From IMG/VR virus record IMGVR_UViG_3300032038_000015, positions 32,001-96,000 of that record: a stretch of DNA of 64,000 bases. One strand, given 5' to 3'. How positions within the stretch are numbered: position 1 is the first letter of the stretch; each line of letters begins with the position of its first letter. The position numbers were made by a program, and so were the translations under genes. This document shows positions 1 through 64,000 of this stretch, piece by piece. The notes under the pieces were generated by a model that was not told where the DNA came from, did not search any database, and saw only the letters and a list, made by a program, of their open reading frames with translations. This stretch comes from a virus (Duplodnaviria > Caudoviricetes).

Positions 1-1071
1 AGAGAAAAAGAAAATTATAAGGCAGGTGGGAATTTTATCTCTGATTGTGATTTAAGAAAAGAATTTACACAGTTAAAGAAAAAAGATGAATATTCTTGGT
101 TAAATAATATATCTAATAATGTAACAAAACAAGCAATAAAGGATGCTTGTAATGCATATAAGAGATTTTTTAAAGGATATTCAAAATTTCCGAAGTTTAA
201 AAGTCGTAAATGTTCCACTCCGTCATTTTATCAAGATAATGTAAAAATCCAATTCACTGATACACATGTCAAGATAGAAGGGTTCTCTTCCTCTAAAAAG
301 AAAAATAAACAGAAATTGAATTGGATTAGATTGGCAGAGCATGGACGCATTCCTACTGACCATAAATACACTAATCCTCGTATCAAATATGATGGGATAA
401 ACTGGTATATTACTATTGGTATTGAATGTGAAGATTCTGCTACTCTTCCATCAAATGAAGGTATTGGAATTGATCTAGGAATTAAGGATTTGGCAATATG
501 TTCTGATGGCAACAAATATCAGAATATAAATAAAACTCAAAAAGTTAAAAAGTTAGAAAAAAGAAAACGCAAGTTGCAGCGTTCTATATCAAGAAAATAT
601 GAGAAAAACAGGAAAGGGGGAAGTTACTGTAAAACAAGTAACATTATAAAAAGTGAAAAAGAACTTTTAAAATTAAATCATAGACTAACGAATATTCGTC
701 AGAACTATTTACATCAAACAACATCTGAGATTATAAAACGAGAACCAAGTTTTATTTGTATTGAAGATTTGAATGTAAAAGGAATGATGAAGAACAGACA
801 TTTATCTAAAGCTGTTCAGCAACAATGTTTTGGAGAATTTAGACGACAAATTGAATATAAATCAGCATGGAATAATATTTCAGTAATCATTGCGGACAGA
901 TTCTTTCCGAGTTCTAAATTGTGTAGTTGTTGTGGAAGCATCAAAAAAGATTTAAAGTTGTCAGATCGTATTTACATGTGTAAATGTGGAAATATTATTG
1001 ACAGAGATTATCAAGCAGCTTTAAATCTAAAAAGATATGGAGAAAATGTGATGAAACAATCTGTAGCATAA
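1..1071 (+). CDS. tnpB: IS607-family TnpB RNA-guided nuclease, 5'-truncated by the window edge
   Basis: Frame 1 is open from base 1 (REKENYKAGG...). RuvC motifs GIDLG, IEDL and DRDYQAA plus zinc finger CSCC..CKC are present. Paralogous to 28205-29380. Confidence 0.93.
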   Translation, partial: REKENYKAGGNFISDCDLRKEFTQLKKKDEYSWLNNISNNVTKQAIKDACNAYKRFFKGYSKFPKFKSRKCSTPSFYQDNVKIQFTDTHVKIEGFSSSKKKNKQKLNWIRLAEHGRIPTDHKYTNPRIKYDGINWYITIGIECEDSATLPSNEGIGIDLGIKDLAICSDGNKYQNINKTQKVKKLEKRKRKLQRSISRKYEKNRKGGSYCKTSNIIKSEKELLKLNHRLTNIRQNYLHQTTSEIIKREPSFICIEDLNVKGMMKNRHLSKAVQQQCFGEFRRQIEYKSAWNNISVIIADRFFPSSKLCSCCGSIKKDLKLSDRIYMCKCGNIIDRDYQAALNLKRYGENVMKQSVA

Positions 1072-1241
1072 CACTTTCAAGTTAATACAGATATGTACGG
1101 ATACGTTAGTTCGGAATTTACGCCTATGGAGTGTACAAGAACCTGTTAGTAGATATTGTAAAAATACAAATCAAAAGCATACACTTTGAAGTAGGAATGA
1201 AACATAAAAGTTTATAACTTTTTATAAGTTTTCAGTAACGG
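1072..1241 (+). ncRNA. TnpB omegaRNA scaffold and IS607 right end (copy 1); guide starts at 1242
   Basis: Near-identical to 29381-29550; identity stops exactly after TTCAGTAACGG. Confidence 0.8.
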
Positions 1242-1305
1242 GAGTGTACCTTATATGGATGCTACCCTCTTTTACTATGTAAATTTCTAAGAAAGGAATT
1301 TTCTT

Positions 1306-1680
1306 ATGAAAAAATATGAAAAGCCAATTATGACTATTATTGAAAATCAATCAGAAGGTATTTACATGGCAAGCGGTTGTTACACAACTACTGCTACTAT
1401 CCATCAAAGACCTGAAATTGGTAGAGGCGATTATCGTATTCAGATAAACGGAATACATAATGCTGACCATACTAAAGAGTCGCAGATTTTAACAATTAAT
1501 TTCAATATGCCAGTTGAATATGTTGGTTCTAATGGAAATCTGATTAGTGGAAATGATTCTACGGTTTTACAGATTAAACTGAACTATCATCAGAATCCTA
1601 ACGACAATATCGGAATTGGCGACTTAATTGTAAAGGCAGATAGCGGATTAAGTATTGTTGGTGTAAATATTACTGATTAA
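1306..1680 (+). CDS. hypothetical protein
   Basis: ORF with RBS GAAAGGA. Confidence 0.6.
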   Translation: MKKYEKPIMTIIENQSEGIYMASGCYTTTATIHQRPEIGRGDYRIQINGIHNADHTKESQILTINFNMPVEYVGSNGNLISGNDSTVLQIKLNYHQNPNDNIGIGDLIVKADSGLSIVGVNITD

Positions 1681-1739
1681 AAAATATACCGAAAAGGTAA
1701 GAACAAAAATATTAAGGAAAATAAAGGAGAAAATTAAAA

Positions 1740-2027
1740 ATGGTAAAGAACGACGTATTAAGAAATGTAGCAGGTAAATTAGAAGGATGTTCGCAGAAGG
1801 ATATTGAAGCTGTTCTTTCGGCTTATGCTGAATTTGTAATTGAGACTCTTTCAAGTGATAAGACAGAGAAAGTTCCCATGATTGGAATTGGTAGCTTTAC
1901 TGCAAAGCATGTGAATGAGAAGTCTGGAATTGTTCAGCTTGGGGAGAACAAGGGTTCTACATGGCATAAAGATGCTGAGGATCAGTTAGTATTTAAGATT
2001 TCTAAGTCAGTTAAAACACTTGCATAA
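1740..2027 (+). CDS. hup: HU-family DNA-binding protein
   Basis: 95 aa; KVPMIGIGSF and LVFKISKSVK resemble HU/IHF signatures. Confidence 0.85.
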   Translation: MVKNDVLRNVAGKLEGCSQKDIEAVLSAYAEFVIETLSSDKTEKVPMIGIGSFTAKHVNEKSGIVQLGENKGSTWHKDAEDQLVFKISKSVKTLA

Positions 2028-2038
2028 TCTGAAAGGTC

Positions 2039-2605
2039 GTGATTATTATTAAAACATTACATTTTGAAGACTATGAAAATTTTGCTTGTGCTGTTGCAGA
2101 TGCATATGACAGAGTAAAATCTGATGATGAATATAATTCAGTAGATGTTGTTGCTAAATATGAAGATGCAAAAGAGATTATTCGTGAACTTGTTGGAATA
2201 GGTTATGGTATTGCATTTATTGATGGGTTTGGCGATCCTGAATGGGACGGTTATGATGATGCTTTCGTTGTCAGCTTATTAGATGATGAAATTTGGTGTG
2301 AACCTGTAAAGCGAAAAGACGGTTATATCTTTGTTGAAGCTGATGTTGTATATATTTTTGACGATTGTAATTCTAAGATTATTCCAAAGATTGAATCTGA
2401 TGAGGTATATGAAGTAGAAATTGGCAATGAATATGATGATTGTGATAGTGATTGTAAAAATTGCGATTGTCATAATGTGGCTACTACTTCTTCTACTTCT
2501 TACGAAGTTAATGGCAAAGAAGTAACAAAAGAAGAATATGATAAGGCTGTTGAGGATATTTCAGGCTTTCTTAGTTTTGTAAATAAAATCTGGGATATCA
2601 TTTAA
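2039..2605 (+). CDS. acidic hypothetical phage protein
   Basis: ORF with RBS, followed by a hairpin and T-tract at about 2612-2653. Confidence 0.6.
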   Translation: MIIIKTLHFEDYENFACAVADAYDRVKSDDEYNSVDVVAKYEDAKEIIRELVGIGYGIAFIDGFGDPEWDGYDDAFVVSLLDDEIWCEPVKRKDGYIFVEADVVYIFDDCNSKIIPKIESDEVYEVEIGNEYDDCDSDCKNCDCHNVATTSSTSYEVNGKEVTKEEYDKAVEDISGFLSFVNKIWDII

Positions 2606-2656
2606 GTTGTTTAGAGTGTGTGGAGTGTGTGGTGTATATTGCACACTCTTTTTGTA

Positions 2657-2703
2657 TGGGCGAGATTAGGTTCTTCGTTGTGGTTCGATTCCACAGTCGT
2701 CCA
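2657..2703 (+). other. tRNA-like minihelix (acceptor stem plus T-arm only)
   Basis: GGGCGA...TCGTCC(A) closing stem and TGTGG-TTCGATT-CCACA T-arm; no D or anticodon arm. Confidence 0.4.
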
Positions 2704-2932
2704 TTTTTGATGTTTCTGTGAATGGAAACAGAGAATGTGAATATAGGTTGAACGGATAGTTCAGTGAAGAGTTTTATAGAATGGCATTGCTCTCCTATCT
2801 CTACCTTCGTTAGTGAAACGCATGTATAGGGTATGTTCCTATCGCACTAACTAGCGGAGAGGTACACGTTGTGAAACGTCAGTAAATCCTCTCCTTTTAC
2901 TAGAAAATATTTTTAGAAAAGGAGAAATTTAA

Positions 2933-3220
2933 ATGGATGAAATTATTTTAAAAGAAGAAAATGGTCAAGTATTGGCAAGTAGTCGAGATGTTGCTGAAAA
3001 GTTTGGAAAGAAACATGCTGAAGTTCTTTATTCTATTGAAGGACGTGTAGCATGGGACAAGACAAAGGGTAAAAATGTTGTAAAACATAATGGTTTGTTA
3101 ATGGGTGGTCATGACCAACTATTAAAAATGTTTATAAAAAATGAGTATATAGATTCTAAAGGTCGTACTCAATATGAATATTTAATGAACCGTGATGGTT
3201 TTTCTCTTCTTGTCAAGTGA
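2933..3220 (+). pseudogene. Rha-family regulatory/antirepressor protein, C-terminally truncated
   Basis: SSRDVAEKFGKKH and YLMNRDGFSLLV motifs; the ORF stops where Rha proteins normally continue MGFTG. Confidence 0.7.
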
Positions 3221-4239
3221 CGAAACATTTTGGAACATTACAGAATCTATTAAAAAAAGCTGGTATTCAATCAACTACTAATCCAAACTTATTCAATAGA
3301 GAGCAATTATCGGATGAAGAAATGTTGGAAAATTATAAGAAGTTTGTTGAAGAACATTTGAAAACACATATGTTTTTACCAACAAATGATGATTTAGATA
3401 AATGCCAATCAATTCAGTGTACATCAGTATATATCAGTAGATTTGGTTCGTTTAATAATGTGAATAAACTTATTGGATATGAGGGATACAATAATAAGGT
3501 ATTAGAAGAAGACATGATTTTCAAATATAAGAGGGCTTGTAAGGAATATGGGACTGTGTTATCTAGCAGAGAGATAACAAAAATATCCAAAGCTACAAAT
3601 AATTATATTTATTCAACAGAAGCATATCTTAATCATTTTGGTACGTTACATAACTTACAAGAATTATGTGGTTTTGATAAAACAATTCCAGGTAGAGGTG
3701 CAACGAGAGAAGAACTTATTGAGAAATTACAATGGCTAGGTGATGTTTTAGGTCGTAGACCACTTGAATCTGACTTAAAATTATATAAAAGAATGCCATC
3801 TGGTAATGCATATTTTAAGGAGTTCGGAAGTTTCAGAAAAGCACTTAATGAAGCAGGATTTAAAAAACAAAAAATATATGAAACAAAAAACGGTACAAAA
3901 TGTCGTTCTACGTATGAGTTAAAATTAGCTCAAGTCTTAGAATCTTATAATATATCATTTGAAAACGAAGTTCTTTATAAAGATGTAATTCCCAATTTTA
4001 AGCGAAAATATAGATTTGATTTTGTCGTGGAGTTAAACAATCGAAATTATTATATTGAATTATTTGGTATTGAAGGTAACGAGTTATATGAAAAGCGAAA
4101 GCAGGAAAAGATTCAAATTTGCGAAGAAAACAATATTCCATTAATTCAATTATATCAAAGTGATATATATTCAAAAACTAATCAAGAAATTTATGAAACA
4201 TTATTTAATTATATAGAAGATTTGAAAGAAGTGGCGTAA
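3217..4239 (+). CDS. homing-endonuclease-like protein (repeated Y..FG[ST] helical units plus C-terminal PD-(D/E)xK-like domain), probably N-truncated
   Basis: Repeats HFGTL, RFGSF, HFGTL, EFGSF; RSTYE..YRFDF..YIELFG. Confidence 0.65.
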   Translation: MTKHFGTLQNLLKKAGIQSTTNPNLFNREQLSDEEMLENYKKFVEEHLKTHMFLPTNDDLDKCQSIQCTSVYISRFGSFNNVNKLIGYEGYNNKVLEEDMIFKYKRACKEYGTVLSSREITKISKATNNYIYSTEAYLNHFGTLHNLQELCGFDKTIPGRGATREELIEKLQWLGDVLGRRPLESDLKLYKRMPSGNAYFKEFGSFRKALNEAGFKKQKIYETKNGTKCRSTYELKLAQVLESYNISFENEVLYKDVIPNFKRKYRFDFVVELNNRNYYIELFGIEGNELYEKRKQEKIQICEENNIPLIQLYQSDIYSKTNQEIYETLFNYIEDLKEVA

Positions 4240-4277
4240 CTACTATTGTTATCTCACTTCTTTTTGTTTGAAAGGAA

Positions 4278-5309
4278 GTGATTGTATTGGACGGAAAGAT
4301 AGCAAATAGAACTGATGAGATTACGGAAGATGAATGGTTGGAAATAAATAAAACTAATAGAGATATGGTTCAAGACTATCTCGACAACCAATCCGATCTT
4401 TCTGTAAAAACTCGACCAGCGTATCGTTCGGGTTTGAGAATATTTTTCAAATATGTACATGATTATCTTGGGGACAAGGATTTTACACAGATTAAAAAGA
4501 AAGAATTTCAGAAATACCTGAATTGGCTAACGAATCGTGGCTTGTCAGATTCTGCTATTAAATTTAAAAAATCATGTGTAAGTGCATTTTGTAATTATGT
4601 AATGATGATGTATGAGGATGAGATGCCAACCTTCAGGAATTTCACCATCGGGTTAAAAGTGGTAAAAACTGGATATGTACATGAAAAAGTACCTCTTACG
4701 CCAGATGAATATGTTGCATTATGCGAAGAATTAGAAAGACGTGAAGAATGGCAAAAACTTGCATATGTTGTATTTTCTTATAGTACAGGATGTCGAAGAG
4801 CTGAAGCTAGACAGCTTCTTAAAGAAGTTGTTGATTATCCTGCCAAAGAAAAGAAAATTAAAATTCTCGATGAAGATGGCAAAGAGGTAGAAGCTATTTC
4901 AAGACAATATCAAACACATACCATAAGATGTAAGGGTGCTTCGATTCAAGGTAAACAAAGAAAGCTTAAATTTGGGGAAGATGCAATGCATTGGCTTAAA
5001 AAATGGATTGAAGTACGTGGAGATGATGATTGCCCTTATATGTTTGTTGTAAAAACTAAAGATGGTTCAAAGGTGCGACAGATTGGATATAGTGCATTCA
5101 ATGATTGGTGTATAAATGAATTTTCTGAAATTGTTGGTAGGCGTAGTACGCCACATAACTTCCGACGGAGTAGAGCGACCAATCTTGTATGTTATGACCA
5201 TCGTGCATTGGAAACAGCACAGAAACTTTTGGGACACGAATCTTCCGAAACCACTCAGATGTATGTGATTCGTGAAGACACTGAGGATGCCGATGAAGCT
5301 TTCGTCTAA
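4278..5309 (+). CDS. tyrosine recombinase (XerC/D-like)
   Basis: Catalytic R (TGCRRAE), HNFRR, LGH and Y (TQMY) all present. Confidence 0.9.
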   Translation: MIVLDGKIANRTDEITEDEWLEINKTNRDMVQDYLDNQSDLSVKTRPAYRSGLRIFFKYVHDYLGDKDFTQIKKKEFQKYLNWLTNRGLSDSAIKFKKSCVSAFCNYVMMMYEDEMPTFRNFTIGLKVVKTGYVHEKVPLTPDEYVALCEELERREEWQKLAYVVFSYSTGCRRAEARQLLKEVVDYPAKEKKIKILDEDGKEVEAISRQYQTHTIRCKGASIQGKQRKLKFGEDAMHWLKKWIEVRGDDDCPYMFVVKTKDGSKVRQIGYSAFNDWCINEFSEIVGRRSTPHNFRRSRATNLVCYDHRALETAQKLLGHESSETTQMYVIREDTEDADEAFV

Positions 5310-5379
5310 TACTTAACGTCTAACACTTCGTCTAATTCCCTCTTGCACCACATTTGAATATGTGTTACAATACAAAGGA

Positions 5380-5497
5380 ATTAAAGATAACAAATAAAAG
5401 ACACTATCCGTAAAGCAGAACGGTTGTCTTGAAATCAAATATTGGAAAGAACGAATCTAACCGCCATCAGTTTACCAGACCAGGGTGGTTATTTTCT
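5380..5497 (+). ncRNA. putative antisense antitoxin sRNA of a type I TA system
   Basis: Promoter TTGCAC-17-TACAAT at about 5344-5372; terminator TAACCGCC...GGTGGTTA-TTTT; convergent with the toxin 3' end. Confidence 0.6.
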
Positions 5498-5599
5498 TGC
5501 GTTCTCACCAATCTCATATCCAATCTTATATGCTGATGTACATAAAATACTAGCAATTCCTAAAGCATAATAAACAGTTTGTAATGAAATTGTTATCAT
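5489..5599 (-). CDS. putative type I toxin, 36-aa membrane peptide MITISLQTVYYALGIASILCTSAYKIGYEIGENARK
   Basis: RBS AAAGGAGG; promoter TTGACA-17-TATAAT at about 5708-5736; single hydrophobic segment with a charged tail. Too short for the ORF track. Confidence 0.75.
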   Translation of the reverse strand: MITISLQTVYYALGIASILCTSAYKIGYEIGENARK

Positions 5600-5920
5600 T
5601 TGCAAGTGTCCTCCTTTCATAAATTCCTCGAAAGGTTTCTATGTAAACAGAGCTTGTACTCTCTGGTGGAAGACAACCGCTCTACCGTCTTAGATAGTGT
5701 TGATGTTATTATATATCATCTGACGCATTCTGTCAAAATATTCCAAGTAAGTATAAATTTGAACAAGAAAGCATAGTAACGTGATATTCGAGCCGAGAGG
5801 TGACGACAATGTAGCGAACAAATAATAATCAATAAGCATAAATGGATTGCGAAAGTTTTCTAATTTAAAACTGCGTATGTACAGTCCAATATCAGCTAGT
5901 TAGTGCTTTATGCTGAACAT

Positions 5921-5992
5921 TGGGGTATCGCCAAGTGGTAAGGCACAGGAATTTGACTCCTGTATTTGTAGGTTCAAATCCTACTACCTCAG
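5921..5992 (+). tRNA. tRNA-Gln(UUG)
   Basis: Cloverleaf: TGGGGTA/TACCTCA acceptor, CAGGA-ATTTGAC-TCCTG anticodon arm, GTAGG-TTCAAAT-CCTAC T-arm. Confidence 0.9.
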
Positions 5993-6026
5993 TTATGATT
6001 AAAAGGAAACGAAAATAAAGAAAGGA

Positions 6027-6320
6027 GTGTATATAATGGCATATTTACAGGTTACTGAAAACGACTTGGAAATTGGTGATGTATTAAGTATTACAAGTGA
6101 TAATGGTAAAACTTTAAAAGCCTTGCAGATGCTTATTGGAAATCAGACAAAAGCAAGTATGAGTATTGATTTTGATAACAATTGTCTTGTTTTTAAAGTA
6201 AATGACACAGATATGAATTTACCACAATTACAGTGTAATTTGTCAAAGTCTACCATTAAAAATATGATTTGCGGATTAAAAGAATTTTACAATTTATTAA
6301 GTGAGGAGGCAACAGAATAA
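6027..6320 (+). CDS. hypothetical protein
   Basis: ORF with RBS; the real start is probably ATG 6036. Confidence 0.6.
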   Translation: MYIMAYLQVTENDLEIGDVLSITSDNGKTLKALQMLIGNQTKASMSIDFDNNCLVFKVNDTDMNLPQLQCNLSKSTIKNMICGLKEFYNLLSEEATE

Positions 6321-6796
6321 TGAAATTAGCACAGAAAACAGAAATTAACGAAGACGTAATCACAGTAAGTTTAAATGTTGAAGAATTGGGTGATAGCGTA
6401 AGAGATGCTGACACAGAGAAAAATCAGTTACATAATTTCGTAAGATATATCGAATATAACCAGATTGACTTCTCTGGGAATTTGAAACTTTCAGATACAG
6501 GAATTCCTGTGATTGTTACTGATGAGCCAGACGGTTCTACTATTGAAAAGGTTACAATCTCTGATTTAGTAAATAAAAAATATATCCTCGATGAGAATTT
6601 ATCTATTACACTTTCTATTGATATAAATAAAATTCCTACTACTTCTCTTGGTACAGTGTTTAATACTCCTGAAAAGTTAGGACAGGCAATGGCAGTTCTT
6701 TTCTTGGAAAAAGTGAAAGCTGCAATCACAACAAAATTAACAGAAATTAGAGCATTAGCTAACGATTTTGAAGCAGAAACTTCTGTTGTATTATAA
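6320..6796 (+). CDS. hypothetical protein
   Basis: Translationally coupled ORF (TAATG overlap). Confidence 0.6.
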   Translation: MKLAQKTEINEDVITVSLNVEELGDSVRDADTEKNQLHNFVRYIEYNQIDFSGNLKLSDTGIPVIVTDEPDGSTIEKVTISDLVNKKYILDENLSITLSIDINKIPTTSLGTVFNTPEKLGQAMAVLFLEKVKAAITTKLTEIRALANDFEAETSVVL

Positions 6797-6823
6797 TATA
6801 TTATTAAGGAGTAGTGTTAAATT

Positions 6824-7006
6824 TTGAAAAAGAAAATTGATAGAGAATATGGTACTCAAGATAGAAAAGAGATGTTTTATCTGATTGATAATGGCATCTC
6901 TTTTTTGTTTGCAAAAACCGATGAAAATGGAATAACTACTTGGAAGTTTAAGAAAAGTAAAGCTTTGTTTGATTTATTAAGTAACTATTATTCAAACAGA
7001 GAATAA
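6824..7006 (+). CDS. small DUF5659-like protein
   Basis: 60 aa with pattern L...G.....W.F..S..L; resembles the intron-1 ORF at 36288. Confidence 0.5.
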   Translation: MKKKIDREYGTQDRKEMFYLIDNGISFLFAKTDENGITTWKFKKSKALFDLLSNYYSNRE

Positions 7007-7032
7007 ATATTTGAATAAAGGAGTAGAGAATT

Positions 7033-8194
7033 ATGGGTTTGATTACTAACGAAGTTGAAATAACATTGAACAATAGAACTATAAGATGGTATGAAAATAA
7101 AGGATATGAAATTCCTAAGTATTATAATAAAAAAACGTTGTAAATATATTATAAAAAGCGGAACAAAAATCAAGGTGAAAGTTGAAGACTTAACAAATGG
7201 AAGTAACGCCATTGTAAATTGTATATGTGATGAATGCAAAACTAAAACAGAAATGACATGGTATACATATAGAAAAATTAATCATAATGGCAAAACATAT
7301 TGTAAGCCTTGTGCTTTAAAAATTTTTAATAGTCGAGAAAACCATCCATTATGGAATTTTAACAAAACAGATAAAGAAAGAGAAATAGGAAGAAAGTATC
7401 CAGAATATCATATATTTACTAAAAATGTAATGGCTAGAGATAAATATATTTGTCAATGTTGTGGTGAAAGGGCAACGGATGTACATCATTTATATGGATA
7501 TGCCAATTATCCAGAATACAGATTAGACCAACAATATGCCTTAGCTCTTTGTTCAAAATGTCATAACGCATTTCATAATTGGCATTTAATGAAATATGGT
7601 GCAAAACAAAAAGGCAATAATACTAAAGAGCAATTTGATGAGTGGATTGGACAAAGTAAAATAATAGATGGACAATATGATGGAGATCTTCCAGAGTCCA
7701 GATGGGCGTATTGTATAACTGATAATAAAATAATAGAAAATATACCAGAATACGCAAAAAAGAACAATTTAAATTCTTCTAATATATACAGATGTTGTAA
7801 TAAAAAACAGCCTATGTATAAAAAGAAAATATACATATGGTATGATATATACAAACAAATGAGCAATAACCAAATTCAACAATATATAAATAATTGTATG
7901 CATAATACTAGAATAAAAAGTGTTGTATGTATCAACTATAAATTATTATTTGATTCTGCTAAAGATGCTCAATTGTATTTTGGAGTATGGAATAGTTTTA
8001 TAATAAAATGTTGTAAAGGAATTTTTGAATATGCTGGTATATTAGAAACAGGTGAAAAATTAATATGGAAATATTCTTTCGATATAAAAGATATTTCCAA
8101 ATACACATATATAAATAGAAATGAATGTAAGAAGCTTGCTGAAATTCGTGCATTGAATAATACTTTTGAAGGAACTACAGAATATACTCTGTAA
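7033..8194 (+). pseudogene. HNH endonuclease with C-terminal NUMOD-like DNA-binding repeats, frameshifted at A7 (7129-7135)
   Basis: RDKYICQCC..DVHH..LCSKCHNAFH. RBS and ATG at 7033 (MGLITNEVEI...YENKGYEIPK) are in a different frame from the body of the gene. Confidence 0.75.
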
Positions 8195-8228
8195 AAAATA
8201 ATGGGTGGTACTCTTCCACCCTAAATAT

Positions 8229-8299
8229 GGGGAATTAGTCAAAAGGTAAGACAATGGATTTTCATTCCATGAGTATCGGTTCGAGTCCGTTATGCCCTA
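8229..8299 (+). tRNA. tRNA-Glu(UUC)
   Basis: ATGGA-TTTTCAT-TCCAT anticodon arm and TTCGAGT T-loop; one mismatch each in the acceptor and T stems. Confidence 0.8.
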
Positions 8300-8507
8300 T
8301 TTCGTGCGGTAAACCTGATGTCGAAGGATTTTGCTGTGGTGTACATACGGTTCTATCCCTGGTGGCTCATCACTATCCTACCGCCCTATACAGTTATAAT
8401 CAGTTTGGCGACTGATTGGTAAATATTAAAACTTTTTAACCGACTTTCTATGGTCGGTTTTGTTATATAAAAAATCGACTAAATAAAAAGAAAGTGAGGA
8501 ATAAAAA

Positions 8508-8732
8508 ATGATTTTATGTTCAGAATATGGCGGTCAGCCAAATACAATTATCTGTAGTTTCGTATGTGACTCTGTTGATGAGGTAAAAGATTTGCCGACA
8601 ACTAAAAAGCTAGGAAGCGGTTCGTTTTCAGATTTCAACCATTATGCAAATATTGGTTCGACAGTAATTATTGGTAATAATGGTGCAACAAAGGTAATGA
8701 TGTTATTCAGTTCTGGCTGGCAAGATCTATAA
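8508..8732 (+). CDS. small hypothetical virion-associated protein
   Basis: ORF with RBS upstream of the fibre-like gene. Confidence 0.55.
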   Translation: MILCSEYGGQPNTIICSFVCDSVDEVKDLPTTKKLGSGSFSDFNHYANIGSTVIIGNNGATKVMMLFSSGWQDL

Positions 8733-8751
8733 GAAAGGAGTGGCTATATAA

Positions 8752-10896
8752 ATGGATGGAATTACAGCTTATGCTCTCTCAAAGAAAGTAGCTACTTCTG
8801 CTGTAAGTGGCGTTAAAAGTATGTCTGTTGATGGACAGACACTTACGATCAATACAAAGGATAGCGGAGTCCTCAAAATGGTATTCCCCACTCCTAGCAA
8901 TGGTCGTTCAGTAACAGATATTGACGTAAATGACAAGAATCAGATTGTATTTACTATGTCTGATGGAACGGAAATTACAAGTGGTGTTATTCCTACTGTT
9001 AAAGGTGCAGACGGAAAACCAGGAAAAGACGGTGATCCATTTACTTATGATGATTTTACAAAGGAACAGTTGGAGGAGTTAAAAGGTAAAGATGGTGTCT
9101 CACCAACTGTAACAATTACAGAATCTACTGGAAGACATACAATTTCATTTTCTGATAAAGACGGAGTTAAGTCAATTACTATTAAAGATGGCTCACCAGA
9201 AGATATGGCAAATTATTATACAAAAGATGAAACTGACGAGAAGCTAAATTTAAAAGCAAATACTTCTGATATTCCTATAATTCCAACTAATTTATCGGAA
9301 TTAAATAACGATGAAAACTATATTAAAAACACAGCAGAAAATCTTACGAATTATTATAAAAAAACAGAAACATACTCTCAAACAGAAGTTAATACATTAT
9401 TGGCAAATATAAATAAATTAACTTCTAAGATAGTTACAGAACTTCCATCAGAAAATATAAGCGAAAATACAATTTATCTTATTGAAGTCGAGAATCAAAA
9501 AAATGTGTATATGCAGTATATGTATATTAACGGTTCTTTTGCTGCACTTGGTACGACAGCCATTGATTTATCGAATGTTTATACAAAAGGCGAGGTGGAT
9601 AAAAAACTTGAAGAAAAGGCAGATAAGACCGAAATTCCAACGATACCCACTCTTATATCGTCTTTTACAAATGATAAGGGTTATATGACCGAATTTACAG
9701 AAACAGATCCGACTGTTCCTGCATGGGCAAAAACAGAAAATAAACCAAGTTATACTGCTGCGGAAGTTGGTGCATTACCAGAAGATACTGAAATTCCTAT
9801 ATTTATAAATAAAACCGTCTTGGACGGAATTACAAGCGAAAAGATAAAAGAATGGGATGCTAAAAGTGATTTTGATGGTGATTACAATAGTCTTATAAAT
9901 AAACCAGACACTTCTAATTCGGAGGAAACTAAAACTCATATTCTTACAGATATTTATGGTGAAACTGGTGTGCACGGTATGCGTTACTTCAATGGTACAC
10001 TTCAAGTTCAAAATGAGGATAATGACTGGATTGATATTGAAACAGGTGACGGCGGTGACGGCGGTGACGGTGGTGACGGTGGTGACGGTGGTGACGGTGG
10101 TGACGGCGGAAACGATGATTTAAAAATAGTTACCTTTGCAAACGGTACAGATGAAGAAATAAAAGCTATGATAGACGCTCATTATGCAAATAAAATAAAT
10201 ATCAGAGATTATTGGGCGGTGGGTGACAAACGTACAGTACATTTATCTGCAATGTCAGCTACAGGAGTAGGCGAAAGTCATAGAGAGCAAGATGTTCAAT
10301 TTGCTATTGCAGATTTCGACCACGATGATTTAACCACTGCTATCAACGGACACACAGAAGCGGCTGTAACATTAACACAAGTTGATTGTTTAATGAATGA
10401 GGTAAATGCTAATTCTCCTACAAGTGGAAGTTCTAATACAGAAAATGGATATATAAACAGTACAAATACTAATAGTGGTGGATGGACTTCTTCCGCCAGA
10501 AGAACATGGTGTAATGATGTTTATTATAATGCATTGCCTGATTCTTTTAAGTCAATGGTAAAACCAGTAAAGAAACTTACTTCTGCTGGTGCAAAATCTA
10601 CGACCATAAACACAACAGTTGATAAAGTATTTTTACTTTCTGAGGTTGAAATATATGGTAAAACCAAATATTCTGTAGCTGGTGAAGGAAGTCAGTATAC
10701 TTATTATAAAACTACTTCTAATAGATATAAGAATCCAAAATGGTCAAGTTCTTCTTCTTCTAATAGTAATATCTATTGGCAACGCTCTCCTGGTAGTAGC
10801 GACTCGGCTTACTTCTGTTATGTCAGCTACAATGGCAGTAAGGACAACGACAATGCGAGCAACGCTATTGGACTCGCTTCCTGCTTATGTATATAA
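8752..10896 (+). CDS. fibre-like structural protein with collagen-like and YY/YTK repeats and a C-terminal DUF6273/CLec-type domain (DGR-target-like)
   Basis: GADGKPGKDG; repeats NYYTKDETD and NVYTKGEVD; C-terminus DKVFLLSEVE..YWQRSP..GLASCLCI. Confidence 0.7.
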   Translation: MDGITAYALSKKVATSAVSGVKSMSVDGQTLTINTKDSGVLKMVFPTPSNGRSVTDIDVNDKNQIVFTMSDGTEITSGVIPTVKGADGKPGKDGDPFTYDDFTKEQLEELKGKDGVSPTVTITESTGRHTISFSDKDGVKSITIKDGSPEDMANYYTKDETDEKLNLKANTSDIPIIPTNLSELNNDENYIKNTAENLTNYYKKTETYSQTEVNTLLANINKLTSKIVTELPSENISENTIYLIEVENQKNVYMQYMYINGSFAALGTTAIDLSNVYTKGEVDKKLEEKADKTEIPTIPTLISSFTNDKGYMTEFTETDPTVPAWAKTENKPSYTAAEVGALPEDTEIPIFINKTVLDGITSEKIKEWDAKSDFDGDYNSLINKPDTSNSEETKTHILTDIYGETGVHGMRYFNGTLQVQNEDNDWIDIETGDGGDGGDGGDGGDGGDGGDGGNDDLKIVTFANGTDEEIKAMIDAHYANKINIRDYWAVGDKRTVHLSAMSATGVGESHREQDVQFAIADFDHDDLTTAINGHTEAAVTLTQVDCLMNEVNANSPTSGSSNTENGYINSTNTNSGGWTSSARRTWCNDVYYNALPDSFKSMVKPVKKLTSAGAKSTTINTTVDKVFLLSEVEIYGKTKYSVAGEGSQYTYYKTTSNRYKNPKWSSSSSSNSNIYWQRSPGSSDSAYFCYVSYNGSKDNDNASNAIGLASCLCI
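10045..10107 (+). repeat. 9-bp tandem repeat (GGTGACGGY)x7 encoding a Gly-Asp-Gly linker
   Basis: Seven units read directly from the sequence. Confidence 0.95.
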
Positions 10897-10915
10897 GGAA
10901 GGAGGTTAAAGTAAT

Positions 10916-11146
10916 ATGACAAAAAATGAAAAAATGGAAATCTACAAAGCTATAAATGATGTATCTAAAAAAGTAAACGATGTTTCATTGAAATTAGATG
11001 AACTTATCTTAAAACTGAACGATGAAACAAATAAAAGAATAAATATAAATGCAAATGCCGTTGATGATATTGCTGAAATGTTATCTACCCATGATAGCGC
11101 AATAGACGAATTAGCAACTATTGTTGTGGAAGGGAATGGTGAATAA
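10916..11146 (+). CDS. coiled-coil hypothetical protein
   Basis: RBS GGAGG; heptad pattern. Confidence 0.6.
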   Translation: MTKNEKMEIYKAINDVSKKVNDVSLKLDELILKLNDETNKRININANAVDDIAEMLSTHDSAIDELATIVVEGNGE

Positions 11147-11310
11147 TGGTTATATTCTATGTTGAAAGAGTTAAAAATGGAATGAATCTATGGATTAATG
11201 TGCCTAAGTTGTGGAATAAAAAGGTACAAACTGAATTAGTTGCACAGGGATATACTTTAAATGACGATGGTACTGTGAGTAAAGATGATGAATTCTTATT
11301 AGGTAAATAG
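11146..11310 (+). CDS. CD1375-like small protein (MVIFYVERVKNG...VPKLWNKKVQTEL)
   Basis: 54-aa coupled ORF; the VP.LW...V motif is typical of small genes that follow fibre genes. Confidence 0.6.
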   Translation: MVIFYVERVKNGMNLWINVPKLWNKKVQTELVAQGYTLNDDGTVSKDDEFLLGK

Positions 11311-11525
11311 TTGTCAAGAGTCTCGTGATGTAGGTTGCGAGGCTCTTTTAAAAAGAGAATAAATATATAGCCAACTATGAGAGGATTGTTACTGTTTCGA
11401 TTGCAGGTAGTTGGAATCAAGAGAAGAATAACGAGGACTGATCATCTTCGTGAATGACTGTACTCCATATCCAGTCACTCTTCTCTTCTATTATTGTTGA
11501 TATGGAGAGATTGGAGAAATGATGA

Positions 11526-13256
11526 ATGGAACAAAATTATTCAAGAAAAAGATTGACAGATGAAGAATACAAACAAAGAATTTTTAAATTGTATGGTAAT
11601 GATATAACTGTATTAGAACCATATGTAAATCAAAGAACAAAAATTTTACATAGGTGCAATATTCATAACTATGAATGGAAAGCACGTACTCGCCAAATGG
11701 CAGAAGGACACAATGGATGTAAATATTGTTCGTCAGAAAAAAGAAGCCAAGGATTAACACAAAATCTTGATAAAGTAAAAGAAAAATTAAGAAAAACATG
11801 TGGTGATGAATTTACATTAAATGATGATAATGAATATTTAGGGCATAATGAAAAAATGTATTTTACCCACCATTTACCAGATGGTAGTTCCCATACATTA
11901 TATTCTAAACCAGATAGAATTTATAAATGTAAATGTCCTGTATGTTCTGGAATGCAAGTATGTGTTGGGTTAAATGATATTTGGACTACTAATCCAGATT
12001 TGGGAAATTTATTAGCAAATCCTGAAGATGGTTTTAAATATATGCAAAATAGTAATAAACATACAGATTTTAAATGTCCAACATGCGGATATATTTGTAA
12101 AGACAAATCTATTAATCAAGTAAATAGAGATATGGATGTAAGATGTCCTGTTTGTAAGGATGGTATATCATATCCAAATAAGTTGATATTCAATTCACTT
12201 TTACAAATAAAAGATAAGTTAGATTTTTTGGAAAGAGAATATCGACCAAAATGGTGTAAATTTGAATTAAAAGGTAAAACTCGTACAGGTATATATGATA
12301 TATATTTTGGAATAAATAACAAACAATACATAGTTGAGATGGACGGAGGTTTTCACGAAAAACTTCATAGCAAAGTAAAACAATATACTTTAGATGATAT
12401 AAAATATATTGATAGTATGAAAGATAAATTAGCAATCAATCATGGAATTGAAATGATAAGAATTGATTGCTCGTATGATTACCATGATAGATACATATAC
12501 ATTCTTAATAACATTCTAAATTCTAATCTTACCAAAATTCTTCCGTTAGAATCCATTAATTTTGATGAAGCAAATATAAAGTCGCAAAAATCATTATTGG
12601 TTGAAGCATGTGATTTATGGAATAAAGGATACACAGCACATGAAATTATGTCAGAATTAAACATCGGTAAATGGTTAGTACCTTCTTATTTGAAGCAAGG
12701 TCAAAAATATGGCTTATGTGCCAATTATTCTGCACAAAATAGTAGTATAAGATCTTCTGGTACAAAAGTTACATGTGTCAATACTGGCATTTCATATTCT
12801 ACTCTTACAGAACCAGGTAAACTGTATAATATTTGTGATAAAGGGATTTTAGATTGTTGTCGTGGAAATGATTTTTCTGCTGGAAAAGACTTAAATACTG
12901 GTGAGAAATTATTTTGGATGTATACCGATGATTATAATAAATTAAGTAAAAAGGAAATTATACACTATCTCATAGATAAGAAAGTAAAAAGTTATACAGA
13001 AAATATTTCTGGCAAAGCGGTGTATTGTACAACAACAGATGAAATATTTGATAGTATCATGGATGCTGAAAGAGCTTATGATGGTAATCAATGTGGAATT
13101 AGAAAATGTTGTAGAGGAGAAATGAATACAAGTGGTTCTCTACAAGATGGGACAAGATTAAAATGGATGTTCCTAAGTGATTATGTTGAAAAGAACAATA
13201 TGACTATGGAAGAGTTTGTAACGAAACGTTACTACTCTTCTTTTTTATTGGAATAA
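11526..13256 (+). CDS. zinc-ribbon-repeat endonuclease (Vsr/PD-(D/E)xK-like) with NUMOD-like C-terminal repeats
   Basis: Multiple CxxC motifs; YDIYF..IVEMDGGFH; I..CCRG repeats. Located immediately upstream of the terminase genes. Confidence 0.7.
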   Translation: MEQNYSRKRLTDEEYKQRIFKLYGNDITVLEPYVNQRTKILHRCNIHNYEWKARTRQMAEGHNGCKYCSSEKRSQGLTQNLDKVKEKLRKTCGDEFTLNDDNEYLGHNEKMYFTHHLPDGSSHTLYSKPDRIYKCKCPVCSGMQVCVGLNDIWTTNPDLGNLLANPEDGFKYMQNSNKHTDFKCPTCGYICKDKSINQVNRDMDVRCPVCKDGISYPNKLIFNSLLQIKDKLDFLEREYRPKWCKFELKGKTRTGIYDIYFGINNKQYIVEMDGGFHEKLHSKVKQYTLDDIKYIDSMKDKLAINHGIEMIRIDCSYDYHDRYIYILNNILNSNLTKILPLESINFDEANIKSQKSLLVEACDLWNKGYTAHEIMSELNIGKWLVPSYLKQGQKYGLCANYSAQNSSIRSSGTKVTCVNTGISYSTLTEPGKLYNICDKGILDCCRGNDFSAGKDLNTGEKLFWMYTDDYNKLSKKEIIHYLIDKKVKSYTENISGKAVYCTTTDEIFDSIMDAERAYDGNQCGIRKCCRGEMNTSGSLQDGTRLKWMFLSDYVEKNNMTMEEFVTKRYYSSFLLE

Positions 13257-13274
13257 AAGGAAGGAAGTGACAGA

Positions 13275-14324
13275 ATGGCTAAATTAATACAGCCTTTATC
13301 AGAGCAAGAATTAAAGCAGGCTACATTAGTCAGTCTGCGCAAAGATTATGGTAAGCTATCCAATTTCTATCAAAGAATCATAAATGGGGAACTTACTCTT
13401 TGTCCTAAATGCGGTCAATGGAAATCCACAAAGATAAATTTTTATCAGTCAAATACGAGTCCTGATGGCGTAGAACATTATGGGTGTCGTGAGTGTATCC
13501 TTAATGATTGTACAGATTATGATAAATCTTCTGATACAAGAATTGATAATAAAGATAAAACTATTGAGACATTTAAACGTCTTGATTGGTATTTTGATGA
13601 AAAGGTATATAACGACCAATTAAAAATCTTAGCTGATGGTGTTGGTGAAAAAGTTCGTGGCACTGCTGCTCAACAGTGGATCGTGATGAGAGCTAGTCTC
13701 AATGACTATCGTTCAAAGAAGTTTGCTGATTCCGTATTTTTAGATGAAGATGAACAAACATTGCAACTTACTTCAAAAAGAAAACCACGTAAAGAAATTA
13801 TTAAATTGTTTGGATCTGGTTTTACATCAGAGGATTACTTATATTTACAAGATCAGTATGACGATTGGTGTGCGAGAACAGAGGTTGATAGCAAGAGTCA
13901 GCAGACTTATATAGTTAGAATCTGTTTTAAACTATTAGACATATATAAAGCCCAAAAAGCAGGTAAAGATACAGAAAAACTTGATAAATCATTGAATGAT
14001 TTATTAGCAGCGGCAAACCTTCAGCCCCGTCAAAATGTAGGAAATGCTTCTACTGATACACTGACATTTTCACAATTGATAAGCAAATGGGAATTGGAGA
14101 AGCCTGTGCCTACACCTGATCCAGAATTATGTGATGTATCAGGAATTGGTAAAAAAATAAGAGTGTGGTTTGGTGGTTGGTTGGCAAATGCTTTGGGATT
14201 AGATGTTCCACAGTCACAAGAGTACATTGAAGAAGTCGAAAAATATACGGTAACAAAACCTAGTGTAGAAGAAAAAGAAGGTAGTTCTGCAATATATCAA
14301 AAAATGTATGGTTCTGAGGAGTAA
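13275..14324 (+). CDS. putative terminase small subunit or packaging-associated protein
   Basis: Position just before terL; CxxC motifs. Confidence 0.5.
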   Translation: MAKLIQPLSEQELKQATLVSLRKDYGKLSNFYQRIINGELTLCPKCGQWKSTKINFYQSNTSPDGVEHYGCRECILNDCTDYDKSSDTRIDNKDKTIETFKRLDWYFDEKVYNDQLKILADGVGEKVRGTAAQQWIVMRASLNDYRSKKFADSVFLDEDEQTLQLTSKRKPRKEIIKLFGSGFTSEDYLYLQDQYDDWCARTEVDSKSQQTYIVRICFKLLDIYKAQKAGKDTEKLDKSLNDLLAAANLQPRQNVGNASTDTLTFSQLISKWELEKPVPTPDPELCDVSGIGKKIRVWFGGWLANALGLDVPQSQEYIEEVEKYTVTKPSVEEKEGSSAIYQKMYGSEE

Positions 14325-14329
14325 TTGTT

Positions 14330-16090
14330 ATGGCTACAAGTAATAAAACAAACGCTCAGATTGAACAAGATAGAACTGCACAAATTATGAACATAGTTGC
14401 AGAACGTGCAGGATTTTACCGTGAAAATTTAGACATTTTTTGTAGGGATTACCTCCAAATAACCAACTTAAAATGGTTTCAAAAAATACTTTTATGGGCT
14501 ATGGATAAACATGATAATACACTTCTACTGGCTTGTAGAGGATTGGGAAAAACTTATATTTGCGCTTTGTTCGCAGTTTGTAGGGCGATCCTGTACCCAG
14601 GGGAACAGATTCTTTCAGTATCGGCAACCTTTAAGCAATCCAAAAATTTAATTCAGAAAATAACTGATGATTTTATGTTGAAATCGCCTTTGCTTAGAAG
14701 CGAAATTTTAAAATACAGTACAGGACAAAATGATTGTTATATTCAATTTAAGTCTGGTTCTATTATTAAAGCAATTACTGCTACAGAATCCAGTCGTGGA
14801 TTTCGCTCACATATTATACTTGTGGATGAAAGTCGGCTTATTCCACCAAATGTAGTATCTTCTATTCTTAGACCTATGAATGCCACTCCAAGACAACCAG
14901 GATATATGAAAGACCCACAGTATGCTTCTCTCGCAGAAATGCCAAAGGAGGTGTACCTTACCAGTAGTTGGTACGCCATGTCAGATTTATACTCACAAGC
15001 TAAGTCTTATGCGGCTAACATGCTAGATCCAAATTTAAGCTACTTCATAGTAGACTTGCCGTATCAAGTGAGTATACGAGAAGGACTTTTAATGCGTCAG
15101 CAGATAATGAACGAAATGACAGAAGCAACATTTTCAGACATTATCTTTATGATGGAAAGAGAGGGAAAATTCTATGGAAGTGCCGCTGATGCACTTTTCG
15201 ATTACAAAGTTTTGAATGAAAGACGAATACTTCAAGACTGTCTGTTTCCACTTGAATATTATCGAGTCAATTCACTTAAAATTCCAGAAAAGAAAAAGGA
15301 CGAAATCAGAATATTATCAATAGATATTGCATTGATGGGTTCAAAGAAAAGAGATAACGATGCAACTTGTATAACAATACATTCTGCTACTCCTACTTCT
15401 TCTAATGATTACATGGATAATATAGTATATGTTGAATCTCAAGAAGGTCTACTTGCAGAAGATTTGGGATTATTGATTTTAAGAGAATTTTATCAATATG
15501 ACTGTGATTATATTGCGATTGATGGTTCTGGTGTCGGACAACCTATAGTAGATTATTTGATATATTCGGATAGATATGATCCAGTTTATAATGTCACATA
15601 TCCTTGTCTTAACTGTGCTAATAATACTGAAATATCAGATAGATGTAAAGTAAAAACTGCCCCAAAGGTTATTTATGTTATTAAAGCAAATGCAAAATCA
15701 AATAATGATATGTATTTGGCACTTAGAGCAGGATTTCAAAATGGATATATTAATATGCTTGCTAGTGATATTAACATCGAAGAACATTTAAGTAAAATAC
15801 GTGGATATAGTAAATTATCTGCAAATCAAAAAGCGTTAATGTTATTACCATATTTACAAACAACATTGATGATAAATGAGTTAATAAATTTACAGTGTGA
15901 TTCATCTGGTGTTCTTATAAAAGTAAAGGAAAGAACTGGAATGAGAAAGGATAGAGTCTCAAGTTGCATGTATGGATACAACATCTGTCAGATTTTATCT
16001 GCTAAAAACAAACCAAAAAATAATAATACTTTAGATCTCATCAACAAACTTCCAATCCGTCAAGGTAAGCGATTTTCAATGTTTAATTAA
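14330..16090 (+). CDS. terL: terminase large subunit
   Basis: Walker A CRGLGKT, Walker B ILVDE; nuclease motifs LSIDIA, IAIDG and RKDR. Confidence 0.92.
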   Translation: MATSNKTNAQIEQDRTAQIMNIVAERAGFYRENLDIFCRDYLQITNLKWFQKILLWAMDKHDNTLLLACRGLGKTYICALFAVCRAILYPGEQILSVSATFKQSKNLIQKITDDFMLKSPLLRSEILKYSTGQNDCYIQFKSGSIIKAITATESSRGFRSHIILVDESRLIPPNVVSSILRPMNATPRQPGYMKDPQYASLAEMPKEVYLTSSWYAMSDLYSQAKSYAANMLDPNLSYFIVDLPYQVSIREGLLMRQQIMNEMTEATFSDIIFMMEREGKFYGSAADALFDYKVLNERRILQDCLFPLEYYRVNSLKIPEKKKDEIRILSIDIALMGSKKRDNDATCITIHSATPTSSNDYMDNIVYVESQEGLLAEDLGLLILREFYQYDCDYIAIDGSGVGQPIVDYLIYSDRYDPVYNVTYPCLNCANNTEISDRCKVKTAPKVIYVIKANAKSNNDMYLALRAGFQNGYINMLASDINIEEHLSKIRGYSKLSANQKALMLLPYLQTTLMINELINLQCDSSGVLIKVKERTGMRKDRVSSCMYGYNICQILSAKNKPKNNNTLDLINKLPIRQGKRFSMFN

Positions 16091-16110
16091 AGGAGGTGCA
16101 TTAACGAAAA

Positions 16111-17715
16111 ATGCCAAGAACAAAGAAAGCGGATGCTAATGCACCTGCTACTACAAATACAACTAAGAAGACGAACTCAACGTCCTCTTCTATTTATTCA
16201 AAACAACCTACGGCTGCTGAGATGAAAGAATTTTATGAAAAAAATAAACGTAGGATTGAAAATTTTGATTCAGCGAATGAAGCTTTTACTAACTTTAGAG
16301 ATACTTCAAAATCAACAACCTACACTACTATTAGTAACTTTAATAAAGAAGACCTTAGAAGTTATTTACAAAATATTACTTCTAACGAGGTCAATTTACG
16401 AAACCTGTCAAGATATCTCTATTATCGTTCTCAGGTATATTTCAGACTTATTGCATATAATGCCAACATGTTCTGTTTGGATGCAAGAACTGTAATTCCT
16501 GAATATGATTTGGTTGAAGATAATGATAAAGATGCAGTGAAAAAATCATATAATGACACACTAAAAGTTCTTGACAAGATGAACTTACAGTATGAATTTC
16601 TTAAAGCATATATGACATGTTTTAGAGAAGATGTATTTTATGGTTGCTATTATTTTAATCCAGAATCAGACGGGAAAACACCATTCTTTATTCTTCCACT
16701 TCCAGCAGATTATTGTAGAATTTCTGGTGTGTATACAGATACAGGTGACTTCGCATTCACAATGAATATGGATTATTTTAAAAGAAACAAAGACTTACTG
16801 GATCTTTGGGGTGAACCGTTTGTTTCTATGTATAATAAGTCACAGCAAAGCGGAGAAAGTAAATGGCAACCAATCGGAGAACAAGGTGTCTGTTTGAAAT
16901 TCCATGCTGAAGACTGGGAGACTATCGTTCCCGTGTTTAGCGGATTATTAAATTCATTAATAAACTTATTGGATCTTGAAGATATTCAAAGCATTGCAGA
17001 CCAACAGGAAATATACAAAATGATTTGGATGGAACTTGAAACATTATCTGGCGCAGATGACGTAAATGAATGGAAAGTTGATCCAGACTTAGTATTACCT
17101 TATTGGCAAAGAATGGTAAATGAAGCTTTGCCTGATTATACTTCTGCTGCTATTATTCCTGGAAAAATCAATCAGATTAGTTTTGATAGTGATAAGGCAA
17201 CAGATACAAATAAAGTAGAAAATGCTACAAAAACAGTTCTAAATACTTCTGGCGGTGCTCAAATTTTAAATTCTAGTTCTATCTCAGGATCTACGGCATT
17301 TAACGCTGCGATTAGAGCCGATACAGAGTTCGCTATTTCTATGCTTTTACCTCAAACGCAAGCTATTGTCAATAGAATTATATCTTATTATGTTGATAAT
17401 CCAAGTTTTGTTAAATTTATCGAAATATCTGTTTATACAAAAGATGCTTATAAGGATAGTATTCTTAAAGATAATACATACGGTCTTGCACCAAAATTAT
17501 TGGTAAATAGTTTAAATGGTTTCTCAGAAAGAGAAACGCTATCTCTTCATTTCTTGGAAAATGAATGTTTAAATCTCAATTTTGTTCCAGTTCAAAGTTC
17601 ACATACAACATCAAATACTGGTGATAATGAGGGAGTTAAACCTACTCTTACTGACACTGAAATTTCAGATGAGGGCGAAGCTAGTCGTGATAAAAAAGAC
17701 AAAGCTAAAGGCTAA
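16111..17715 (+). CDS. portal protein
   Basis: 534 aa directly after terL; SPbeta-like synteny. Confidence 0.8.
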   Translation: MPRTKKADANAPATTNTTKKTNSTSSSIYSKQPTAAEMKEFYEKNKRRIENFDSANEAFTNFRDTSKSTTYTTISNFNKEDLRSYLQNITSNEVNLRNLSRYLYYRSQVYFRLIAYNANMFCLDARTVIPEYDLVEDNDKDAVKKSYNDTLKVLDKMNLQYEFLKAYMTCFREDVFYGCYYFNPESDGKTPFFILPLPADYCRISGVYTDTGDFAFTMNMDYFKRNKDLLDLWGEPFVSMYNKSQQSGESKWQPIGEQGVCLKFHAEDWETIVPVFSGLLNSLINLLDLEDIQSIADQQEIYKMIWMELETLSGADDVNEWKVDPDLVLPYWQRMVNEALPDYTSAAIIPGKINQISFDSDKATDTNKVENATKTVLNTSGGAQILNSSSISGSTAFNAAIRADTEFAISMLLPQTQAIVNRIISYYVDNPSFVKFIEISVYTKDAYKDSILKDNTYGLAPKLLVNSLNGFSERETLSLHFLENECLNLNFVPVQSSHTTSNTGDNEGVKPTLTDTEISDEGEASRDKKDKAKG

Positions 17716-17731
17716 ATAGGGGGATCTTAAT

Positions 17732-17905
17732 ATGAAATACAATTTTATTAAAACCTCCGACAAGGAGACAAAGGAAAAACTTCTTAAAGAAGGTTTTAAA
17801 TTGGTATCTCAAGATGGGAACGTGGCTACATTTGTAAATAATCACTCTCTCACTTTTGAAAATACAAACAATAAAATTCAGTATAGCAACATGCTTACAT
17901 TCTAA
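17732..17905 (+). CDS. small hypothetical protein (57 aa)
   Basis: RBS AGGGGG; MKYNFIKTSDKETKEKLLKEGFKL. Confidence 0.6.
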   Translation: MKYNFIKTSDKETKEKLLKEGFKLVSQDGNVATFVNNHSLTFENTNNKIQYSNMLTF

Positions 17906-17960
17906 CCACTCTCCTATCTTGAGTGGTATATCAACAAAGAAAGGAGGAATAGGTTAAATA

Positions 17961-19607
17961 ATGCCCAAAAAGAAGAAAAGACGAATTATGTCTATTGATG
18001 AGCTATATGAGTTCTGTTTAAAGAATAATTTTGCTCATTTTGATAGTAATGAATTCGGTAAAGAACTCATGGTTCGAATGAATGGTAATTTTGAAAAAAC
18101 TTCCAAGGATGAAGATAAACATAAAGAGTCTCTTACTCCATTCGTCAGTCGTGCATTTCACGATCATGTCAATCTCAATAAATCGGAAATCTCCGAAGAA
18201 TCTTTCAATGAAAATGTCCCATCAGCAAACTTTCGCCCAATCTTAGCACATATCACTACCAACTCAGACAATGAATTAGACTTCGGTAGCCATGATTATT
18301 ATGTGACTACTGACAAAGATGGTAATGACAAAGTTGTATATGAAGAACAGCCTATCGGTGTTATTGATGGTACAAAGACTACTATTGAATATGATGAAGA
18401 CGCTGGCGTAAATCGTGCAGTTTTGCATGGTTATTTATACGATGAGTATTGTCAAGATGCAATTGAGATTCTGAATAGACGTGGAACTGTAGATTGTTCG
18501 GTGGAATTATGCATAAGAGAGTTATCTTTTAATAATGAAAACAAGACTCTTTTATTAGATGATTTTTATGTATCAGGTCTAACTTTGCTATCGAAGGATG
18601 TATCACCAGGAATGGCAGGAAGCAATTTCAAAATTGAAGATTTTGCAGTAACCACAGAAACTGCAACATTTAATACAGATAATCAATTGGTTGAAACTTT
18701 AGAGAAATTAACAAATATTCTCGAAAGCTTTGATATAAAAAATAATCCAAGAAAGGAGGAAACACGAGTGGTCAACAAGGATTTTGAGGAAGTTACTGAA
18801 ACTGAAGAGGTAACTGAGACAGAAGAAACCACCGAGGAGGAAGTAACTGTAACGAAGAATGAATCTGAAGAGACAGTCGATGAAACCTCCAAGGAAACTA
18901 CTGAGGAAGAAACTTCCGAAGAAGATACTGAAACAGAGTCTAAGAACGAAGAAACTGTCGAGGAAGAGAAAAAAGATTATTCTATTTCAGTTAAATATGC
19001 TGATAAAGAGTTTTCTATCTCATTACAGGAAAAGATTTATGCACTTTCAGATTTAGTAAACGCAACATATGCGGATTCTGATAATACATGGTATGGCGTA
19101 ATTGCTTATGAAGATTATGTAATTATGCAGGATTGGTGGTCAGGAAAATATTTTAAACAGACTTATAAAGAGGAAGGTGAAGTATTTACTCTTACTGGCG
19201 ATAGAATTCCTGTATTTGCAGAGTTTGTTACTCAGGAAGAATTAGATTCATTAAATGATATGCGTTCAAACTACGCTGCACTCAAAGAGTTTAAGGAGAC
19301 AGCAGAAAAGAATGAACTTCATGCAAAGCGTGAGGAAATTCTTGCAAATGAAAACTTCGCTTCTATCTCTGAAAAAGATGAAGAAGGAAAATTCATTAAT
19401 AAGGATTTTGAGAAACTGTATACAAATATGGATAACTACTCTCTCGAAGATTTAGAGAAGGAAGCAAAACTTATCTATGCAGATTCTAACATGAAGACTT
19501 TTGCAGCTACCACTGATAAAACTCAGAAAAAGTCAACTGTAAAAGTATTCGCCAATGTAAACAAGTCTAAGAAAGATAACCGTTACGGAAATCTTTTTAG
19601 TAAATAA
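17961..19607 (+). CDS. prohead protease/scaffold protein
   Basis: N-terminal H..VNLN and CSVEL, followed by a Glu/Thr-rich scaffold region; synteny. Confidence 0.75.
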   Translation: MPKKKKRRIMSIDELYEFCLKNNFAHFDSNEFGKELMVRMNGNFEKTSKDEDKHKESLTPFVSRAFHDHVNLNKSEISEESFNENVPSANFRPILAHITTNSDNELDFGSHDYYVTTDKDGNDKVVYEEQPIGVIDGTKTTIEYDEDAGVNRAVLHGYLYDEYCQDAIEILNRRGTVDCSVELCIRELSFNNENKTLLLDDFYVSGLTLLSKDVSPGMAGSNFKIEDFAVTTETATFNTDNQLVETLEKLTNILESFDIKNNPRKEETRVVNKDFEEVTETEEVTETEETTEEEVTVTKNESEETVDETSKETTEEETSEEDTETESKNEETVEEEKKDYSISVKYADKEFSISLQEKIYALSDLVNATYADSDNTWYGVIAYEDYVIMQDWWSGKYFKQTYKEEGEVFTLTGDRIPVFAEFVTQEELDSLNDMRSNYAALKEFKETAEKNELHAKREEILANENFASISEKDEEGKFINKDFEKLYTNMDNYSLEDLEKEAKLIYADSNMKTFAATTDKTQKKSTVKVFANVNKSKKDNRYGNLFSK

Positions 19608-19684
19608 AACAAGAAATATAAATCATTGTAATGGCACTCAAATTGAGTGTCTTTTTTAATGCAAAAATTTAAGGAGGATAAAAC

Positions 19685-20179
19685 ATGATTCAGGTTAGTA
19701 TTGCAAAACATGCAGTAGCTTTCCCTTCTAAGGTTCTCGCAAGAGATGGTGGAAAGCATATTTATAACATTCAGTTAGCAGAAGCAGCTAGTGCTTATGT
19801 GGATAATGGCTGGTTCGTTGGCAAGGGCGATTTTATTGAGTTAGATCTTTATAAAGCAGCAGCACCTACTTCATTTGAAGGAAAGGTCGTTGGTAAGGCA
19901 AATAATGGAAATTTCTATGTAGAAGTAGTAACTCCTGGAGATGCCCTGTTTGTATACCAGGTACCAATGATCGAGGAGACATATAGCAACACATTTAAGA
20001 AAGAAAGCAACTATACAAACGCTCCTACTCAGGTAGTTAGAGCTTATGAACTCGCAGTTGGTGATGTAGTTGAAATTTCAGCAGATGGATTTTCTGGTGA
20101 CATCGCTGTTAAAGACGGTGTTGAACTCAAAGCAATTTCTGGTGTAACTGCCGCTATGCAGCTTACAAAGAAAGCCTAA
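19685..20179 (+). CDS. capsid decoration or minor head protein
   Basis: Lies between scaffold and major capsid genes; strong RBS. Confidence 0.6.
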   Translation: MIQVSIAKHAVAFPSKVLARDGGKHIYNIQLAEAASAYVDNGWFVGKGDFIELDLYKAAAPTSFEGKVVGKANNGNFYVEVVTPGDALFVYQVPMIEETYSNTFKKESNYTNAPTQVVRAYELAVGDVVEISADGFSGDIAVKDGVELKAISGVTAAMQLTKKA

Positions 20180-20204
20180 TTTTTGAGAAAGGAGAAATAA
20201 ATAA

Positions 20205-21263
20205 ATGTTAGATACAAGTGTAAAAAATCTTATGTTTGACCTCGGTGCAGGTCGTGAAATTTATGATACTGATTCTAATCGTGTAATTTCTAAGGCAGAA
20301 GCTAGTGACACAATTAGAAAGGCTTGTTTCGATTTCCTTGGACTTACTAAGGATTCTACAAATAAGCAGATTAAGAGAGCTTTAAACTCTGAGAGAGGAA
20401 CACAGTTCTTCGAGGTAATTGAAGAGATTATTGATACTCAGATTGCTCATGGACTTTCTGAGAATGAGTTCTTCAATAACTATGTTGAGTCTAAAAACAT
20501 GAAAGATGGAGATGTAAATGAATTCTGGGCTGATGATGAAGTATTACTTACTGTAAGCAAGATCAGCGGTGACGCACATGACTTATCCATTCAGCGTTTA
20601 GGTTCTGGTCAGTCTTATCATGTTGATACAGCAGTATATGGTATCAAGGTTGGTGGAGATATTCGTCTCTTCTTAACTGGTCGTAAGGATTGGGGTGCTT
20701 TCGTGGATGCGGTTGTTAAGGCTTATATCCAGAAGGTTCAGACACTCATTTCTTCTCAGTTTGCAAATGGTGTAAACCTTATTCCTGTTCCTGCTACTCT
20801 CAAGGGTACTGGTGCTTTAGCCGCTTCTACAAAGGCTCAGTTTGATGCAATTATCGAAAAGGTTGGTGCTGCTAACGAAAGCGGTGTTGTAATCATGGGT
20901 ACTAAGACAGCATTAAAGTCTCTTAATGCTCTTACAAAGGTTGATTGGGCTGATCCTGCTAATTCAATTAAGGAGTCTGTAGCAAACACAGGTATTATCG
21001 GTGGCTACGAAGGAACACCTCTTATGGAGATCCCACAGAAGTTTACTGATAAGTCTCTTGCTACTCCTATCGTTGATAATAAGAAGCTCTATATTATGCC
21101 AGCAGTTGATGATAGATTTATCAAGTTTGTTGACTATGGAGAGACTGAACTTGAAGTAAACGAAAAAGGTGCTACTAAGGATGATATGCAGTCTTATGAG
21201 GTACAGAGACGTATGGGTGTCGCAACTCTTATGACTCGTTATCATGGTGAGTGGGATCTGTAA
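20205..21263 (+). CDS. major capsid protein
   Basis: 352 aa; synteny; codon usage typical of highly expressed genes. Confidence 0.8.
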   Translation: MLDTSVKNLMFDLGAGREIYDTDSNRVISKAEASDTIRKACFDFLGLTKDSTNKQIKRALNSERGTQFFEVIEEIIDTQIAHGLSENEFFNNYVESKNMKDGDVNEFWADDEVLLTVSKISGDAHDLSIQRLGSGQSYHVDTAVYGIKVGGDIRLFLTGRKDWGAFVDAVVKAYIQKVQTLISSQFANGVNLIPVPATLKGTGALAASTKAQFDAIIEKVGAANESGVVIMGTKTALKSLNALTKVDWADPANSIKESVANTGIIGGYEGTPLMEIPQKFTDKSLATPIVDNKKLYIMPAVDDRFIKFVDYGETELEVNEKGATKDDMQSYEVQRRMGVATLMTRYHGEWDL

Positions 21264-21334
21264 GATTTACTTATAGATTGATTATACGGAGGGTGGATTA
21301 CCACTCTCCTATTTTTGAAAGGAATTGAAAGGAA

Positions 21335-21874
21335 ATGGCATATACAAAGAAAACTGCTACTACTAGTAGTACAGAAAAGGTAACAAAAACTACAGAAGTT
21401 AAAGAAGATGTAAAAACATTTTCACCCGAAGATACTGTTCCATGTCGTTCATTAGTAAGTGGTGGACTTTATATCGAGGGAGCACGTTCACACATCCTTT
21501 ATAGTTGGGCTGATTGTGGAGATGTAGTTGATGTTGAATACAGAGATTTAATTTATCTCGTTAGAACTCGTGAAGATGTAAACATTTATTCACCAAGAAT
21601 TATTATTGAGGATGAAGATTTTGTTGAACAGAATAAGTCTGTAAAAGACTTATATGAGTCCATGTATGAAACAAGTGACTTAAATGAGATTTTAAATCTT
21701 CCTGTTCCTCAGATGTCAGAAACAATTAAAAAGCTTCCAAAGGGAGCAAAGGAAGCTCTTAAAGGTATTGCTTCTACAATGATTGAATCTCATGCACTTG
21801 ATTCAGTTCACAAAATTAAGGCTCTTGATGAAATTTTTGGTACAAAAATGTTACTTACATTAGTTCAGGAATAG
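21335..21874 (+). CDS. head-associated hypothetical protein
   Basis: Synteny. Confidence 0.55.
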   Translation: MAYTKKTATTSSTEKVTKTTEVKEDVKTFSPEDTVPCRSLVSGGLYIEGARSHILYSWADCGDVVDVEYRDLIYLVRTREDVNIYSPRIIIEDEDFVEQNKSVKDLYESMYETSDLNEILNLPVPQMSETIKKLPKGAKEALKGIASTMIESHALDSVHKIKALDEIFGTKMLLTLVQE

Positions 21875-21889
21875 TAAAGGAGGCTCACA

Positions 21890-22345
21890 ATGACGCTTCC
21901 ATACGAAACAATTTTTTCACGAACAAGAGGACGAATTTCAGATCCGAAGGAACTCTCTCTTGATGAAAATGATTTGCTTGAGATATATACAGAACGATTA
22001 AGCAATGTAATTTCTAATCCAAGAGTGCGTAGATTATTCTCTTCTCTCACACTCGATGATGAAATTCAACAGTTGGATTTTACACTGAATAATTCAGTAG
22101 ACGAAACGGCTGATATGAATTTTGTCGTAGGAATTCTTGTACTTGGAATGACGATTGAGTGGTTACAACCACAGGTTGATTCTATTATGCACACATCAGT
22201 AATGATAGGTGGCAAGGAAGAAAAGAAGCTACTTGATAATCATAAAAATATGATTGACCGTCTGGATTCCATGAAAACTGAATTGAATAAACGTATTCGT
22301 GATTACGGATATATGTACAATTCTTATATCAACACGGAGTCATAA
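21890..22345 (+). CDS. putative head-tail adaptor
   Basis: Synteny and size. Confidence 0.55.
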   Translation: MTLPYETIFSRTRGRISDPKELSLDENDLLEIYTERLSNVISNPRVRRLFSSLTLDDEIQQLDFTLNNSVDETADMNFVVGILVLGMTIEWLQPQVDSIMHTSVMIGGKEEKKLLDNHKNMIDRLDSMKTELNKRIRDYGYMYNSYINTES

Positions 22346-22346
22346 T

Positions 22347-22712
22347 ATGCAATACATATATGGCAACTTCACAGACAAGCAAATCAATGAAGCAGTTCGT
22401 GCAATGCATGGTGACATTCACAAACTACTACTTTATAAAGACAAGACAATTGAAGAGAAAATATTTGAAGATGACGAAGCATTTCTCGTCTTCTTTGAGA
22501 ATGTTATGTTTAAATTAGGTGGTACAAAAACCTTATTTAATGATAATGGACTTATGGTAACTCTTATGGCAACTTTACAAGGTGCTATGGATAATTTCAA
22601 GAGTGACCATTTTAGTTACAAAAAATTCCGTAGAGCAATCTTAGATTCTCACGGATATATTAAAGCAATGTTTGAGGAGGTGGATTGCGATGCCGAGTCT
22701 ACAGACAGCTAG
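22347..22712 (+). CDS. hypothetical protein
   Basis: Start placed at ATG 22347, after the GGAG RBS. Confidence 0.55.
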   Translation: MQYIYGNFTDKQINEAVRAMHGDIHKLLLYKDKTIEEKIFEDDEAFLVFFENVMFKLGGTKTLFNDNGLMVTLMATLQGAMDNFKSDHFSYKKFRRAILDSHGYIKAMFEEVDCDAESTDS

Positions 22713-23952
22713 GCGTGTCGCAAACGCCAAGAACAACGGAGCTAAAACGATTGGTCAGATTTATAAGGAACAGTCTGATTGGGCGATGGAACAGACATTT
22801 GAAAACGACATCGCTACTAGGACTTGTTATATCTACGACCATTTTCATGATGACTTCTTCACAGATGAACATGGAATCACACGTTCACTTGCTGAAGGTA
22901 TGACATACGAAAATACCAATAAGACAAAAATAGACGCAAAGTTTATTATTAAATCTTATCAGTCAATGGATAAAGATCAAGTGGAATACTATCTTATGTT
23001 TCGTCCAAGCCAGCCTGTAAGATTCAATGAAGGTGATGACCTTTATTATTATGAGACTGATTTTAGGAAACGCTATGGAGCGACATTTCCGATAGGGCTT
23101 TTCGTGGACGTTCCAGATGATAGAGGAATTTATCATAAGTGGATTGTCTGTCGTAATGAACCTGCAAATCAGTTTCCAAAATATCTGATTTTACCAGTAA
23201 ATTACGAACTTACATGGATTGAAAAATCTAATGATAAGCGCATCAAGAGACGTATGTGGTGTTGTTTAAGACAACAGAATTCCTACACTATAGGCACTTA
23301 CACCGACCGATATTTTACACATACTGATAATCAGGATAAGATATGGTTGCCAATGAACTCTATTACAGAGAAGTTTTGGTACACTTCTGAAGATTCTAAA
23401 AATATGCGTGTTGTAGTAAGTGCTTTAACAGAACATCCTACTGTATGGACAGTGACTAAGGTTGAAAATTCAATGCCACTTGGTATTCAAAAACTTACTA
23501 TATATACGGCATTTTGGAACGAGCGTACTGATTATGTCAATCTTGAAACAGGCGAAATGTATGCGAACTATTTCGATTCAGAAATTGCCCCAACAGATCC
23601 ATCTACTCCAACCACTCCCCCATCTTCTATCACAGCAAGAATTTCAGCATCCACTTCAACAATTAAAGTTGGTGGCTCTTATAAAAATCTCACAGTAAAT
23701 CTATTTAATGATTCCAATGAAGATATTACAACTGAATATGCTGATGCAACTTTTACATGGACTTGCTCTATTGATAATGAAGACTGGACTGATAAAGTAA
23801 CATGGCGAGTTGGTACAGAGTATAACCAAAAGAAAGTAAAGTTTCCTAACGACAGTTCCGTTATCGGCAAAATACTGTCGATTAAGTGTGAAATTGTTAA
23901 GGATAACTTGCCGATTGAATCTGAAATTTTACCATTGGAACTAACTGAGTAA
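22690..23952 (+). CDS. putative head-closure/neck protein with C-terminal Ig-like domain
   Basis: RBS GAGGAGG; Pro/Thr linker followed by a beta-rich domain. Confidence 0.55.
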   Translation: MPSLQTARRVANAKNNGAKTIGQIYKEQSDWAMEQTFENDIATRTCYIYDHFHDDFFTDEHGITRSLAEGMTYENTNKTKIDAKFIIKSYQSMDKDQVEYYLMFRPSQPVRFNEGDDLYYYETDFRKRYGATFPIGLFVDVPDDRGIYHKWIVCRNEPANQFPKYLILPVNYELTWIEKSNDKRIKRRMWCCLRQQNSYTIGTYTDRYFTHTDNQDKIWLPMNSITEKFWYTSEDSKNMRVVVSALTEHPTVWTVTKVENSMPLGIQKLTIYTAFWNERTDYVNLETGEMYANYFDSEIAPTDPSTPTTPPSSITARISASTSTIKVGGSYKNLTVNLFNDSNEDITTEYADATFTWTCSIDNEDWTDKVTWRVGTEYNQKKVKFPNDSSVIGKILSIKCEIVKDNLPIESEILPLELTE

Positions 23953-23966
23953 GGAGGTGTTTTTAT

Positions 23967-24617
23967 ATGGCAGAAAAATTAGTTACAAAAAATGACTTGT
24001 TGAATAAGCTTCGTGTATATAACAACACTCCTGATGATGAAAATATTCAGTATAAGAAAAAGATTGAAAAAGCACTTATGCTTAATCCATGTCTTTTATA
24101 TGCACTTAATGAAAAATCATTAGAATCTGAACTTTTTGATGATGATGGTAATATTAACTGGGAATGGAACGAAGATACAAAAGAATATGAACCTATTGGT
24201 GAATGGGATAGATATTTTGGTGGAACATCTAACATCCGTCCTTATTTATTTATTCCAGATACTCAGACTGAGGTAAAACATTATATCTGTTATCAAGTAT
24301 CTTTTGATGAGATGCCTCGTTATCAGGATACATTAAAGTATACGAATATTACATTTACTATTTTTGTGCATGGTAACGATAGAGATGATAAATTAACTGG
24401 CATTCCAAGACATGATCTTATTGCTTCTATTATAAGAGAGAGATTTAATTGGTCGAATATATTTGGAATGCAGACACATCTTATCTCTTCTAGGGAATCT
24501 GCTACAGATAATAATTATCTTGTTCGTACTCTTGTATTCCAAGTTGTTGATACTAATGGAATTCATAGAACAACAGATGGAAAGCCTTCTATTGTAAATT
24601 ACGGTGTAAGGCGGTGA
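23967..24617 (+). CDS. putative tail terminator/completion protein
   Basis: Synteny; RHDLIASII motif. Confidence 0.5.
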   Translation: MAEKLVTKNDLLNKLRVYNNTPDDENIQYKKKIEKALMLNPCLLYALNEKSLESELFDDDGNINWEWNEDTKEYEPIGEWDRYFGGTSNIRPYLFIPDTQTEVKHYICYQVSFDEMPRYQDTLKYTNITFTIFVHGNDRDDKLTGIPRHDLIASIIRERFNWSNIFGMQTHLISSRESATDNNYLVRTLVFQVVDTNGIHRTTDGKPSIVNYGVRR

Positions 24618-24621
24618 TTGC

Positions 24622-25455
24622 TTGGATGTATTAGAAACATTGGATAGTCTTCAATCTGCTGCCGAAGAAGATGTTAAAAAGAAACAAGAAAAAAGTCGTA
24701 AACCAGAATACCATTTCGACAAACTTAAAATGTATTTTGGTGAGGATTATACAATAAATGGTATAACTATTTCAATTCCAACCATAGGAGATATTTTGAA
24801 TATTGGTGAGTCCAAATTTTATCAAGCAATATCTCCTTTTCTTAGTAATTCTACCTCCATTCGAGTTCTTCTATATGATGTATTCAAAAAAGACTGGAAT
24901 AAAACAAAAGATATTGAAGTGTTTTATATCTTATATCAATTGCTTGAAGATAAAGAACCGCTAAAGCTACTATTCAAAGATTTTAGTTTTGATGGATTTG
25001 AACTAATTCAAGCAAGAAAAAATGTTGACGATCCAGAATACAATCATCTTGCACTTTTTAATCAAGATAAAAATATGATTATTTATGATGATGAATACAT
25101 GGAAATTGCTGAATTTATTCGAGCAATGATGAATGTTCATCCAAAGGTGGAAAAAGCAAAAGGCAGAACAACAAAACAATGGATTTTACAGGAAGATAGA
25201 ATGAAAGCTGAACAGGATGATAAAAAGAAAGGTACATCAACTCTTTTACCACTTGTTTCGAGTTGTATAAATCATCCTGGTTTTAAATATAAGTTGGAAG
25301 AATTAAAACAAGTGAACATATGTCAATTCATGGATTCTGTAAACAGAATTCAAAAATATGAACAGGGAACGGCTGCTCTACACGGAATTTACGGTGGTAT
25401 GGTGTCAGCCAAAGACATTCCTGAAGATTTAATCAATTTTATGGGCGATATTTAA
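24622..25455 (+). CDS. hypothetical tail-region protein
   Basis: ORF in the tail module. Confidence 0.55.
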   Translation: MDVLETLDSLQSAAEEDVKKKQEKSRKPEYHFDKLKMYFGEDYTINGITISIPTIGDILNIGESKFYQAISPFLSNSTSIRVLLYDVFKKDWNKTKDIEVFYILYQLLEDKEPLKLLFKDFSFDGFELIQARKNVDDPEYNHLALFNQDKNMIIYDDEYMEIAEFIRAMMNVHPKVEKAKGRTTKQWILQEDRMKAEQDDKKKGTSTLLPLVSSCINHPGFKYKLEELKQVNICQFMDSVNRIQKYEQGTAALHGIYGGMVSAKDIPEDLINFMGDI

Positions 25456-25506
25456 TCGCTCATTTTTATTGCATAAAAATAACAATTTTAAAGGAGGAAA
25501 ATAATT

Positions 25507-26343
25507 ATGGCATTTAAATTAGGTGACGTAATCGTAGATAGACTTCAGTTTGGTTACGGTGCAAAAACCAATGGTACACCTTTGTATGCTTTAACACAGC
25601 TTACACAGGCAAATATTGATATTACTGCTGAGTCAACAGATATTAATGATAAGGATGGAAACCTTGTATACCGTAAGTATACAGGTAAGAAAGGTGAGGT
25701 TACTGCAACTAATGCATTCCTTAACCTTGCCGTTGTAGAAACTATTTCTGCTACTGATGCTGAAATCGCAACCACGGATAAAGGCGTTGTTATGCCAATG
25801 ATTCAAATTGTAAAAGCTGGTGACACACTTGATATCACTGGGTATGTTGAAGGTTCTATTCATGTAAATGCTCTTTCTACAAAGGGTTCTATGGGTAAGG
25901 ACGAATTTAAGAAAGGATCTGCTGCTTCTGCTACTGAATATGCAATTAACCATACCGATGCTTCGGGTGATCCAGATAATACACCTGCGAGTGATGTATT
26001 AGTACCACCTACCGCAGATGGTGAAACTCAGTATATTGTCAAGTATAAGAAGACAATTAAGAGCGGAGCAAAGATTACCAACTCTGGTAAAAAGTTCCCT
26101 AAGTCTCATGAGTTGTTCTTCAAGGCACTTGTAGTAGATAAGTGTGAAACTGATGTGTTAAAAGCAGCTATCATTCATATCCCTTCATTTATGCCAAGTC
26201 CTGAATTCTCACTTGCATTACAGGGTGGTGATTCTCAGACGATGGATTATAAGGGTTCTATGATGTTAAATGCTTGCTCTACAGATGGAGAACTTTTCTC
26301 TATTTACTACATTGACGAGGAAGATGACAATATTGAATTATAA
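25507..26343 (+). CDS. major tail (tube) protein
   Basis: Strong RBS, composition, downstream terminator and synteny. Confidence 0.7.
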   Translation: MAFKLGDVIVDRLQFGYGAKTNGTPLYALTQLTQANIDITAESTDINDKDGNLVYRKYTGKKGEVTATNAFLNLAVVETISATDAEIATTDKGVVMPMIQIVKAGDTLDITGYVEGSIHVNALSTKGSMGKDEFKKGSAASATEYAINHTDASGDPDNTPASDVLVPPTADGETQYIVKYKKTIKSGAKITNSGKKFPKSHELFFKALVVDKCETDVLKAAIIHIPSFMPSPEFSLALQGGDSQTMDYKGSMMLNACSTDGELFSIYYIDEEDDNIEL

Positions 26344-26392
26344 GAACATTTAGGGCAGTTTAACTACTGCCCTCTTCTTACAAGGAGGAACA

Positions 26393-26767
26393 ATGGCAAA
26401 GAAAGAATTGAGAACTTGTGTACTTTGTGGTAAAACTTACTCATTCTGTCCTGTTTGTAATCCAGAAGACAGTTTGAAACCAACATGGTATTTTTGTTGG
26501 TGTTCAGATAATTGTCATGAGATTGATAAAGTTACTTCTGCTTTTGAAGATGGTCGAATGACTGATATAAAAGCTAAAGAAAAATTAGAAAAATTAGATT
26601 TAAGCAGAAAAGAATATTTTGGCGAAAGCTATAAAAATTCTATTGCTTCTATTATGAAAGCAAAAGCACAAGTTGGTAAGAAAGAAAATAAAAAGACAGA
26701 AACCAAACATATCAAAAATGGTATTATTACAAAAGTCGAAAATAAGGCGGAAAGTAATGTTGAATAG
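26393..26767 (+). CDS. Cys-rich hypothetical protein
   Basis: CxxC motifs. Confidence 0.6.
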   Translation: MAKKELRTCVLCGKTYSFCPVCNPEDSLKPTWYFCWCSDNCHEIDKVTSAFEDGRMTDIKAKEKLEKLDLSRKEYFGESYKNSIASIMKAKAQVGKKENKKTETKHIKNGIITKVENKAESNVE

Positions 26768-26853
26768 TGATTTTTAAATAAGGGATTATAACATACCACT
26801 ATTCAATGTTGTAATCCCTATTTTTTACGCTATTTACGTGAGGAATAAAAGGA

Positions 26854-27075
26854 ATGATAAAAACAAATTTAAAACCGAGAAACTATTCGATACACGAAGT
26901 TGTGAGAATAGTTAATCCAAAGCAATATTTGTTGTATATCAAAAATGGCGTATATCCAATAGATATGTACACAAGTATTGACGATGATACAAATAACATC
27001 ATTTTGGCAGTTGTATTTCTTAAAGAAGAAACAACAGACGTTTATAAGAAATGGTGTAATCATGAATTAGCATAG
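26854..27075 (+). CDS. small DUF5659-like protein
   Basis: Q..LY...GVYP...VF pattern. Confidence 0.5.
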   Translation: MIKTNLKPRNYSIHEVVRIVNPKQYLLYIKNGVYPIDMYTSIDDDTNNIILAVVFLKEETTDVYKKWCNHELA

Positions 27076-27197
27076 GACTAATTAAATGAATAGGTTGCTC
27101 AAGACAATGAGTATAAAAGTAGATGTCATACCTGTGAGTGAACGATTACGGAATCAATAGTCAGGTCGCTACTGCTATCCTATGGAAAGGAAAATTT

Positions 27198-27476
27198 ATG
27201 AACAAAATTAACTGGAAAGTTCGTTTTAACAAAGAAAATGTTTTATTTATTGGACAGGTTATTATTTCTGTAGTAATTCCAATTCTTACATATTTTGGAT
27301 TACAAGCATCAGATTTAACCACTTGGACAAAAGTATGGGAAACGTTTATACAGGCAGTAAGTAATCCATATGTCGTTGTAATGGCGTTAGTATCTTTATT
27401 TAATGCGATTACTGATCCTACTACTAAAGGAATAAAGGATTCTACGTCTGCATTATCTTATACCAAGCCTAAATAG
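27198..27476 (+). CDS. holin, phiLC3 family
   Basis: INWKVRF..; two transmembrane segments; DPTTKGIKDS. Confidence 0.9.
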   Translation: MNKINWKVRFNKENVLFIGQVIISVVIPILTYFGLQASDLTTWTKVWETFIQAVSNPYVVVMALVSLFNAITDPTTKGIKDSTSALSYTKPK

Positions 27477-27588
27477 AACTGAGGGTTAAAACAGATAAAA
27501 TAAACTTATAAAAAGTTATAAATAGTTGTTGACTTTTATAATTTTTATTGATAGAATAAAGTATAAACATTATAAGGAGATTTTAATT

Positions 27589-28188
27589 ATGAGTAAATAC
27601 TATTCTATCAATGAGTTTTCAAAAATTTTAGGAGTTTCAGCACAAACATTACGGAATTGGGATAAGAATGGAAAACTTCATCCACATCATACTTCTAGCA
27701 ATGGATATAGATATTATTCTCACGAACAATTAAATCAAGTTATGAATATAAAACCAAATCTTGATAGGATTACCATTGGTTATTGCAGAGTTTCAAGTAA
27801 TAAACAAAAAGACGATTTGGAATGTCAAATAGAGAATATGAAATTGTACTTAACTGCACAAGGAAAGCCTTTTGAGATTATTAGTGATATCGGTTCTGGA
27901 ATCAATTATAAGAAAAAAGGATTAAAAGAATTGATTAAACGAATATCTCAGAACAAGGTCGAAAAGGTTGTAGTTTTATATAAAGATAGATTATTGAGAT
28001 TTGGTTTTGAATTGGTTGAATATATCGCAAGTTTATATAATTGTGATATAGAAATAATTGACAATACTGAAAAATCAGAACAACAAGAACTTGTTGAAGA
28101 TTTAGTACAAATAATAACTGTATTCAGTTGTAAATTACAAGGAAAACGAGCAAATAAAGCAAGAAAACTTGTTAAAGAACTTATATAA
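27589..28188 (+). CDS. tnpA: IS607 TnpA serine recombinase with MerR-like HTH
   Basis: LGVSAQTLRNWD, GYCRVSS, DRLLRFGFE. Confidence 0.93.
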   Translation: MSKYYSINEFSKILGVSAQTLRNWDKNGKLHPHHTSSNGYRYYSHEQLNQVMNIKPNLDRITIGYCRVSSNKQKDDLECQIENMKLYLTAQGKPFEIISDIGSGINYKKKGLKELIKRISQNKVEKVVVLYKDRLLRFGFELVEYIASLYNCDIEIIDNTEKSEQQELVEDLVQIITVFSCKLQGKRANKARKLVKELI

Positions 28189-28204
28189 GAAGGTGGTGAA
28201 GATA

Positions 28205-29380
28205 ATGATAAAAACAATTCGAGTAATGTTACTCTCAAATAACAAACAAAAGACTAAACTATTCCAATATGCTAATACTGCTCGATTTGCTTATAATTGG
28301 GCATTAGGTAGAGAACAAGAGAATTATAAAAATGGTGAAAAATTTATATCTGACGGAGATTTACGAAAAGAGTTTACACAATTAAAGAAAGCTGATGAAT
28401 ATACTTGGCTGAATAATGTTTCTAACAATGTAACCAAACAAGCCATCAAGGATGCTTGTGAAGCATATAGAGATTTCTTCAAAGGATATACGAAATTCCC
28501 TCGTTTCAAAAGTAAGAAGTATTCAGTTCCAAAATTTTATCAGGATAATGTAAAAATTCAATTTACAGACACTCATGTAAAAGTTGAAGGATTTGCTACT
28601 TCTAAAAAGAAGAATAAGCAAAAATTAAATTGGATAAGACTTGCTGAGCATGGTAGAATCCCTACAGATTGTAAATATTGCAATCCTCGTTTCAAGTATG
28701 ATGGATTAAACTGGTGGATAACAGTTGGAATTGAATACGAAGATTACACTACTCTTCCATCAAATGAAGGTGTTGGAATTGATTTAGGAATCAAAGACCT
28801 AGCAATATGTTCTAATGGAAACACATATAAGAACATAAATAAGTCTCAAAAGGTAAAGAAATTAGAGAAAAGAAAATGCAAGTTGCAGCGTTCTATATCA
28901 AGAAAATATGAGAAAAACAGGAAAGGGGGAAGTTACTGTAAAACAAGTAACATTATAAAAAGTGAAAAAGAACTTTTAAAATTAAATCACAGACTAACGA
29001 ATATTCGTCAGAATTATTTACATCAGACTACTACTGAGATAGTGAAAACCAAGCCATCTTATATAGTATTAGAAGATTTGAATGTAAAAGGAATGATGAA
29101 GAACAGACATTTATCTAAAGCTGTTCAGCAACAATGTTTTGGAGAATTTAGACGACAAATTGAATATAAATCTGCGTGGAATAATATTAAAGTAATTATT
29201 GCAGACAGATTCTTTCCAAGTTCTAAATTATGTAGTTGTTGTGGGAATATTAAGAAAGATTTGAAGTTATCAGACCGTATTTACAAATGTGAGTGTGGAA
29301 ATGTAATTGACAGAGATTATCAAGCAGCTTTAAATCTAAAAAGATATGGAGAAAATGTGATGAAACAATCTGTAGCATAA
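28205..29380 (+). CDS. tnpB: IS607 TnpB RNA-guided nuclease
   Basis: RuvC D/E/D intact (GIDLG, LEDL, DRD); zinc finger. Confidence 0.93.
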   Translation: MIKTIRVMLLSNNKQKTKLFQYANTARFAYNWALGREQENYKNGEKFISDGDLRKEFTQLKKADEYTWLNNVSNNVTKQAIKDACEAYRDFFKGYTKFPRFKSKKYSVPKFYQDNVKIQFTDTHVKVEGFATSKKKNKQKLNWIRLAEHGRIPTDCKYCNPRFKYDGLNWWITVGIEYEDYTTLPSNEGVGIDLGIKDLAICSNGNTYKNINKSQKVKKLEKRKCKLQRSISRKYEKNRKGGSYCKTSNIIKSEKELLKLNHRLTNIRQNYLHQTTTEIVKTKPSYIVLEDLNVKGMMKNRHLSKAVQQQCFGEFRRQIEYKSAWNNIKVIIADRFFPSSKLCSCCGNIKKDLKLSDRIYKCECGNVIDRDYQAALNLKRYGENVMKQSVA

Positions 29381-29550
29381 CACTTTCAAGTTAATACAGA
29401 TATGTACGGATACGTTAGTTCGGAATTTACGCCTATGGAGTGTACAAGAACCTGTTAGTAGATATTGTAGAAATACAAATCAAAAGCATACACTTTGAAG
29501 TAGGAATGAAACATAAAAGTTTATAACTTTTTATAAGTTTTCAGTAACGG
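29381..29550 (+). ncRNA. TnpB omegaRNA scaffold and right end (copy 2); guide starts at 29551
   Basis: Shared with 1072-1241 (one difference seen). Confidence 0.8.
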
Positions 29551-29557
29551 TAGTGCA

Positions 29558-30073
29558 ATGGACACAATTAAACAATTAACAGAATTAGATTATAAAACAC
29601 TTATTATAGGTATTGCAGTAGTTGCAGGATCATTTAAAATAGTATGTAATTTTTTCTCATGGTTCGTTTCTTATTTGGGATTGGAAACTAAAAAGATGCG
29701 ACAAAAACGAGAAGAACATGAATTACTAATTACTACTGTTAAGAATTTAGAACTTCTACAGAATAAACAAATGGAAGATGTAAGGCAATCTATAAGACAT
29801 AATGACATGATAAAAAATGAATTGCAAAATCTCTCAAAAATGTTCATAGACATGGAAATTCAAGACATTCGCTGGAATATTTTAAACTTTTGTGCAGATT
29901 TATCAAATGGTAAGGAGTTTTCAAGAGAATGTTATGATTATGTATTTAAGTTATATGATAAATACGAAAAGGTTCTTATAGATAACGGTCTTACGAATGG
30001 TCTTATAGAGCAAAGTATTGCTTATATAAGAGAAAAATATCATGATAACTTGAAATACGGAAGATTTAGTTGA
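29558..30073 (+). CDS. membrane-anchored lysis-cassette protein
   Basis: N-terminal transmembrane segment; lies between holin and endolysin. Confidence 0.6.
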   Translation: MDTIKQLTELDYKTLIIGIAVVAGSFKIVCNFFSWFVSYLGLETKKMRQKREEHELLITTVKNLELLQNKQMEDVRQSIRHNDMIKNELQNLSKMFIDMEIQDIRWNILNFCADLSNGKEFSRECYDYVFKLYDKYEKVLIDNGLTNGLIEQSIAYIREKYHDNLKYGRFS

Positions 30074-30084
30074 GGTGATAATAA

Positions 30085-30879
30085 ATGGCTAATACAGCAA
30101 ATAAGGTAATAAATGTGGCTGCAAAGGAAGTTGGTTACCTAGAAAAGAAAACAAATGCATGGCTTGGCAGCAAAACTAAAAATGCAGGCTCAAACAATTA
30201 CACAAAATATGGTAAGTGGTTTGGTATGAATGGTGTGTATTGGTGTGCTATATTTGTAAGTTGGATTTTTAATAAAGCATTTGGAAAAACAAAAGCAAAA
30301 GAATTATTATGTGGTGGATTTTCTGCAAGTTGTGAAACTCTTAGGCAACAGTTTATTAAAGCAGGCAAATATACAGGCGGTAAAACTACCCCCAAAAAAG
30401 GATATATTATTTTCTTTGTAGGTTCTCGCCATAATGGAGCAAATCATATAGGTCTTGTATATAAGGTTGAGGGTGGACGAATTTATACAATTGAAGGTAA
30501 TACATCAGGTGGATCGACAGTCGTTGATAATGGTGGTGGTGTAGCGTACAAAAGTTATCTTATTGGTTATGGAAAAATCCTTGGTTATGGTAAACCGTCT
30601 TATGACAAAGATGTTTCATCTTCTATTACTTCAACAAATTCTGCATCTGCAAAATTAACTGCACCAAAACCTACATTAAAAAAAGGTGTTAGTGGTGCTT
30701 CTGTGAAAACGTTGCAGAAATGTTTGAATAAAGCCATTAAAGCAGGATTAACAGTAGATGGAGTTTTTGGTGATGATACTTATAAAGCCGTTGTAAACTT
30801 TCAGAAAGTATATAAAATTAGTGCGGATGGTATTTATGGAACGAATACTTACAAAAAATTAAAAGCGGTAATTAAATAG
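30085..30879 (+). CDS. endolysin (CHAP domain plus PG_binding_1)
   Basis: WCAIFVSW, HIGLV, TIEGNT; LKKG..V..LQ..L and DG.FG..T. Confidence 0.92.
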   Translation: MANTANKVINVAAKEVGYLEKKTNAWLGSKTKNAGSNNYTKYGKWFGMNGVYWCAIFVSWIFNKAFGKTKAKELLCGGFSASCETLRQQFIKAGKYTGGKTTPKKGYIIFFVGSRHNGANHIGLVYKVEGGRIYTIEGNTSGGSTVVDNGGGVAYKSYLIGYGKILGYGKPSYDKDVSSSITSTNSASAKLTAPKPTLKKGVSGASVKTLQKCLNKAIKAGLTVDGVFGDDTYKAVVNFQKVYKISADGIYGTNTYKKLKAVIK

Positions 30880-30888
30880 TATTAGATT

Positions 30889-31437
30889 ATGAAAGAGCGG
30901 ATTCATTTGGATTCGCTCTTTTGTTATGTAAAGGAGAGAAAGGAAATAGCACAGAATCCAGGAAAGATTTTTGAACAGTCGATTAAAGATTCTGTCCCAA
31001 ATACATGTTGGATTTATCGTTTCAGGGATAATGCAGCATCGTTTGGGAATGGAAATAATACTAGATTTGCTAGTAGTAATATTTGTGATTATCTTCTATT
31101 TGATGATGATTCAAGGACGTTGTATTTGCTCGAATTAAAATCAACTCAATCAACAAGTCTGCCATTATCAATGATTAGAGATAATCAGATTAAATCTCTG
31201 CAAGAAGCAAGTGAACATAATCTTGTTGCAGGATTTATTTGTAATTTTAGAAATGAAAATAACGACACGTTCTTTATAGAAATCTGCGATTTCGTAAAGA
31301 TGATGGAGAATATAAATAAGAAGTCGTTCAATATTAACGACTTGAAAAATAATAATGCTATTCAAATAAATAGCAAAAAGAAACGAACTAGATATACATA
31401 TGACATTCAGAACTTTGTCAACGAGTCACATTTGTAA
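30889..31437 (+). CDS. recU: RecU-like Holliday junction resolvase (start uncertain, possibly ATA 30946)
   Basis: GKIFE..I, CDY, LELKST, IRDNQIKSL. Confidence 0.8.
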   Translation: MKERIHLDSLFCYVKERKEIAQNPGKIFEQSIKDSVPNTCWIYRFRDNAASFGNGNNTRFASSNICDYLLFDDDSRTLYLLELKSTQSTSLPLSMIRDNQIKSLQEASEHNLVAGFICNFRNENNDTFFIEICDFVKMMENINKKSFNINDLKNNNAIQINSKKKRTRYTYDIQNFVNESHL

Positions 31438-31452
31438 AGGAGAAAAAGGAAT

Positions 31453-32073
31453 ATGAAACTTTTAGAGTTTGTAGAAAAGTATAACAACACAGCAAATAAC
31501 ACATTAAAGGAACAGCTATTAAGTAAAATAAAAATCACCCCATATGTTTCAATCATTAAGAAAGATGCTTACGCACAGCTAATTGTAAATAGAACCATGT
31601 TTGAGCAGGAATCTTATGATGATAACGGAGTAACAAAGTATCGTAAAACAGATAAGATTAGAATTAATTCTGTTGCTCAGTATGTACAGTTTTGTCGTGC
31701 TGTGATTGAATTATATACAGACCTTGAGATTGATGAGGATGATAAAGGCTTTATTAATGGATATGATGCACTCAAATCATCTGGTTTACTTGATATTTTA
31801 ATGGTTGGTTCTGATAAATCTGATCCACTTATTCCTATGAGTGAATTAAGTGAATTTAAAACAATTTTAACAATGAAACAGTCAGACACTCAGTTTAATG
31901 AGACAACCACTCAGGCGTTTATTAGTAAACAGATTGGAAGGATTTCTGATTTGGCAAATGCTACTCTCACACCACTTATGGACGTTGTAAGTAAGAAGCT
32001 TGATGAGATTCCAAAAGAAGATTTAGATAAGGTTGTTGAGTTTGCTAAGAAAGGTAATTTCAAAGAAGTATAA
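31453..32073 (+). CDS. hypothetical protein (possible tail assembly chaperone)
   Basis: Position upstream of the tape measure gene. Confidence 0.45.
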   Translation: MKLLEFVEKYNNTANNTLKEQLLSKIKITPYVSIIKKDAYAQLIVNRTMFEQESYDDNGVTKYRKTDKIRINSVAQYVQFCRAVIELYTDLEIDEDDKGFINGYDALKSSGLLDILMVGSDKSDPLIPMSELSEFKTILTMKQSDTQFNETTTQAFISKQIGRISDLANATLTPLMDVVSKKLDEIPKEDLDKVVEFAKKGNFKEV

Positions 32074-32216
32074 GTAAATTCAAATTTCTTGTGAAATATT
32101 TAGGCTCTATACGCGTCACAGCGTATAGGGCTTTTCTTATGGAGAGTGGTTACTACTACTCTCTTATTTTAGTGAAAAAATAATGAAATTATAGTGAAAT
32201 TTGGGAGGTGATTGGG

Positions 32217-32675
32217 ATGGCAAAAAATATATATGCAGATTTTAAAAAGAAGTTAGACAGAATTGAAAATCATATGGCTGAGGAAGTTGCACCACAGGTA
32301 AATGAATTATTAAAAGAATCTGTTAGATATTCATTGATAGATTGGTACGACGACTATACTCCACAGTCTTATGAAAGAACATATAACTTCATGAAAATTC
32401 TTGATTCTACAAGAACACGAGGAAAAGGAAATGTTATTCGTTTTTCGGTTGATTCAGGTGCAATGGATTCATATGTCGGTTGGTTTGGTCAAAGTTTACA
32501 GCCAAGTACAGCTTTCGATTATATGTTTATGGATGGAGAACATGGTCATGGAAAATGGATGATGCATCAATCATTACCTCCATATATGTATGTTGAACGA
32601 GACATTGAAAGTGGATTTGGTGGTCGCTTAGACAAAATTATAAATAATAGAATAGATCAAATTTTAAGGAAGTGA
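32217..32675 (+). CDS. putative tail completion protein
   Basis: Y.P..YERT motif; position. Confidence 0.5.
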   Translation: MAKNIYADFKKKLDRIENHMAEEVAPQVNELLKESVRYSLIDWYDDYTPQSYERTYNFMKILDSTRTRGKGNVIRFSVDSGAMDSYVGWFGQSLQPSTAFDYMFMDGEHGHGKWMMHQSLPPYMYVERDIESGFGGRLDKIINNRIDQILRK

Positions 32676-32683
32676 GGTAGAAA

Positions 32684-35600
32684 ATGCCAGGTACATATCA
32701 ATATGATGTAGAAATCAAATCGAATGTAGCAAAACTACTTTCAGATATGAAACAAGTCCAAGACAGATTAGATACTGTTGAAGGAAAAGAATATAAAATC
32801 AAATTAAATGTCGATGAGAAGAAATTATCTAATGTAATTTCTAATCTCGAAAAAATGCTTGACTCTCTTGGTAAAGGAACAGGTGACTTCAAACAGTTTG
32901 AGAATTTATCAAAGGAACTGTCAAGTATTGTATCAGAAGTACAGAGTTTAAGTAAAGCCTTTGGTAAAGTAGATGATTCTGGTGCTAAAACACTACTCTC
33001 TTCTATCAAGAACATTGATAAGTCACTTTCTGAACTGAGTCAGAATATTCTCAATGTTAATAAAAACATGAGCAATATGGGTGGCAATACGAGTGGTGCT
33101 GTCAAACAAGTGGAGAATATTAGTAATGCATATCAAAATGCTGCTAAAGAAGCTGAGAAGTTGGCTGATGCACAGAGTAAAATTGGACAGAAAACGAATA
33201 TTTCATCTGGTTCTGATTCTGCTATTGAACAACAAAATAAATTTCAAGAAGAGTTAAAAGAAACTCAGAGACAGGCTGAACAAACAGCAAATTCAGTAAA
33301 TTCTATTTCTAATAGTAATTCACCTATTCGTGATTATTGGAAGAAATATGGAACTTCTAACAGAGATAGTTATATAACAAATAAATCTAATGTTACATAC
33401 GATACAATTGTACGACAATTAACAGAAGAAGAAAATGCTTCTAAAGGTATTATGCGTCAGATTAGTAAATTTATTGATCCTAGTAATATAATGCAAGGTA
33501 TTGACACGGACTATTTTAAAGCAGTGGATCAAGAATTACAAAAGATTGGATATCATTTAGACGCAATTCAAATAAATGAAAAAGATCACATCGCTTCAGC
33601 AAAAATTCTTCCAATAGATGATAAAGCTATTACGAATGCTGAGGAAATGGAACGTATATTAAAGAATATACAATCTTCTACCACATCTCAAAATCCAATG
33701 AATGACGCATTTCCTAATACTGATACGAAGTTGGATGAAGCTGTTACATCAGCAAAAGAATTAGATAAAACTCTTGAGCAGGTAGATATACCTACTGACA
33801 GCTTTGATAAAGTGTTAGAAAAGCTTGATAGAACCAAATCTGAATTAGTTGATATTGTTAAAATTACTAAACAGTCGGTTTCTGATGCTGATGGAAAATT
33901 TCACGATTCGTACACTTTAAAAGACAGTCGTGGTTCTACTGAAATTTATGGTGTGAATTCCAAAACTGATAAAGGTCAGATCCTTCGTCAGAATATTGTT
34001 GGATATGATGTTAAAGCTAATGCAAAAGCCAATCTTGAAAATGCTAAAAATATTAAAGCTGAATGGGACAAAAATCTAAAAGCAATCCAAGATTATATGG
34101 ATGCTGTTACAAAGCTCAATAATCTTAAAGCTAAGGACAAAGGCACTGGTAGCGAAGCAAATCAGATTGCGTTACAGACACAGAATGTTGAGGAATTAAA
34201 ACAGGCTGCATGGGATGCAAGAAAGAACTTGTCTTCTATGCAAGCAGAAAATCCTGATATCATCGCATGGAAACAATGGGTTGATATGATGGAACTATTC
34301 GATCAGGCTTCTAAAGGTTCTGCTGAATCAGCCGCAAAACTCAAAGATGCATTAAACAATATAAAAGTTCCATCTCTTGATAAATATGAGAATAAACTTT
34401 CTTCTTATTTAAATAAGACAGGTGGATATGATGCTACTATTGCAAGATTTAACGATGGTGGCTGGACAAGTGATACATATTTAAAAAATGTACAGGCTGT
34501 ACGTGATGCTGTTAAGCAGTACGCAACTCTTCTCGACAATATAAAGACTAATCAAAATGGTATCGCTAGTGATGAGGATATTCAGAACTTAGACAAATAC
34601 GAAAAGAAAATCAAAGATACTATAGCTGCTGTTACCAATATGTCGGCTGCTGAGAAGGGATATAACTTTGTTTCAGGTCAGAAAGAATTAGACAAGATTC
34701 ATAAGCTTCTCAATGAAAATAGTAAGATGTCTTCTGAAGCAAAGGCTAAAATTAAAGCTTACTATGCGGAAATTGAAAGCGGTAATCCTAGTATGAGTCT
34801 TGACAAGATTCATGGTGAAATCTTAAAGATTTATAATGCTGAAGTCGAAGCTGGTCGTGCTGGCAGAACATTATGGGACACTTTGAAGAATAGTGGATTC
34901 CATCAGATCGCTGCACAGATTGCAGGAATGTTTGGTGTTTATGATGCTATTAATCTGGGTAAAGAAGCGATTAGTACCATTGTAAGTCTTGACGATGCTT
35001 TAGTTGATTTGAAGAAAACTACAGCAATGAACGAAACTCAGCTTGAGCAATACTATTATGATGCTAATGATGTTGCGAAACAGATGGGTGTAACTACAGA
35101 AGAGATTATTAACCAAAGTTCGGCTTGGAGTAGACTTGGATACAATACTGCTGAAGCTTCTACAGAAATGGCAAAACTTAGTTCTCAGTTTGCTTCTATT
35201 TCTCCTGGTATGGAAGTTGACGAGGCACAGTCTGGCTTAGTCTCAATCATGAAAGCATGGTCAATAAATCCAGACCAAGTAAAGTCTGAGATTATGGATC
35301 CCATAAATAAGCTTGGAAATACAATGGCTGAATCTAACCTTGATATCGTTGAAGGTATGGAACGTTCTGCCGCTGCTCTCGCTGCTGTTGGAACTTCCAC
35401 AAAAGATGCTTTTGCTTTATTTTCAGGTATACAAGAAGTTTTGCAAAATGCAGAAAAAAGTGGTACGTCCCTCAAGAGCGTTGCTCTACGACTGCGCTCT
35501 TTTGACGAAACAACAGGAGAATATTCTGAAGATTTGGCAAATATCACGGGAGAATTAATAGATTTAACTAAAACTGCTGAACACGCTGAAGGTGTTTCTA

Positions 35601-35809
35601 TTTTTAAACCTGGTTCAACCACAGAGTTCAAAGATTTAACTGATTATTTCAGAGAGATTGCAGGTATCTGGGATGAGATGTCACAGAAACAGCAAAATGA
35701 TTTCCTAATCAAAGCTTTTGGTCGTAATCAGGCTCAAGCAGGTGCTGCTCTTATTCAGAACTTTAAAGCTGTTGATAAAGCTCTTGGTGAAATGGATGAA
35801 AGTGCTGGT
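32684..35809 (+). CDS. tape measure protein, exon 1 (1042 codons)
   Basis: Coiled-coil with TP901-type TMP core (LDDALVDLKKT, WSRLGY, GTSLKSVALRLR); ends DESAG. Confidence 0.88.
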
Positions 35810-36532
35810 AAATTTACTACCAGAATATACAGTAATGTATATATAGAATATATTTAATTGCAGGTAATGCGTAAAGCCTTGCACCACAATAATCAGGAAA
35901 CTAGATTATGATGGGACGAAAGTAGAAACAACGCAAGGATGATATAAGGTTAAAAGCCTAAGTATCAATTTTATTAATTTTATATAAATTAGGAATCGCT
36001 GTTCATGCAGCCAAGTATCCTAACGTATTCCGTAGACCATACGGTACTTGAGTCGAGGATAAAGGTTCAACGACTAGATTCATGTCGAGTTACCGACTTG
36101 AGAATAAGGGTGGAAATCCCGAATATCGGTAACAAAAATCGTAGGGCGCAATCGCAAATGGCGTGGGTGAAATCCCCTTAAATCGAAAAAGTATACTCCT
36201 CTTCTATTTAATAGAAAGGATGAAGAAATAGTCTAAACGTTATACGAAAGTATAAGAAGTTATTGCTTAATAAAGATGGTGGATTGAATGGAAAATTTTA
36301 AGTGTAAATCTATAAGACTATGTAGATATTTATATAGTTTAGGTTTTGATAAACAATCAAAGTTTGATAAAAACAATAATGAATATTGGTTATTTAAGAA
36401 ATCTGATGAATTACAAAAAGCATTAGATTTCTTTTTTATTTGATAGTTTGGTAAAGTATAAAGCAATCGAAAAAATAAAATAAATATTTAAGCAATAACT
36501 TTCTATGTTTTGCGAGCATAGATAATAAATTG
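35810..36532 (+). ncRNA. group I intron 1 (IA-like) in the tape measure gene
   Basis: P AATTGCAGGTAA, Q CATGCAGCCAAG, R GTTCAACGACTAG, S AAGAAATAGTCT; upstream exon ends in U and intron ends in G; removal restores SAG|SSDKEM in frame. Confidence 0.88.
36288..36443 (+). CDS. intron-encoded 51-aa DUF5659-like protein
   Basis: MENFKCKSIRLCRYLYSLGF...YWLFKKSDELQKALD; enclosed by stem GTTATTGCTTAA/TTAAGCAATAAC. Confidence 0.6.
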   Translation: MENFKCKSIRLCRYLYSLGFDKQSKFDKNNNEYWLFKKSDELQKALDFFFI

Positions 36533-36766
36533 AGTTCAGATAAAGAAATGGAAGCCGTAGAATCCTCTCTTTCCTATAAAATCAACGCACTCAAGGAAAC
36601 TTGGGTTGGTTGTGTACAGGATATGATAGATCGAGGAGGCTTGGGTACAATTGTAACTGGTCTTACAAAGGTTTCAGAAGGAATCACTTTTGTAATTGAT
36701 AAATTGGGTATTCTTGGATCTATTGGATTAGGAGCAGGGATATTTGCAGGAATTAAAAATGTCGGT
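36533..36766 (+). CDS. tape measure protein, exon 2 (78 codons)
   Basis: SSDKEMEAVESSLSYKINALKETW...GIKNVG. Confidence 0.85.
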
Positions 36767-37238
36767 AGGGATAAAATGTATTCCCTTAGTTTTTGAATAT
36801 GCCGACAACATGCATAATTTACTCTGGATACAGAGGTTTAAAGTATGTTATCCGTGAGATACACGGTGATAAATAAATAATTGGAACAATAATCGGGAAC
36901 TGCGTACAACGGTCTGGTAATGCAGACGTATCACCACTCTCCTATTATGGCGACATAATTAGGTTCGTAAAAGCGTGACGCTCAAGGAATCCGATGGGAC
37001 AGATCTCTCTGAGATAAGCCCTCACTGTAGCGACAACTTCCACATCAAGTTATATGCAACGATGCTTGATGAATATGCGCTCGATACTACCTGACACAAC
37101 AGGACAATCTGTGATGGATTGTAAAATGCAGAAACTTATCTTCTGTTGTTTGAACATATCGTTCCTATGTGTATTGATAAGATGGAACAAAACCAAGAAA
37201 TCTCGATTTTCTGTCGAATAAACAGAGAATAATAAAAT

Positions 37239-37262
37239 AGAGAGTAGAATACTCTACTCTCT
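37239..37262 (-). terminator. intrinsic terminator for the antisense cargo transcripts
   Basis: 10-bp stem AGAGAGTAGA/TCTACTCTCT; T-rich tail on the - strand. Confidence 0.65.
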
Positions 37263-37301
37263 TATATATGAAAATGATATAATATTCCCTCACTAGACTC
37301 A

Positions 37302-37385
37302 CTACATAAATTTGAGAACAATAACGAAAATTGTGACTGCAATCACAAATCCGCTAGTACCATTAAACTTAATAGTAAACTTCAT
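37302..37385 (-). CDS. 27-aa hydrophobic peptide MKFTIKFNGTSGFVIAVTIFVIVLKFM (type I toxin-like)
   Basis: RBS AGGAGGG; own promoter TTTACA-16-TATAAT with extended TG at about 37521-37548; about 130-nt 5' UTR. Confidence 0.65.
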   Translation of the reverse strand: MKFTIKFNGTSGFVIAVTIFVIVLKFM

Positions 37386-37616
37386 AAAAATCCCTCCTAA
37401 CATACATTACATATATAAGGAGAAGTAAAGCTTTGTTCTTAAGCCTCAGTAAAGACAGCCGTGTAGATATTGTCTAGCTCCACATATCGCACTGTTTTCA
37501 GTGCATCCACCTCAATGAATATTATATCACGAGTAAAGTTTCTGTAAAGTCTAAACGTTTGTTTTACTTTATGGAGAATAATAAAATAGAGGACAGTCGT
37601 GATGACACTAAAATAG

Positions 37617-37655
37617 CCACGCAAGCCCACTCCTTTAGGGGTGGGATGGATAGCA
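37617..37655 (+). mobile_element. isolated IS200/IS605-type end hairpin
   Basis: AAGCCCACTCC-TTTA-GGGGTGGGATG resembles the hairpin at 62850-62875. Confidence 0.55.
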
Positions 37656-37789
37656 CATTTATTTTATTTTATATTATATATCCTACCACAATTCGGACAT
37701 TTATATGATACCATTTTGTATGCCTCCTTTTATATAAATCTACAATTACATTATTATTGTGTATCCACAACACATTATATCATAGTATG

Positions 37790-40700
37790 ATATTCAAAAC
37801 AATAACAGATGAATTAGGAAATACAAAATTATCAATCAATAACAGATTTAAAGGATTATTTAGCGGAGATTTTTTTAAGAAAAAAAGTATATTAAGCGAT
37901 GACGATATTTCTGCGATACAAGCGTATAATGCAGAAATAAACAGGGGGGTTACATCTCAAACTGCATTTTATAGAACAATGCAAAATGCTTCTGTAGAAG
38001 CACAAAATATGGCGGCATCTGCCAATGGAATGGTTGTTAATTTAGAACAAATTCCAAAAGTTTCTAAAGCGGGACAAGTAGCACTTAGAGGTCTTGCTAT
38101 GGCTGGCAATATAGTTGCTGAAATTCTAGTAGGATTTGTAATATCTAAAGCTGTTGAAGGATTGGATAACTATATTCATCGAGTAGAAAATGCCAAAAAT
38201 GCTCTTGATGAATTTAATTCTTCGGTAAAAGAACAACAGAAAGATATTTCGTCACAGGAGTCATGGATTTCTGAAAATGGAAAACAATTTGAGGAATTAT
38301 CAAAAGGTGTAGACAAATATGGTCATAATATATCATTGACATCTGACGAGTTTTCGGAATATAAAAATCTAACAAGTCAAATTGCTGAAATGTTCCCTAC
38401 TATGATTACTGGATATAATGAACAAGGCAGGGCAATATTAAAAAATAAAGGTAGTATTGAAGAACTTACAAAAGCATATCAAGAAAATCAAGATGCTTAT
38501 TATGCTAATATCCGTTCTAAATCTACTAAAACTTTTGAGGATTATAAGACAGAAACTAAAGGTGATGTTAAGAAGAAAAATACTATTGAAGAGTTAATGA
38601 GTGGGAATTTATCTTCCAGGTCAATTAGGAACATACTTGGCAAAGAGGAAGGACAACTCATAGACATTGATAACAACAAAGGTATATCTTCTGCTGAAAT
38701 ACAAAATGCTTTAGGTAAAGACTTATACAATAAACTTTATGAAGAATTGAAGAAAATGCCAATAGGTAAATTTGATGCTTCATTTGAAGATTTATCACCA
38801 GAACTCCAACAAAAAATCAAAGATATATATTCAAAATTAAATGATACAATAGATACAGAATCGGAAAAAGTGCGTCCTATTCTACAAGCATATTTACAAG
38901 GTGATACATCTGGATATGATGAATTAGACGCTGAAGCCCAAACTGCTGTCCAATCATTCATTCAAAACGTAGATAATTCTTTCTTCGAGAATTTTAAAAC
39001 TGATAACGACATGGAAACATGGATACGCCAGAATGTCGTTGAGCCTTTAAAAAATGGTGTAAATAGTGATGAATTAGCTGTAAAAATTCAAACACTATTC
39101 TCTCTCGATCAAAAGGATTATAAAAGTTATCAGGATTATGTAAATGCTGTATTAGCTATTATAAATTCTTTGAGTAAGATGAAGGATAAAAATGGCAATG
39201 TAATCTATAACGATAAACAAATAAATACGATGAAAACACAATTTGGCGTTGGCGATGTAGATTCGGATGGTAATGTATCTGGAAATAAATATATAAGTTC
39301 CGTACAGGATAAGTTTAAAAATGTAAAAGGTGCAAAAGATTATATTACAGGATTAAATAAAGAAGAATTAGACACAGTTATGCACTATAAGCTTGAACCA
39401 GATAAAGATACATCTGTAAAAGATTTAAAAGATTTCATTAAAAACGAATTACAGCCAGAGGCAAATAAAAAAGAGGAGAAAGTAAAATTCTCTGTAGCAT
39501 TTAATGATGGTGACTTTAAAGATGTAAAAGAAAAGCTTCTTGAACTTGCTAAGGCAGGACAACTAACACCGTATACAATATCTTCTACAAAAGAATATAA
39601 TGCTTTATTAGAAGATACTGGATTATCTGCTGAAAAGGCATATAAAAAGATAATGAAAATTGCACAATCAGATATGAGTGAAGCTGATTGGAAAACTACA
39701 CTTACAAATGCACGTTCTCAAATTGCTGAAATTAAAAATCTAAAAAAGGAATTAAAAAAGAACGGTGAGAGTTCTGATTTTATGGATACTATTCTTGAAA
39801 AATTCCCACAGTTAATTGGTTATCTTGGTGATCAAAAGGGAATGCAAGAACAGTTAAATGAATTACAAAAGGAACAAGAAGATGTTGCCAACAATGCATA
39901 TATGCATATGGTTGAAAATAGTGAATCTTATTATTCGACATTAAAACGGAAAGAAGCAGAAAGATTAAAAACAACAAGCAATACAATAAACAAAATAGTT
40001 AATGGTAACGCTGGTCTTGTGAAAGCTTTAGGTGGTTACTATAAAGTCGATTTAAGCAACTACGCTTCAATTGCTAAGGCGAAAGCTACATTAGAAAAGA
40101 ATTTAATAACAAATCTTGCTAGTGCGTGGAGCAAATTTTACAAAGTACAGGTAAATGCACAAACTGGATTAGCAGAAGTCCATAACGATAGCAAAACTGT
40201 CCCAAGTGAATATTTAGAAAAAGCCAACGGGGATTATGGTAAAGCTGTCAGTATGATGGTAAAGGAACAAAATAAACAAAAGAACTCTGCTTTGAAAGCA
40301 GCGAAAGCATACAATGAAGCGATAAAGGGTTTTAACTCAATTATAAAGAATCCAGGTGTATCTACAAATGTTAGCAGTAGTGGAGGAAATAATAAATCTA
40401 AGAAAGCAAAAGCTACCTATCAAAAATTCTCTCAAACAATCGACTGGTGCGCTCAAACATTAAAGAAACTGTCTGCACAGATAGACAATGTACAAGCAAA
40501 ATTAAATAACACTTCTGCCCTATCGAAGCAGATTTCTTATTATAAAAAACTTGTAAAATCTCAAAACGAACTTGCTCAAAGTTATGAAAAAACAGAAAAT
40601 AAATACAACAAAGTGTATAAAAATGCTTTGAAAAAGTTGTCAAAATCAGACCAGAAAAAAGTTAGAGATGGTTCTTATACAATTGAACATTTTAAAGGTA

Positions 40701-43360
40701 AGGCTAAATCTGGTAAGAAATCTGGTGCTGAAAAAAGATACAATAATATTCAAAAAGCTTTGACCGCAAGGGATAATTATTTAGAAGCATCTACAAGCAG
40801 CGAGAATGAAAAGCAAAAGTTGGCTGAATATAGAGAGTCTTTAGCTTCTCTCAGATGGGAAAATGTAACTACAAAGGTTGAAAAGTTAAATAATCAAATT
40901 AGCATTTTAGATACTCGTATGTCTAATGTAAGTGGATATGTTGCAAAAAATAAGGTGTTAAATGAACAATTATCATTGCAGAAAAAGATTGTGGATAAAC
41001 AACAAGAAGCATATAAAGCAAATCAAAAGGATGCTAATTCTTATTATAAGAAAATTTCTGCCAAAAATAAAAAGAATAAAAATTCTGATGGCACAATTAA
41101 GACAACTGGTGTTACAAACAAAAAGCAATTATCTTATATTAAGACATATAACGCTTATTTAAAACAACAGAAAACTAATCTTGTTGAATTAAAACAGGCG
41201 CAAGAGGATTATTATAATACTATTATTAACGCCAAACAAACCGCTGCGGAAAATATTAAAACAGATTATGATAACAGAATATCTTTGGTTGATGCGAAAC
41301 GACAGGAATTAGAAAGTAAAGCATCATTAGCTGAGGCAAATGGACAAGTTGTTTCAGGCTCATATTATAAGTTAATTGCCAATAATTCTAATCAGAAGTT
41401 GAAAATATTAAATGCCGAAAAAGATAAGCTTGAAGCACAAATGCAGGGAGTTAGAAAATATTCTGATTTATGGTACACTTTACAGGCGAATATTATTTCT
41501 GTAGATCAGTCAATTGCAGATGAAACTAAAAATGCTGTTGATAATATCAATAAGCAAGCAGAAGCATTGAAAAATTTGGCTGATGCAAAAAATGATTATC
41601 TGAATTCAACATACGACACTTTGGATTGGATAAATAGTTTTGCCGATGAAGATGATTACTATGATGACGATGGTAATTATACGGATAAGGGTTATGCTGT
41701 AATGCATAATAAGCTTGCTCAAATTGAGATAAAGAAACAAGAAAGTGAAAATTATGAGAAATCCATAAGTGATTTAGATAAATTATACTATTCAAAAAAT
41801 AGTAAATTATCTGAAGCAGAATGGTTAAAACAGCGTAATGAATTAAATAAGAGTTATCAGCAGACACAAACTGATATTTACAATCAGGAAAAAGAATTAG
41901 CTGATATTAGAAATAAACAACTTGAACAACAGTCTGATAAGCTTAAAGACATCATAGACTTGAAGAAAAAGAGTTTGGATGCTGATAAATCTGAATATGA
42001 CTATCAAAAGAGTGTTGCTGAAAAGACAAAGAATATTGCCAACTTGCAAAAACAACTTGCTATGTTAGAAGGAAACAATAGTGAGGAAGCTATGGCTGAA
42101 CGTCAGAAATTACAAAAAGAATTATCTGATGCAAAGGATGATTTAAAGGATACTCAATATGATAAATATCTAGACCGACTTGAAGATGCTTTTTCTGATT
42201 TAGAAGACAGATTCGATAAGCTTATTGAAGAAATGAAAAAGGAAGATGTGTCAACTACTACTGAAAATATTAAGACAGATGTTGAGGATAATAATTCTAG
42301 TCGTGCTGAAAGTGGTAATAAGGAAATATTAGGTGAGAACGGATTACAGGTATTTGACAAGACAGCCAATTCTCTTATTACAGCAGGAACAAACATTGAG
42401 ACAAAGGTAGATGATGTTAATACAAAATTAGATAAAATTGTAGAAGCTGTAATCAAAGATAGTAAAGAGGATGTTGGAAACGGCAACGGTACTGTAAAAA
42501 CTACAACTGATTTAGATAAAGTTCTTGGTAAATATGATGCGAAAAACAAATCACAAGACACAAAAGGTAAAAGTTCTATTACTAAATATTTAGCGAGCCA
42601 AGGTTATAAAACAAAGAGTTATGAAGGAATGTTGGATTTAGTTAATGGTATTCTAAATTCTGATTATGTTAGTGGTATGAATGGCGATGATCGTACTGCA
42701 CTGAGCAAAATTACAACAAAAGACCAACTTGACGGAAATAAGGATAAGAATGCTACTGCAAACAAAGACCTGATTACAAAATCCTTAAAATATGTTAAAG
42801 CAAATGAATTCATATCTAAAAACGCTATTGTTGGTAAGAAAAAGAGAGATGAATATAGTAAGGCAAACAGACACATATATGATAAGACTGGTGGTAAGAT
42901 ATTAAGTGAGAAGAATTTAAAGAAGCTTGCAGGTATTTTAAATGTATCTTATGATTCCAAGAAAATATATGATGCTTTGAAAGCTTGTGGATACTCTCAA
43001 GGTGGTATTGTAGGAAAGGCTATTCGTGTAAATGGAGACGATGGTATAGCAACTCTTAAAACGGGTGAAGCTGTATTGACTCCTGCACAAACAGATGCTT
43101 TAGTCGCATTGAGAAAGAATTTAGTACCATTAAATAATTTCATGAGTGCAATTAAAACAAATGTTCCAAATATACAAAGAGCTACTACTGCTACTACCAC
43201 TATTGGTGACGTTAGTTTTGAGTTTAACTTGCCTAATGTTGTGGATAGTGAAACTCTTATTAAAACAATTCAAAGGGACACGAGAGTGCAGAAAACATTG
43301 CAAAATGCTACCGTAGGTCAGTTGAATGGTTCTAGTAGATTTAAAGTAAACAGATTATAA
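37790..43360 (+). CDS. tape measure protein, exon 3 (1856 aa)
   Basis: Long coiled-coil; C-terminal YSQGGIV..LKTGEAVLT is typical of TMP C-termini; followed by Dit. Confidence 0.85.
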   Translation: MFKTITDELGNTKLSINNRFKGLFSGDFFKKKSILSDDDISAIQAYNAEINRGVTSQTAFYRTMQNASVEAQNMAASANGMVVNLEQIPKVSKAGQVALRGLAMAGNIVAEILVGFVISKAVEGLDNYIHRVENAKNALDEFNSSVKEQQKDISSQESWISENGKQFEELSKGVDKYGHNISLTSDEFSEYKNLTSQIAEMFPTMITGYNEQGRAILKNKGSIEELTKAYQENQDAYYANIRSKSTKTFEDYKTETKGDVKKKNTIEELMSGNLSSRSIRNILGKEEGQLIDIDNNKGISSAEIQNALGKDLYNKLYEELKKMPIGKFDASFEDLSPELQQKIKDIYSKLNDTIDTESEKVRPILQAYLQGDTSGYDELDAEAQTAVQSFIQNVDNSFFENFKTDNDMETWIRQNVVEPLKNGVNSDELAVKIQTLFSLDQKDYKSYQDYVNAVLAIINSLSKMKDKNGNVIYNDKQINTMKTQFGVGDVDSDGNVSGNKYISSVQDKFKNVKGAKDYITGLNKEELDTVMHYKLEPDKDTSVKDLKDFIKNELQPEANKKEEKVKFSVAFNDGDFKDVKEKLLELAKAGQLTPYTISSTKEYNALLEDTGLSAEKAYKKIMKIAQSDMSEADWKTTLTNARSQIAEIKNLKKELKKNGESSDFMDTILEKFPQLIGYLGDQKGMQEQLNELQKEQEDVANNAYMHMVENSESYYSTLKRKEAERLKTTSNTINKIVNGNAGLVKALGGYYKVDLSNYASIAKAKATLEKNLITNLASAWSKFYKVQVNAQTGLAEVHNDSKTVPSEYLEKANGDYGKAVSMMVKEQNKQKNSALKAAKAYNEAIKGFNSIIKNPGVSTNVSSSGGNNKSKKAKATYQKFSQTIDWCAQTLKKLSAQIDNVQAKLNNTSALSKQISYYKKLVKSQNELAQSYEKTENKYNKVYKNALKKLSKSDQKKVRDGSYTIEHFKGKAKSGKKSGAEKRYNNIQKALTARDNYLEASTSSENEKQKLAEYRESLASLRWENVTTKVEKLNNQISILDTRMSNVSGYVAKNKVLNEQLSLQKKIVDKQQEAYKANQKDANSYYKKISAKNKKNKNSDGTIKTTGVTNKKQLSYIKTYNAYLKQQKTNLVELKQAQEDYYNTIINAKQTAAENIKTDYDNRISLVDAKRQELESKASLAEANGQVVSGSYYKLIANNSNQKLKILNAEKDKLEAQMQGVRKYSDLWYTLQANIISVDQSIADETKNAVDNINKQAEALKNLADAKNDYLNSTYDTLDWINSFADEDDYYDDDGNYTDKGYAVMHNKLAQIEIKKQESENYEKSISDLDKLYYSKNSKLSEAEWLKQRNELNKSYQQTQTDIYNQEKELADIRNKQLEQQSDKLKDIIDLKKKSLDADKSEYDYQKSVAEKTKNIANLQKQLAMLEGNNSEEAMAERQKLQKELSDAKDDLKDTQYDKYLDRLEDAFSDLEDRFDKLIEEMKKEDVSTTTENIKTDVEDNNSSRAESGNKEILGENGLQVFDKTANSLITAGTNIETKVDDVNTKLDKIVEAVIKDSKEDVGNGNGTVKTTTDLDKVLGKYDAKNKSQDTKGKSSITKYLASQGYKTKSYEGMLDLVNGILNSDYVSGMNGDDRTALSKITTKDQLDGNKDKNATANKDLITKSLKYVKANEFISKNAIVGKKKRDEYSKANRHIYDKTGGKILSEKNLKKLAGILNVSYDSKKIYDALKACGYSQGGIVGKAIRVNGDDGIATLKTGEAVLTPAQTDALVALRKNLVPLNNFMSAIKTNVPNIQRATTATTTIGDVSFEFNLPNVVDSETLIKTIQRDTRVQKTLQNATVGQLNGSSRFKVNRL

Positions 43361-43373
43361 AAATATATAAGGC

Positions 43374-43655
43374 GTGTGGACAAAACCATACGTCTTATTT
43401 TTGTATAAGGATGTGAACAATTTGAAGAAAAGTGAAAAGATTGAAATATTAGAAAAAGAAAATGAAAGGCTTCAAAGTGAGTTGGATGAAGCAAAAAAAT
43501 ATTCACAAAAAATTGAAAGTTTATATGAAGAATTGAAAGAAAATTCTGATTCAGTGCGTGAATGTAAGGAAAGGTATAAACAGCTTATTCGTGAAGTTGA
43601 AGATATTAAAAAGAAATTAGTACAAGACATATTAGATAGAGGCATTCAGTTGTAA
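43374..43655 (+). CDS. coiled-coil hypothetical protein (start probably TTG 43422)
   Basis: ORF track. Confidence 0.55.
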   Translation: MWTKPYVLFLYKDVNNLKKSEKIEILEKENERLQSELDEAKKYSQKIESLYEELKENSDSVRECKERYKQLIREVEDIKKKLVQDILDRGIQL

Positions 43656-43697
43656 AAGGCTGAGTGCTTATTTTTTTAGAAAGGAATGTGAGATGGA

Positions 43698-44495
43698 ATG
43701 GTTATAAATGCTACAGATTTTGAATTTTGTGGTGAAAAGTTATCTGAAAAAGGATACATAATTGCCACTATTGAGAATAATAGCACAGAAACAATAACAG
43801 GGAACAACATAGAAATACTGTCAAATAGAAATCCATCTTCTATAAAAGATATTCAATATGGAATTAAATATGGAGATGCATTGGAAATAAAGTTACAAAT
43901 CTTTAAATTTAACTGTAGCACTCAGGATACATCTCCAATTTCTTTTGTAGAGGAAGAAACAATTAAAAGATGGTTGGTAAGACCAACATACAATTATATA
44001 AATTTTAATAATGACACAGATTTATATTTCAATGTTGCGATTACAGTAAACAACATAACAATCGGTGATGATTTGGTAGGGTTTGACATAACGATGAAAA
44101 ACGATAGTGCTTTTGGATATTCTAGTTTACGAAAAACTATCATTGAACCAAAAGAGGAATTAACGAATATATTAGACAATTCTAGTCTTGTTGGACGTAT
44201 ATATCCAAAATTTACAATTCAAATAACCGATACTAACGAATTTCAGTTTTTAAACACAAGTACAGGCGAAAGAATGAGAATAAATAATTGCACTGCTAAT
44301 GAGAAGATAACTGTAGATTGTGAGAACAAAATAATCACTACGAGTTACACAAATCATCAAGCAACATTGGCAAAGGATTTCAATTATGTATATCCTACTT
44401 TGGCTAATGATTATACAAGTAGGGACAACTATGTGAGGGCTATTCACGGAGAAGTAACTTTAGAATACAGATTTAGAAGGATGGTGTCAGTTTAA
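43698..44495 (+). CDS. distal tail protein (Dit)-like
   Basis: DFEFCGEKLS, IKRWL, EKITVD; position after TMP. Confidence 0.75.
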   Translation: MVINATDFEFCGEKLSEKGYIIATIENNSTETITGNNIEILSNRNPSSIKDIQYGIKYGDALEIKLQIFKFNCSTQDTSPISFVEEETIKRWLVRPTYNYINFNNDTDLYFNVAITVNNITIGDDLVGFDITMKNDSAFGYSSLRKTIIEPKEELTNILDNSSLVGRIYPKFTIQITDTNEFQFLNTSTGERMRINNCTANEKITVDCENKIITTSYTNHQATLAKDFNYVYPTLANDYTSRDNYVRAIHGEVTLEYRFRRMVSV

Positions 44496-47400
44496 ATGAA
44501 AAATAATTTTGACAATTTTACAAATACTATTACTCAACCAGATATATTCTTATGTCATAGAAATTATGATGTCATTTGTCCTTTGACACCAATTACAGAT
44601 TTAAAAATATATGAAGCCGCAAATAGCTATGATGAGATTACCTTTTCATTTAATAAAGTGAACAATGGTGTTGAGTTTGAATATTGGGATAAATTAAAAT
44701 CCTTGAAAGTTGTAAAGGTAAAGAATGCAGATGAAGAAAAATATTTTGAAATTGCTGTTGATGTTTCAGATGAAGAAAGCACTGTAAAAAATATTACAGG
44801 TATTTCAATGGAGGGCGAATTGGCACAAATCTCTATAGGTACACTTTCTGTAAATGGTGAAACGGATAGAGATAATGATAGTAATTGGGAAAATAATACA
44901 TATATTTCTACAGTTGTATATAAAGCAAGCGATACAAAACACAGTTTATTACATAGAATTTTAAGTTATGCTCCACATTGGAAAATTGGACACGTAGATA
45001 GCCACGTAACAGATTCAAACACAAATCAATTAGTTGAGACTTCTAGCGTTGTTAGAACTTTTGAATTTTCGAATACAAATGTATATGATGCATTACAGGA
45101 AGTTGCCAAAGAATTAGATGTTGTGTTTACATTTGATTCAAAAACAAGAAGTGTTAATATGTATGATCTCAATACAGTTGGTGAAGATACTACTGTTTTT
45201 GTGAACAAGGAAAATTTAGCAAATAGCTTTACATGTTCTAGTAATAAAGACAGCATTAAAAACTGTTTTAAGGTAACAGGTGGAGATGATTTAATCAACT
45301 CCTATGTACGTTCTGTAAATCCAAATGGTTCAGAATATATTTATTATATTTCAAAAGATCAGCGTGAGGATATGTCCGATGAACTAGTTGCCAAATTGGA
45401 TGCATATGACACATTATACGAAAGCAAAAAAACAGGATATGAAAATGCCTGTGCAGAAATGTTTGCTGCGATTGATAATATTCAAAAATACACAAACACC
45501 CTTGCGCCTCAAAGAACAGATGCTGATACCACTGCTCTCGATGAATACAATAAATTAAAAAACATTACAAGCGTATATGTTCAGTCTAAGAAAAATTTGT
45601 TGCAAAAAGGTGTAGAAAAGGCAATCCTTACTCTTGCACAGATTACAGTAGATTACAGATATACAGTTACAATTCAGGACGAAGATACTTATGATGAAGT
45701 TAATTCTGTATGGACAGGTAAATTTAAGGTTGTTAATGAAAGCAATAGTGAAGACGTTGTTGTGGGAACAGATGACGTTACTATTTCAATTCTTGAGGAC
45801 GAAAAAACATCTTTGCAAAATCAGATTGACAAGTTGATTGGTGATGGTGATTTTGAAGATGCTACTGTTGATGAATTAAAGGAAAAATATATAGACAAAG
45901 ATCCGAAAGATTATGATTATTGTCAAGAACGATTACAAGAAATGTGGAAAGTTTATGCTGAATGTGCAAACGTTCTACTAGAAAAGGGATATGCAGTTAA
46001 AAAAGATGATAATAAGTTTTATTCATTATATAGTGAATATCATCAAAAAGAACAGATTTTGTCTACAGCTTATTTGAATATGACAAATTATATAGAAAGC
46101 CTTGAAAAGGTAAAGGAAGAAAAGGCAAAGCAAGTAAATGCATATCATAACGAATTGGATTTTGTAAAATATTTGGGTGATAAATTATACAAAGAGTTTT
46201 GCTGTTATCGTAGAGAAGATGTGTATGAAAATAGCAATTACATTTCAGATGGGTTATCTGATAAGGAAGCTATAGAAAAGGCTAAAACACTTGTTGAAGT
46301 GGCTACAAAGGAGTTATATAAAGCGAGTTTATTCCAATACACTTATACCGCTAATCTTAATAATTTATTCAATAATAGCATATTTAAGCCTTTCTGGGAA
46401 CACTTTGCACTCTTTAATTGGATAAGAGCCGAAGTCGATGAAAGAGTGATTTCATTGCGTTTAATTGGCATAACTTACGACTATGCAAATCCAGACAAGA
46501 TTGAAGTTGAGTTTTCGGAACAGGTTAGAAACGCAAACGGAATTACAGATTTGGAGAGTATTCTAAATCAAGCTAAGTCAATGGCTACAAGCTACTCTTC
46601 TACTGCTAAACAAGCCAGCCAAGGTGCTGAAAGCTACTCTGATTTCAAAACATTAAAAGAAGAAGGTCTAAACTCTGCTCTAATGAACATTAAAAACTCT
46701 AACAACGAAGAGGTAACAGTTGATGGGCGTGGAATTAACTGTAGAAGTAAGGACATAAATGATGATTATGACCAATGCCAGCTAAGAATTACAGGAAAAA
46801 ATATTGTCATGACGGATGATGATTGGAATAGTGCTAGACTTGCTATTGGAAGAGGATTGTTTAATGGACAGGAAAAATATGGAGTATGGTGCGACGTTCT
46901 CGTGGGGGATATTGTTGCGTCTGAAACACTAATGATTTCCAATGGCTCGAAAACTTTTATTGTGGACAAAGATGGCATTATTGTAAATAACATGAAGTTA
47001 GATATGTATAGTGCAGATAAAAAACACAGACTTCTAATTGATCCAAATTTAAAATCCATGTTTAATATTTACAACGAGGACAAGCAGGTATTCTTTATTG
47101 ATGCGAATGGCAATGTCACTATGAAGGGGAATCTCTATATAAACAATGGGAACACTTATCTTAAAGCTGATTTGGATGATGAAAACATTATTGAAGTTGG
47201 TTATGGAGAAATTGAGGATACAGGCAATGATGGTGAGATTGACAAACCTGACATAGAATATGTAACACAAGAATGGTATAGAAGCTCCGATGCTTTGAAT
47301 ATGCTGAATTATGCATGGGATAGCGGTGGAAATTATTCAAGCGCAAGTGATTTCGATTATTATAATTATTACAAGAATATGTATTTTGGAAACAACAACG

Positions 47401-50400
47401 TAACAATAAAGAATGGCGTAGTATACATGATACATGATGGTACAATTAGAAAATTTGATAAGGATAAAAATACATGGAATTTTATAGATGAAGTTGACAA
47501 TGACGGAAGTTTTACTCCAATTTTTGTTGAAAATGATAGAGATGATAATTGTTTGTATATTTTTAAGCACAATGGAAGTGCTTTATGTTATTCATTATAT
47601 GCTTATAATTTAGAAAGCAATAAGTTATATGAAATATGGAAAAATCACACTAATTCTACAGCTACCCGTTCTAAAATTTCCTCAGCTATTATAATAAACA
47701 ATACATTCTATACTTTTTCTAATTCAAAAACTACTGATACTGCTCCGATAAAAGTAGCTATCCCTTATTCACAAGATGGTATATACACAGATGTTTCTAC
47801 TGAAGCCGTAAAAAGCAATTATATCAGTAGCACCTATACCCTTAGTAACTTTGTATTTTATAATAATGAGATATATTGTATGAGATTTAATTTTTCATCA
47901 TATATGGCAGATTTGTGTAAGGTTATAGACATAGAAACACAAAAGGTAAAAATTTTAGTAAGTGACATATGTTCAATAAGAAACCCGTATACTGATAGGA
48001 ATTATTGGTATTTTAATAATTTTTCTTGTTTTATACATAAAGAGAAATTATTTATTATACCTTTTGTAAAAAATAAAAATAAAAACTATTATATATATGA
48101 TTTTTCAAAAAACGAAATAATTACAAAAACAAACCTACCTCCTTTAGAGTGTGGAGATTATCACAATAGTAGCAGTTATAGGGTGTCGTTTAATGGATGT
48201 CTTGCATTCTCAGATGGTGAAAATATCCATCTGTATAATGATACTAACGTTTATTTTTACGAAAGTGGAATAAATGAAAATAGATACTGTCTATTTCATT
48301 ATGTTTATAATGAAAATAATAAAGCTTCTGTAGCCAAAAGTTTTAAAGAAGAAACGAATGGTAAAAATTTCATAAATACTCTGCAATGTGGATATATTAC
48401 AATTGGAGATAAAATATATTCATGTAATTCAACAAACTGTTTCAATGTTTATGGTAATACCACAAATAAAATTTTATGTTTAGATACTTCAAAAGAAAAT
48501 GCAGAATGGGAAACTGTCTATGAAAATTCAAGTTCTAAAATCAATTATCTTATTCAATCTAATGCTAAGGATAAGGTTTATTTCTGTTATAACCCACAAA
48601 GTAATCATGATCTTGTTTATTTAGCTTATTATGACGTTAACACAAATAAAATAATGTATTTAAAAGAAGATGGTACATATATTGATGATAAAAGTCAGGC
48701 GTATACACCTAATGATATAAGCTGGTGGGGGGGCTTCGGATATATAGACGATGATGAACAAATGGTATATGGTATATCCAAAGGTTCTTATTATAGAGCA
48801 TATAAAATTGTAAATGGATGCGTGTCTGATAAATTTGTTTACCAAAAACAACTCAACTACAACGTTGTTTCTAACGTAGTTTTCAAGAATAATGCTTTCT
48901 ATTATTTAGCAGAGGTGAATTCAGAACAATACTCATTATATAAATTAGACTTAGACGGTACAGAACAAAAGCTTACAGAAGTTATAGTTGGAAATGATTA
49001 TAATAAAGAGTTTGGTTTTAGTATCTTTTTGTATAATGACAAAATACAAGTATTTCACTCATATCGAGGTGTTTTATCTAAAGATAGATATGTTTATAAT
49101 CTAGTAACTAGTAAACTAGATAAATATTCAGATGTATTTCAAGATTTTGGTTTGTATATTATTGATACATCATATAACATTTCCTCTGGTATCTCATCTG
49201 GTAAGCGTACAATTTTCTTGCCTATGATACCTACGGAAAATAATGGCGTTCACATTTTCGTTGGTTATCCATTTTTTCTTGGTGATGAATATAACAACGG
49301 TGGTTACAAACATTATGTCTATACAGAAAAAACTACTGAACCTGATAATCCAGATTTACCAAACATTCCTAATCCTACAGACAAAATATTCTACATAACA
49401 AATAAGGGTGACGCATATTTGTACGGAAATGTATATGCTAAAGATGGAATATTCAGAGGTGATATATATGCTAGAAGCCTTACATTAGGTTCTGATGTAT
49501 CAATAGATACATCTAAAATTACAGGTCTTGATGATAAATTAAATGACATTAAGAGTGATTTCAATGGTGTCACAGATGATTTAAAAAACGTCGTATACAA
49601 GGGTGACATTGTTACTACGACAGAAAAATTAGATAATGGTGTAATCAAAACAACAAGTCGTGTACCTACTGGCGTTGATGCAGATGGCAATGTAACGTAT
49701 GAGGATAGTGTAACTTATACAAGTGCAGACGGTAACTACGTTTTGACTGATGTTGGTCTGGGTGATAAGGAAAAGGAAAACGGAAGTTATACAATCATTA
49801 GCAAAGATGGGTTACTTGAAGCTTTAAATGCTAAAATTAGTGGTACAGTTTATGCCAACGCAGGTAAATTCGGTGGTTGGGATATTGGTAAAAATGGTCT
49901 AAAATCGGAACTGTTTGATGACGCTTCTAATACGAATGGTATTAGGTTAGATTCAAACGGAGAAATTCGTTCAAAGGGTTCATTGTACTCTTCTCTCGAC
50001 AATGATGGTTCGGAAGGATGGTTTGCTAGGTTACTTAGTGGTAAATGGATATTTGGCTATTATGACAGTACACAATCTGATCCATTTATTCCTCCTTCTG
50101 AAACTCCTTATTCTGATATTTCTGTAAATGGCATTTATATGTGCTCAAAAGAAGCAATCCAAAATAAAGATACACGTTATCTGTTCGAGGTGAACACATT
50201 AAACGATACGGTTAATATTACAAACAGTTCTAAGACAAGCCCAGCTCTTACGATTACAAATAGCTATTATGATAGCGTGGGTGGATATGATGCACCTGCT
50301 TTAGTCCTGCATAGTCCAAAGCAAGGATATAGAAACAGACCTTTGGATGTAAGGTTAAAGGTTACAGGTAAATTACTTGGAACAGATCAAACAGTTAATG

Positions 50401-51032
50401 CACAATATTCTGTCGCATTGTTTGGAGAGGAACAGTTAGGACGTATTATTTTCAGAAGTAATACTTTTGATACTACTTCTTCTCCTGTCGGAAACACTGT
50501 TTCTGACACTTCTTCTAACCCTACCGTACCTAGCATTTTAGGTTCTGATACGTTTAGATGGTATCAAGGATATTTCATGGAATTGTACTCAAAGAATGGT
50601 GTAAATACATCCTCTGATAAAAAGATTAAAAATCATATTGGATATATGAACACAGATAAATCTTTAGAATTCGTAAATGATTTAAAGCCTGTGGAATATA
50701 CCTTAAAGGATAATGCTAACGGAAGGAAACATATGGGATTTTATGCACAGGATGTAAAACAAACTGCCGATAACTTAGAATTAGGTAATATGTCTTTGTA
50801 TTCTGCTGTATGGAATAAGGATGGAAATGAGAAATATTATTCCGCTGAAGCCCCTGACAAGGAGTTGAATTGGAGTTTAAAATACGAGGAATTTATCGCT
50901 CCACTTGTTGGTGCTGTGCAGGAATTAACTAAACGTGACAAAGAAAACAAAGAAAGAATTAGTAAGCTTGAAGATACGGTTCAGGATTTAGTGAGTGAAC
51001 TGAAATCACTGAAAGAACAATTGAATAAATAA
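44496..51032 (+). CDS. giant tail tip/receptor-binding protein with internal beta-propeller-like insert and C-terminal intramolecular chaperone (S74)
   Basis: Tal-like N-terminus; SDKKIKNHI..LKPVEY..GFYAQDV..YEEFIAPLVGAVQEL followed by a coiled coil. Confidence 0.85.
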   Translation: MKNNFDNFTNTITQPDIFLCHRNYDVICPLTPITDLKIYEAANSYDEITFSFNKVNNGVEFEYWDKLKSLKVVKVKNADEEKYFEIAVDVSDEESTVKNITGISMEGELAQISIGTLSVNGETDRDNDSNWENNTYISTVVYKASDTKHSLLHRILSYAPHWKIGHVDSHVTDSNTNQLVETSSVVRTFEFSNTNVYDALQEVAKELDVVFTFDSKTRSVNMYDLNTVGEDTTVFVNKENLANSFTCSSNKDSIKNCFKVTGGDDLINSYVRSVNPNGSEYIYYISKDQREDMSDELVAKLDAYDTLYESKKTGYENACAEMFAAIDNIQKYTNTLAPQRTDADTTALDEYNKLKNITSVYVQSKKNLLQKGVEKAILTLAQITVDYRYTVTIQDEDTYDEVNSVWTGKFKVVNESNSEDVVVGTDDVTISILEDEKTSLQNQIDKLIGDGDFEDATVDELKEKYIDKDPKDYDYCQERLQEMWKVYAECANVLLEKGYAVKKDDNKFYSLYSEYHQKEQILSTAYLNMTNYIESLEKVKEEKAKQVNAYHNELDFVKYLGDKLYKEFCCYRREDVYENSNYISDGLSDKEAIEKAKTLVEVATKELYKASLFQYTYTANLNNLFNNSIFKPFWEHFALFNWIRAEVDERVISLRLIGITYDYANPDKIEVEFSEQVRNANGITDLESILNQAKSMATSYSSTAKQASQGAESYSDFKTLKEEGLNSALMNIKNSNNEEVTVDGRGINCRSKDINDDYDQCQLRITGKNIVMTDDDWNSARLAIGRGLFNGQEKYGVWCDVLVGDIVASETLMISNGSKTFIVDKDGIIVNNMKLDMYSADKKHRLLIDPNLKSMFNIYNEDKQVFFIDANGNVTMKGNLYINNGNTYLKADLDDENIIEVGYGEIEDTGNDGEIDKPDIEYVTQEWYRSSDALNMLNYAWDSGGNYSSASDFDYYNYYKNMYFGNNNVTIKNGVVYMIHDGTIRKFDKDKNTWNFIDEVDNDGSFTPIFVENDRDDNCLYIFKHNGSALCYSLYAYNLESNKLYEIWKNHTNSTATRSKISSAIIINNTFYTFSNSKTTDTAPIKVAIPYSQDGIYTDVSTEAVKSNYISSTYTLSNFVFYNNEIYCMRFNFSSYMADLCKVIDIETQKVKILVSDICSIRNPYTDRNYWYFNNFSCFIHKEKLFIIPFVKNKNKNYYIYDFSKNEIITKTNLPPLECGDYHNSSSYRVSFNGCLAFSDGENIHLYNDTNVYFYESGINENRYCLFHYVYNENNKASVAKSFKEETNGKNFINTLQCGYITIGDKIYSCNSTNCFNVYGNTTNKILCLDTSKENAEWETVYENSSSKINYLIQSNAKDKVYFCYNPQSNHDLVYLAYYDVNTNKIMYLKEDGTYIDDKSQAYTPNDISWWGGFGYIDDDEQMVYGISKGSYYRAYKIVNGCVSDKFVYQKQLNYNVVSNVVFKNNAFYYLAEVNSEQYSLYKLDLDGTEQKLTEVIVGNDYNKEFGFSIFLYNDKIQVFHSYRGVLSKDRYVYNLVTSKLDKYSDVFQDFGLYIIDTSYNISSGISSGKRTIFLPMIPTENNGVHIFVGYPFFLGDEYNNGGYKHYVYTEKTTEPDNPDLPNIPNPTDKIFYITNKGDAYLYGNVYAKDGIFRGDIYARSLTLGSDVSIDTSKITGLDDKLNDIKSDFNGVTDDLKNVVYKGDIVTTTEKLDNGVIKTTSRVPTGVDADGNVTYEDSVTYTSADGNYVLTDVGLGDKEKENGSYTIISKDGLLEALNAKISGTVYANAGKFGGWDIGKNGLKSELFDDASNTNGIRLDSNGEIRSKGSLYSSLDNDGSEGWFARLLSGKWIFGYYDSTQSDPFIPPSETPYSDISVNGIYMCSKEAIQNKDTRYLFEVNTLNDTVNITNSSKTSPALTITNSYYDSVGGYDAPALVLHSPKQGYRNRPLDVRLKVTGKLLGTDQTVNAQYSVALFGEEQLGRIIFRSNTFDTTSSPVGNTVSDTSSNPTVPSILGSDTFRWYQGYFMELYSKNGVNTSSDKKIKNHIGYMNTDKSLEFVNDLKPVEYTLKDNANGRKHMGFYAQDVKQTADNLELGNMSLYSAVWNKDGNEKYYSAEAPDKELNWSLKYEEFIAPLVGAVQELTKRDKENKERISKLEDTVQDLVSELKSLKEQLNK

Positions 51033-51069
51033 ATGTACAAATAACCTAATAAACAATAAAGAATATATT

Positions 51070-51112
51070 ATAGGGATAGTTGAGTTTAATTACTCTTCTA
51101 TCCCTATTTTTT
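51070..51112 (+). terminator. terminator at the convergence of the two genome arms
   Basis: ATAGGGATAG...CTATCCCTAT followed by a T-tract. Confidence 0.75.
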
Positions 51113-51120
51113 ACGATTTT

Positions 51121-51345
51121 TTATTTATTGAGATTATTGAATATATTTACTGTATTTGCTTTATTCTTTTCGAACACATGAATATATCTCTTCCATGTTA
51201 CGTCTGAAGATGAATGCCCCAAAAGTTTAGAGACAGTGTATAAATTTTGCTCATCTTCGTTCACTAACACAGATGCAAATGAATGTCTTAATTCGTGTGA
51301 TGTTACATGTGGTAATCCTGCTCTTCTGCACATGTAATCAAGAGT
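51121..51345 (-). pseudogene. C-terminal remnant of a tyrosine integrase
   Basis: HELRHSFAS, LLGHSS and TWKRY are present; N-terminal domains and the first catalytic R are absent. Confidence 0.85.
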
Positions 51346-51354
51346 TGCAAATGG

Positions 51355-51417
51355 TTTACTACAGTTTACTACAATTTGAATAAATGTTATAAAAACTTAC
51401 TACAATTTTACTACAAT
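51355..51417. repeat. four TTACTACA direct repeats in two tandem pairs (arm-type att sites?)
   Basis: TTTACTACAGTTTACTACAAT and CTTACTACAATTTTACTACAAT between xis and the int remnant. Confidence 0.7.
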
Positions 51418-51473
51418 ATAAAATAAAAGAGATTACCATAAGTAATAATGACTTTATGGCAATCTCTTTCTTA

Positions 51474-51716
51474 TTATAAATATATTTCAGAATTTGTTAC
51501 ATTTTTAATCCATTTGTTGTAGGCAGATAAGGGTACAATATATTTTCTACCTATTTTAATAGAAGGAAAACTTTCTAATTTGAATAGTTTATATGCAGTC
51601 GTCTTACTCTCTATGTGTAAATTTTCCATAACATCTTCTACTGTTAGCATTGTTTCGAGATTATTTGTTTTATTTTTATATCCCTGTACTTCCAATTCCA
51701 CCACGACTTTCTTCAT
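51474..51716 (-). CDS. xis: excisionase-like HTH protein (start uncertain)
   Basis: [29 protein letters not shown]. Confidence 0.8.
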
Positions 51717-52104
51717 CCAAATGTTCCACCTCTACGAATTCAATATCTGGCTGAATTTTTTGAATTTCAAACTGACAAATTCTATCATTCTTATGAACGA
51801 CTGTGTCTTTTAATGCTATTGCAGGGAACATCCACTGATCTGAATCACCACTGTACGAATTGTCTACCTGACCAACTGAGTTCGCCATAATGATACCAAA
51901 GTTCTTATATGTGCTGCTACGTGGATATACATTAGCTTTATATCCATCTGGTAACTTCATTCCAACTCCCAACGGAATTAAATGAAATTCACCTTTCTTC
52001 AGTTCTACTGTTTCGGCACTTCTAAGGTCAATTAAATCTCCCTGGGTGAATTTTTCTACTTTATCAATCTCATTGTCAAAATATTTAATTTTAATTGTCT
52101 TCAT
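51676..52104 (-). CDS. dut: trimeric dUTPase
   Basis: [28 protein letters not shown]. Confidence 0.92.
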
Positions 52105-52164
52105 TTTTATATTCTCCAATCTATTTTTATAATTGTTCATCTGTATTTTACGCAAATCACCCAT

Positions 52165-52320
52165 TTAGCAATCTTCCTTCTTGTTTTTATATTGATTTGC
52201 TATATCCGCAAGAATAATCTTTATCTGAAATTCACGCAAACAGATTTCATGATAATTCTCACATCTTTTCATGACTTCTTCTATCTCTTTTTCTAGCTGC
52301 AAAAAACTTACATCGCCCAT
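52165..52320 (-). CDS. small hypothetical protein (51 aa)
   Basis: ORF filling the gap, with RBS. Confidence 0.45.
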   Translation of the reverse strand: MGDVSFLQLEKEIEEVMKRCENYHEICLREFQIKIILADIANQYKNKKEDC

Positions 52321-52326
52321 AATGTA

Positions 52327-52920
52327 TCATCCTTTCTCAATCTCTTTGTGTAAATAGTTAATGTATTCGTTCCATTTACCAATCGAGTGAATATACTCTT
52401 TTGATTTCAGACATTTCTTTTTCATATCTGCTTTAATATTCTCTATTGGGTTCTTCTTAGTTGCTAATAATTTGATAAAATTGTTTGTGCTATGTGTTAG
52501 GGTTAAAATGCGTTCCTGTGGAATTTTAGCGACTATTTGTTTATACATATCTAAATCTTTGTCTGGAATAATATAAGTGCATTTTGGTAGGTTTTTAGAT
52601 GAAAAAGGACTAATGCCAGCACCAGATGTTTTTGGTTTTAATAGTGGAATAATCTTGCTTGAATTACCATACTTGAATTTGAATAAAACTTCTGTATCAG
52701 TTTCTTCTATATTAAATATGGTTGACGGATTAGTTTGTTGAATTGCTTTTAGAACATTATGACCTCTTCCAAGTGAAGGAATATAAGCTTGTAGAATATC
52801 TCGACCATAATGGAATATTTTATTTCCGTATTGGCAGTCTATATAAACATCTACATCTTCTAATGTACCATTTAGTTTTCTAGGAAAATCGTTTGTAGTT
52901 AGGTCGTAAGGTGCTTTCAA
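52327..52920 (-). CDS. hypothetical protein (frame extends upstream to a possible ACG start near 52959)
   Basis: ORF track. Confidence 0.6.
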   Translation of the reverse strand: MKAPYDLTTNDFPRKLNGTLEDVDVYIDCQYGNKIFHYGRDILQAYIPSLGRGHNVLKAIQQTNPSTIFNIEETDTEVLFKFKYGNSSKIIPLLKPKTSGAGISPFSSKNLPKCTYIIPDKDLDMYKQIVAKIPQERILTLTHSTNNFIKLLATKKNPIENIKADMKKKCLKSKEYIHSIGKWNEYINYLHKEIEKG

Positions 52921-52972
52921 GCGATATTTCCCTTTAAATTTATCTACTAAATAACTCGTTCATATCACCTCT

Positions 52973-53254
52973 TTAATATTCTTCATAATAGGTTTCTTGG
53001 CTCACATTTTTCTTTTTATGTTTTTCAGCTTCTTTTACTTTGGCAAGACATTCTTTCCTATCTTTAAAGACAGTTCCTTTGTCGAAACTTTTATAAGAAA
53101 ACAGGTGTGCTCGTTTTGTTTTGTCCTCTAATCCAACGTAATAATCATCTTCTACTGTGCGAATTTTTAATTCACATACTTCATATAAGCCAAGATTAGG
53201 CATTATACGTGCATAATATACTTTATCTCCTTTATGTAAATCATCTTTAGTCAC
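52973..53254 (-). CDS. hypothetical protein
   Basis: ORF coupled to nrdG. Confidence 0.6.
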   Translation of the reverse strand: MTKDDLHKGDKVYYARIMPNLGLYEVCELKIRTVEDDYYVGLEDKTKRAHLFSYKSFDKGTVFKDRKECLAKVKEAEKHKKKNVSQETYYEEY

Positions 53255-53792
53255 AATATAAGACCACCTTTCCTTGTTTGAGAGTTTCTGGAATCGAAAT
53301 AACTCGTTGATTCTTGCTGCCCCGCCACTTCAATGTTACATCTCTTTGCTCATCTATATATCTTCCATCTACAACTACATCACATGATTTAATAATTTCT
53401 CTACGCTTGAAATTGTCCATTCCATCTTGTGATATAGTTGATGCTTGTCCTCGAAAGATTTCTGAAAAAGAATATCCTGTATATAGCCAGATTGTTTTTT
53501 CAGGAAAAGAAATACGGATTTCTTTAATTAGAGACAAGACTTCATCGAGGTTTCGTTCCGCTAAAGGTTCGCCCCCTAGAATAGAAATTCGATTAATATA
53601 TGGTCTATCAATAAGCGTTATAAATTTATTTTTTGTTTCTTCTGTCCATTCTTTACCACCATTAAAATCCCATGTTTCTGTATTAAAGCAGTTTTTACAG
53701 TGTGGATTTCTGTCACATCCTTGAACAAACAGGGCGACTCCAATATTCGCCCCGTTGCTAATATCAAGGTTACGTATACTCGCATACCTCAT
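53247..53792 (-). CDS. nrdG: anaerobic ribonucleotide reductase activase (radical SAM)
   Basis: LFVQGC....HCKNCFN, LGGEPL, DGRY, WRGSKNQR. Confidence 0.95.
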   Translation of the reverse strand: MRYASIRNLDISNGANIGVALFVQGCDRNPHCKNCFNTETWDFNGGKEWTEETKNKFITLIDRPYINRISILGGEPLAERNLDEVLSLIKEIRISFPEKTIWLYTGYSFSEIFRGQASTISQDGMDNFKRREIIKSCDVVVDGRYIDEQRDVTLKWRGSKNQRVISIPETLKQGKVVLYCD

Positions 53793-53794
53793 AT

Positions 53795-56700
53795 TTAATC
53801 CTCCATATATTCCATGTCGTCCAAATGATAAACACGATCATGAATATCACCATACCTACCCTGATTACCACCATTTTTTGCAGTACCAATATAACCACAA
53901 ACTCTAAATGCTATATCCATTGTTGTATTGTCAGTATTCCCACAGCTAGGACATTCCCATTTAAGTCTATTGTTTTCATCTGATACAAGAGGAATATCAC
54001 CATCAAAGCCACATTTTTCACAATAACAACTCTTTGTGTTAATCTCTGCATACATGATGTTGTTATAAATAAATTTAATAACTTCTAATATAGCAGGAAT
54101 ATTATGACTCATACTTGGTACTTCGATATATGAAATTGCTCCTCCTGGACTTAATTTCTGGAATTTTGATTCGATTCTTAACTTTTCAAATGCCGTGATA
54201 TGTTCAAAGACAGGAATATGGTAAGAATTAGTAATATAATTTCTATCAAAACCATCTAATTTTTCAAAGATGTCGCTACCGAAACGAGATTTTAGACACT
54301 TTGCAAATTTGTAAGTTGTGGACTCTAATGGTGTTCCGTACAAACTATAGTCAATGTTTTCAGCTTGTTTCCACTGATTACATTTATCATTTAACGCCTG
54401 CATAACCTTTAATCCAAATTCTTCGCCAATCCCTTCATCGGAATGAGAATGACCAGTCATAAATTTTACACATTCATATAAACCAGCATAACCAAGCGAG
54501 ATTGTAGAATAACCATCATAAAGAAGTCTGTCAATTTTTTCATGTTTCTTTAATCTTGCATATGCTCCATGTTGCCATAAAATAGGTGCTACATCAGAAG
54601 ATGTACCAAGCAATCTCTCGTGTCTTGCCCTAAGTGCTTTATGACACAACTCAGTTCTTTCCTTAAAGATTTCCCAAAACTTATCAAAATCTCCGTCAGA
54701 TGAGAAAGCAATATCTGGAAGTGAAATCGTTACAACACCCTGATTGAATCGTCCATAATATTTATGTTTATTCGGATCAAAGTTCTTTGCATTTGCAATA
54801 TTTCCCACTTTATCCGTAAATCTATCTACAGTAAGGAAACTTCGGCAATTGTGGCTATAAATACCACTAACTTCAAAATGTTCACTAGATGTTGTCACAT
54901 CATAACTATACATTTCTTTGTGAATCGGATTAATCTTGATAACCTCTGATTCAATAGCATATCCTGATACATTTGATTCAATATAGTTATCACATTTCTT
55001 TTTGCATACAATGTAATTAACTAATTCATCAGTTGGGTAAAATTCAACCCTATATCTAATCAATTCTGGATTTTTCTTTGTGTAATGATTATGATAAATT
55101 TTAGCTGGGATTCCAATAGATTGTGCTAACGCCATTTGCTGAAGTGCCAATTCTTTATTAGTAGAACCGATTTGAACAGTAGAAAAGTTATTTTCATTTT
55201 GATGTGAATTGATATATCCGTCAGCATCAATCATTCCTGCAAAAAAGGCAAGCTTCGCTTCATAATTCCATGAGAATACTTCATTCGGAATTTGTCTATT
55301 TACTTTATTGATACCACCAAATTTTGATGTAAAATAATTTGTCACATATTGAATTCCACCGTTATTATCTGAAATTGCACATAAATCTTTGTATGTTCCT
55401 TTTTTACCACGTTCTTGTAGAACTGTTTTAACATTCAGTCCGAAATACTTAGTAAATGTATTGCTAAATTTTTCTTCAATTTCATCTTCTCCTGTTGCAG
55501 CAATAGACGCAAATACATGATTATTTTGATAACATCCATCACATAACATAAATCCCAATAGCCATGCTTTATCAGCATTGAACAGAATTGATTCTTCCTT
55601 ATATTGATTTGAGTTGATTAAGATTTTGTCTCCAAGTTTCAATTCTGATGCGTGTACATTTCTGCCATCTCTTAATGTTAATGGATGATCCGTTGTACAT
55701 AATAATCTTCTACCATTAGAAAAGTCCACATCCAACCATTCACTTGATACATTACGAATAATTCTTTTTGTATCAACAAATCCTTTTTTTGTATCATAAA
55801 TCGTTACTTCTGATAAATCCATATATAAATTAGGATTATCTTCGGAATACTGGTGTTTGATTTCAAATGAATCAGACAACCTCCTCCACATTCTTTCGAA
55901 TGATTCTACATATAAATTATTCTTAATCTTATATGTAATAAGTTCTTTTCCGTCAACGCATCCCATACATGTATAAACATCACCCTTTAATTCAAGCATC
56001 ATTTTTTCGGATATGTAATCAGGGACAAGTCTCTTAGATGAACATTCAGCAGCTAATTCTGTAAGATACCAATATTTAGAATCTTCTGTAATGTTATCTT
56101 CTTCTAATACATAAATAAGCTTTGGAAATGCAGGAGCAATATAAACACCTTTTTCATTCTTCACCCCTTGAATTCTCTGGTGAAGCATTTCTTCAATTAA
56201 CATTGCCAAGTCAGCTTTCTCACATTCATTTTTTGCTTCGTTTAAATACATAAAAATTGTGATAAAAGGTGCTTGTCCATTTGTTGTCATAAGCGTGACC
56301 AACTGATACTGGATTGTTTGAACACCTTTTTCTATTTCTTCTTTTAATCGTTTATTGGTGATATGAACAACTTCTGCGAGTTCTTCATTATACTCACTAA
56401 TCAATCCATTATTAAATAACTCTTCTGTTACTTTTTTTCTAATTGATTTTCTACTTACATCAACAAATGGGGCTAAGTGTGCTAGAGAAATACTCTGCCC
56501 ACCATACTGATTACTGGCAATCTGAGCAATAGCCTGCGTTTCGATATTGCAAGCAGTTGAAAAACTATGTGGCGTTTCAATAAGAGTTTCGCTAATTACA
56601 GTATTATTTTGAAGCATATCTTCAGAATTGACCAACCCACAGTTATGCATGTGCTGCAAGAAATAATCAGCATCATGAAAATGAATTAGTCCATCATTAT

Positions 56701-57157
56701 GAGCCTGAATAATTTCAGGAGATAATAAATATCTTTTTGTTATATCTGTGCTAACAGATCCAGCAATATAATCTCTTTTGGTAGGATTTAATACTGGATT
56801 TTTATTTGCATTTTCATCCTTCCAATATTCGTCTTTATCTTCTACAAGATCATGGATCTCTATGTCTGTTGTATTCTCGTTATCTCTCTGAAACTCACGA
56901 ATACTTCTATACCCCTCGTATGCTTTTGCTGTAAGTCTCTGCTTCTTAGTAATCAATTTATCATAAACCATTGATTCAATATCAGAGATGCTTACTTCTT
57001 CTTTATCCTTACATTCATTTTCGATTTCATCTGCAATGTCTTCAGCAATCTTTGGTTTTACAATACCTGAACCATTTTTCATAGCTTTAAGAATTGCAGT
57101 TGAGATTTTTGATTTGTCAAAATCAACTTCTGAACAATCTCTCTTAATTATCGTCAT
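53795..57157 (-). CDS. nrdD: class III ribonucleotide reductase with intein
   Basis: ATP cone; HNCGL; MG|CRSF split by the intein; glycyl-radical motif RVCGYIG. Confidence 0.96.
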   Translation of the reverse strand: MTIIKRDCSEVDFDKSKISTAILKAMKNGSGIVKPKIAEDIADEIENECKDKEEVSISDIESMVYDKLITKKQRLTAKAYEGYRSIREFQRDNENTTDIEIHDLVEDKDEYWKDENANKNPVLNPTKRDYIAGSVSTDITKRYLLSPEIIQAHNDGLIHFHDADYFLQHMHNCGLVNSEDMLQNNTVISETLIETPHSFSTACNIETQAIAQIASNQYGGQSISLAHLAPFVDVSRKSIRKKVTEELFNNGLISEYNEELAEVVHITNKRLKEEIEKGVQTIQYQLVTLMTTNGQAPFITIFMYLNEAKNECEKADLAMLIEEMLHQRIQGVKNEKGVYIAPAFPKLIYVLEEDNITEDSKYWYLTELAAECSSKRLVPDYISEKMMLELKGDVYTCMGCVDGKELITYKIKNNLYVESFERMWRRLSDSFEIKHQYSEDNPNLYMDLSEVTIYDTKKGFVDTKRIIRNVSSEWLDVDFSNGRRLLCTTDHPLTLRDGRNVHASELKLGDKILINSNQYKEESILFNADKAWLLGFMLCDGCYQNNHVFASIAATGEDEIEEKFSNTFTKYFGLNVKTVLQERGKKGTYKDLCAISDNNGGIQYVTNYFTSKFGGINKVNRQIPNEVFSWNYEAKLAFFAGMIDADGYINSHQNENNFSTVQIGSTNKELALQQMALAQSIGIPAKIYHNHYTKKNPELIRYRVEFYPTDELVNYIVCKKKCDNYIESNVSGYAIESEVIKINPIHKEMYSYDVTTSSEHFEVSGIYSHNCRSFLTVDRFTDKVGNIANAKNFDPNKHKYYGRFNQGVVTISLPDIAFSSDGDFDKFWEIFKERTELCHKALRARHERLLGTSSDVAPILWQHGAYARLKKHEKIDRLLYDGYSTISLGYAGLYECVKFMTGHSHSDEGIGEEFGLKVMQALNDKCNQWKQAENIDYSLYGTPLESTTYKFAKCLKSRFGSDIFEKLDGFDRNYITNSYHIPVFEHITAFEKLRIESKFQKLSPGGAISYIEVPSMSHNIPAILEVIKFIYNNIMYAEINTKSCYCEKCGFDGDIPLVSDENNRLKWECPSCGNTDNTTMDIAFRVCGYIGTAKNGGNQGRYGDIHDRVYHLDDMEYMED
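54848..55960 (-). mobile_element. 371-aa intein with LAGLIDADG endonuclease
   Basis: Begins CVDG; block B TTDHP; LLGFMLCDG and FAGMIDADG; ends YDVT...SHN followed by C+1. Confidence 0.93.
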
Positions 57158-57504
57158 TAATTTTCCTCCTGTGAAATAAATGTCCTTCTATACCATCTAT
57201 CAGCTTTATACGAATGCCATTTTTCAATGACATTTTCAACTGTAGTATCACTTAATTCTTTGTTAAATAAGTATTTAATCTGCTCAATGTTCATTATAAC
57301 ATCAGATAATTCTTCAAAAAGATTTTCTCTAACTTCTTCTTCTGATTTTGGAGTTAAACCTTTTGTTGTTCTACGGTATTTTAAACATGACTGTATAAGT
57401 TCTGCACATTCTTCTGATAACTGGCATAGAATCTCTTCTTTTCCAAGTTTGTCTGCGATTTCAAATACTTTTTTATCCACTTTTATCTCCTTCCTTAATT
57501 CCAC
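57157..57504 (-). CDS. MazG-like NTP pyrophosphohydrolase
   Basis: EECAELIQ..EELSDV. Confidence 0.75.
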   Translation of the reverse strand: MELRKEIKVDKKVFEIADKLGKEEILCQLSEECAELIQSCLKYRRTTKGLTPKSEEEVRENLFEELSDVIMNIEQIKYLFNKELSDTTVENVIEKWHSYKADRWYRRTFISQEEN

Positions 57505-57832
57505 AAGAAATCAACCTTTCATCATGGCTTCTTTTTATTATTCTTATTCTTGTGTTGCCAAATCATATCATCCAATTCTTCTATCATATAATAGATAGGT
57601 ACAAAAATAATAAGGCACACAAGAAATACACTAACTACAACAATATCACTCATATTTATTCTGTCTCCAAATCTTTTATCTTTACTTTTAACGATTCTAG
57701 TTTCTTGTACTTTTCAGAGTCATATTTGGTATGATCTTTTATGATCATATGTGTTTGCTCATTACAAATAAGTTCTATAAGCATCTTCTTTTCATCCTTA
57801 CTAACACCAGACACATTTTTTTCACCACCCAT

Positions 57833-58093
57833 CTATCTTAACGTATTGATTCCTTTATTTTCACGAATATTCAAATTTATTTTAGGGGTTGGATAACCAT
57901 TAACTTGAATACTCTCAACTATATATTCTCTATCTTCTTTCTTGTCGTGAACAATAATGAAATCATCCTCTAATTTACTTAACTCCCTTATCAACATTCT
58001 ACTTGTGCTAATCACCCTATGCTTCCACCACACTTTCTTTGCAAAATTTAATAATGTTACTTGTGTGTTCAGCGATAGAAGTATCATTATCAT
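57833..58093 (-). CDS. hypothetical protein (real start probably near 58014)
   Basis: ORF track. Confidence 0.45.
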   Translation of the reverse strand: MIMILLSLNTQVTLLNFAKKVWWKHRVISTSRMLIRELSKLEDDFIIVHDKKEDREYIVESIQVNGYPTPKINLNIRENKGINTLR

Positions 58094-58601
58094 TTACAAT
58101 TGTTAAATCAGCAATCTGCTTCATTCCCATAAACATACCAAAATCTCTTTCAACCCTAGATGCTAATTCATCCTTGTCAGAAAATGTAAAATCTTTATCT
58201 CCAATTCTATCTATGTAACGTTTCATTCTTACGCCTAATGGGCAGGTTATATAAATAACTTTATACTGAATGTTATTAACATCTAATGTTTTTTTGGCTT
58301 GTCTCACTCCATTAGGTGTAAGAATAACAACCTTGTCATTTGCTGGATTGGTTATGTAATCTGCTGTTAATGTACCATATAATCTATCTTGAGAATATTC
58401 TTCATTTTCAGCCATCAACCCGTTATTTTTCATAAATTCAAAGCAACTATTTGAGATAAAATGATAATCAACGCCATCTTTTTCACCTTCTCTTGGAAAA
58501 CGAGTTGTATATGAAACGATGTTCTCATATCCATTTTTAACTAACCAATCCTTTATTGTATCTTTCCCACTACCAGATTCTCCACATAAAATGATAACCA
58601 T
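58017..58601 (-). CDS. gmk: guanylate kinase
   Basis: GESGSGKDT, SYTTRFPREGEKDGVDYHF. Confidence 0.92.
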   Translation of the reverse strand: MVIILCGESGSGKDTIKDWLVKNGYENIVSYTTRFPREGEKDGVDYHFISNSCFEFMKNNGLMAENEEYSQDRLYGTLTADYITNPANDKVVILTPNGVRQAKKTLDVNNIQYKVIYITCPLGVRMKRYIDRIGDKDFTFSDKDELASRVERDFGMFMGMKQIADLTIVNDNDTSIAEHTSNIIKFCKESVVEA

Positions 58602-58748
58602 TTATTTTTCCTCCTCTAAAATTAAATTGATAATTTTTCCATCGTTGATTTCTAAATGATAACCTTCATTATATAAAGCATCGCAATCATAAATGGTTAT
58701 CATATCCAGTTCTGCAATTTTATTATAATCCATAATACAAACTCCTTC

Positions 58749-59543
58749 CTATTTATATACTCTTATTTTTACAATCTTACCAGCAAAAGCACTTGAAGCA
58801 TAACTCACATCACCCATTCTTCTTGCTTGTCTTGGTAAATATGATGTATTTACTACAAATTCTGTTATAGAACCATCACTATGTATTCGATGATTGCTTA
58901 CTGTGTCTTTATCAGCCTTACAGTCGGCTAGAATACATTTTAATACGTGTGTTTTACCATTTTTGCTCAACACAAGGTCAATTTTTGTACCAATTTTCGT
59001 AGTGTAATAGCTACCAACTGCTACGCAATATCTATCTCCCACCATGTATACGCCAGTATTATAATCAAGTCGCCAACTACGCTTCAAACGACCTTGTGGA
59101 ATGCTTGTACTATTTGTTATACAAGAACCACTTTCATAGCTTTTAAACGAATTGTTACTAGGTGATGGATATTCTATATATCTTTTTCTCTTATTTTTCT
59201 TTTTGCTTGTGTATTTTTTACACACATATCGTTTTTTACCTTTATACATAATTGACAGCCATTTCTTATTATCACTGATTACCTTAATTTTGTTGTTAAA
59301 ATGTAATTTTGCAACAGCCTTCGATTTTGTAGTTGGTCTTACACGCACATTAAGTACATCTGCTTTTACATATCTTATTTTAAATTTCTTTTTCTTTGTT
59401 GGTTGTTGTGGTTGTACAGTAATTAAATCGTTTTTGTCAGTTATTGCACTTCCAGTTGTTGTCATATTCCCTGCCACTACTGGCAAGGGCTGTTGAATAG
59501 CTAACGCTATAGCCATAGTTAAGAATAATTTTCTTTTAATCAT
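58749..59543 (-). CDS. secreted SH3 cell-wall protein with 3D/DPBB-like domain
   Basis: Signal peptide; LNVR..P; YCVAVGSYY..ILADCK. Confidence 0.65.
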   Translation of the reverse strand: MIKRKLFLTMAIALAIQQPLPVVAGNMTTTGSAITDKNDLITVQPQQPTKKKKFKIRYVKADVLNVRVRPTTKSKAVAKLHFNNKIKVISDNKKWLSIMYKGKKRYVCKKYTSKKKNKRKRYIEYPSPSNNSFKSYESGSCITNSTSIPQGRLKRSWRLDYNTGVYMVGDRYCVAVGSYYTTKIGTKIDLVLSKNGKTHVLKCILADCKADKDTVSNHRIHSDGSITEFVVNTSYLPRQARRMGDVSYASSAFAGKIVKIRVYK

Positions 59544-59594
59544 ACATGCCTCCTAATTGAGTGTTGTCATTAGTTACAATTATTTATTCTCTCT

Positions 59595-60188
59595 TTATAT
59601 CCAGCTAAAAGTTGGCTTGTCATTATATTGCTTATTCCAAATAACCCAAACAAACATTTTTGTACCACCATTTTTTGGTTTTTCCTCTCCATAAGGAAAC
59701 ATAGTTACTCTATCAGAATGAATATACATATGCTGTATATGACTGTTTTCTAACAATTCCTTTCTATCCTTACTAGATAGGAAGAAAATATTTACAAGCA
59801 ATATAACCTTTTGTCTTGAAATCCTCAGAAATTCTTTTAAAAGACTGCCACCTTTACATTCTTTTAAGGTCATTAAATTGTATGGTGGATTTGTGACTAT
59901 AACGTCACATGAATTATCTTCTATGTCATATACATTTATTCCCTTTTCTCCTCTTACAAAATCAGCAGTTTGAATGTCAGAATTCTTTACATTTTCAAAC
60001 CCATATTTTTCAAGAACGTTTGATATAGCACCTGCTCCACTACAAGGCTCAAGAATATCATCTTGTTTAGTTATGTATCCATCTCTCAACATTGCGTCTA
60101 AAGCTTTTTCTGTAGCCCATGTTGGAGTTTCATAAAAATCATATACATCATTTTTCTTTCTTCCTGTTATTGAAAGACCATTACTCAT
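59595..60188 (-). CDS. N6-adenine/N4-cytosine DNA methyltransferase
   Basis: DFYETP, LEPCSGAG, VTNPPY. Confidence 0.85.
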   Translation of the reverse strand: MSNGLSITGRKKNDVYDFYETPTWATEKALDAMLRDGYITKQDDILEPCSGAGAISNVLEKYGFENVKNSDIQTADFVRGEKGINVYDIEDNSCDVIVTNPPYNLMTLKECKGGSLLKEFLRISRQKVILLVNIFFLSSKDRKELLENSHIQHMYIHSDRVTMFPYGEEKPKNGGTKMFVWVIWNKQYNDKPTFSWI

Positions 60189-60190
60189 AT

Positions 60191-61480
60191 TTATTTATTC
60201 TCCTTCTCTTCATCATCTGGAATTGATTTGTCAAAACGAACACCAAGATAGATTGGGAATTGTAAAGATTTTAGATTTGTTTTCTTATCTGTTGTGACTT
60301 CCTTGTATTTAACATCTACGATGTGATTTAGAATTTCATCTTTATGTGACCAATAATAAACTCTCTGTTCATCTGTGAATCCGCTACCTACATTAACTGT
60401 ATTATCATAATATTTACAAACAATTGCACCTAATCGACCTTTGTTACGACCAGTTCCTTCTTCAATACCAACAACTCTAAGTGAAGTATCAAAAAATTTC
60501 TTGACCTTGATAAGTGTTTTTACTCGTTTGCATTCATATGGTGTATCAAGATTTATCATACAACCTTCCCAATCATTCTCTTCGGCATAATCTAACCACT
60601 TCCAAATTTGAGAATGATCAGTTCCTTCATATACCATTGTCACAAGTTCAAGATTTTCTGTTGGATTATTTTTGAGATTTTCAGCGAATTGCTTTAGATA
60701 TGTATTTTTTCTGTCAGAATAAGATAATTTAGATTTTCCTTGCCGAAATTCTTCTAATGGGAAAATATCAAATACCACAAGTTTGAGATTGGATTTGTCA
60801 TCACTCTTACTCATTGCAATCCCAGTACCTTTTTGAAATGCTTCTGAATCAGATAGTCCTTCCTTATTCTTATATAGAAGTTCACCATCTACGAACATGT
60901 TTTCATATCCCATATTCTTTAAATCAGAAATAATATGCTCAAGACCTGTGTACTCCTTTCCTTGTCGTGTCATACACTTGTTGCCAACAAATGCTGTGCG
61001 TGTTCCATTTAATTTGCGACTAATTGAGATTGATTCATTTGGTTTTATTTTGCACTTCTCAATTGGTGTACCTAACATTACGTCAAATGTTGGTATAAGA
61101 CCAGGAATTACTTTATTGACAACCTTTTTATCACAACCCAAACGGAACTTTTTTGTCACCATTTGTTTATAAAACTCTTGATATTCTTCGGGCTGATTTT
61201 CGATAAATCCTTGTACTGTTCCAATATCCATATCACTACCTGAATTAAACTCTAATAAGTATTTCATTACTTCTTCAAAAGAGTTCAATTCTGTTCCTGA
61301 CATACCAACGAATTTATTTAATTTTTTATCACTAATGCCAGTTATAATGTTCGAATCGAGCAAGAACACTAAACATTTTTTGAATAATTCGTTATTTTTA
61401 TTGGCTTCAATGATAGATTTTTTATCGTTTATGCTACTTGTATTTTGAATTTGTTTAAATATTTTAATTACTTTTTCCAT
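60191..61480 (-). CDS. lig: ATP-dependent DNA ligase
   Basis: KLNGTR, DGEL, VFD, EGCM, KVK, VGSGF, LQFP. Confidence 0.92.
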   Translation of the reverse strand: MEKVIKIFKQIQNTSSINDKKSIIEANKNNELFKKCLVFLLDSNIITGISDKKLNKFVGMSGTELNSFEEVMKYLLEFNSGSDMDIGTVQGFIENQPEEYQEFYKQMVTKKFRLGCDKKVVNKVIPGLIPTFDVMLGTPIEKCKIKPNESISISRKLNGTRTAFVGNKCMTRQGKEYTGLEHIISDLKNMGYENMFVDGELLYKNKEGLSDSEAFQKGTGIAMSKSDDKSNLKLVVFDIFPLEEFRQGKSKLSYSDRKNTYLKQFAENLKNNPTENLELVTMVYEGTDHSQIWKWLDYAEENDWEGCMINLDTPYECKRVKTLIKVKKFFDTSLRVVGIEEGTGRNKGRLGAIVCKYYDNTVNVGSGFTDEQRVYYWSHKDEILNHIVDVKYKEVTTDKKTNLKSLQFPIYLGVRFDKSIPDDEEKENK

Positions 61481-61511
61481 TTATTTTCCTTTCCTAAGAA
61501 ATGAACATTTA

Positions 61512-62234
61512 CTATCCTTCATACATAATCAGTTCTTTTGCATATGGAAGAGACTCTACCCATTTACAAAATGTATCCACCCACTCCTCTTTGAGTCTAT
61601 GATGTCTACGCTGAAAATACATATTACGAATTTCCGCATAATTTGTGTCCCATGTTCTCATCTGTTCAAACCCTTCTGGTAACATACGCTTTGCCCTAAC
61701 AAGAAGACGGTTCATTTTTTCATTATCTTTTGTTGTTTTCTGTATTTCCTTATATTCCAAACGAAGAGATTCAAGTTTGCTTACTGTATAAGTCCACCAA
61801 TCAATATCTTCCTCACAGAAAACAAACATATCCAAAGTAATTGGATTATCATTATTAAGTAATTTGTGCATGGTTGAACAACTATTTTTTGTATTAAAAT
61901 GATAAGTATCACCTTCAGACCACCAGTATCTAGGCATATCTACATCTACAGCAACATGAATCATTCTCATAAATTTGCAATGTTCTGAACCAGTTTTAAT
62001 GAGAGTCTGTGCAAGTTTCATGTCATTATCACCTATAATAAAAGGTTCACCGCCATCATCTCCATACATATAACATTTATCTGTATCAAAATTTTTACAA
62101 AATTCTGAACAGTGTTTGCCAGATGGTGTTTTTAGACAATTAAAACTATCACTCTTATGCCAGCTATTCTTCGGATTTCTCATCCCACGGAGACTATGTT
62201 CAAATCCCCAAACTTCTGTATTCTCAAACTTCAA
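61512..62234 (-). CDS. ThyX-like flavin-dependent thymidylate synthase (divergent phage type)
   Basis: H.KFMR, PRYWW.E.DTY, NSCSTMH, QRRHHRL.EW; canonical RHR motif not seen. Confidence 0.6.
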   Translation of the reverse strand: MKFENTEVWGFEHSLRGMRNPKNSWHKSDSFNCLKTPSGKHCSEFCKNFDTDKCYMYGDDGGEPFIIGDNDMKLAQTLIKTGSEHCKFMRMIHVAVDVDMPRYWWSEGDTYHFNTKNSCSTMHKLLNNDNPITLDMFVFCEEDIDWWTYTVSKLESLRLEYKEIQKTTKDNEKMNRLLVRAKRMLPEGFEQMRTWDTNYAEIRNMYFQRRHHRLKEEWVDTFCKWVESLPYAKELIMYEG

Positions 62235-62309
62235 TTTTATTCCTCCTATTTTATAAACAAATGAAAATTCAATTTCTTTTTATTTATTCTATTTAATTCC
62301 ATAACTTTC

Positions 62310-62600
62310 TTACTTTAATAAATCTGATAATTTACTACCCATATATTCCTTTACTCTATCTTTCCATTCTACTTTTATTTCTTGAACGGCTTCTTCTATA
62401 ATATTCTCTTGTAGAGTGTCGTTTATATCATCTGGTGAAATTAAATAATAATGTGAATTTCTCAAATCTGCCTCTACTTGCCTTACAATTATATCTATAA
62501 TTTTACTTTTTAATTCATCTATCCCATCTGCACCCAATAATGAATATAACGGAGTTTTACTTATTTCGTTTTCTATGTATCCTAATCTATCTTCTCTCAT
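62310..62600 (-). CDS. hypothetical protein
   Basis: ORF with RBS. Confidence 0.6.
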   Translation of the reverse strand: MREDRLGYIENEISKTPLYSLLGADGIDELKSKIIDIIVRQVEADLRNSHYYLISPDDINDTLQENIIEEAVQEIKVEWKDRVKEYMGSKLSDLLK

Positions 62601-62622
62601 TATTTATCTTTCTCCAATCTTT

Positions 62623-62841
62623 TTATAAAAATTCTTCGTTAGCCAATGTTATTTGTATATAACAATCATCGCTCACAAAACCAATAATAAATGCACCATT
62701 GTGTGAAAACGTAATAACTTCAGTATCATTATTTTGAGCTTTCATAATTTCTATCGCAAACTTTCTAACTGCTATACGCTGCAACATTTTGAATTTTTTA
62801 CGAATTCTATTACTAGCCCACAACCAACCATATCCAATACC
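62623..62841 (-). pseudogene. 3' part of a gene probably interrupted by the IS200/IS605 element
   Basis: Frame is open up to the IS end (GIGYGWLWASNR...); no RBS. Confidence 0.5.
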
Positions 62842-62984
62842 GTGAACTACCCACGAGCTAAAGCTCGTTGGCTTCTTGCTTCATCGTCCTCGTATCTTTT
62901 ACAAATGTAAAAGCATTTCCTACTAACTCCACAAGCGTAAATTCCGACAGTTCCTGCCGTACTAAATATTATTTATGCCGATTC
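62842..62984 (-). ncRNA. TnpB omegaRNA and IS200/IS605 right end
   Basis: GAAGCCAACGAGCTTTAGCTCGTGGGTAGTTCAC: subterminal hairpin and TCAC end. Confidence 0.8.
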
Positions 62985-64000
62985 TTACAATATTCTTAAA
63001 CCTTCATTGAGAATATTCTTTGCAGCATTAACATCTCTGTCATGAACAGTACCACATTGAGGACAAATCCATTCTCTTACGGATAAATCCTTTGTGCCTG
63101 AATTAACATAACCACAACAGTTACAAGTCTGAGATGAAGCATAGAATCTATCAACTTTAATATATTGACGATTATTCCATTCTGCTTTATAACTTAATTG
63201 TCTTGTTAATTCATACCATCCACAATCTGAAATTGCCTTGGCAAGATTATGATTCTTTACCATATTAGATACTGCCAAATCCTCACTTACGATTACTTGG
63301 TTTTCGCTAATCAACTTATGAGAGATTTTATGTAGATTATCAATTCTGGTATTATGAATCTTTTCATGTATTCTTGCTACTTTTATTCTCTGTTTATTCC
63401 AATTCTTACTACCTTTTACTTTATGAAACAATTTTCGTTGTTCCTTTGCTAATTTATCTTGATATTTCTTGGTAGTATGTATATTGTCAAACTTTTCTCC
63501 ATCAGAGGTGATAAGTAAATCTTTAATGCCTAAATCAATACCAACCATTCTGCCAGTAGATTCCATTGAAATATGTTCTATTTCTACTAAAACAGATACA
63601 AAATATTTTCCAGATGGAACTTGTGAGATAGTAGCAGATTTAATCTTACCTATGAACTCACGATGTATTTTTGCTTTAACCCATTTGAGTTTTGGTAATT
63701 TAATTTCATTATTCTCAAAAGATATTTCGATGTTTCCATTTGTAAAATTAGTTGAGTATGACTTTTTATTATTATGTTTACTTTTAAATTTGGGATATCC
63801 AGAATGTTCTTTGAAGAACTTCTGATATGCAGAATCCATATTGTAAATTGCATTCGTGAGAGCAAATTTATCTACTTCTTTTAACCATTCGTACTCCTTT
63901 TTGAGAATTTGATTACAATAATTATTACAAGAAGTTTTATTCATAGATTCTTTTTGTGTTTCATACATTTCTTTTCTATGAGATAGCGTTTGATTATATA
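62985..64000 (-). CDS. tnpB: IS200/IS605-family TnpB, 5'-truncated by the window edge
   Basis: GIDLG, SEDL, SSQTC..C, CPQC, DRDVNAA. Confidence 0.93.
   Translation of the reverse strand, partial: YNQTLSHRKEMYETQKESMNKTSCNNYCNQILKKEYEWLKEVDKFALTNAIYNMDSAYQKFFKEHSGYPKFKSKHNNKKSYSTNFTNGNIEISFENNEIKLPKLKWVKAKIHREFIGKIKSATISQVPSGKYFVSVLVEIEHISMESTGRMVGIDLGIKDLLITSDGEKFDNIHTTKKYQDKLAKEQRKLFHKVKGSKNWNKQRIKVARIHEKIHNTRIDNLHKISHKLISENQVIVSEDLAVSNMVKNHNLAKAISDCGWYELTRQLSYKAEWNNRQYIKVDRFYASSQTCNCCGYVNSGTKDLSVREWICPQCGTVHDRDVNAAKNILNEGLRIL

Follow-up and report, generated by a model that had tools for sequence, protein, structure and literature searches.

The intron in the nrdD (sunY) gene of phage T4, reportedly the subject of work by Michel and colleagues in 1990, is said to carry its catalytic core at the 5' end, followed by an ORF, and to reach its distant 3' splice site through the pairings P9.0 and P10. 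The cargo of sunY is a single sense-strand ORF of the endonuclease type, whereas the phage locus described here, referred to as intron 2, has antisense, non-nuclease cargo that extends to 6 kb in relatives. The P9.0 (6 bp) and P10 (10 bp) of intron 2 are also much longer than those of sunY.

IStrons, such as CdISt1 of Clostridioides difficile and BcISt1, consist of a 5' group I ribozyme and 3' cargo, which are spliced as one unit (Tourasse et al., 2014, PMC4227781). Like intron 2, they combine a 5' ribozyme without a homing endonuclease with protein-coding 3' cargo of a kilobase or more and a 3' splice site far from the core, and their Firmicutes hosts can be listed as a further likeness. The cargo of an IStron is, however, an IS element with transposase genes, whereas that of intron 2 consists of changing accessory genes without a transposase. 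In addition, IStrons are found in many copies at varied sites, whereas intron 2 occurs once in the 132-kb virus record, at a fixed site in one gene.

Group I introns in tape-measure genes have been described for prophages of the Bacillus cereus group (TMP-IVS1, IVS2 and IVS3; PMC2504315). In the parts of that report on which we draw, different introns fit one site via shared P1 and P10 guides and several of them have no complete homing endonuclease, as is the case for intron 2, while a multi-gene, fast-changing cargo tail is not mentioned there. Lastly, the ND5-717 group I intron of hexacoral mitochondria holds 18-19 kb with numerous unrelated genes, despite which it is removed (PMC6545197), but its cargo, made up of core mitochondrial genes, lies within P8, whereas that of intron 2 lies in the 3' tail. 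With IStrons, tape-measure group I introns and giant cargo introns as precedents, the view taken in the original prediction that this is not a described system was overstated.

Organisation of the tape-measure gene

The locus belongs to a gut phage, the host of which is probably a member of the Lachnospiraceae, and lies within the window, i.e. the whole 64-kb stretch of DNA that was analysed, to which all coordinates refer. The tape-measure gene is present as three colinear pieces, and a PHROGs search placed the three ORFs one after the other on a single profile, phrog_4211:

32684-35809, plus strand: tape-measure exon 1, 1042 codons, with PF10145 and phrog_4211 positions 568-868
35810-36532, plus strand: intron 1, a group I intron (Rfam RF00028) separate from the 36767-37789 intron
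36533-36766, plus strand: tape-measure exon 2, 78 codons, ending in GTCGGT, phrog_4211 positions 869-936
37790-43360, plus strand: tape-measure exon 3, 1856 codons plus stop, phrog_4211 positions 951-2583

The end of exon 1 was set by relatives whose exon 1 continues directly into exon 2, and the boundaries of intron 1 by comparison with the related locus L009. When joined, the three exons form a single frame of 2,976 codons, and the predicted fusion of 36766 to 37790 indeed reads ...GIKNVG/IFKT... in frame. Homologues of exon 2 in relatives stop at the same codon, and exon 3 is 76-84% identical to its counterparts. Some related phages possess an uninterrupted tape-measure gene; two of them (L044 and L077) continue through the intron 2 site in one frame, with the L044 protein reading ...LSS-IFKE... 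across the site at matching spacing. A tblastn search with exon 2 gave no match.

An independent start of exon 3 at the ATG of 37787-89 was considered and rejected, as no Shine-Dalgarno sequence was found upstream of exon 3 and the triplet is ACG in five relatives (L041, L069, L071, L072 and L074). The G that precedes the junction, unlike the overlapping ATG, is kept in all lineages with a mapped 3' end. From our point of view, it is quite likely that the 1,023 bases from 36767 to 37789 represent one cis-splicing group I intron of the late tape-measure transcript. Four public runs were covered in the form of Logan contigs. Two RNA libraries contain fragments of the exons and of relatives' intron core, none of which bridges the junction of AATGTCGGT and ATATTCAAA (36766 to 37790). 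In one X6 record, 36386 and 37798 are connected through 20 foreign letters, at a depth of 2.5.

The neighbouring intron 1 is missing from most relatives. It is matched by RF00028 at 35942-36256 with 36.5 bits (E 2.6e-6; the gathering score of the model is 50 bits), and its 5' splice site has a U-A pair, not U-G.

Ribozyme core and splice-site guides

Judged from its sequence, intron 2 is very probably a self-splicing group I intron with the ribozyme in its first ~420 bases. The helices of the model, together with the elements near the 3' splice site, are as follows, all on the plus strand:

36761-36806: P1 (36761-66 with 36801-06), with U36766-G36801 at the 5' splice site
36767-71 with 36782-86: P1 extension hairpin
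36791-36800: P10 guide
36807-36866: P2 (36807-13 with 36843-49), P2.1 (36822-26 with 36831-35) and P2.2 (36852-56 with 36862-66)
36883-86 with 37038-41: P3, enclosing P4, the P5 extension, P6, P6a and the 5' strand of P7
36892-97 with 36990-95: P4
36898-36989: P5 extension, including a GCGA-capped hairpin (36941-63)
36996-98 with 37019-21: P6, together with P6a (37003-07 with 37011-15)
37029-32 with 37078-81: P7, extendable to 37025 and 37083 with two bulged bases
37043-49 with 37065-71: P8, followed by J8/7 (37072-77)
37084-89: 5' strand of P9.0, followed by P9 (37090-93 with 37100-03)
37105-09 with 37117-21, 37129-33 with 37141-45 and 37154-58 with 37166-70: P9a, P9b and P9c
37161-65 with 37184-88 and 37135-40 with 37176-81: two pseudoknot pairings, at the end of the conserved module
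37758-37774: hairpin near the 3' splice site with a 5-bp stem and the loop ATCCACA, in the same place and with a covarying stem in relatives
37783-37789: 3' strand of P9.0 (TAGTAT) and the terminal G37789

Every sequence feature listed in the original prediction was found in its place. The end of exon 2, GTCGGT (36761-36766), pairs with GCCGAC (36801-36806) and puts its last U opposite G; the first 10 nt of exon 3, ATATTCAAAA (37790-37799), have their exact reverse complement in TTTTGAATAT (36791-36800), which gives a P10 of 10 bp; and ATACTA (37084-37089) forms a P9.0 of 6 bp with TAGTAT (37783-37788), directly ahead of G37789.

The proposed group I identity is borne out by the canonical order of the helices and by compensatory changes within them. 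The core runs P3-P4-P5-P4'-P6-P6'-P7-P3'-P8-P8'-P7' with the P3/P7 pseudoknot, and this arrangement is supported by covariation in an alignment of 16 related introns, for which slid partners and 500 shuffles served as controls. In the alignment, 92.9% of the cells pair, compared with 31-46% when partners are slid. Both sides have changed in 38 pairs, compared with 5-7, although these compensatory cells stand for few independent events because many of the aligned sequences are closely related. For four of the five measures, no shuffle out of 500 reached the value of the real alignment; for the remaining one (further pair types), 497 did so.

Compensatory pairs were seen in P3 (2), P4 (1), P6 (1, GC to CG in type B), P7 (2) and P8 (6 of its 7 pairs). 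P7 pairs in 100% of the cells, with AGCG/CGCT of type A replaced by AATG/CATT in type B, and its two bulged positions vary while the neighbouring positions do not. P2, P2.1 and P2.2 likewise pair in all cells, with compensatory changes, and were independently recovered by RNAalifold, which finds the nested helices unaided. For P1, pairing is again complete (100% of cells), the last pair being U-G in 12 rows and U-A in the four rows of type B; among lineages the helix covaries from CTTGGT/GCCAAG to ATTGGT/GCCAAT, two pairs of its extension have changed on both sides, and type E has C opposite A where other types have U opposite G. The helices and their covariation are shown, as are the colinearity of the exons and the turnover of the cargo described below.

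Two further pairings were considered and not adopted. RNAalifold pairs the 3' strand of P7 with AGCGT at 36973 instead, a pairing that is broken in three rows, whereas P7 as modelled is never broken. A helix of GTGATA (36867-72) with TATCAC (36929-34) is conserved, but lacks compensatory changes and would run across both P3 and P4.

The original prediction had the whole core finished early in the intron. This is correct for P3 to P9, which are complete by ~37103, but the conserved, covarying module, with P9a, P9b, P9c and the pseudoknot, reaches ~37188, and the relatives depart from the window sequence past ~37190. As such, the variable tail amounts to ~600 nt and not 680. A search with the group I covariance model, suggested at the outset as a check, did not identify the intron: RF00028 gave no match on 36700-37850 (1.15 kb) at E up to 10 and none in the introns of five relatives, and Rfam scans of the region, the whole window and the relatives detected intron 1 alone. 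The group I assignment hence relies on a model built by hand and on the covariation seen in it. Also counting against the assignment are the greater-than-usual lengths of J6/7 (7 nt) and J3/4 (5 nt), the restriction of P3 and P7 to four canonical pairs each, and a minimum free energy of the core that improves on shuffled sequence by only a modest margin (z = -1.8). Minimum-free-energy folds were uninformative, and a blastn search of the region against 50,697 phage records returned nothing for the intron 2 core.

With regard to the 3' splice site, the P10 10-mer occurs nine times in the window, compared with 1.57 expected, and even with the observed rate (~7e-5 per position) it is unlikely that chance placed a match at the single position where it is needed. 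A guide matching the downstream exon is found in type A (TTTTGAATAT with ATATTCAAAA), in type F, where the match is up to 13 nt long (CAGTTTTTAGTTG with CAACTAAAAACTG), and in type H (ATTGTACTGT with GCAGTACAAT). In all three, this guide immediately precedes the P1 guide, a G stands just before the target, and the exons join in frame. The long-range 3' splice site is supported by these separate guides of 10 to 13 nt in three unrelated lineages, each guide being matched to the start of the lineage's own downstream exon. Much of the conservation of P10 and P9.0 seen inside types A, B and E reflects the conserved exon and not covariation. For types C, D and G, a search by guide complement yielded no convincing 3' splice site inside the fetched loci (6-kb flank), and these introns probably extend past that flank.

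The following course of events can be imagined from the sequence and the established chemistry of group I introns. The first 422 nt would fold as a ribozyme in which P1 presents U36766-G36801, where free guanosine would attack. RNA polymerase would next transcribe the 600-nt tail, which has no catalytic part, and the far splice site would then be captured by the two helices flanking G37789, namely P9.0 (37084-89 with 37783-88) and P10 (36791-800 with 37790-99). Exon ligation would result in one frame of 2,976 codons with ...GIKNVG-IFKT... at the joint. The tail would tolerate insertions and deletions because only its two ends matter for splicing.

The hairpin near the 3' splice site carries the loop TTCAAAC in relatives. 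In the window, a 7-nt complement exists between its loop region (GTATCCA, 37762-68) and the loop of P2.1 (TGGATAC, 36825-31), and the two might pair.

The cargo tail and its turnover among relatives

An intron is present at the same site in at least 55 of 75 related phage contigs, and at least eight intron lineages with lengths from 1,023 to 6,323 nt occupy it. The expectation that loop cargo would vary among homologous tape-measure loci proved correct, with rapid turnover and introns of 1.0 to 6.3 kb, and the idea of a cargo bay fits the finding that, among relatives with upstream exons of 100% identity, the fraction of the first 3 kb of cargo held in common is only 0.3-0.68. Related phages have 2 to 6 kb of swappable defence-type genes ahead of the distant 3' splice site, among them NsnA/GmrSD-like, DUF3800, MazF-like and antirepressor genes, and in some the cargo spans 5-6 kb with genes and terminators on both strands. 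Among the cargo ORFs scanned in relatives, no transposase was found at curated level; besides weak hits to zinc ribbons, a single PHROG match labelled 'transposase' (E 1e-4) was seen. The claim that no homing endonuclease is present holds for the window's intron (Pfam, PHROGs), but not for every relative, as one endonuclease-like ORF, the only one among those scanned, is part of the cargo of L007 (L007:14084-15199; phrog_559, E 4e-65).

In the window itself, the tail is composed of the following elements:

37189-37782, no strand assigned: variable cargo tail of intron 2, unshared with relatives whose core is 95-98% identical
37229-37262, minus strand: intrinsic terminator (37262-37239) with a 10-bp stem and then a T tract, the first element after the ribozyme
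37302-37385, minus strand: gene for a hydrophobic peptide of 27 residues, MKFTIKFNGTSGFVIAVTIFVIVLKFM, with the ribosome-binding site AGGAGGG
37521-37548, minus strand: promoter-like site TTTACA, 16 nt, TG-n-TATAAT (11 of 12 matches, extended -10), aimed at the peptide gene
37575-37606, no strand assigned: second, truncated copy of a module-boundary motif, the first copy of which lies at 37225-37243
37623-37714, minus strand: remnant of a zinc-ribbon gene, comprising a ribosome-binding site with 16 codons (37714-37664, MVSYKCPNCG...) and a 35-nt 3'-end element (37657-37623)

Of the antisense genes with their own promoters and terminator that had been predicted for the gap, the promoter-like site, the peptide gene and the terminator were found. 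The tail also contains the zinc-ribbon remnant. A full-length version of the zinc-ribbon gene (118-190 aa, minus strand) is situated just upstream of the 3' splice site in nine of the ten listed relatives' introns, and the 35-nt element has a match in phiCD211, immediately after a zinc-ribbon gene with the annotation 'HypA'. Parts of the tail (37195-37606) recur with 93-95% identity behind other intron types in L032, L036, L039 and L076, where the peptide ORF is intact with four substitutions. A similar terminator-like element stands immediately behind the core in the relative G001 (L005, about 10395-10440). More than 20 relatives contain stretches of 27-33 nt that match the boundary motif with 94-100% identity, and its truncated copy is probably a recombination scar.

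The ORFs of the gap had no match in Pfam or PHROGs, and the peptide of 37302-37385 none in Pfam. Being small and hydrophobic, with its own predicted promoter, ribosome-binding site and terminator, the peptide resembles a type I toxin, and we read its gene as a type I toxin-like or moron gene whose expression would not depend on the late operon. On the plus strand, no promoter dedicated to a small RNA was identified, and the intron RNA would be the only known RNA antisense to the gene. Overall, the tail probably serves as an accessory-gene hotspot of this phage lineage, of which the window holds a self-contained antisense unit (predicted promoter, 27-codon peptide gene, terminator) and the scars of a deleted zinc-ribbon gene. 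The predicted antisense transcript would extend from about 37513 to 37230.

Alternative explanations and potential role of the cargo

We infer from the sequence that intron 2 is spliced, that this occurs in cis, and what its cargo does, and other explanations have to be weighed against this. One could suppose a decayed relic that no longer splices, either in a defective phage or in one that builds its tails from two separate polypeptides, the genes for which would flank an accessory-gene island. [quoted passage not shown] However, all three exons are open, compensatory changes maintain the helices across many phages, the complementarity of guide and exon is maintained in unrelated lineages, exon 3 has neither a ribosome-binding site nor a conserved start codon, and the uninterrupted homologues indicate that the protein is a single chain, which together make a relic improbable. 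It is just as hard to believe, and if anything harder, that a functional ribozyme is split over two transcripts, one with exon 2 and the core and one with the end of the tail and exon 3, that are joined in trans via the long P9.0 and P10. The 16 bp of pairing around the terminal G do exceed what a cis intron normally needs, the 5-6 kb of cargo in some relatives bear genes and terminators on both strands, and convergent antisense transcription from the tail could break the sense transcript. With tails of this length, minutes could moreover pass between the first step of splicing and the appearance of the 3' splice site in the transcript, a kinetic difficulty that speaks against splicing in cis. 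On the other hand, neither a plus-strand terminator nor a strong plus-strand promoter was found inside the window's 1-kb intron, so that a single transcript is the simpler expectation, and IStrons with long 3' cargo are spliced as one unit (PMC4227781).

The 10-nt complementarity might, finally, not be an RNA guide at all, as TTTTGAATAT and ATATTCAAAA also form inverted repeats that flank most of the insert and could be the ends of a DNA transposon inserted in the gene. Yet the left repeat lies 24 nt inside the ORF break and the right repeat within the exon, no transposase family was found in the window's tail (Pfam, PHROGs), the element occurs once in the genome, and P1, the terminal G and the covarying core would be left unexplained, all of which renders a transposon extremely improbable.

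For intron 2, we tentatively propose, with somewhat less than even confidence, that its tail is a selected store of accessory genes within an essential late gene, the cassettes of which are swapped and are spliced out in the lytic cycle. During lysogeny, promoters belonging to the cargo, most of them antisense, would drive the stored defence-type, toxin-antitoxin and antirepressor genes, and the minus-strand terminator would insulate these genes from the ribozyme. In the lytic cycle, long-range splicing would cleanly excise the cargo from the tape-measure mRNA. Phages would exchange cassettes by recombination at the shared module-boundary motifs. The sense intron RNA might in addition regulate the toxin-like gene as an antisense RNA and thereby tie the expression of the cargo to the late operon.

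If splicing does occur, dozens of gut phage genomes would share a large group I intron family, seated in an essential virion gene, with a fast-changing defence- or toxin-like island and not a homing nuclease as payload, and the accessory-gene hotspots known from prophages would be joined by one of a new kind. It would also follow that 16 bp of pairing in P9.0 and P10 suffice to hold a 3' splice site over distances of as much as 6 kb. The architecture further suggests a natural scaffold for the insertion of cargo into essential phage genes without disruption. Since standard RNA models and gene callers miss the introns, such tape-measure genes are annotated as two or three genes.

The tape-measure gene and its interruptions

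Within the source IMG/VR virus record (131,991 bp, of which the window covers 32001-96000), a PHROGs search found the tape-measure gene split over three ORFs, all of which match one tape-measure profile in order:

exon 1: profile positions 568-868; also carries a PhageMin_Tail domain
exon 2: profile positions 869-936
exon 3: profile positions 951-2583

With the end of exon 1 as query, 75 loci of related phages were collected from viral contigs. Since two loci, L044 and L077, traverse the end-of-exon-2 site uninterrupted in one frame, and since L044 reads ...LSS-IFKE... at the corresponding spacing from a common LTKVSE motif, the three pieces make up one protein. In five relatives ACG stands in place of the window's ATG across the terminal G of the second gap (intron 2), and a search for a Shine-Dalgarno sequence upstream of exon 3 found none; exon 3 is hence no independent gene.

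The first gap gave a group I intron match in Rfam under the gathering score (35942-36256, 36.5 bits, E 2.6e-6). As exon 1 joins exon 2 directly in most of the 75 loci, intron 1 can be bounded at 35810-36532 and regarded as optional. [quoted passage not shown] Further insertions of 0.3-2.2 kb interrupt the exon 1 homologues of L039, L042, L045 and L047-L061, near query residues 113, 170-179 and 312, so that in these phages the tape-measure gene is a target for introns at several sites. In G002, a relative's record (L007/L008), an insertion of ~1.8 kb near residue 800 of the large gene that follows the tape-measure gene (homologue of window 44496-50000) may be another intron.

Predicted splice sites and intron lineages where exon 2 ends

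The original prediction placed a group I-like intron with a distant 3' splice site within 36767-37799, and all the pairings it claimed are found in the window sequence, as is the in-frame exon 2/exon 3 joint GIKNVG/IFKT:

36761-66 with 36801-06: P1, GTCGGT with GCCGAC, terminal U-G pair
36791-800 with 37790-99: P10, exact complement between the guide (the exon-pairing intron segment) and exon 3
37084-89 with 37783-88: P9.0, ATACTA with TAGTAT
37789: terminal G of intron 2

The 10-mer ATATTCAAAA is over-represented (9 copies in the window versus 1.57 expected); despite this excess, a chance match at the single required position is improbable. Seven of the copies lie away from intron 2, at 177, 4167, 8023, 24794, 38827, 40746 and 45478.

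Nearly all of the 75 loci break at the end of exon 2, and the sequence beyond falls into at least eight intron types (A to G, with H in the relatives' records G001 and G002). The first 420-440 nt of the window intron recur at 82-98% identity in 13 loci (type A), and parts of them are common to seven more (type B). The guide of each type fits its own exon: P1 changes from CTTGGT/GCCAAG to ATTGGT/GCCAAT in L021, and in type E the exon GTCGGC stands opposite ACCGAC, which therefore gives a C-A pair where other types have U-G. In those loci whose fetched stretch includes the downstream exon, a G precedes the junction and the exon opens with the complement of the P1-adjoining guide:

type A: 10 nt
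type F: 8 to 13 nt (CAGTTTTTAGTTG with CAACTAAAAACTG in L079)
type H: 10 nt (ATTGTACTGT with GCAGTACAAT)

In every lineage with a mapped 3' splice site the predicted join is in frame. At 15-25 nt 5' of that site, relatives of types A, B and E all have a hairpin whose stem covaries (e.g. L010 ~11765-11785). Its loop, TTCAAAC, complements both the conserved core GTTTGAAC (37148-55) and the P10 guide, so the hairpin could act in long-range docking or as a 3' exon mimic; the corresponding loop of the window is, unlike this, ATCCACA. The assembled contigs of two RNA libraries contain fragments from relatives, none of which bridges the exon 2/exon 3 junction.

The proposed ribozyme core

The group I reading drew no backing from Rfam, where the second gap had no match even at E up to 10. 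A structure model was derived from an alignment of 16 type A/B introns:

P1, P1 extension, P2, P2.1, P2.2
36883-86 with 37038-41: P3
36892-97 with 36990-95: P4
P5 extension of 92 nt, including a GCGA-capped hairpin
P6, P6a
37029-32 with 37078-81: P7, extendable to six pairs if two variable bulges are allowed
37043-49 with 37065-71: P8
J8/7, 6 nt
P9, P9a, P9b, P9c
two pseudoknot pairings, ending at 37188

As modelled, the helices follow the group I intron order, P3/P7 crossing included. Across the 16 introns, 92.9% of cells pair versus 31-46% with partners slid by 1-3 columns, both-side changes affect 38 pairs versus 5-7 when slid, and none of 500 shuffles attains the observed values on four of five measures. 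Covarying pairs occur in P3, P4, P6, P7 and P8. P7 pairs fully in both types (AGCG/CGCT in A, AATG/CATT in B) and P6 switches from G-C to C-G. Compensatory pairs number six of seven in P8, two in P3 and one in P4, with types A and B not homologous in the P3-P5 region; because many alignment rows are close relatives, few independent events underlie the compensatory cells. RNAalifold, a program unable to depict pseudoknots, recovered the nested helices independently; its alternative partner for the P7 3' strand is broken in three rows.

The similarity of DNA-run contigs to the window ends exactly at 36766, and contigs from the public runs X1 and X7 (neither recorded as RNA) join 36899 to 36989, the P5 extension between the P4 strands (36900-36988) being missing or replaced. 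Both observations fit the modular model. Elsewhere in the window, two RAGATH-18 RNAs (1123-1197 and 29432-29506; 70.8 and 70.2 bits) score well over the Rfam gathering score.

Cargo, known systems and possible host

Between the ribozyme and the 3' splice site, the tail (37189-37782) had been proposed to hold antisense genes with their own promoters and terminator, and the corresponding minus-strand signals are present:

37262-37239, minus: terminator, directly behind the ribozyme
37385-37302, minus: gene for a 27-residue hydrophobic peptide, strong ribosome-binding site
37548-37521, minus: predicted near-consensus promoter
37575-37606: truncated copy of a boundary motif
37714-37623, minus: zinc-ribbon gene remnant (first 16 codons and 3'-end element)

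No ORF of this tail had a match in Pfam or PHROGs; four relatives bearing other intron types retain the peptide ORF. The boundary motif, (A)CAGAGAATAATAAAATAGAG plus a hairpin, is found where cargo modules meet in more than 20 relatives (window 37225-37243 and 37575-37606; L005, in G001, 10395-10440). It represents the stem plus T tract of terminators on the minus strand and is probably a recombination anchor.

The relatives' introns are 2.2-6.3 kb long and carry:

NsnA/GmrSD_N-like proteins (PADLOC NsnA, E 5.5e-39)
DUF3800
PemK/MazF-like protein
GNAT acetyltransferase
HTH protein
Bro-N/ANT antirepressors
aspartyl protease
zinc-ribbon gene, antisense, immediately 5' of the 3' splice site (in 9 of 10 listed introns)
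HNH homing-endonuclease-like gene, in G002 only (phrog_559, E 4e-65)

The expected variability of the cargo is borne out: where upstream exons agree at 100% identity (L009 to L012; L029, L030, L031, L033; L082, L083), the loci have just 0.3-0.68 of their first 3 kb of cargo in common and differ even in intron type, a pattern that points to a recombination hotspot. Overall, the relatives, the covariation and the guide/exon matches support, at the level of comparative sequence analysis, the reading of intron 2 as a group I intron whose tail would serve as a cargo bay.

In T4 sunY, an ORF lies behind the core, and P9.0 and P10 select the 3' splice site. A study on Bacillus cereus prophages (PMC2504315) already describes tape-measure group I introns, some without endonucleases, with different introns occupying one site via common P1 and P10 guides. 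IStrons fuse a 5' ribozyme to a 3' IS element and are spliced as one unit, and group I introns with foreign inserts can reach about 20 kb (PMC4227781); P8 of the coral ND5-717 intron contains most of a mitochondrial genome (PMC6545197). The view that the system is undescribed hence holds only in part: tape-measure introns, IStrons and cargo introns are known, whereas a full-text literature search found no account of phage group I introns with a variable defence-type or toxin-type island as tail.

Among species-representative genomes the only match was L084, a contig from the MAG of an uncultured member of the Lachnospiraceae, and this hints at Lachnospiraceae as the host group; the sequencing runs with phage sequence are bovine gut samples.
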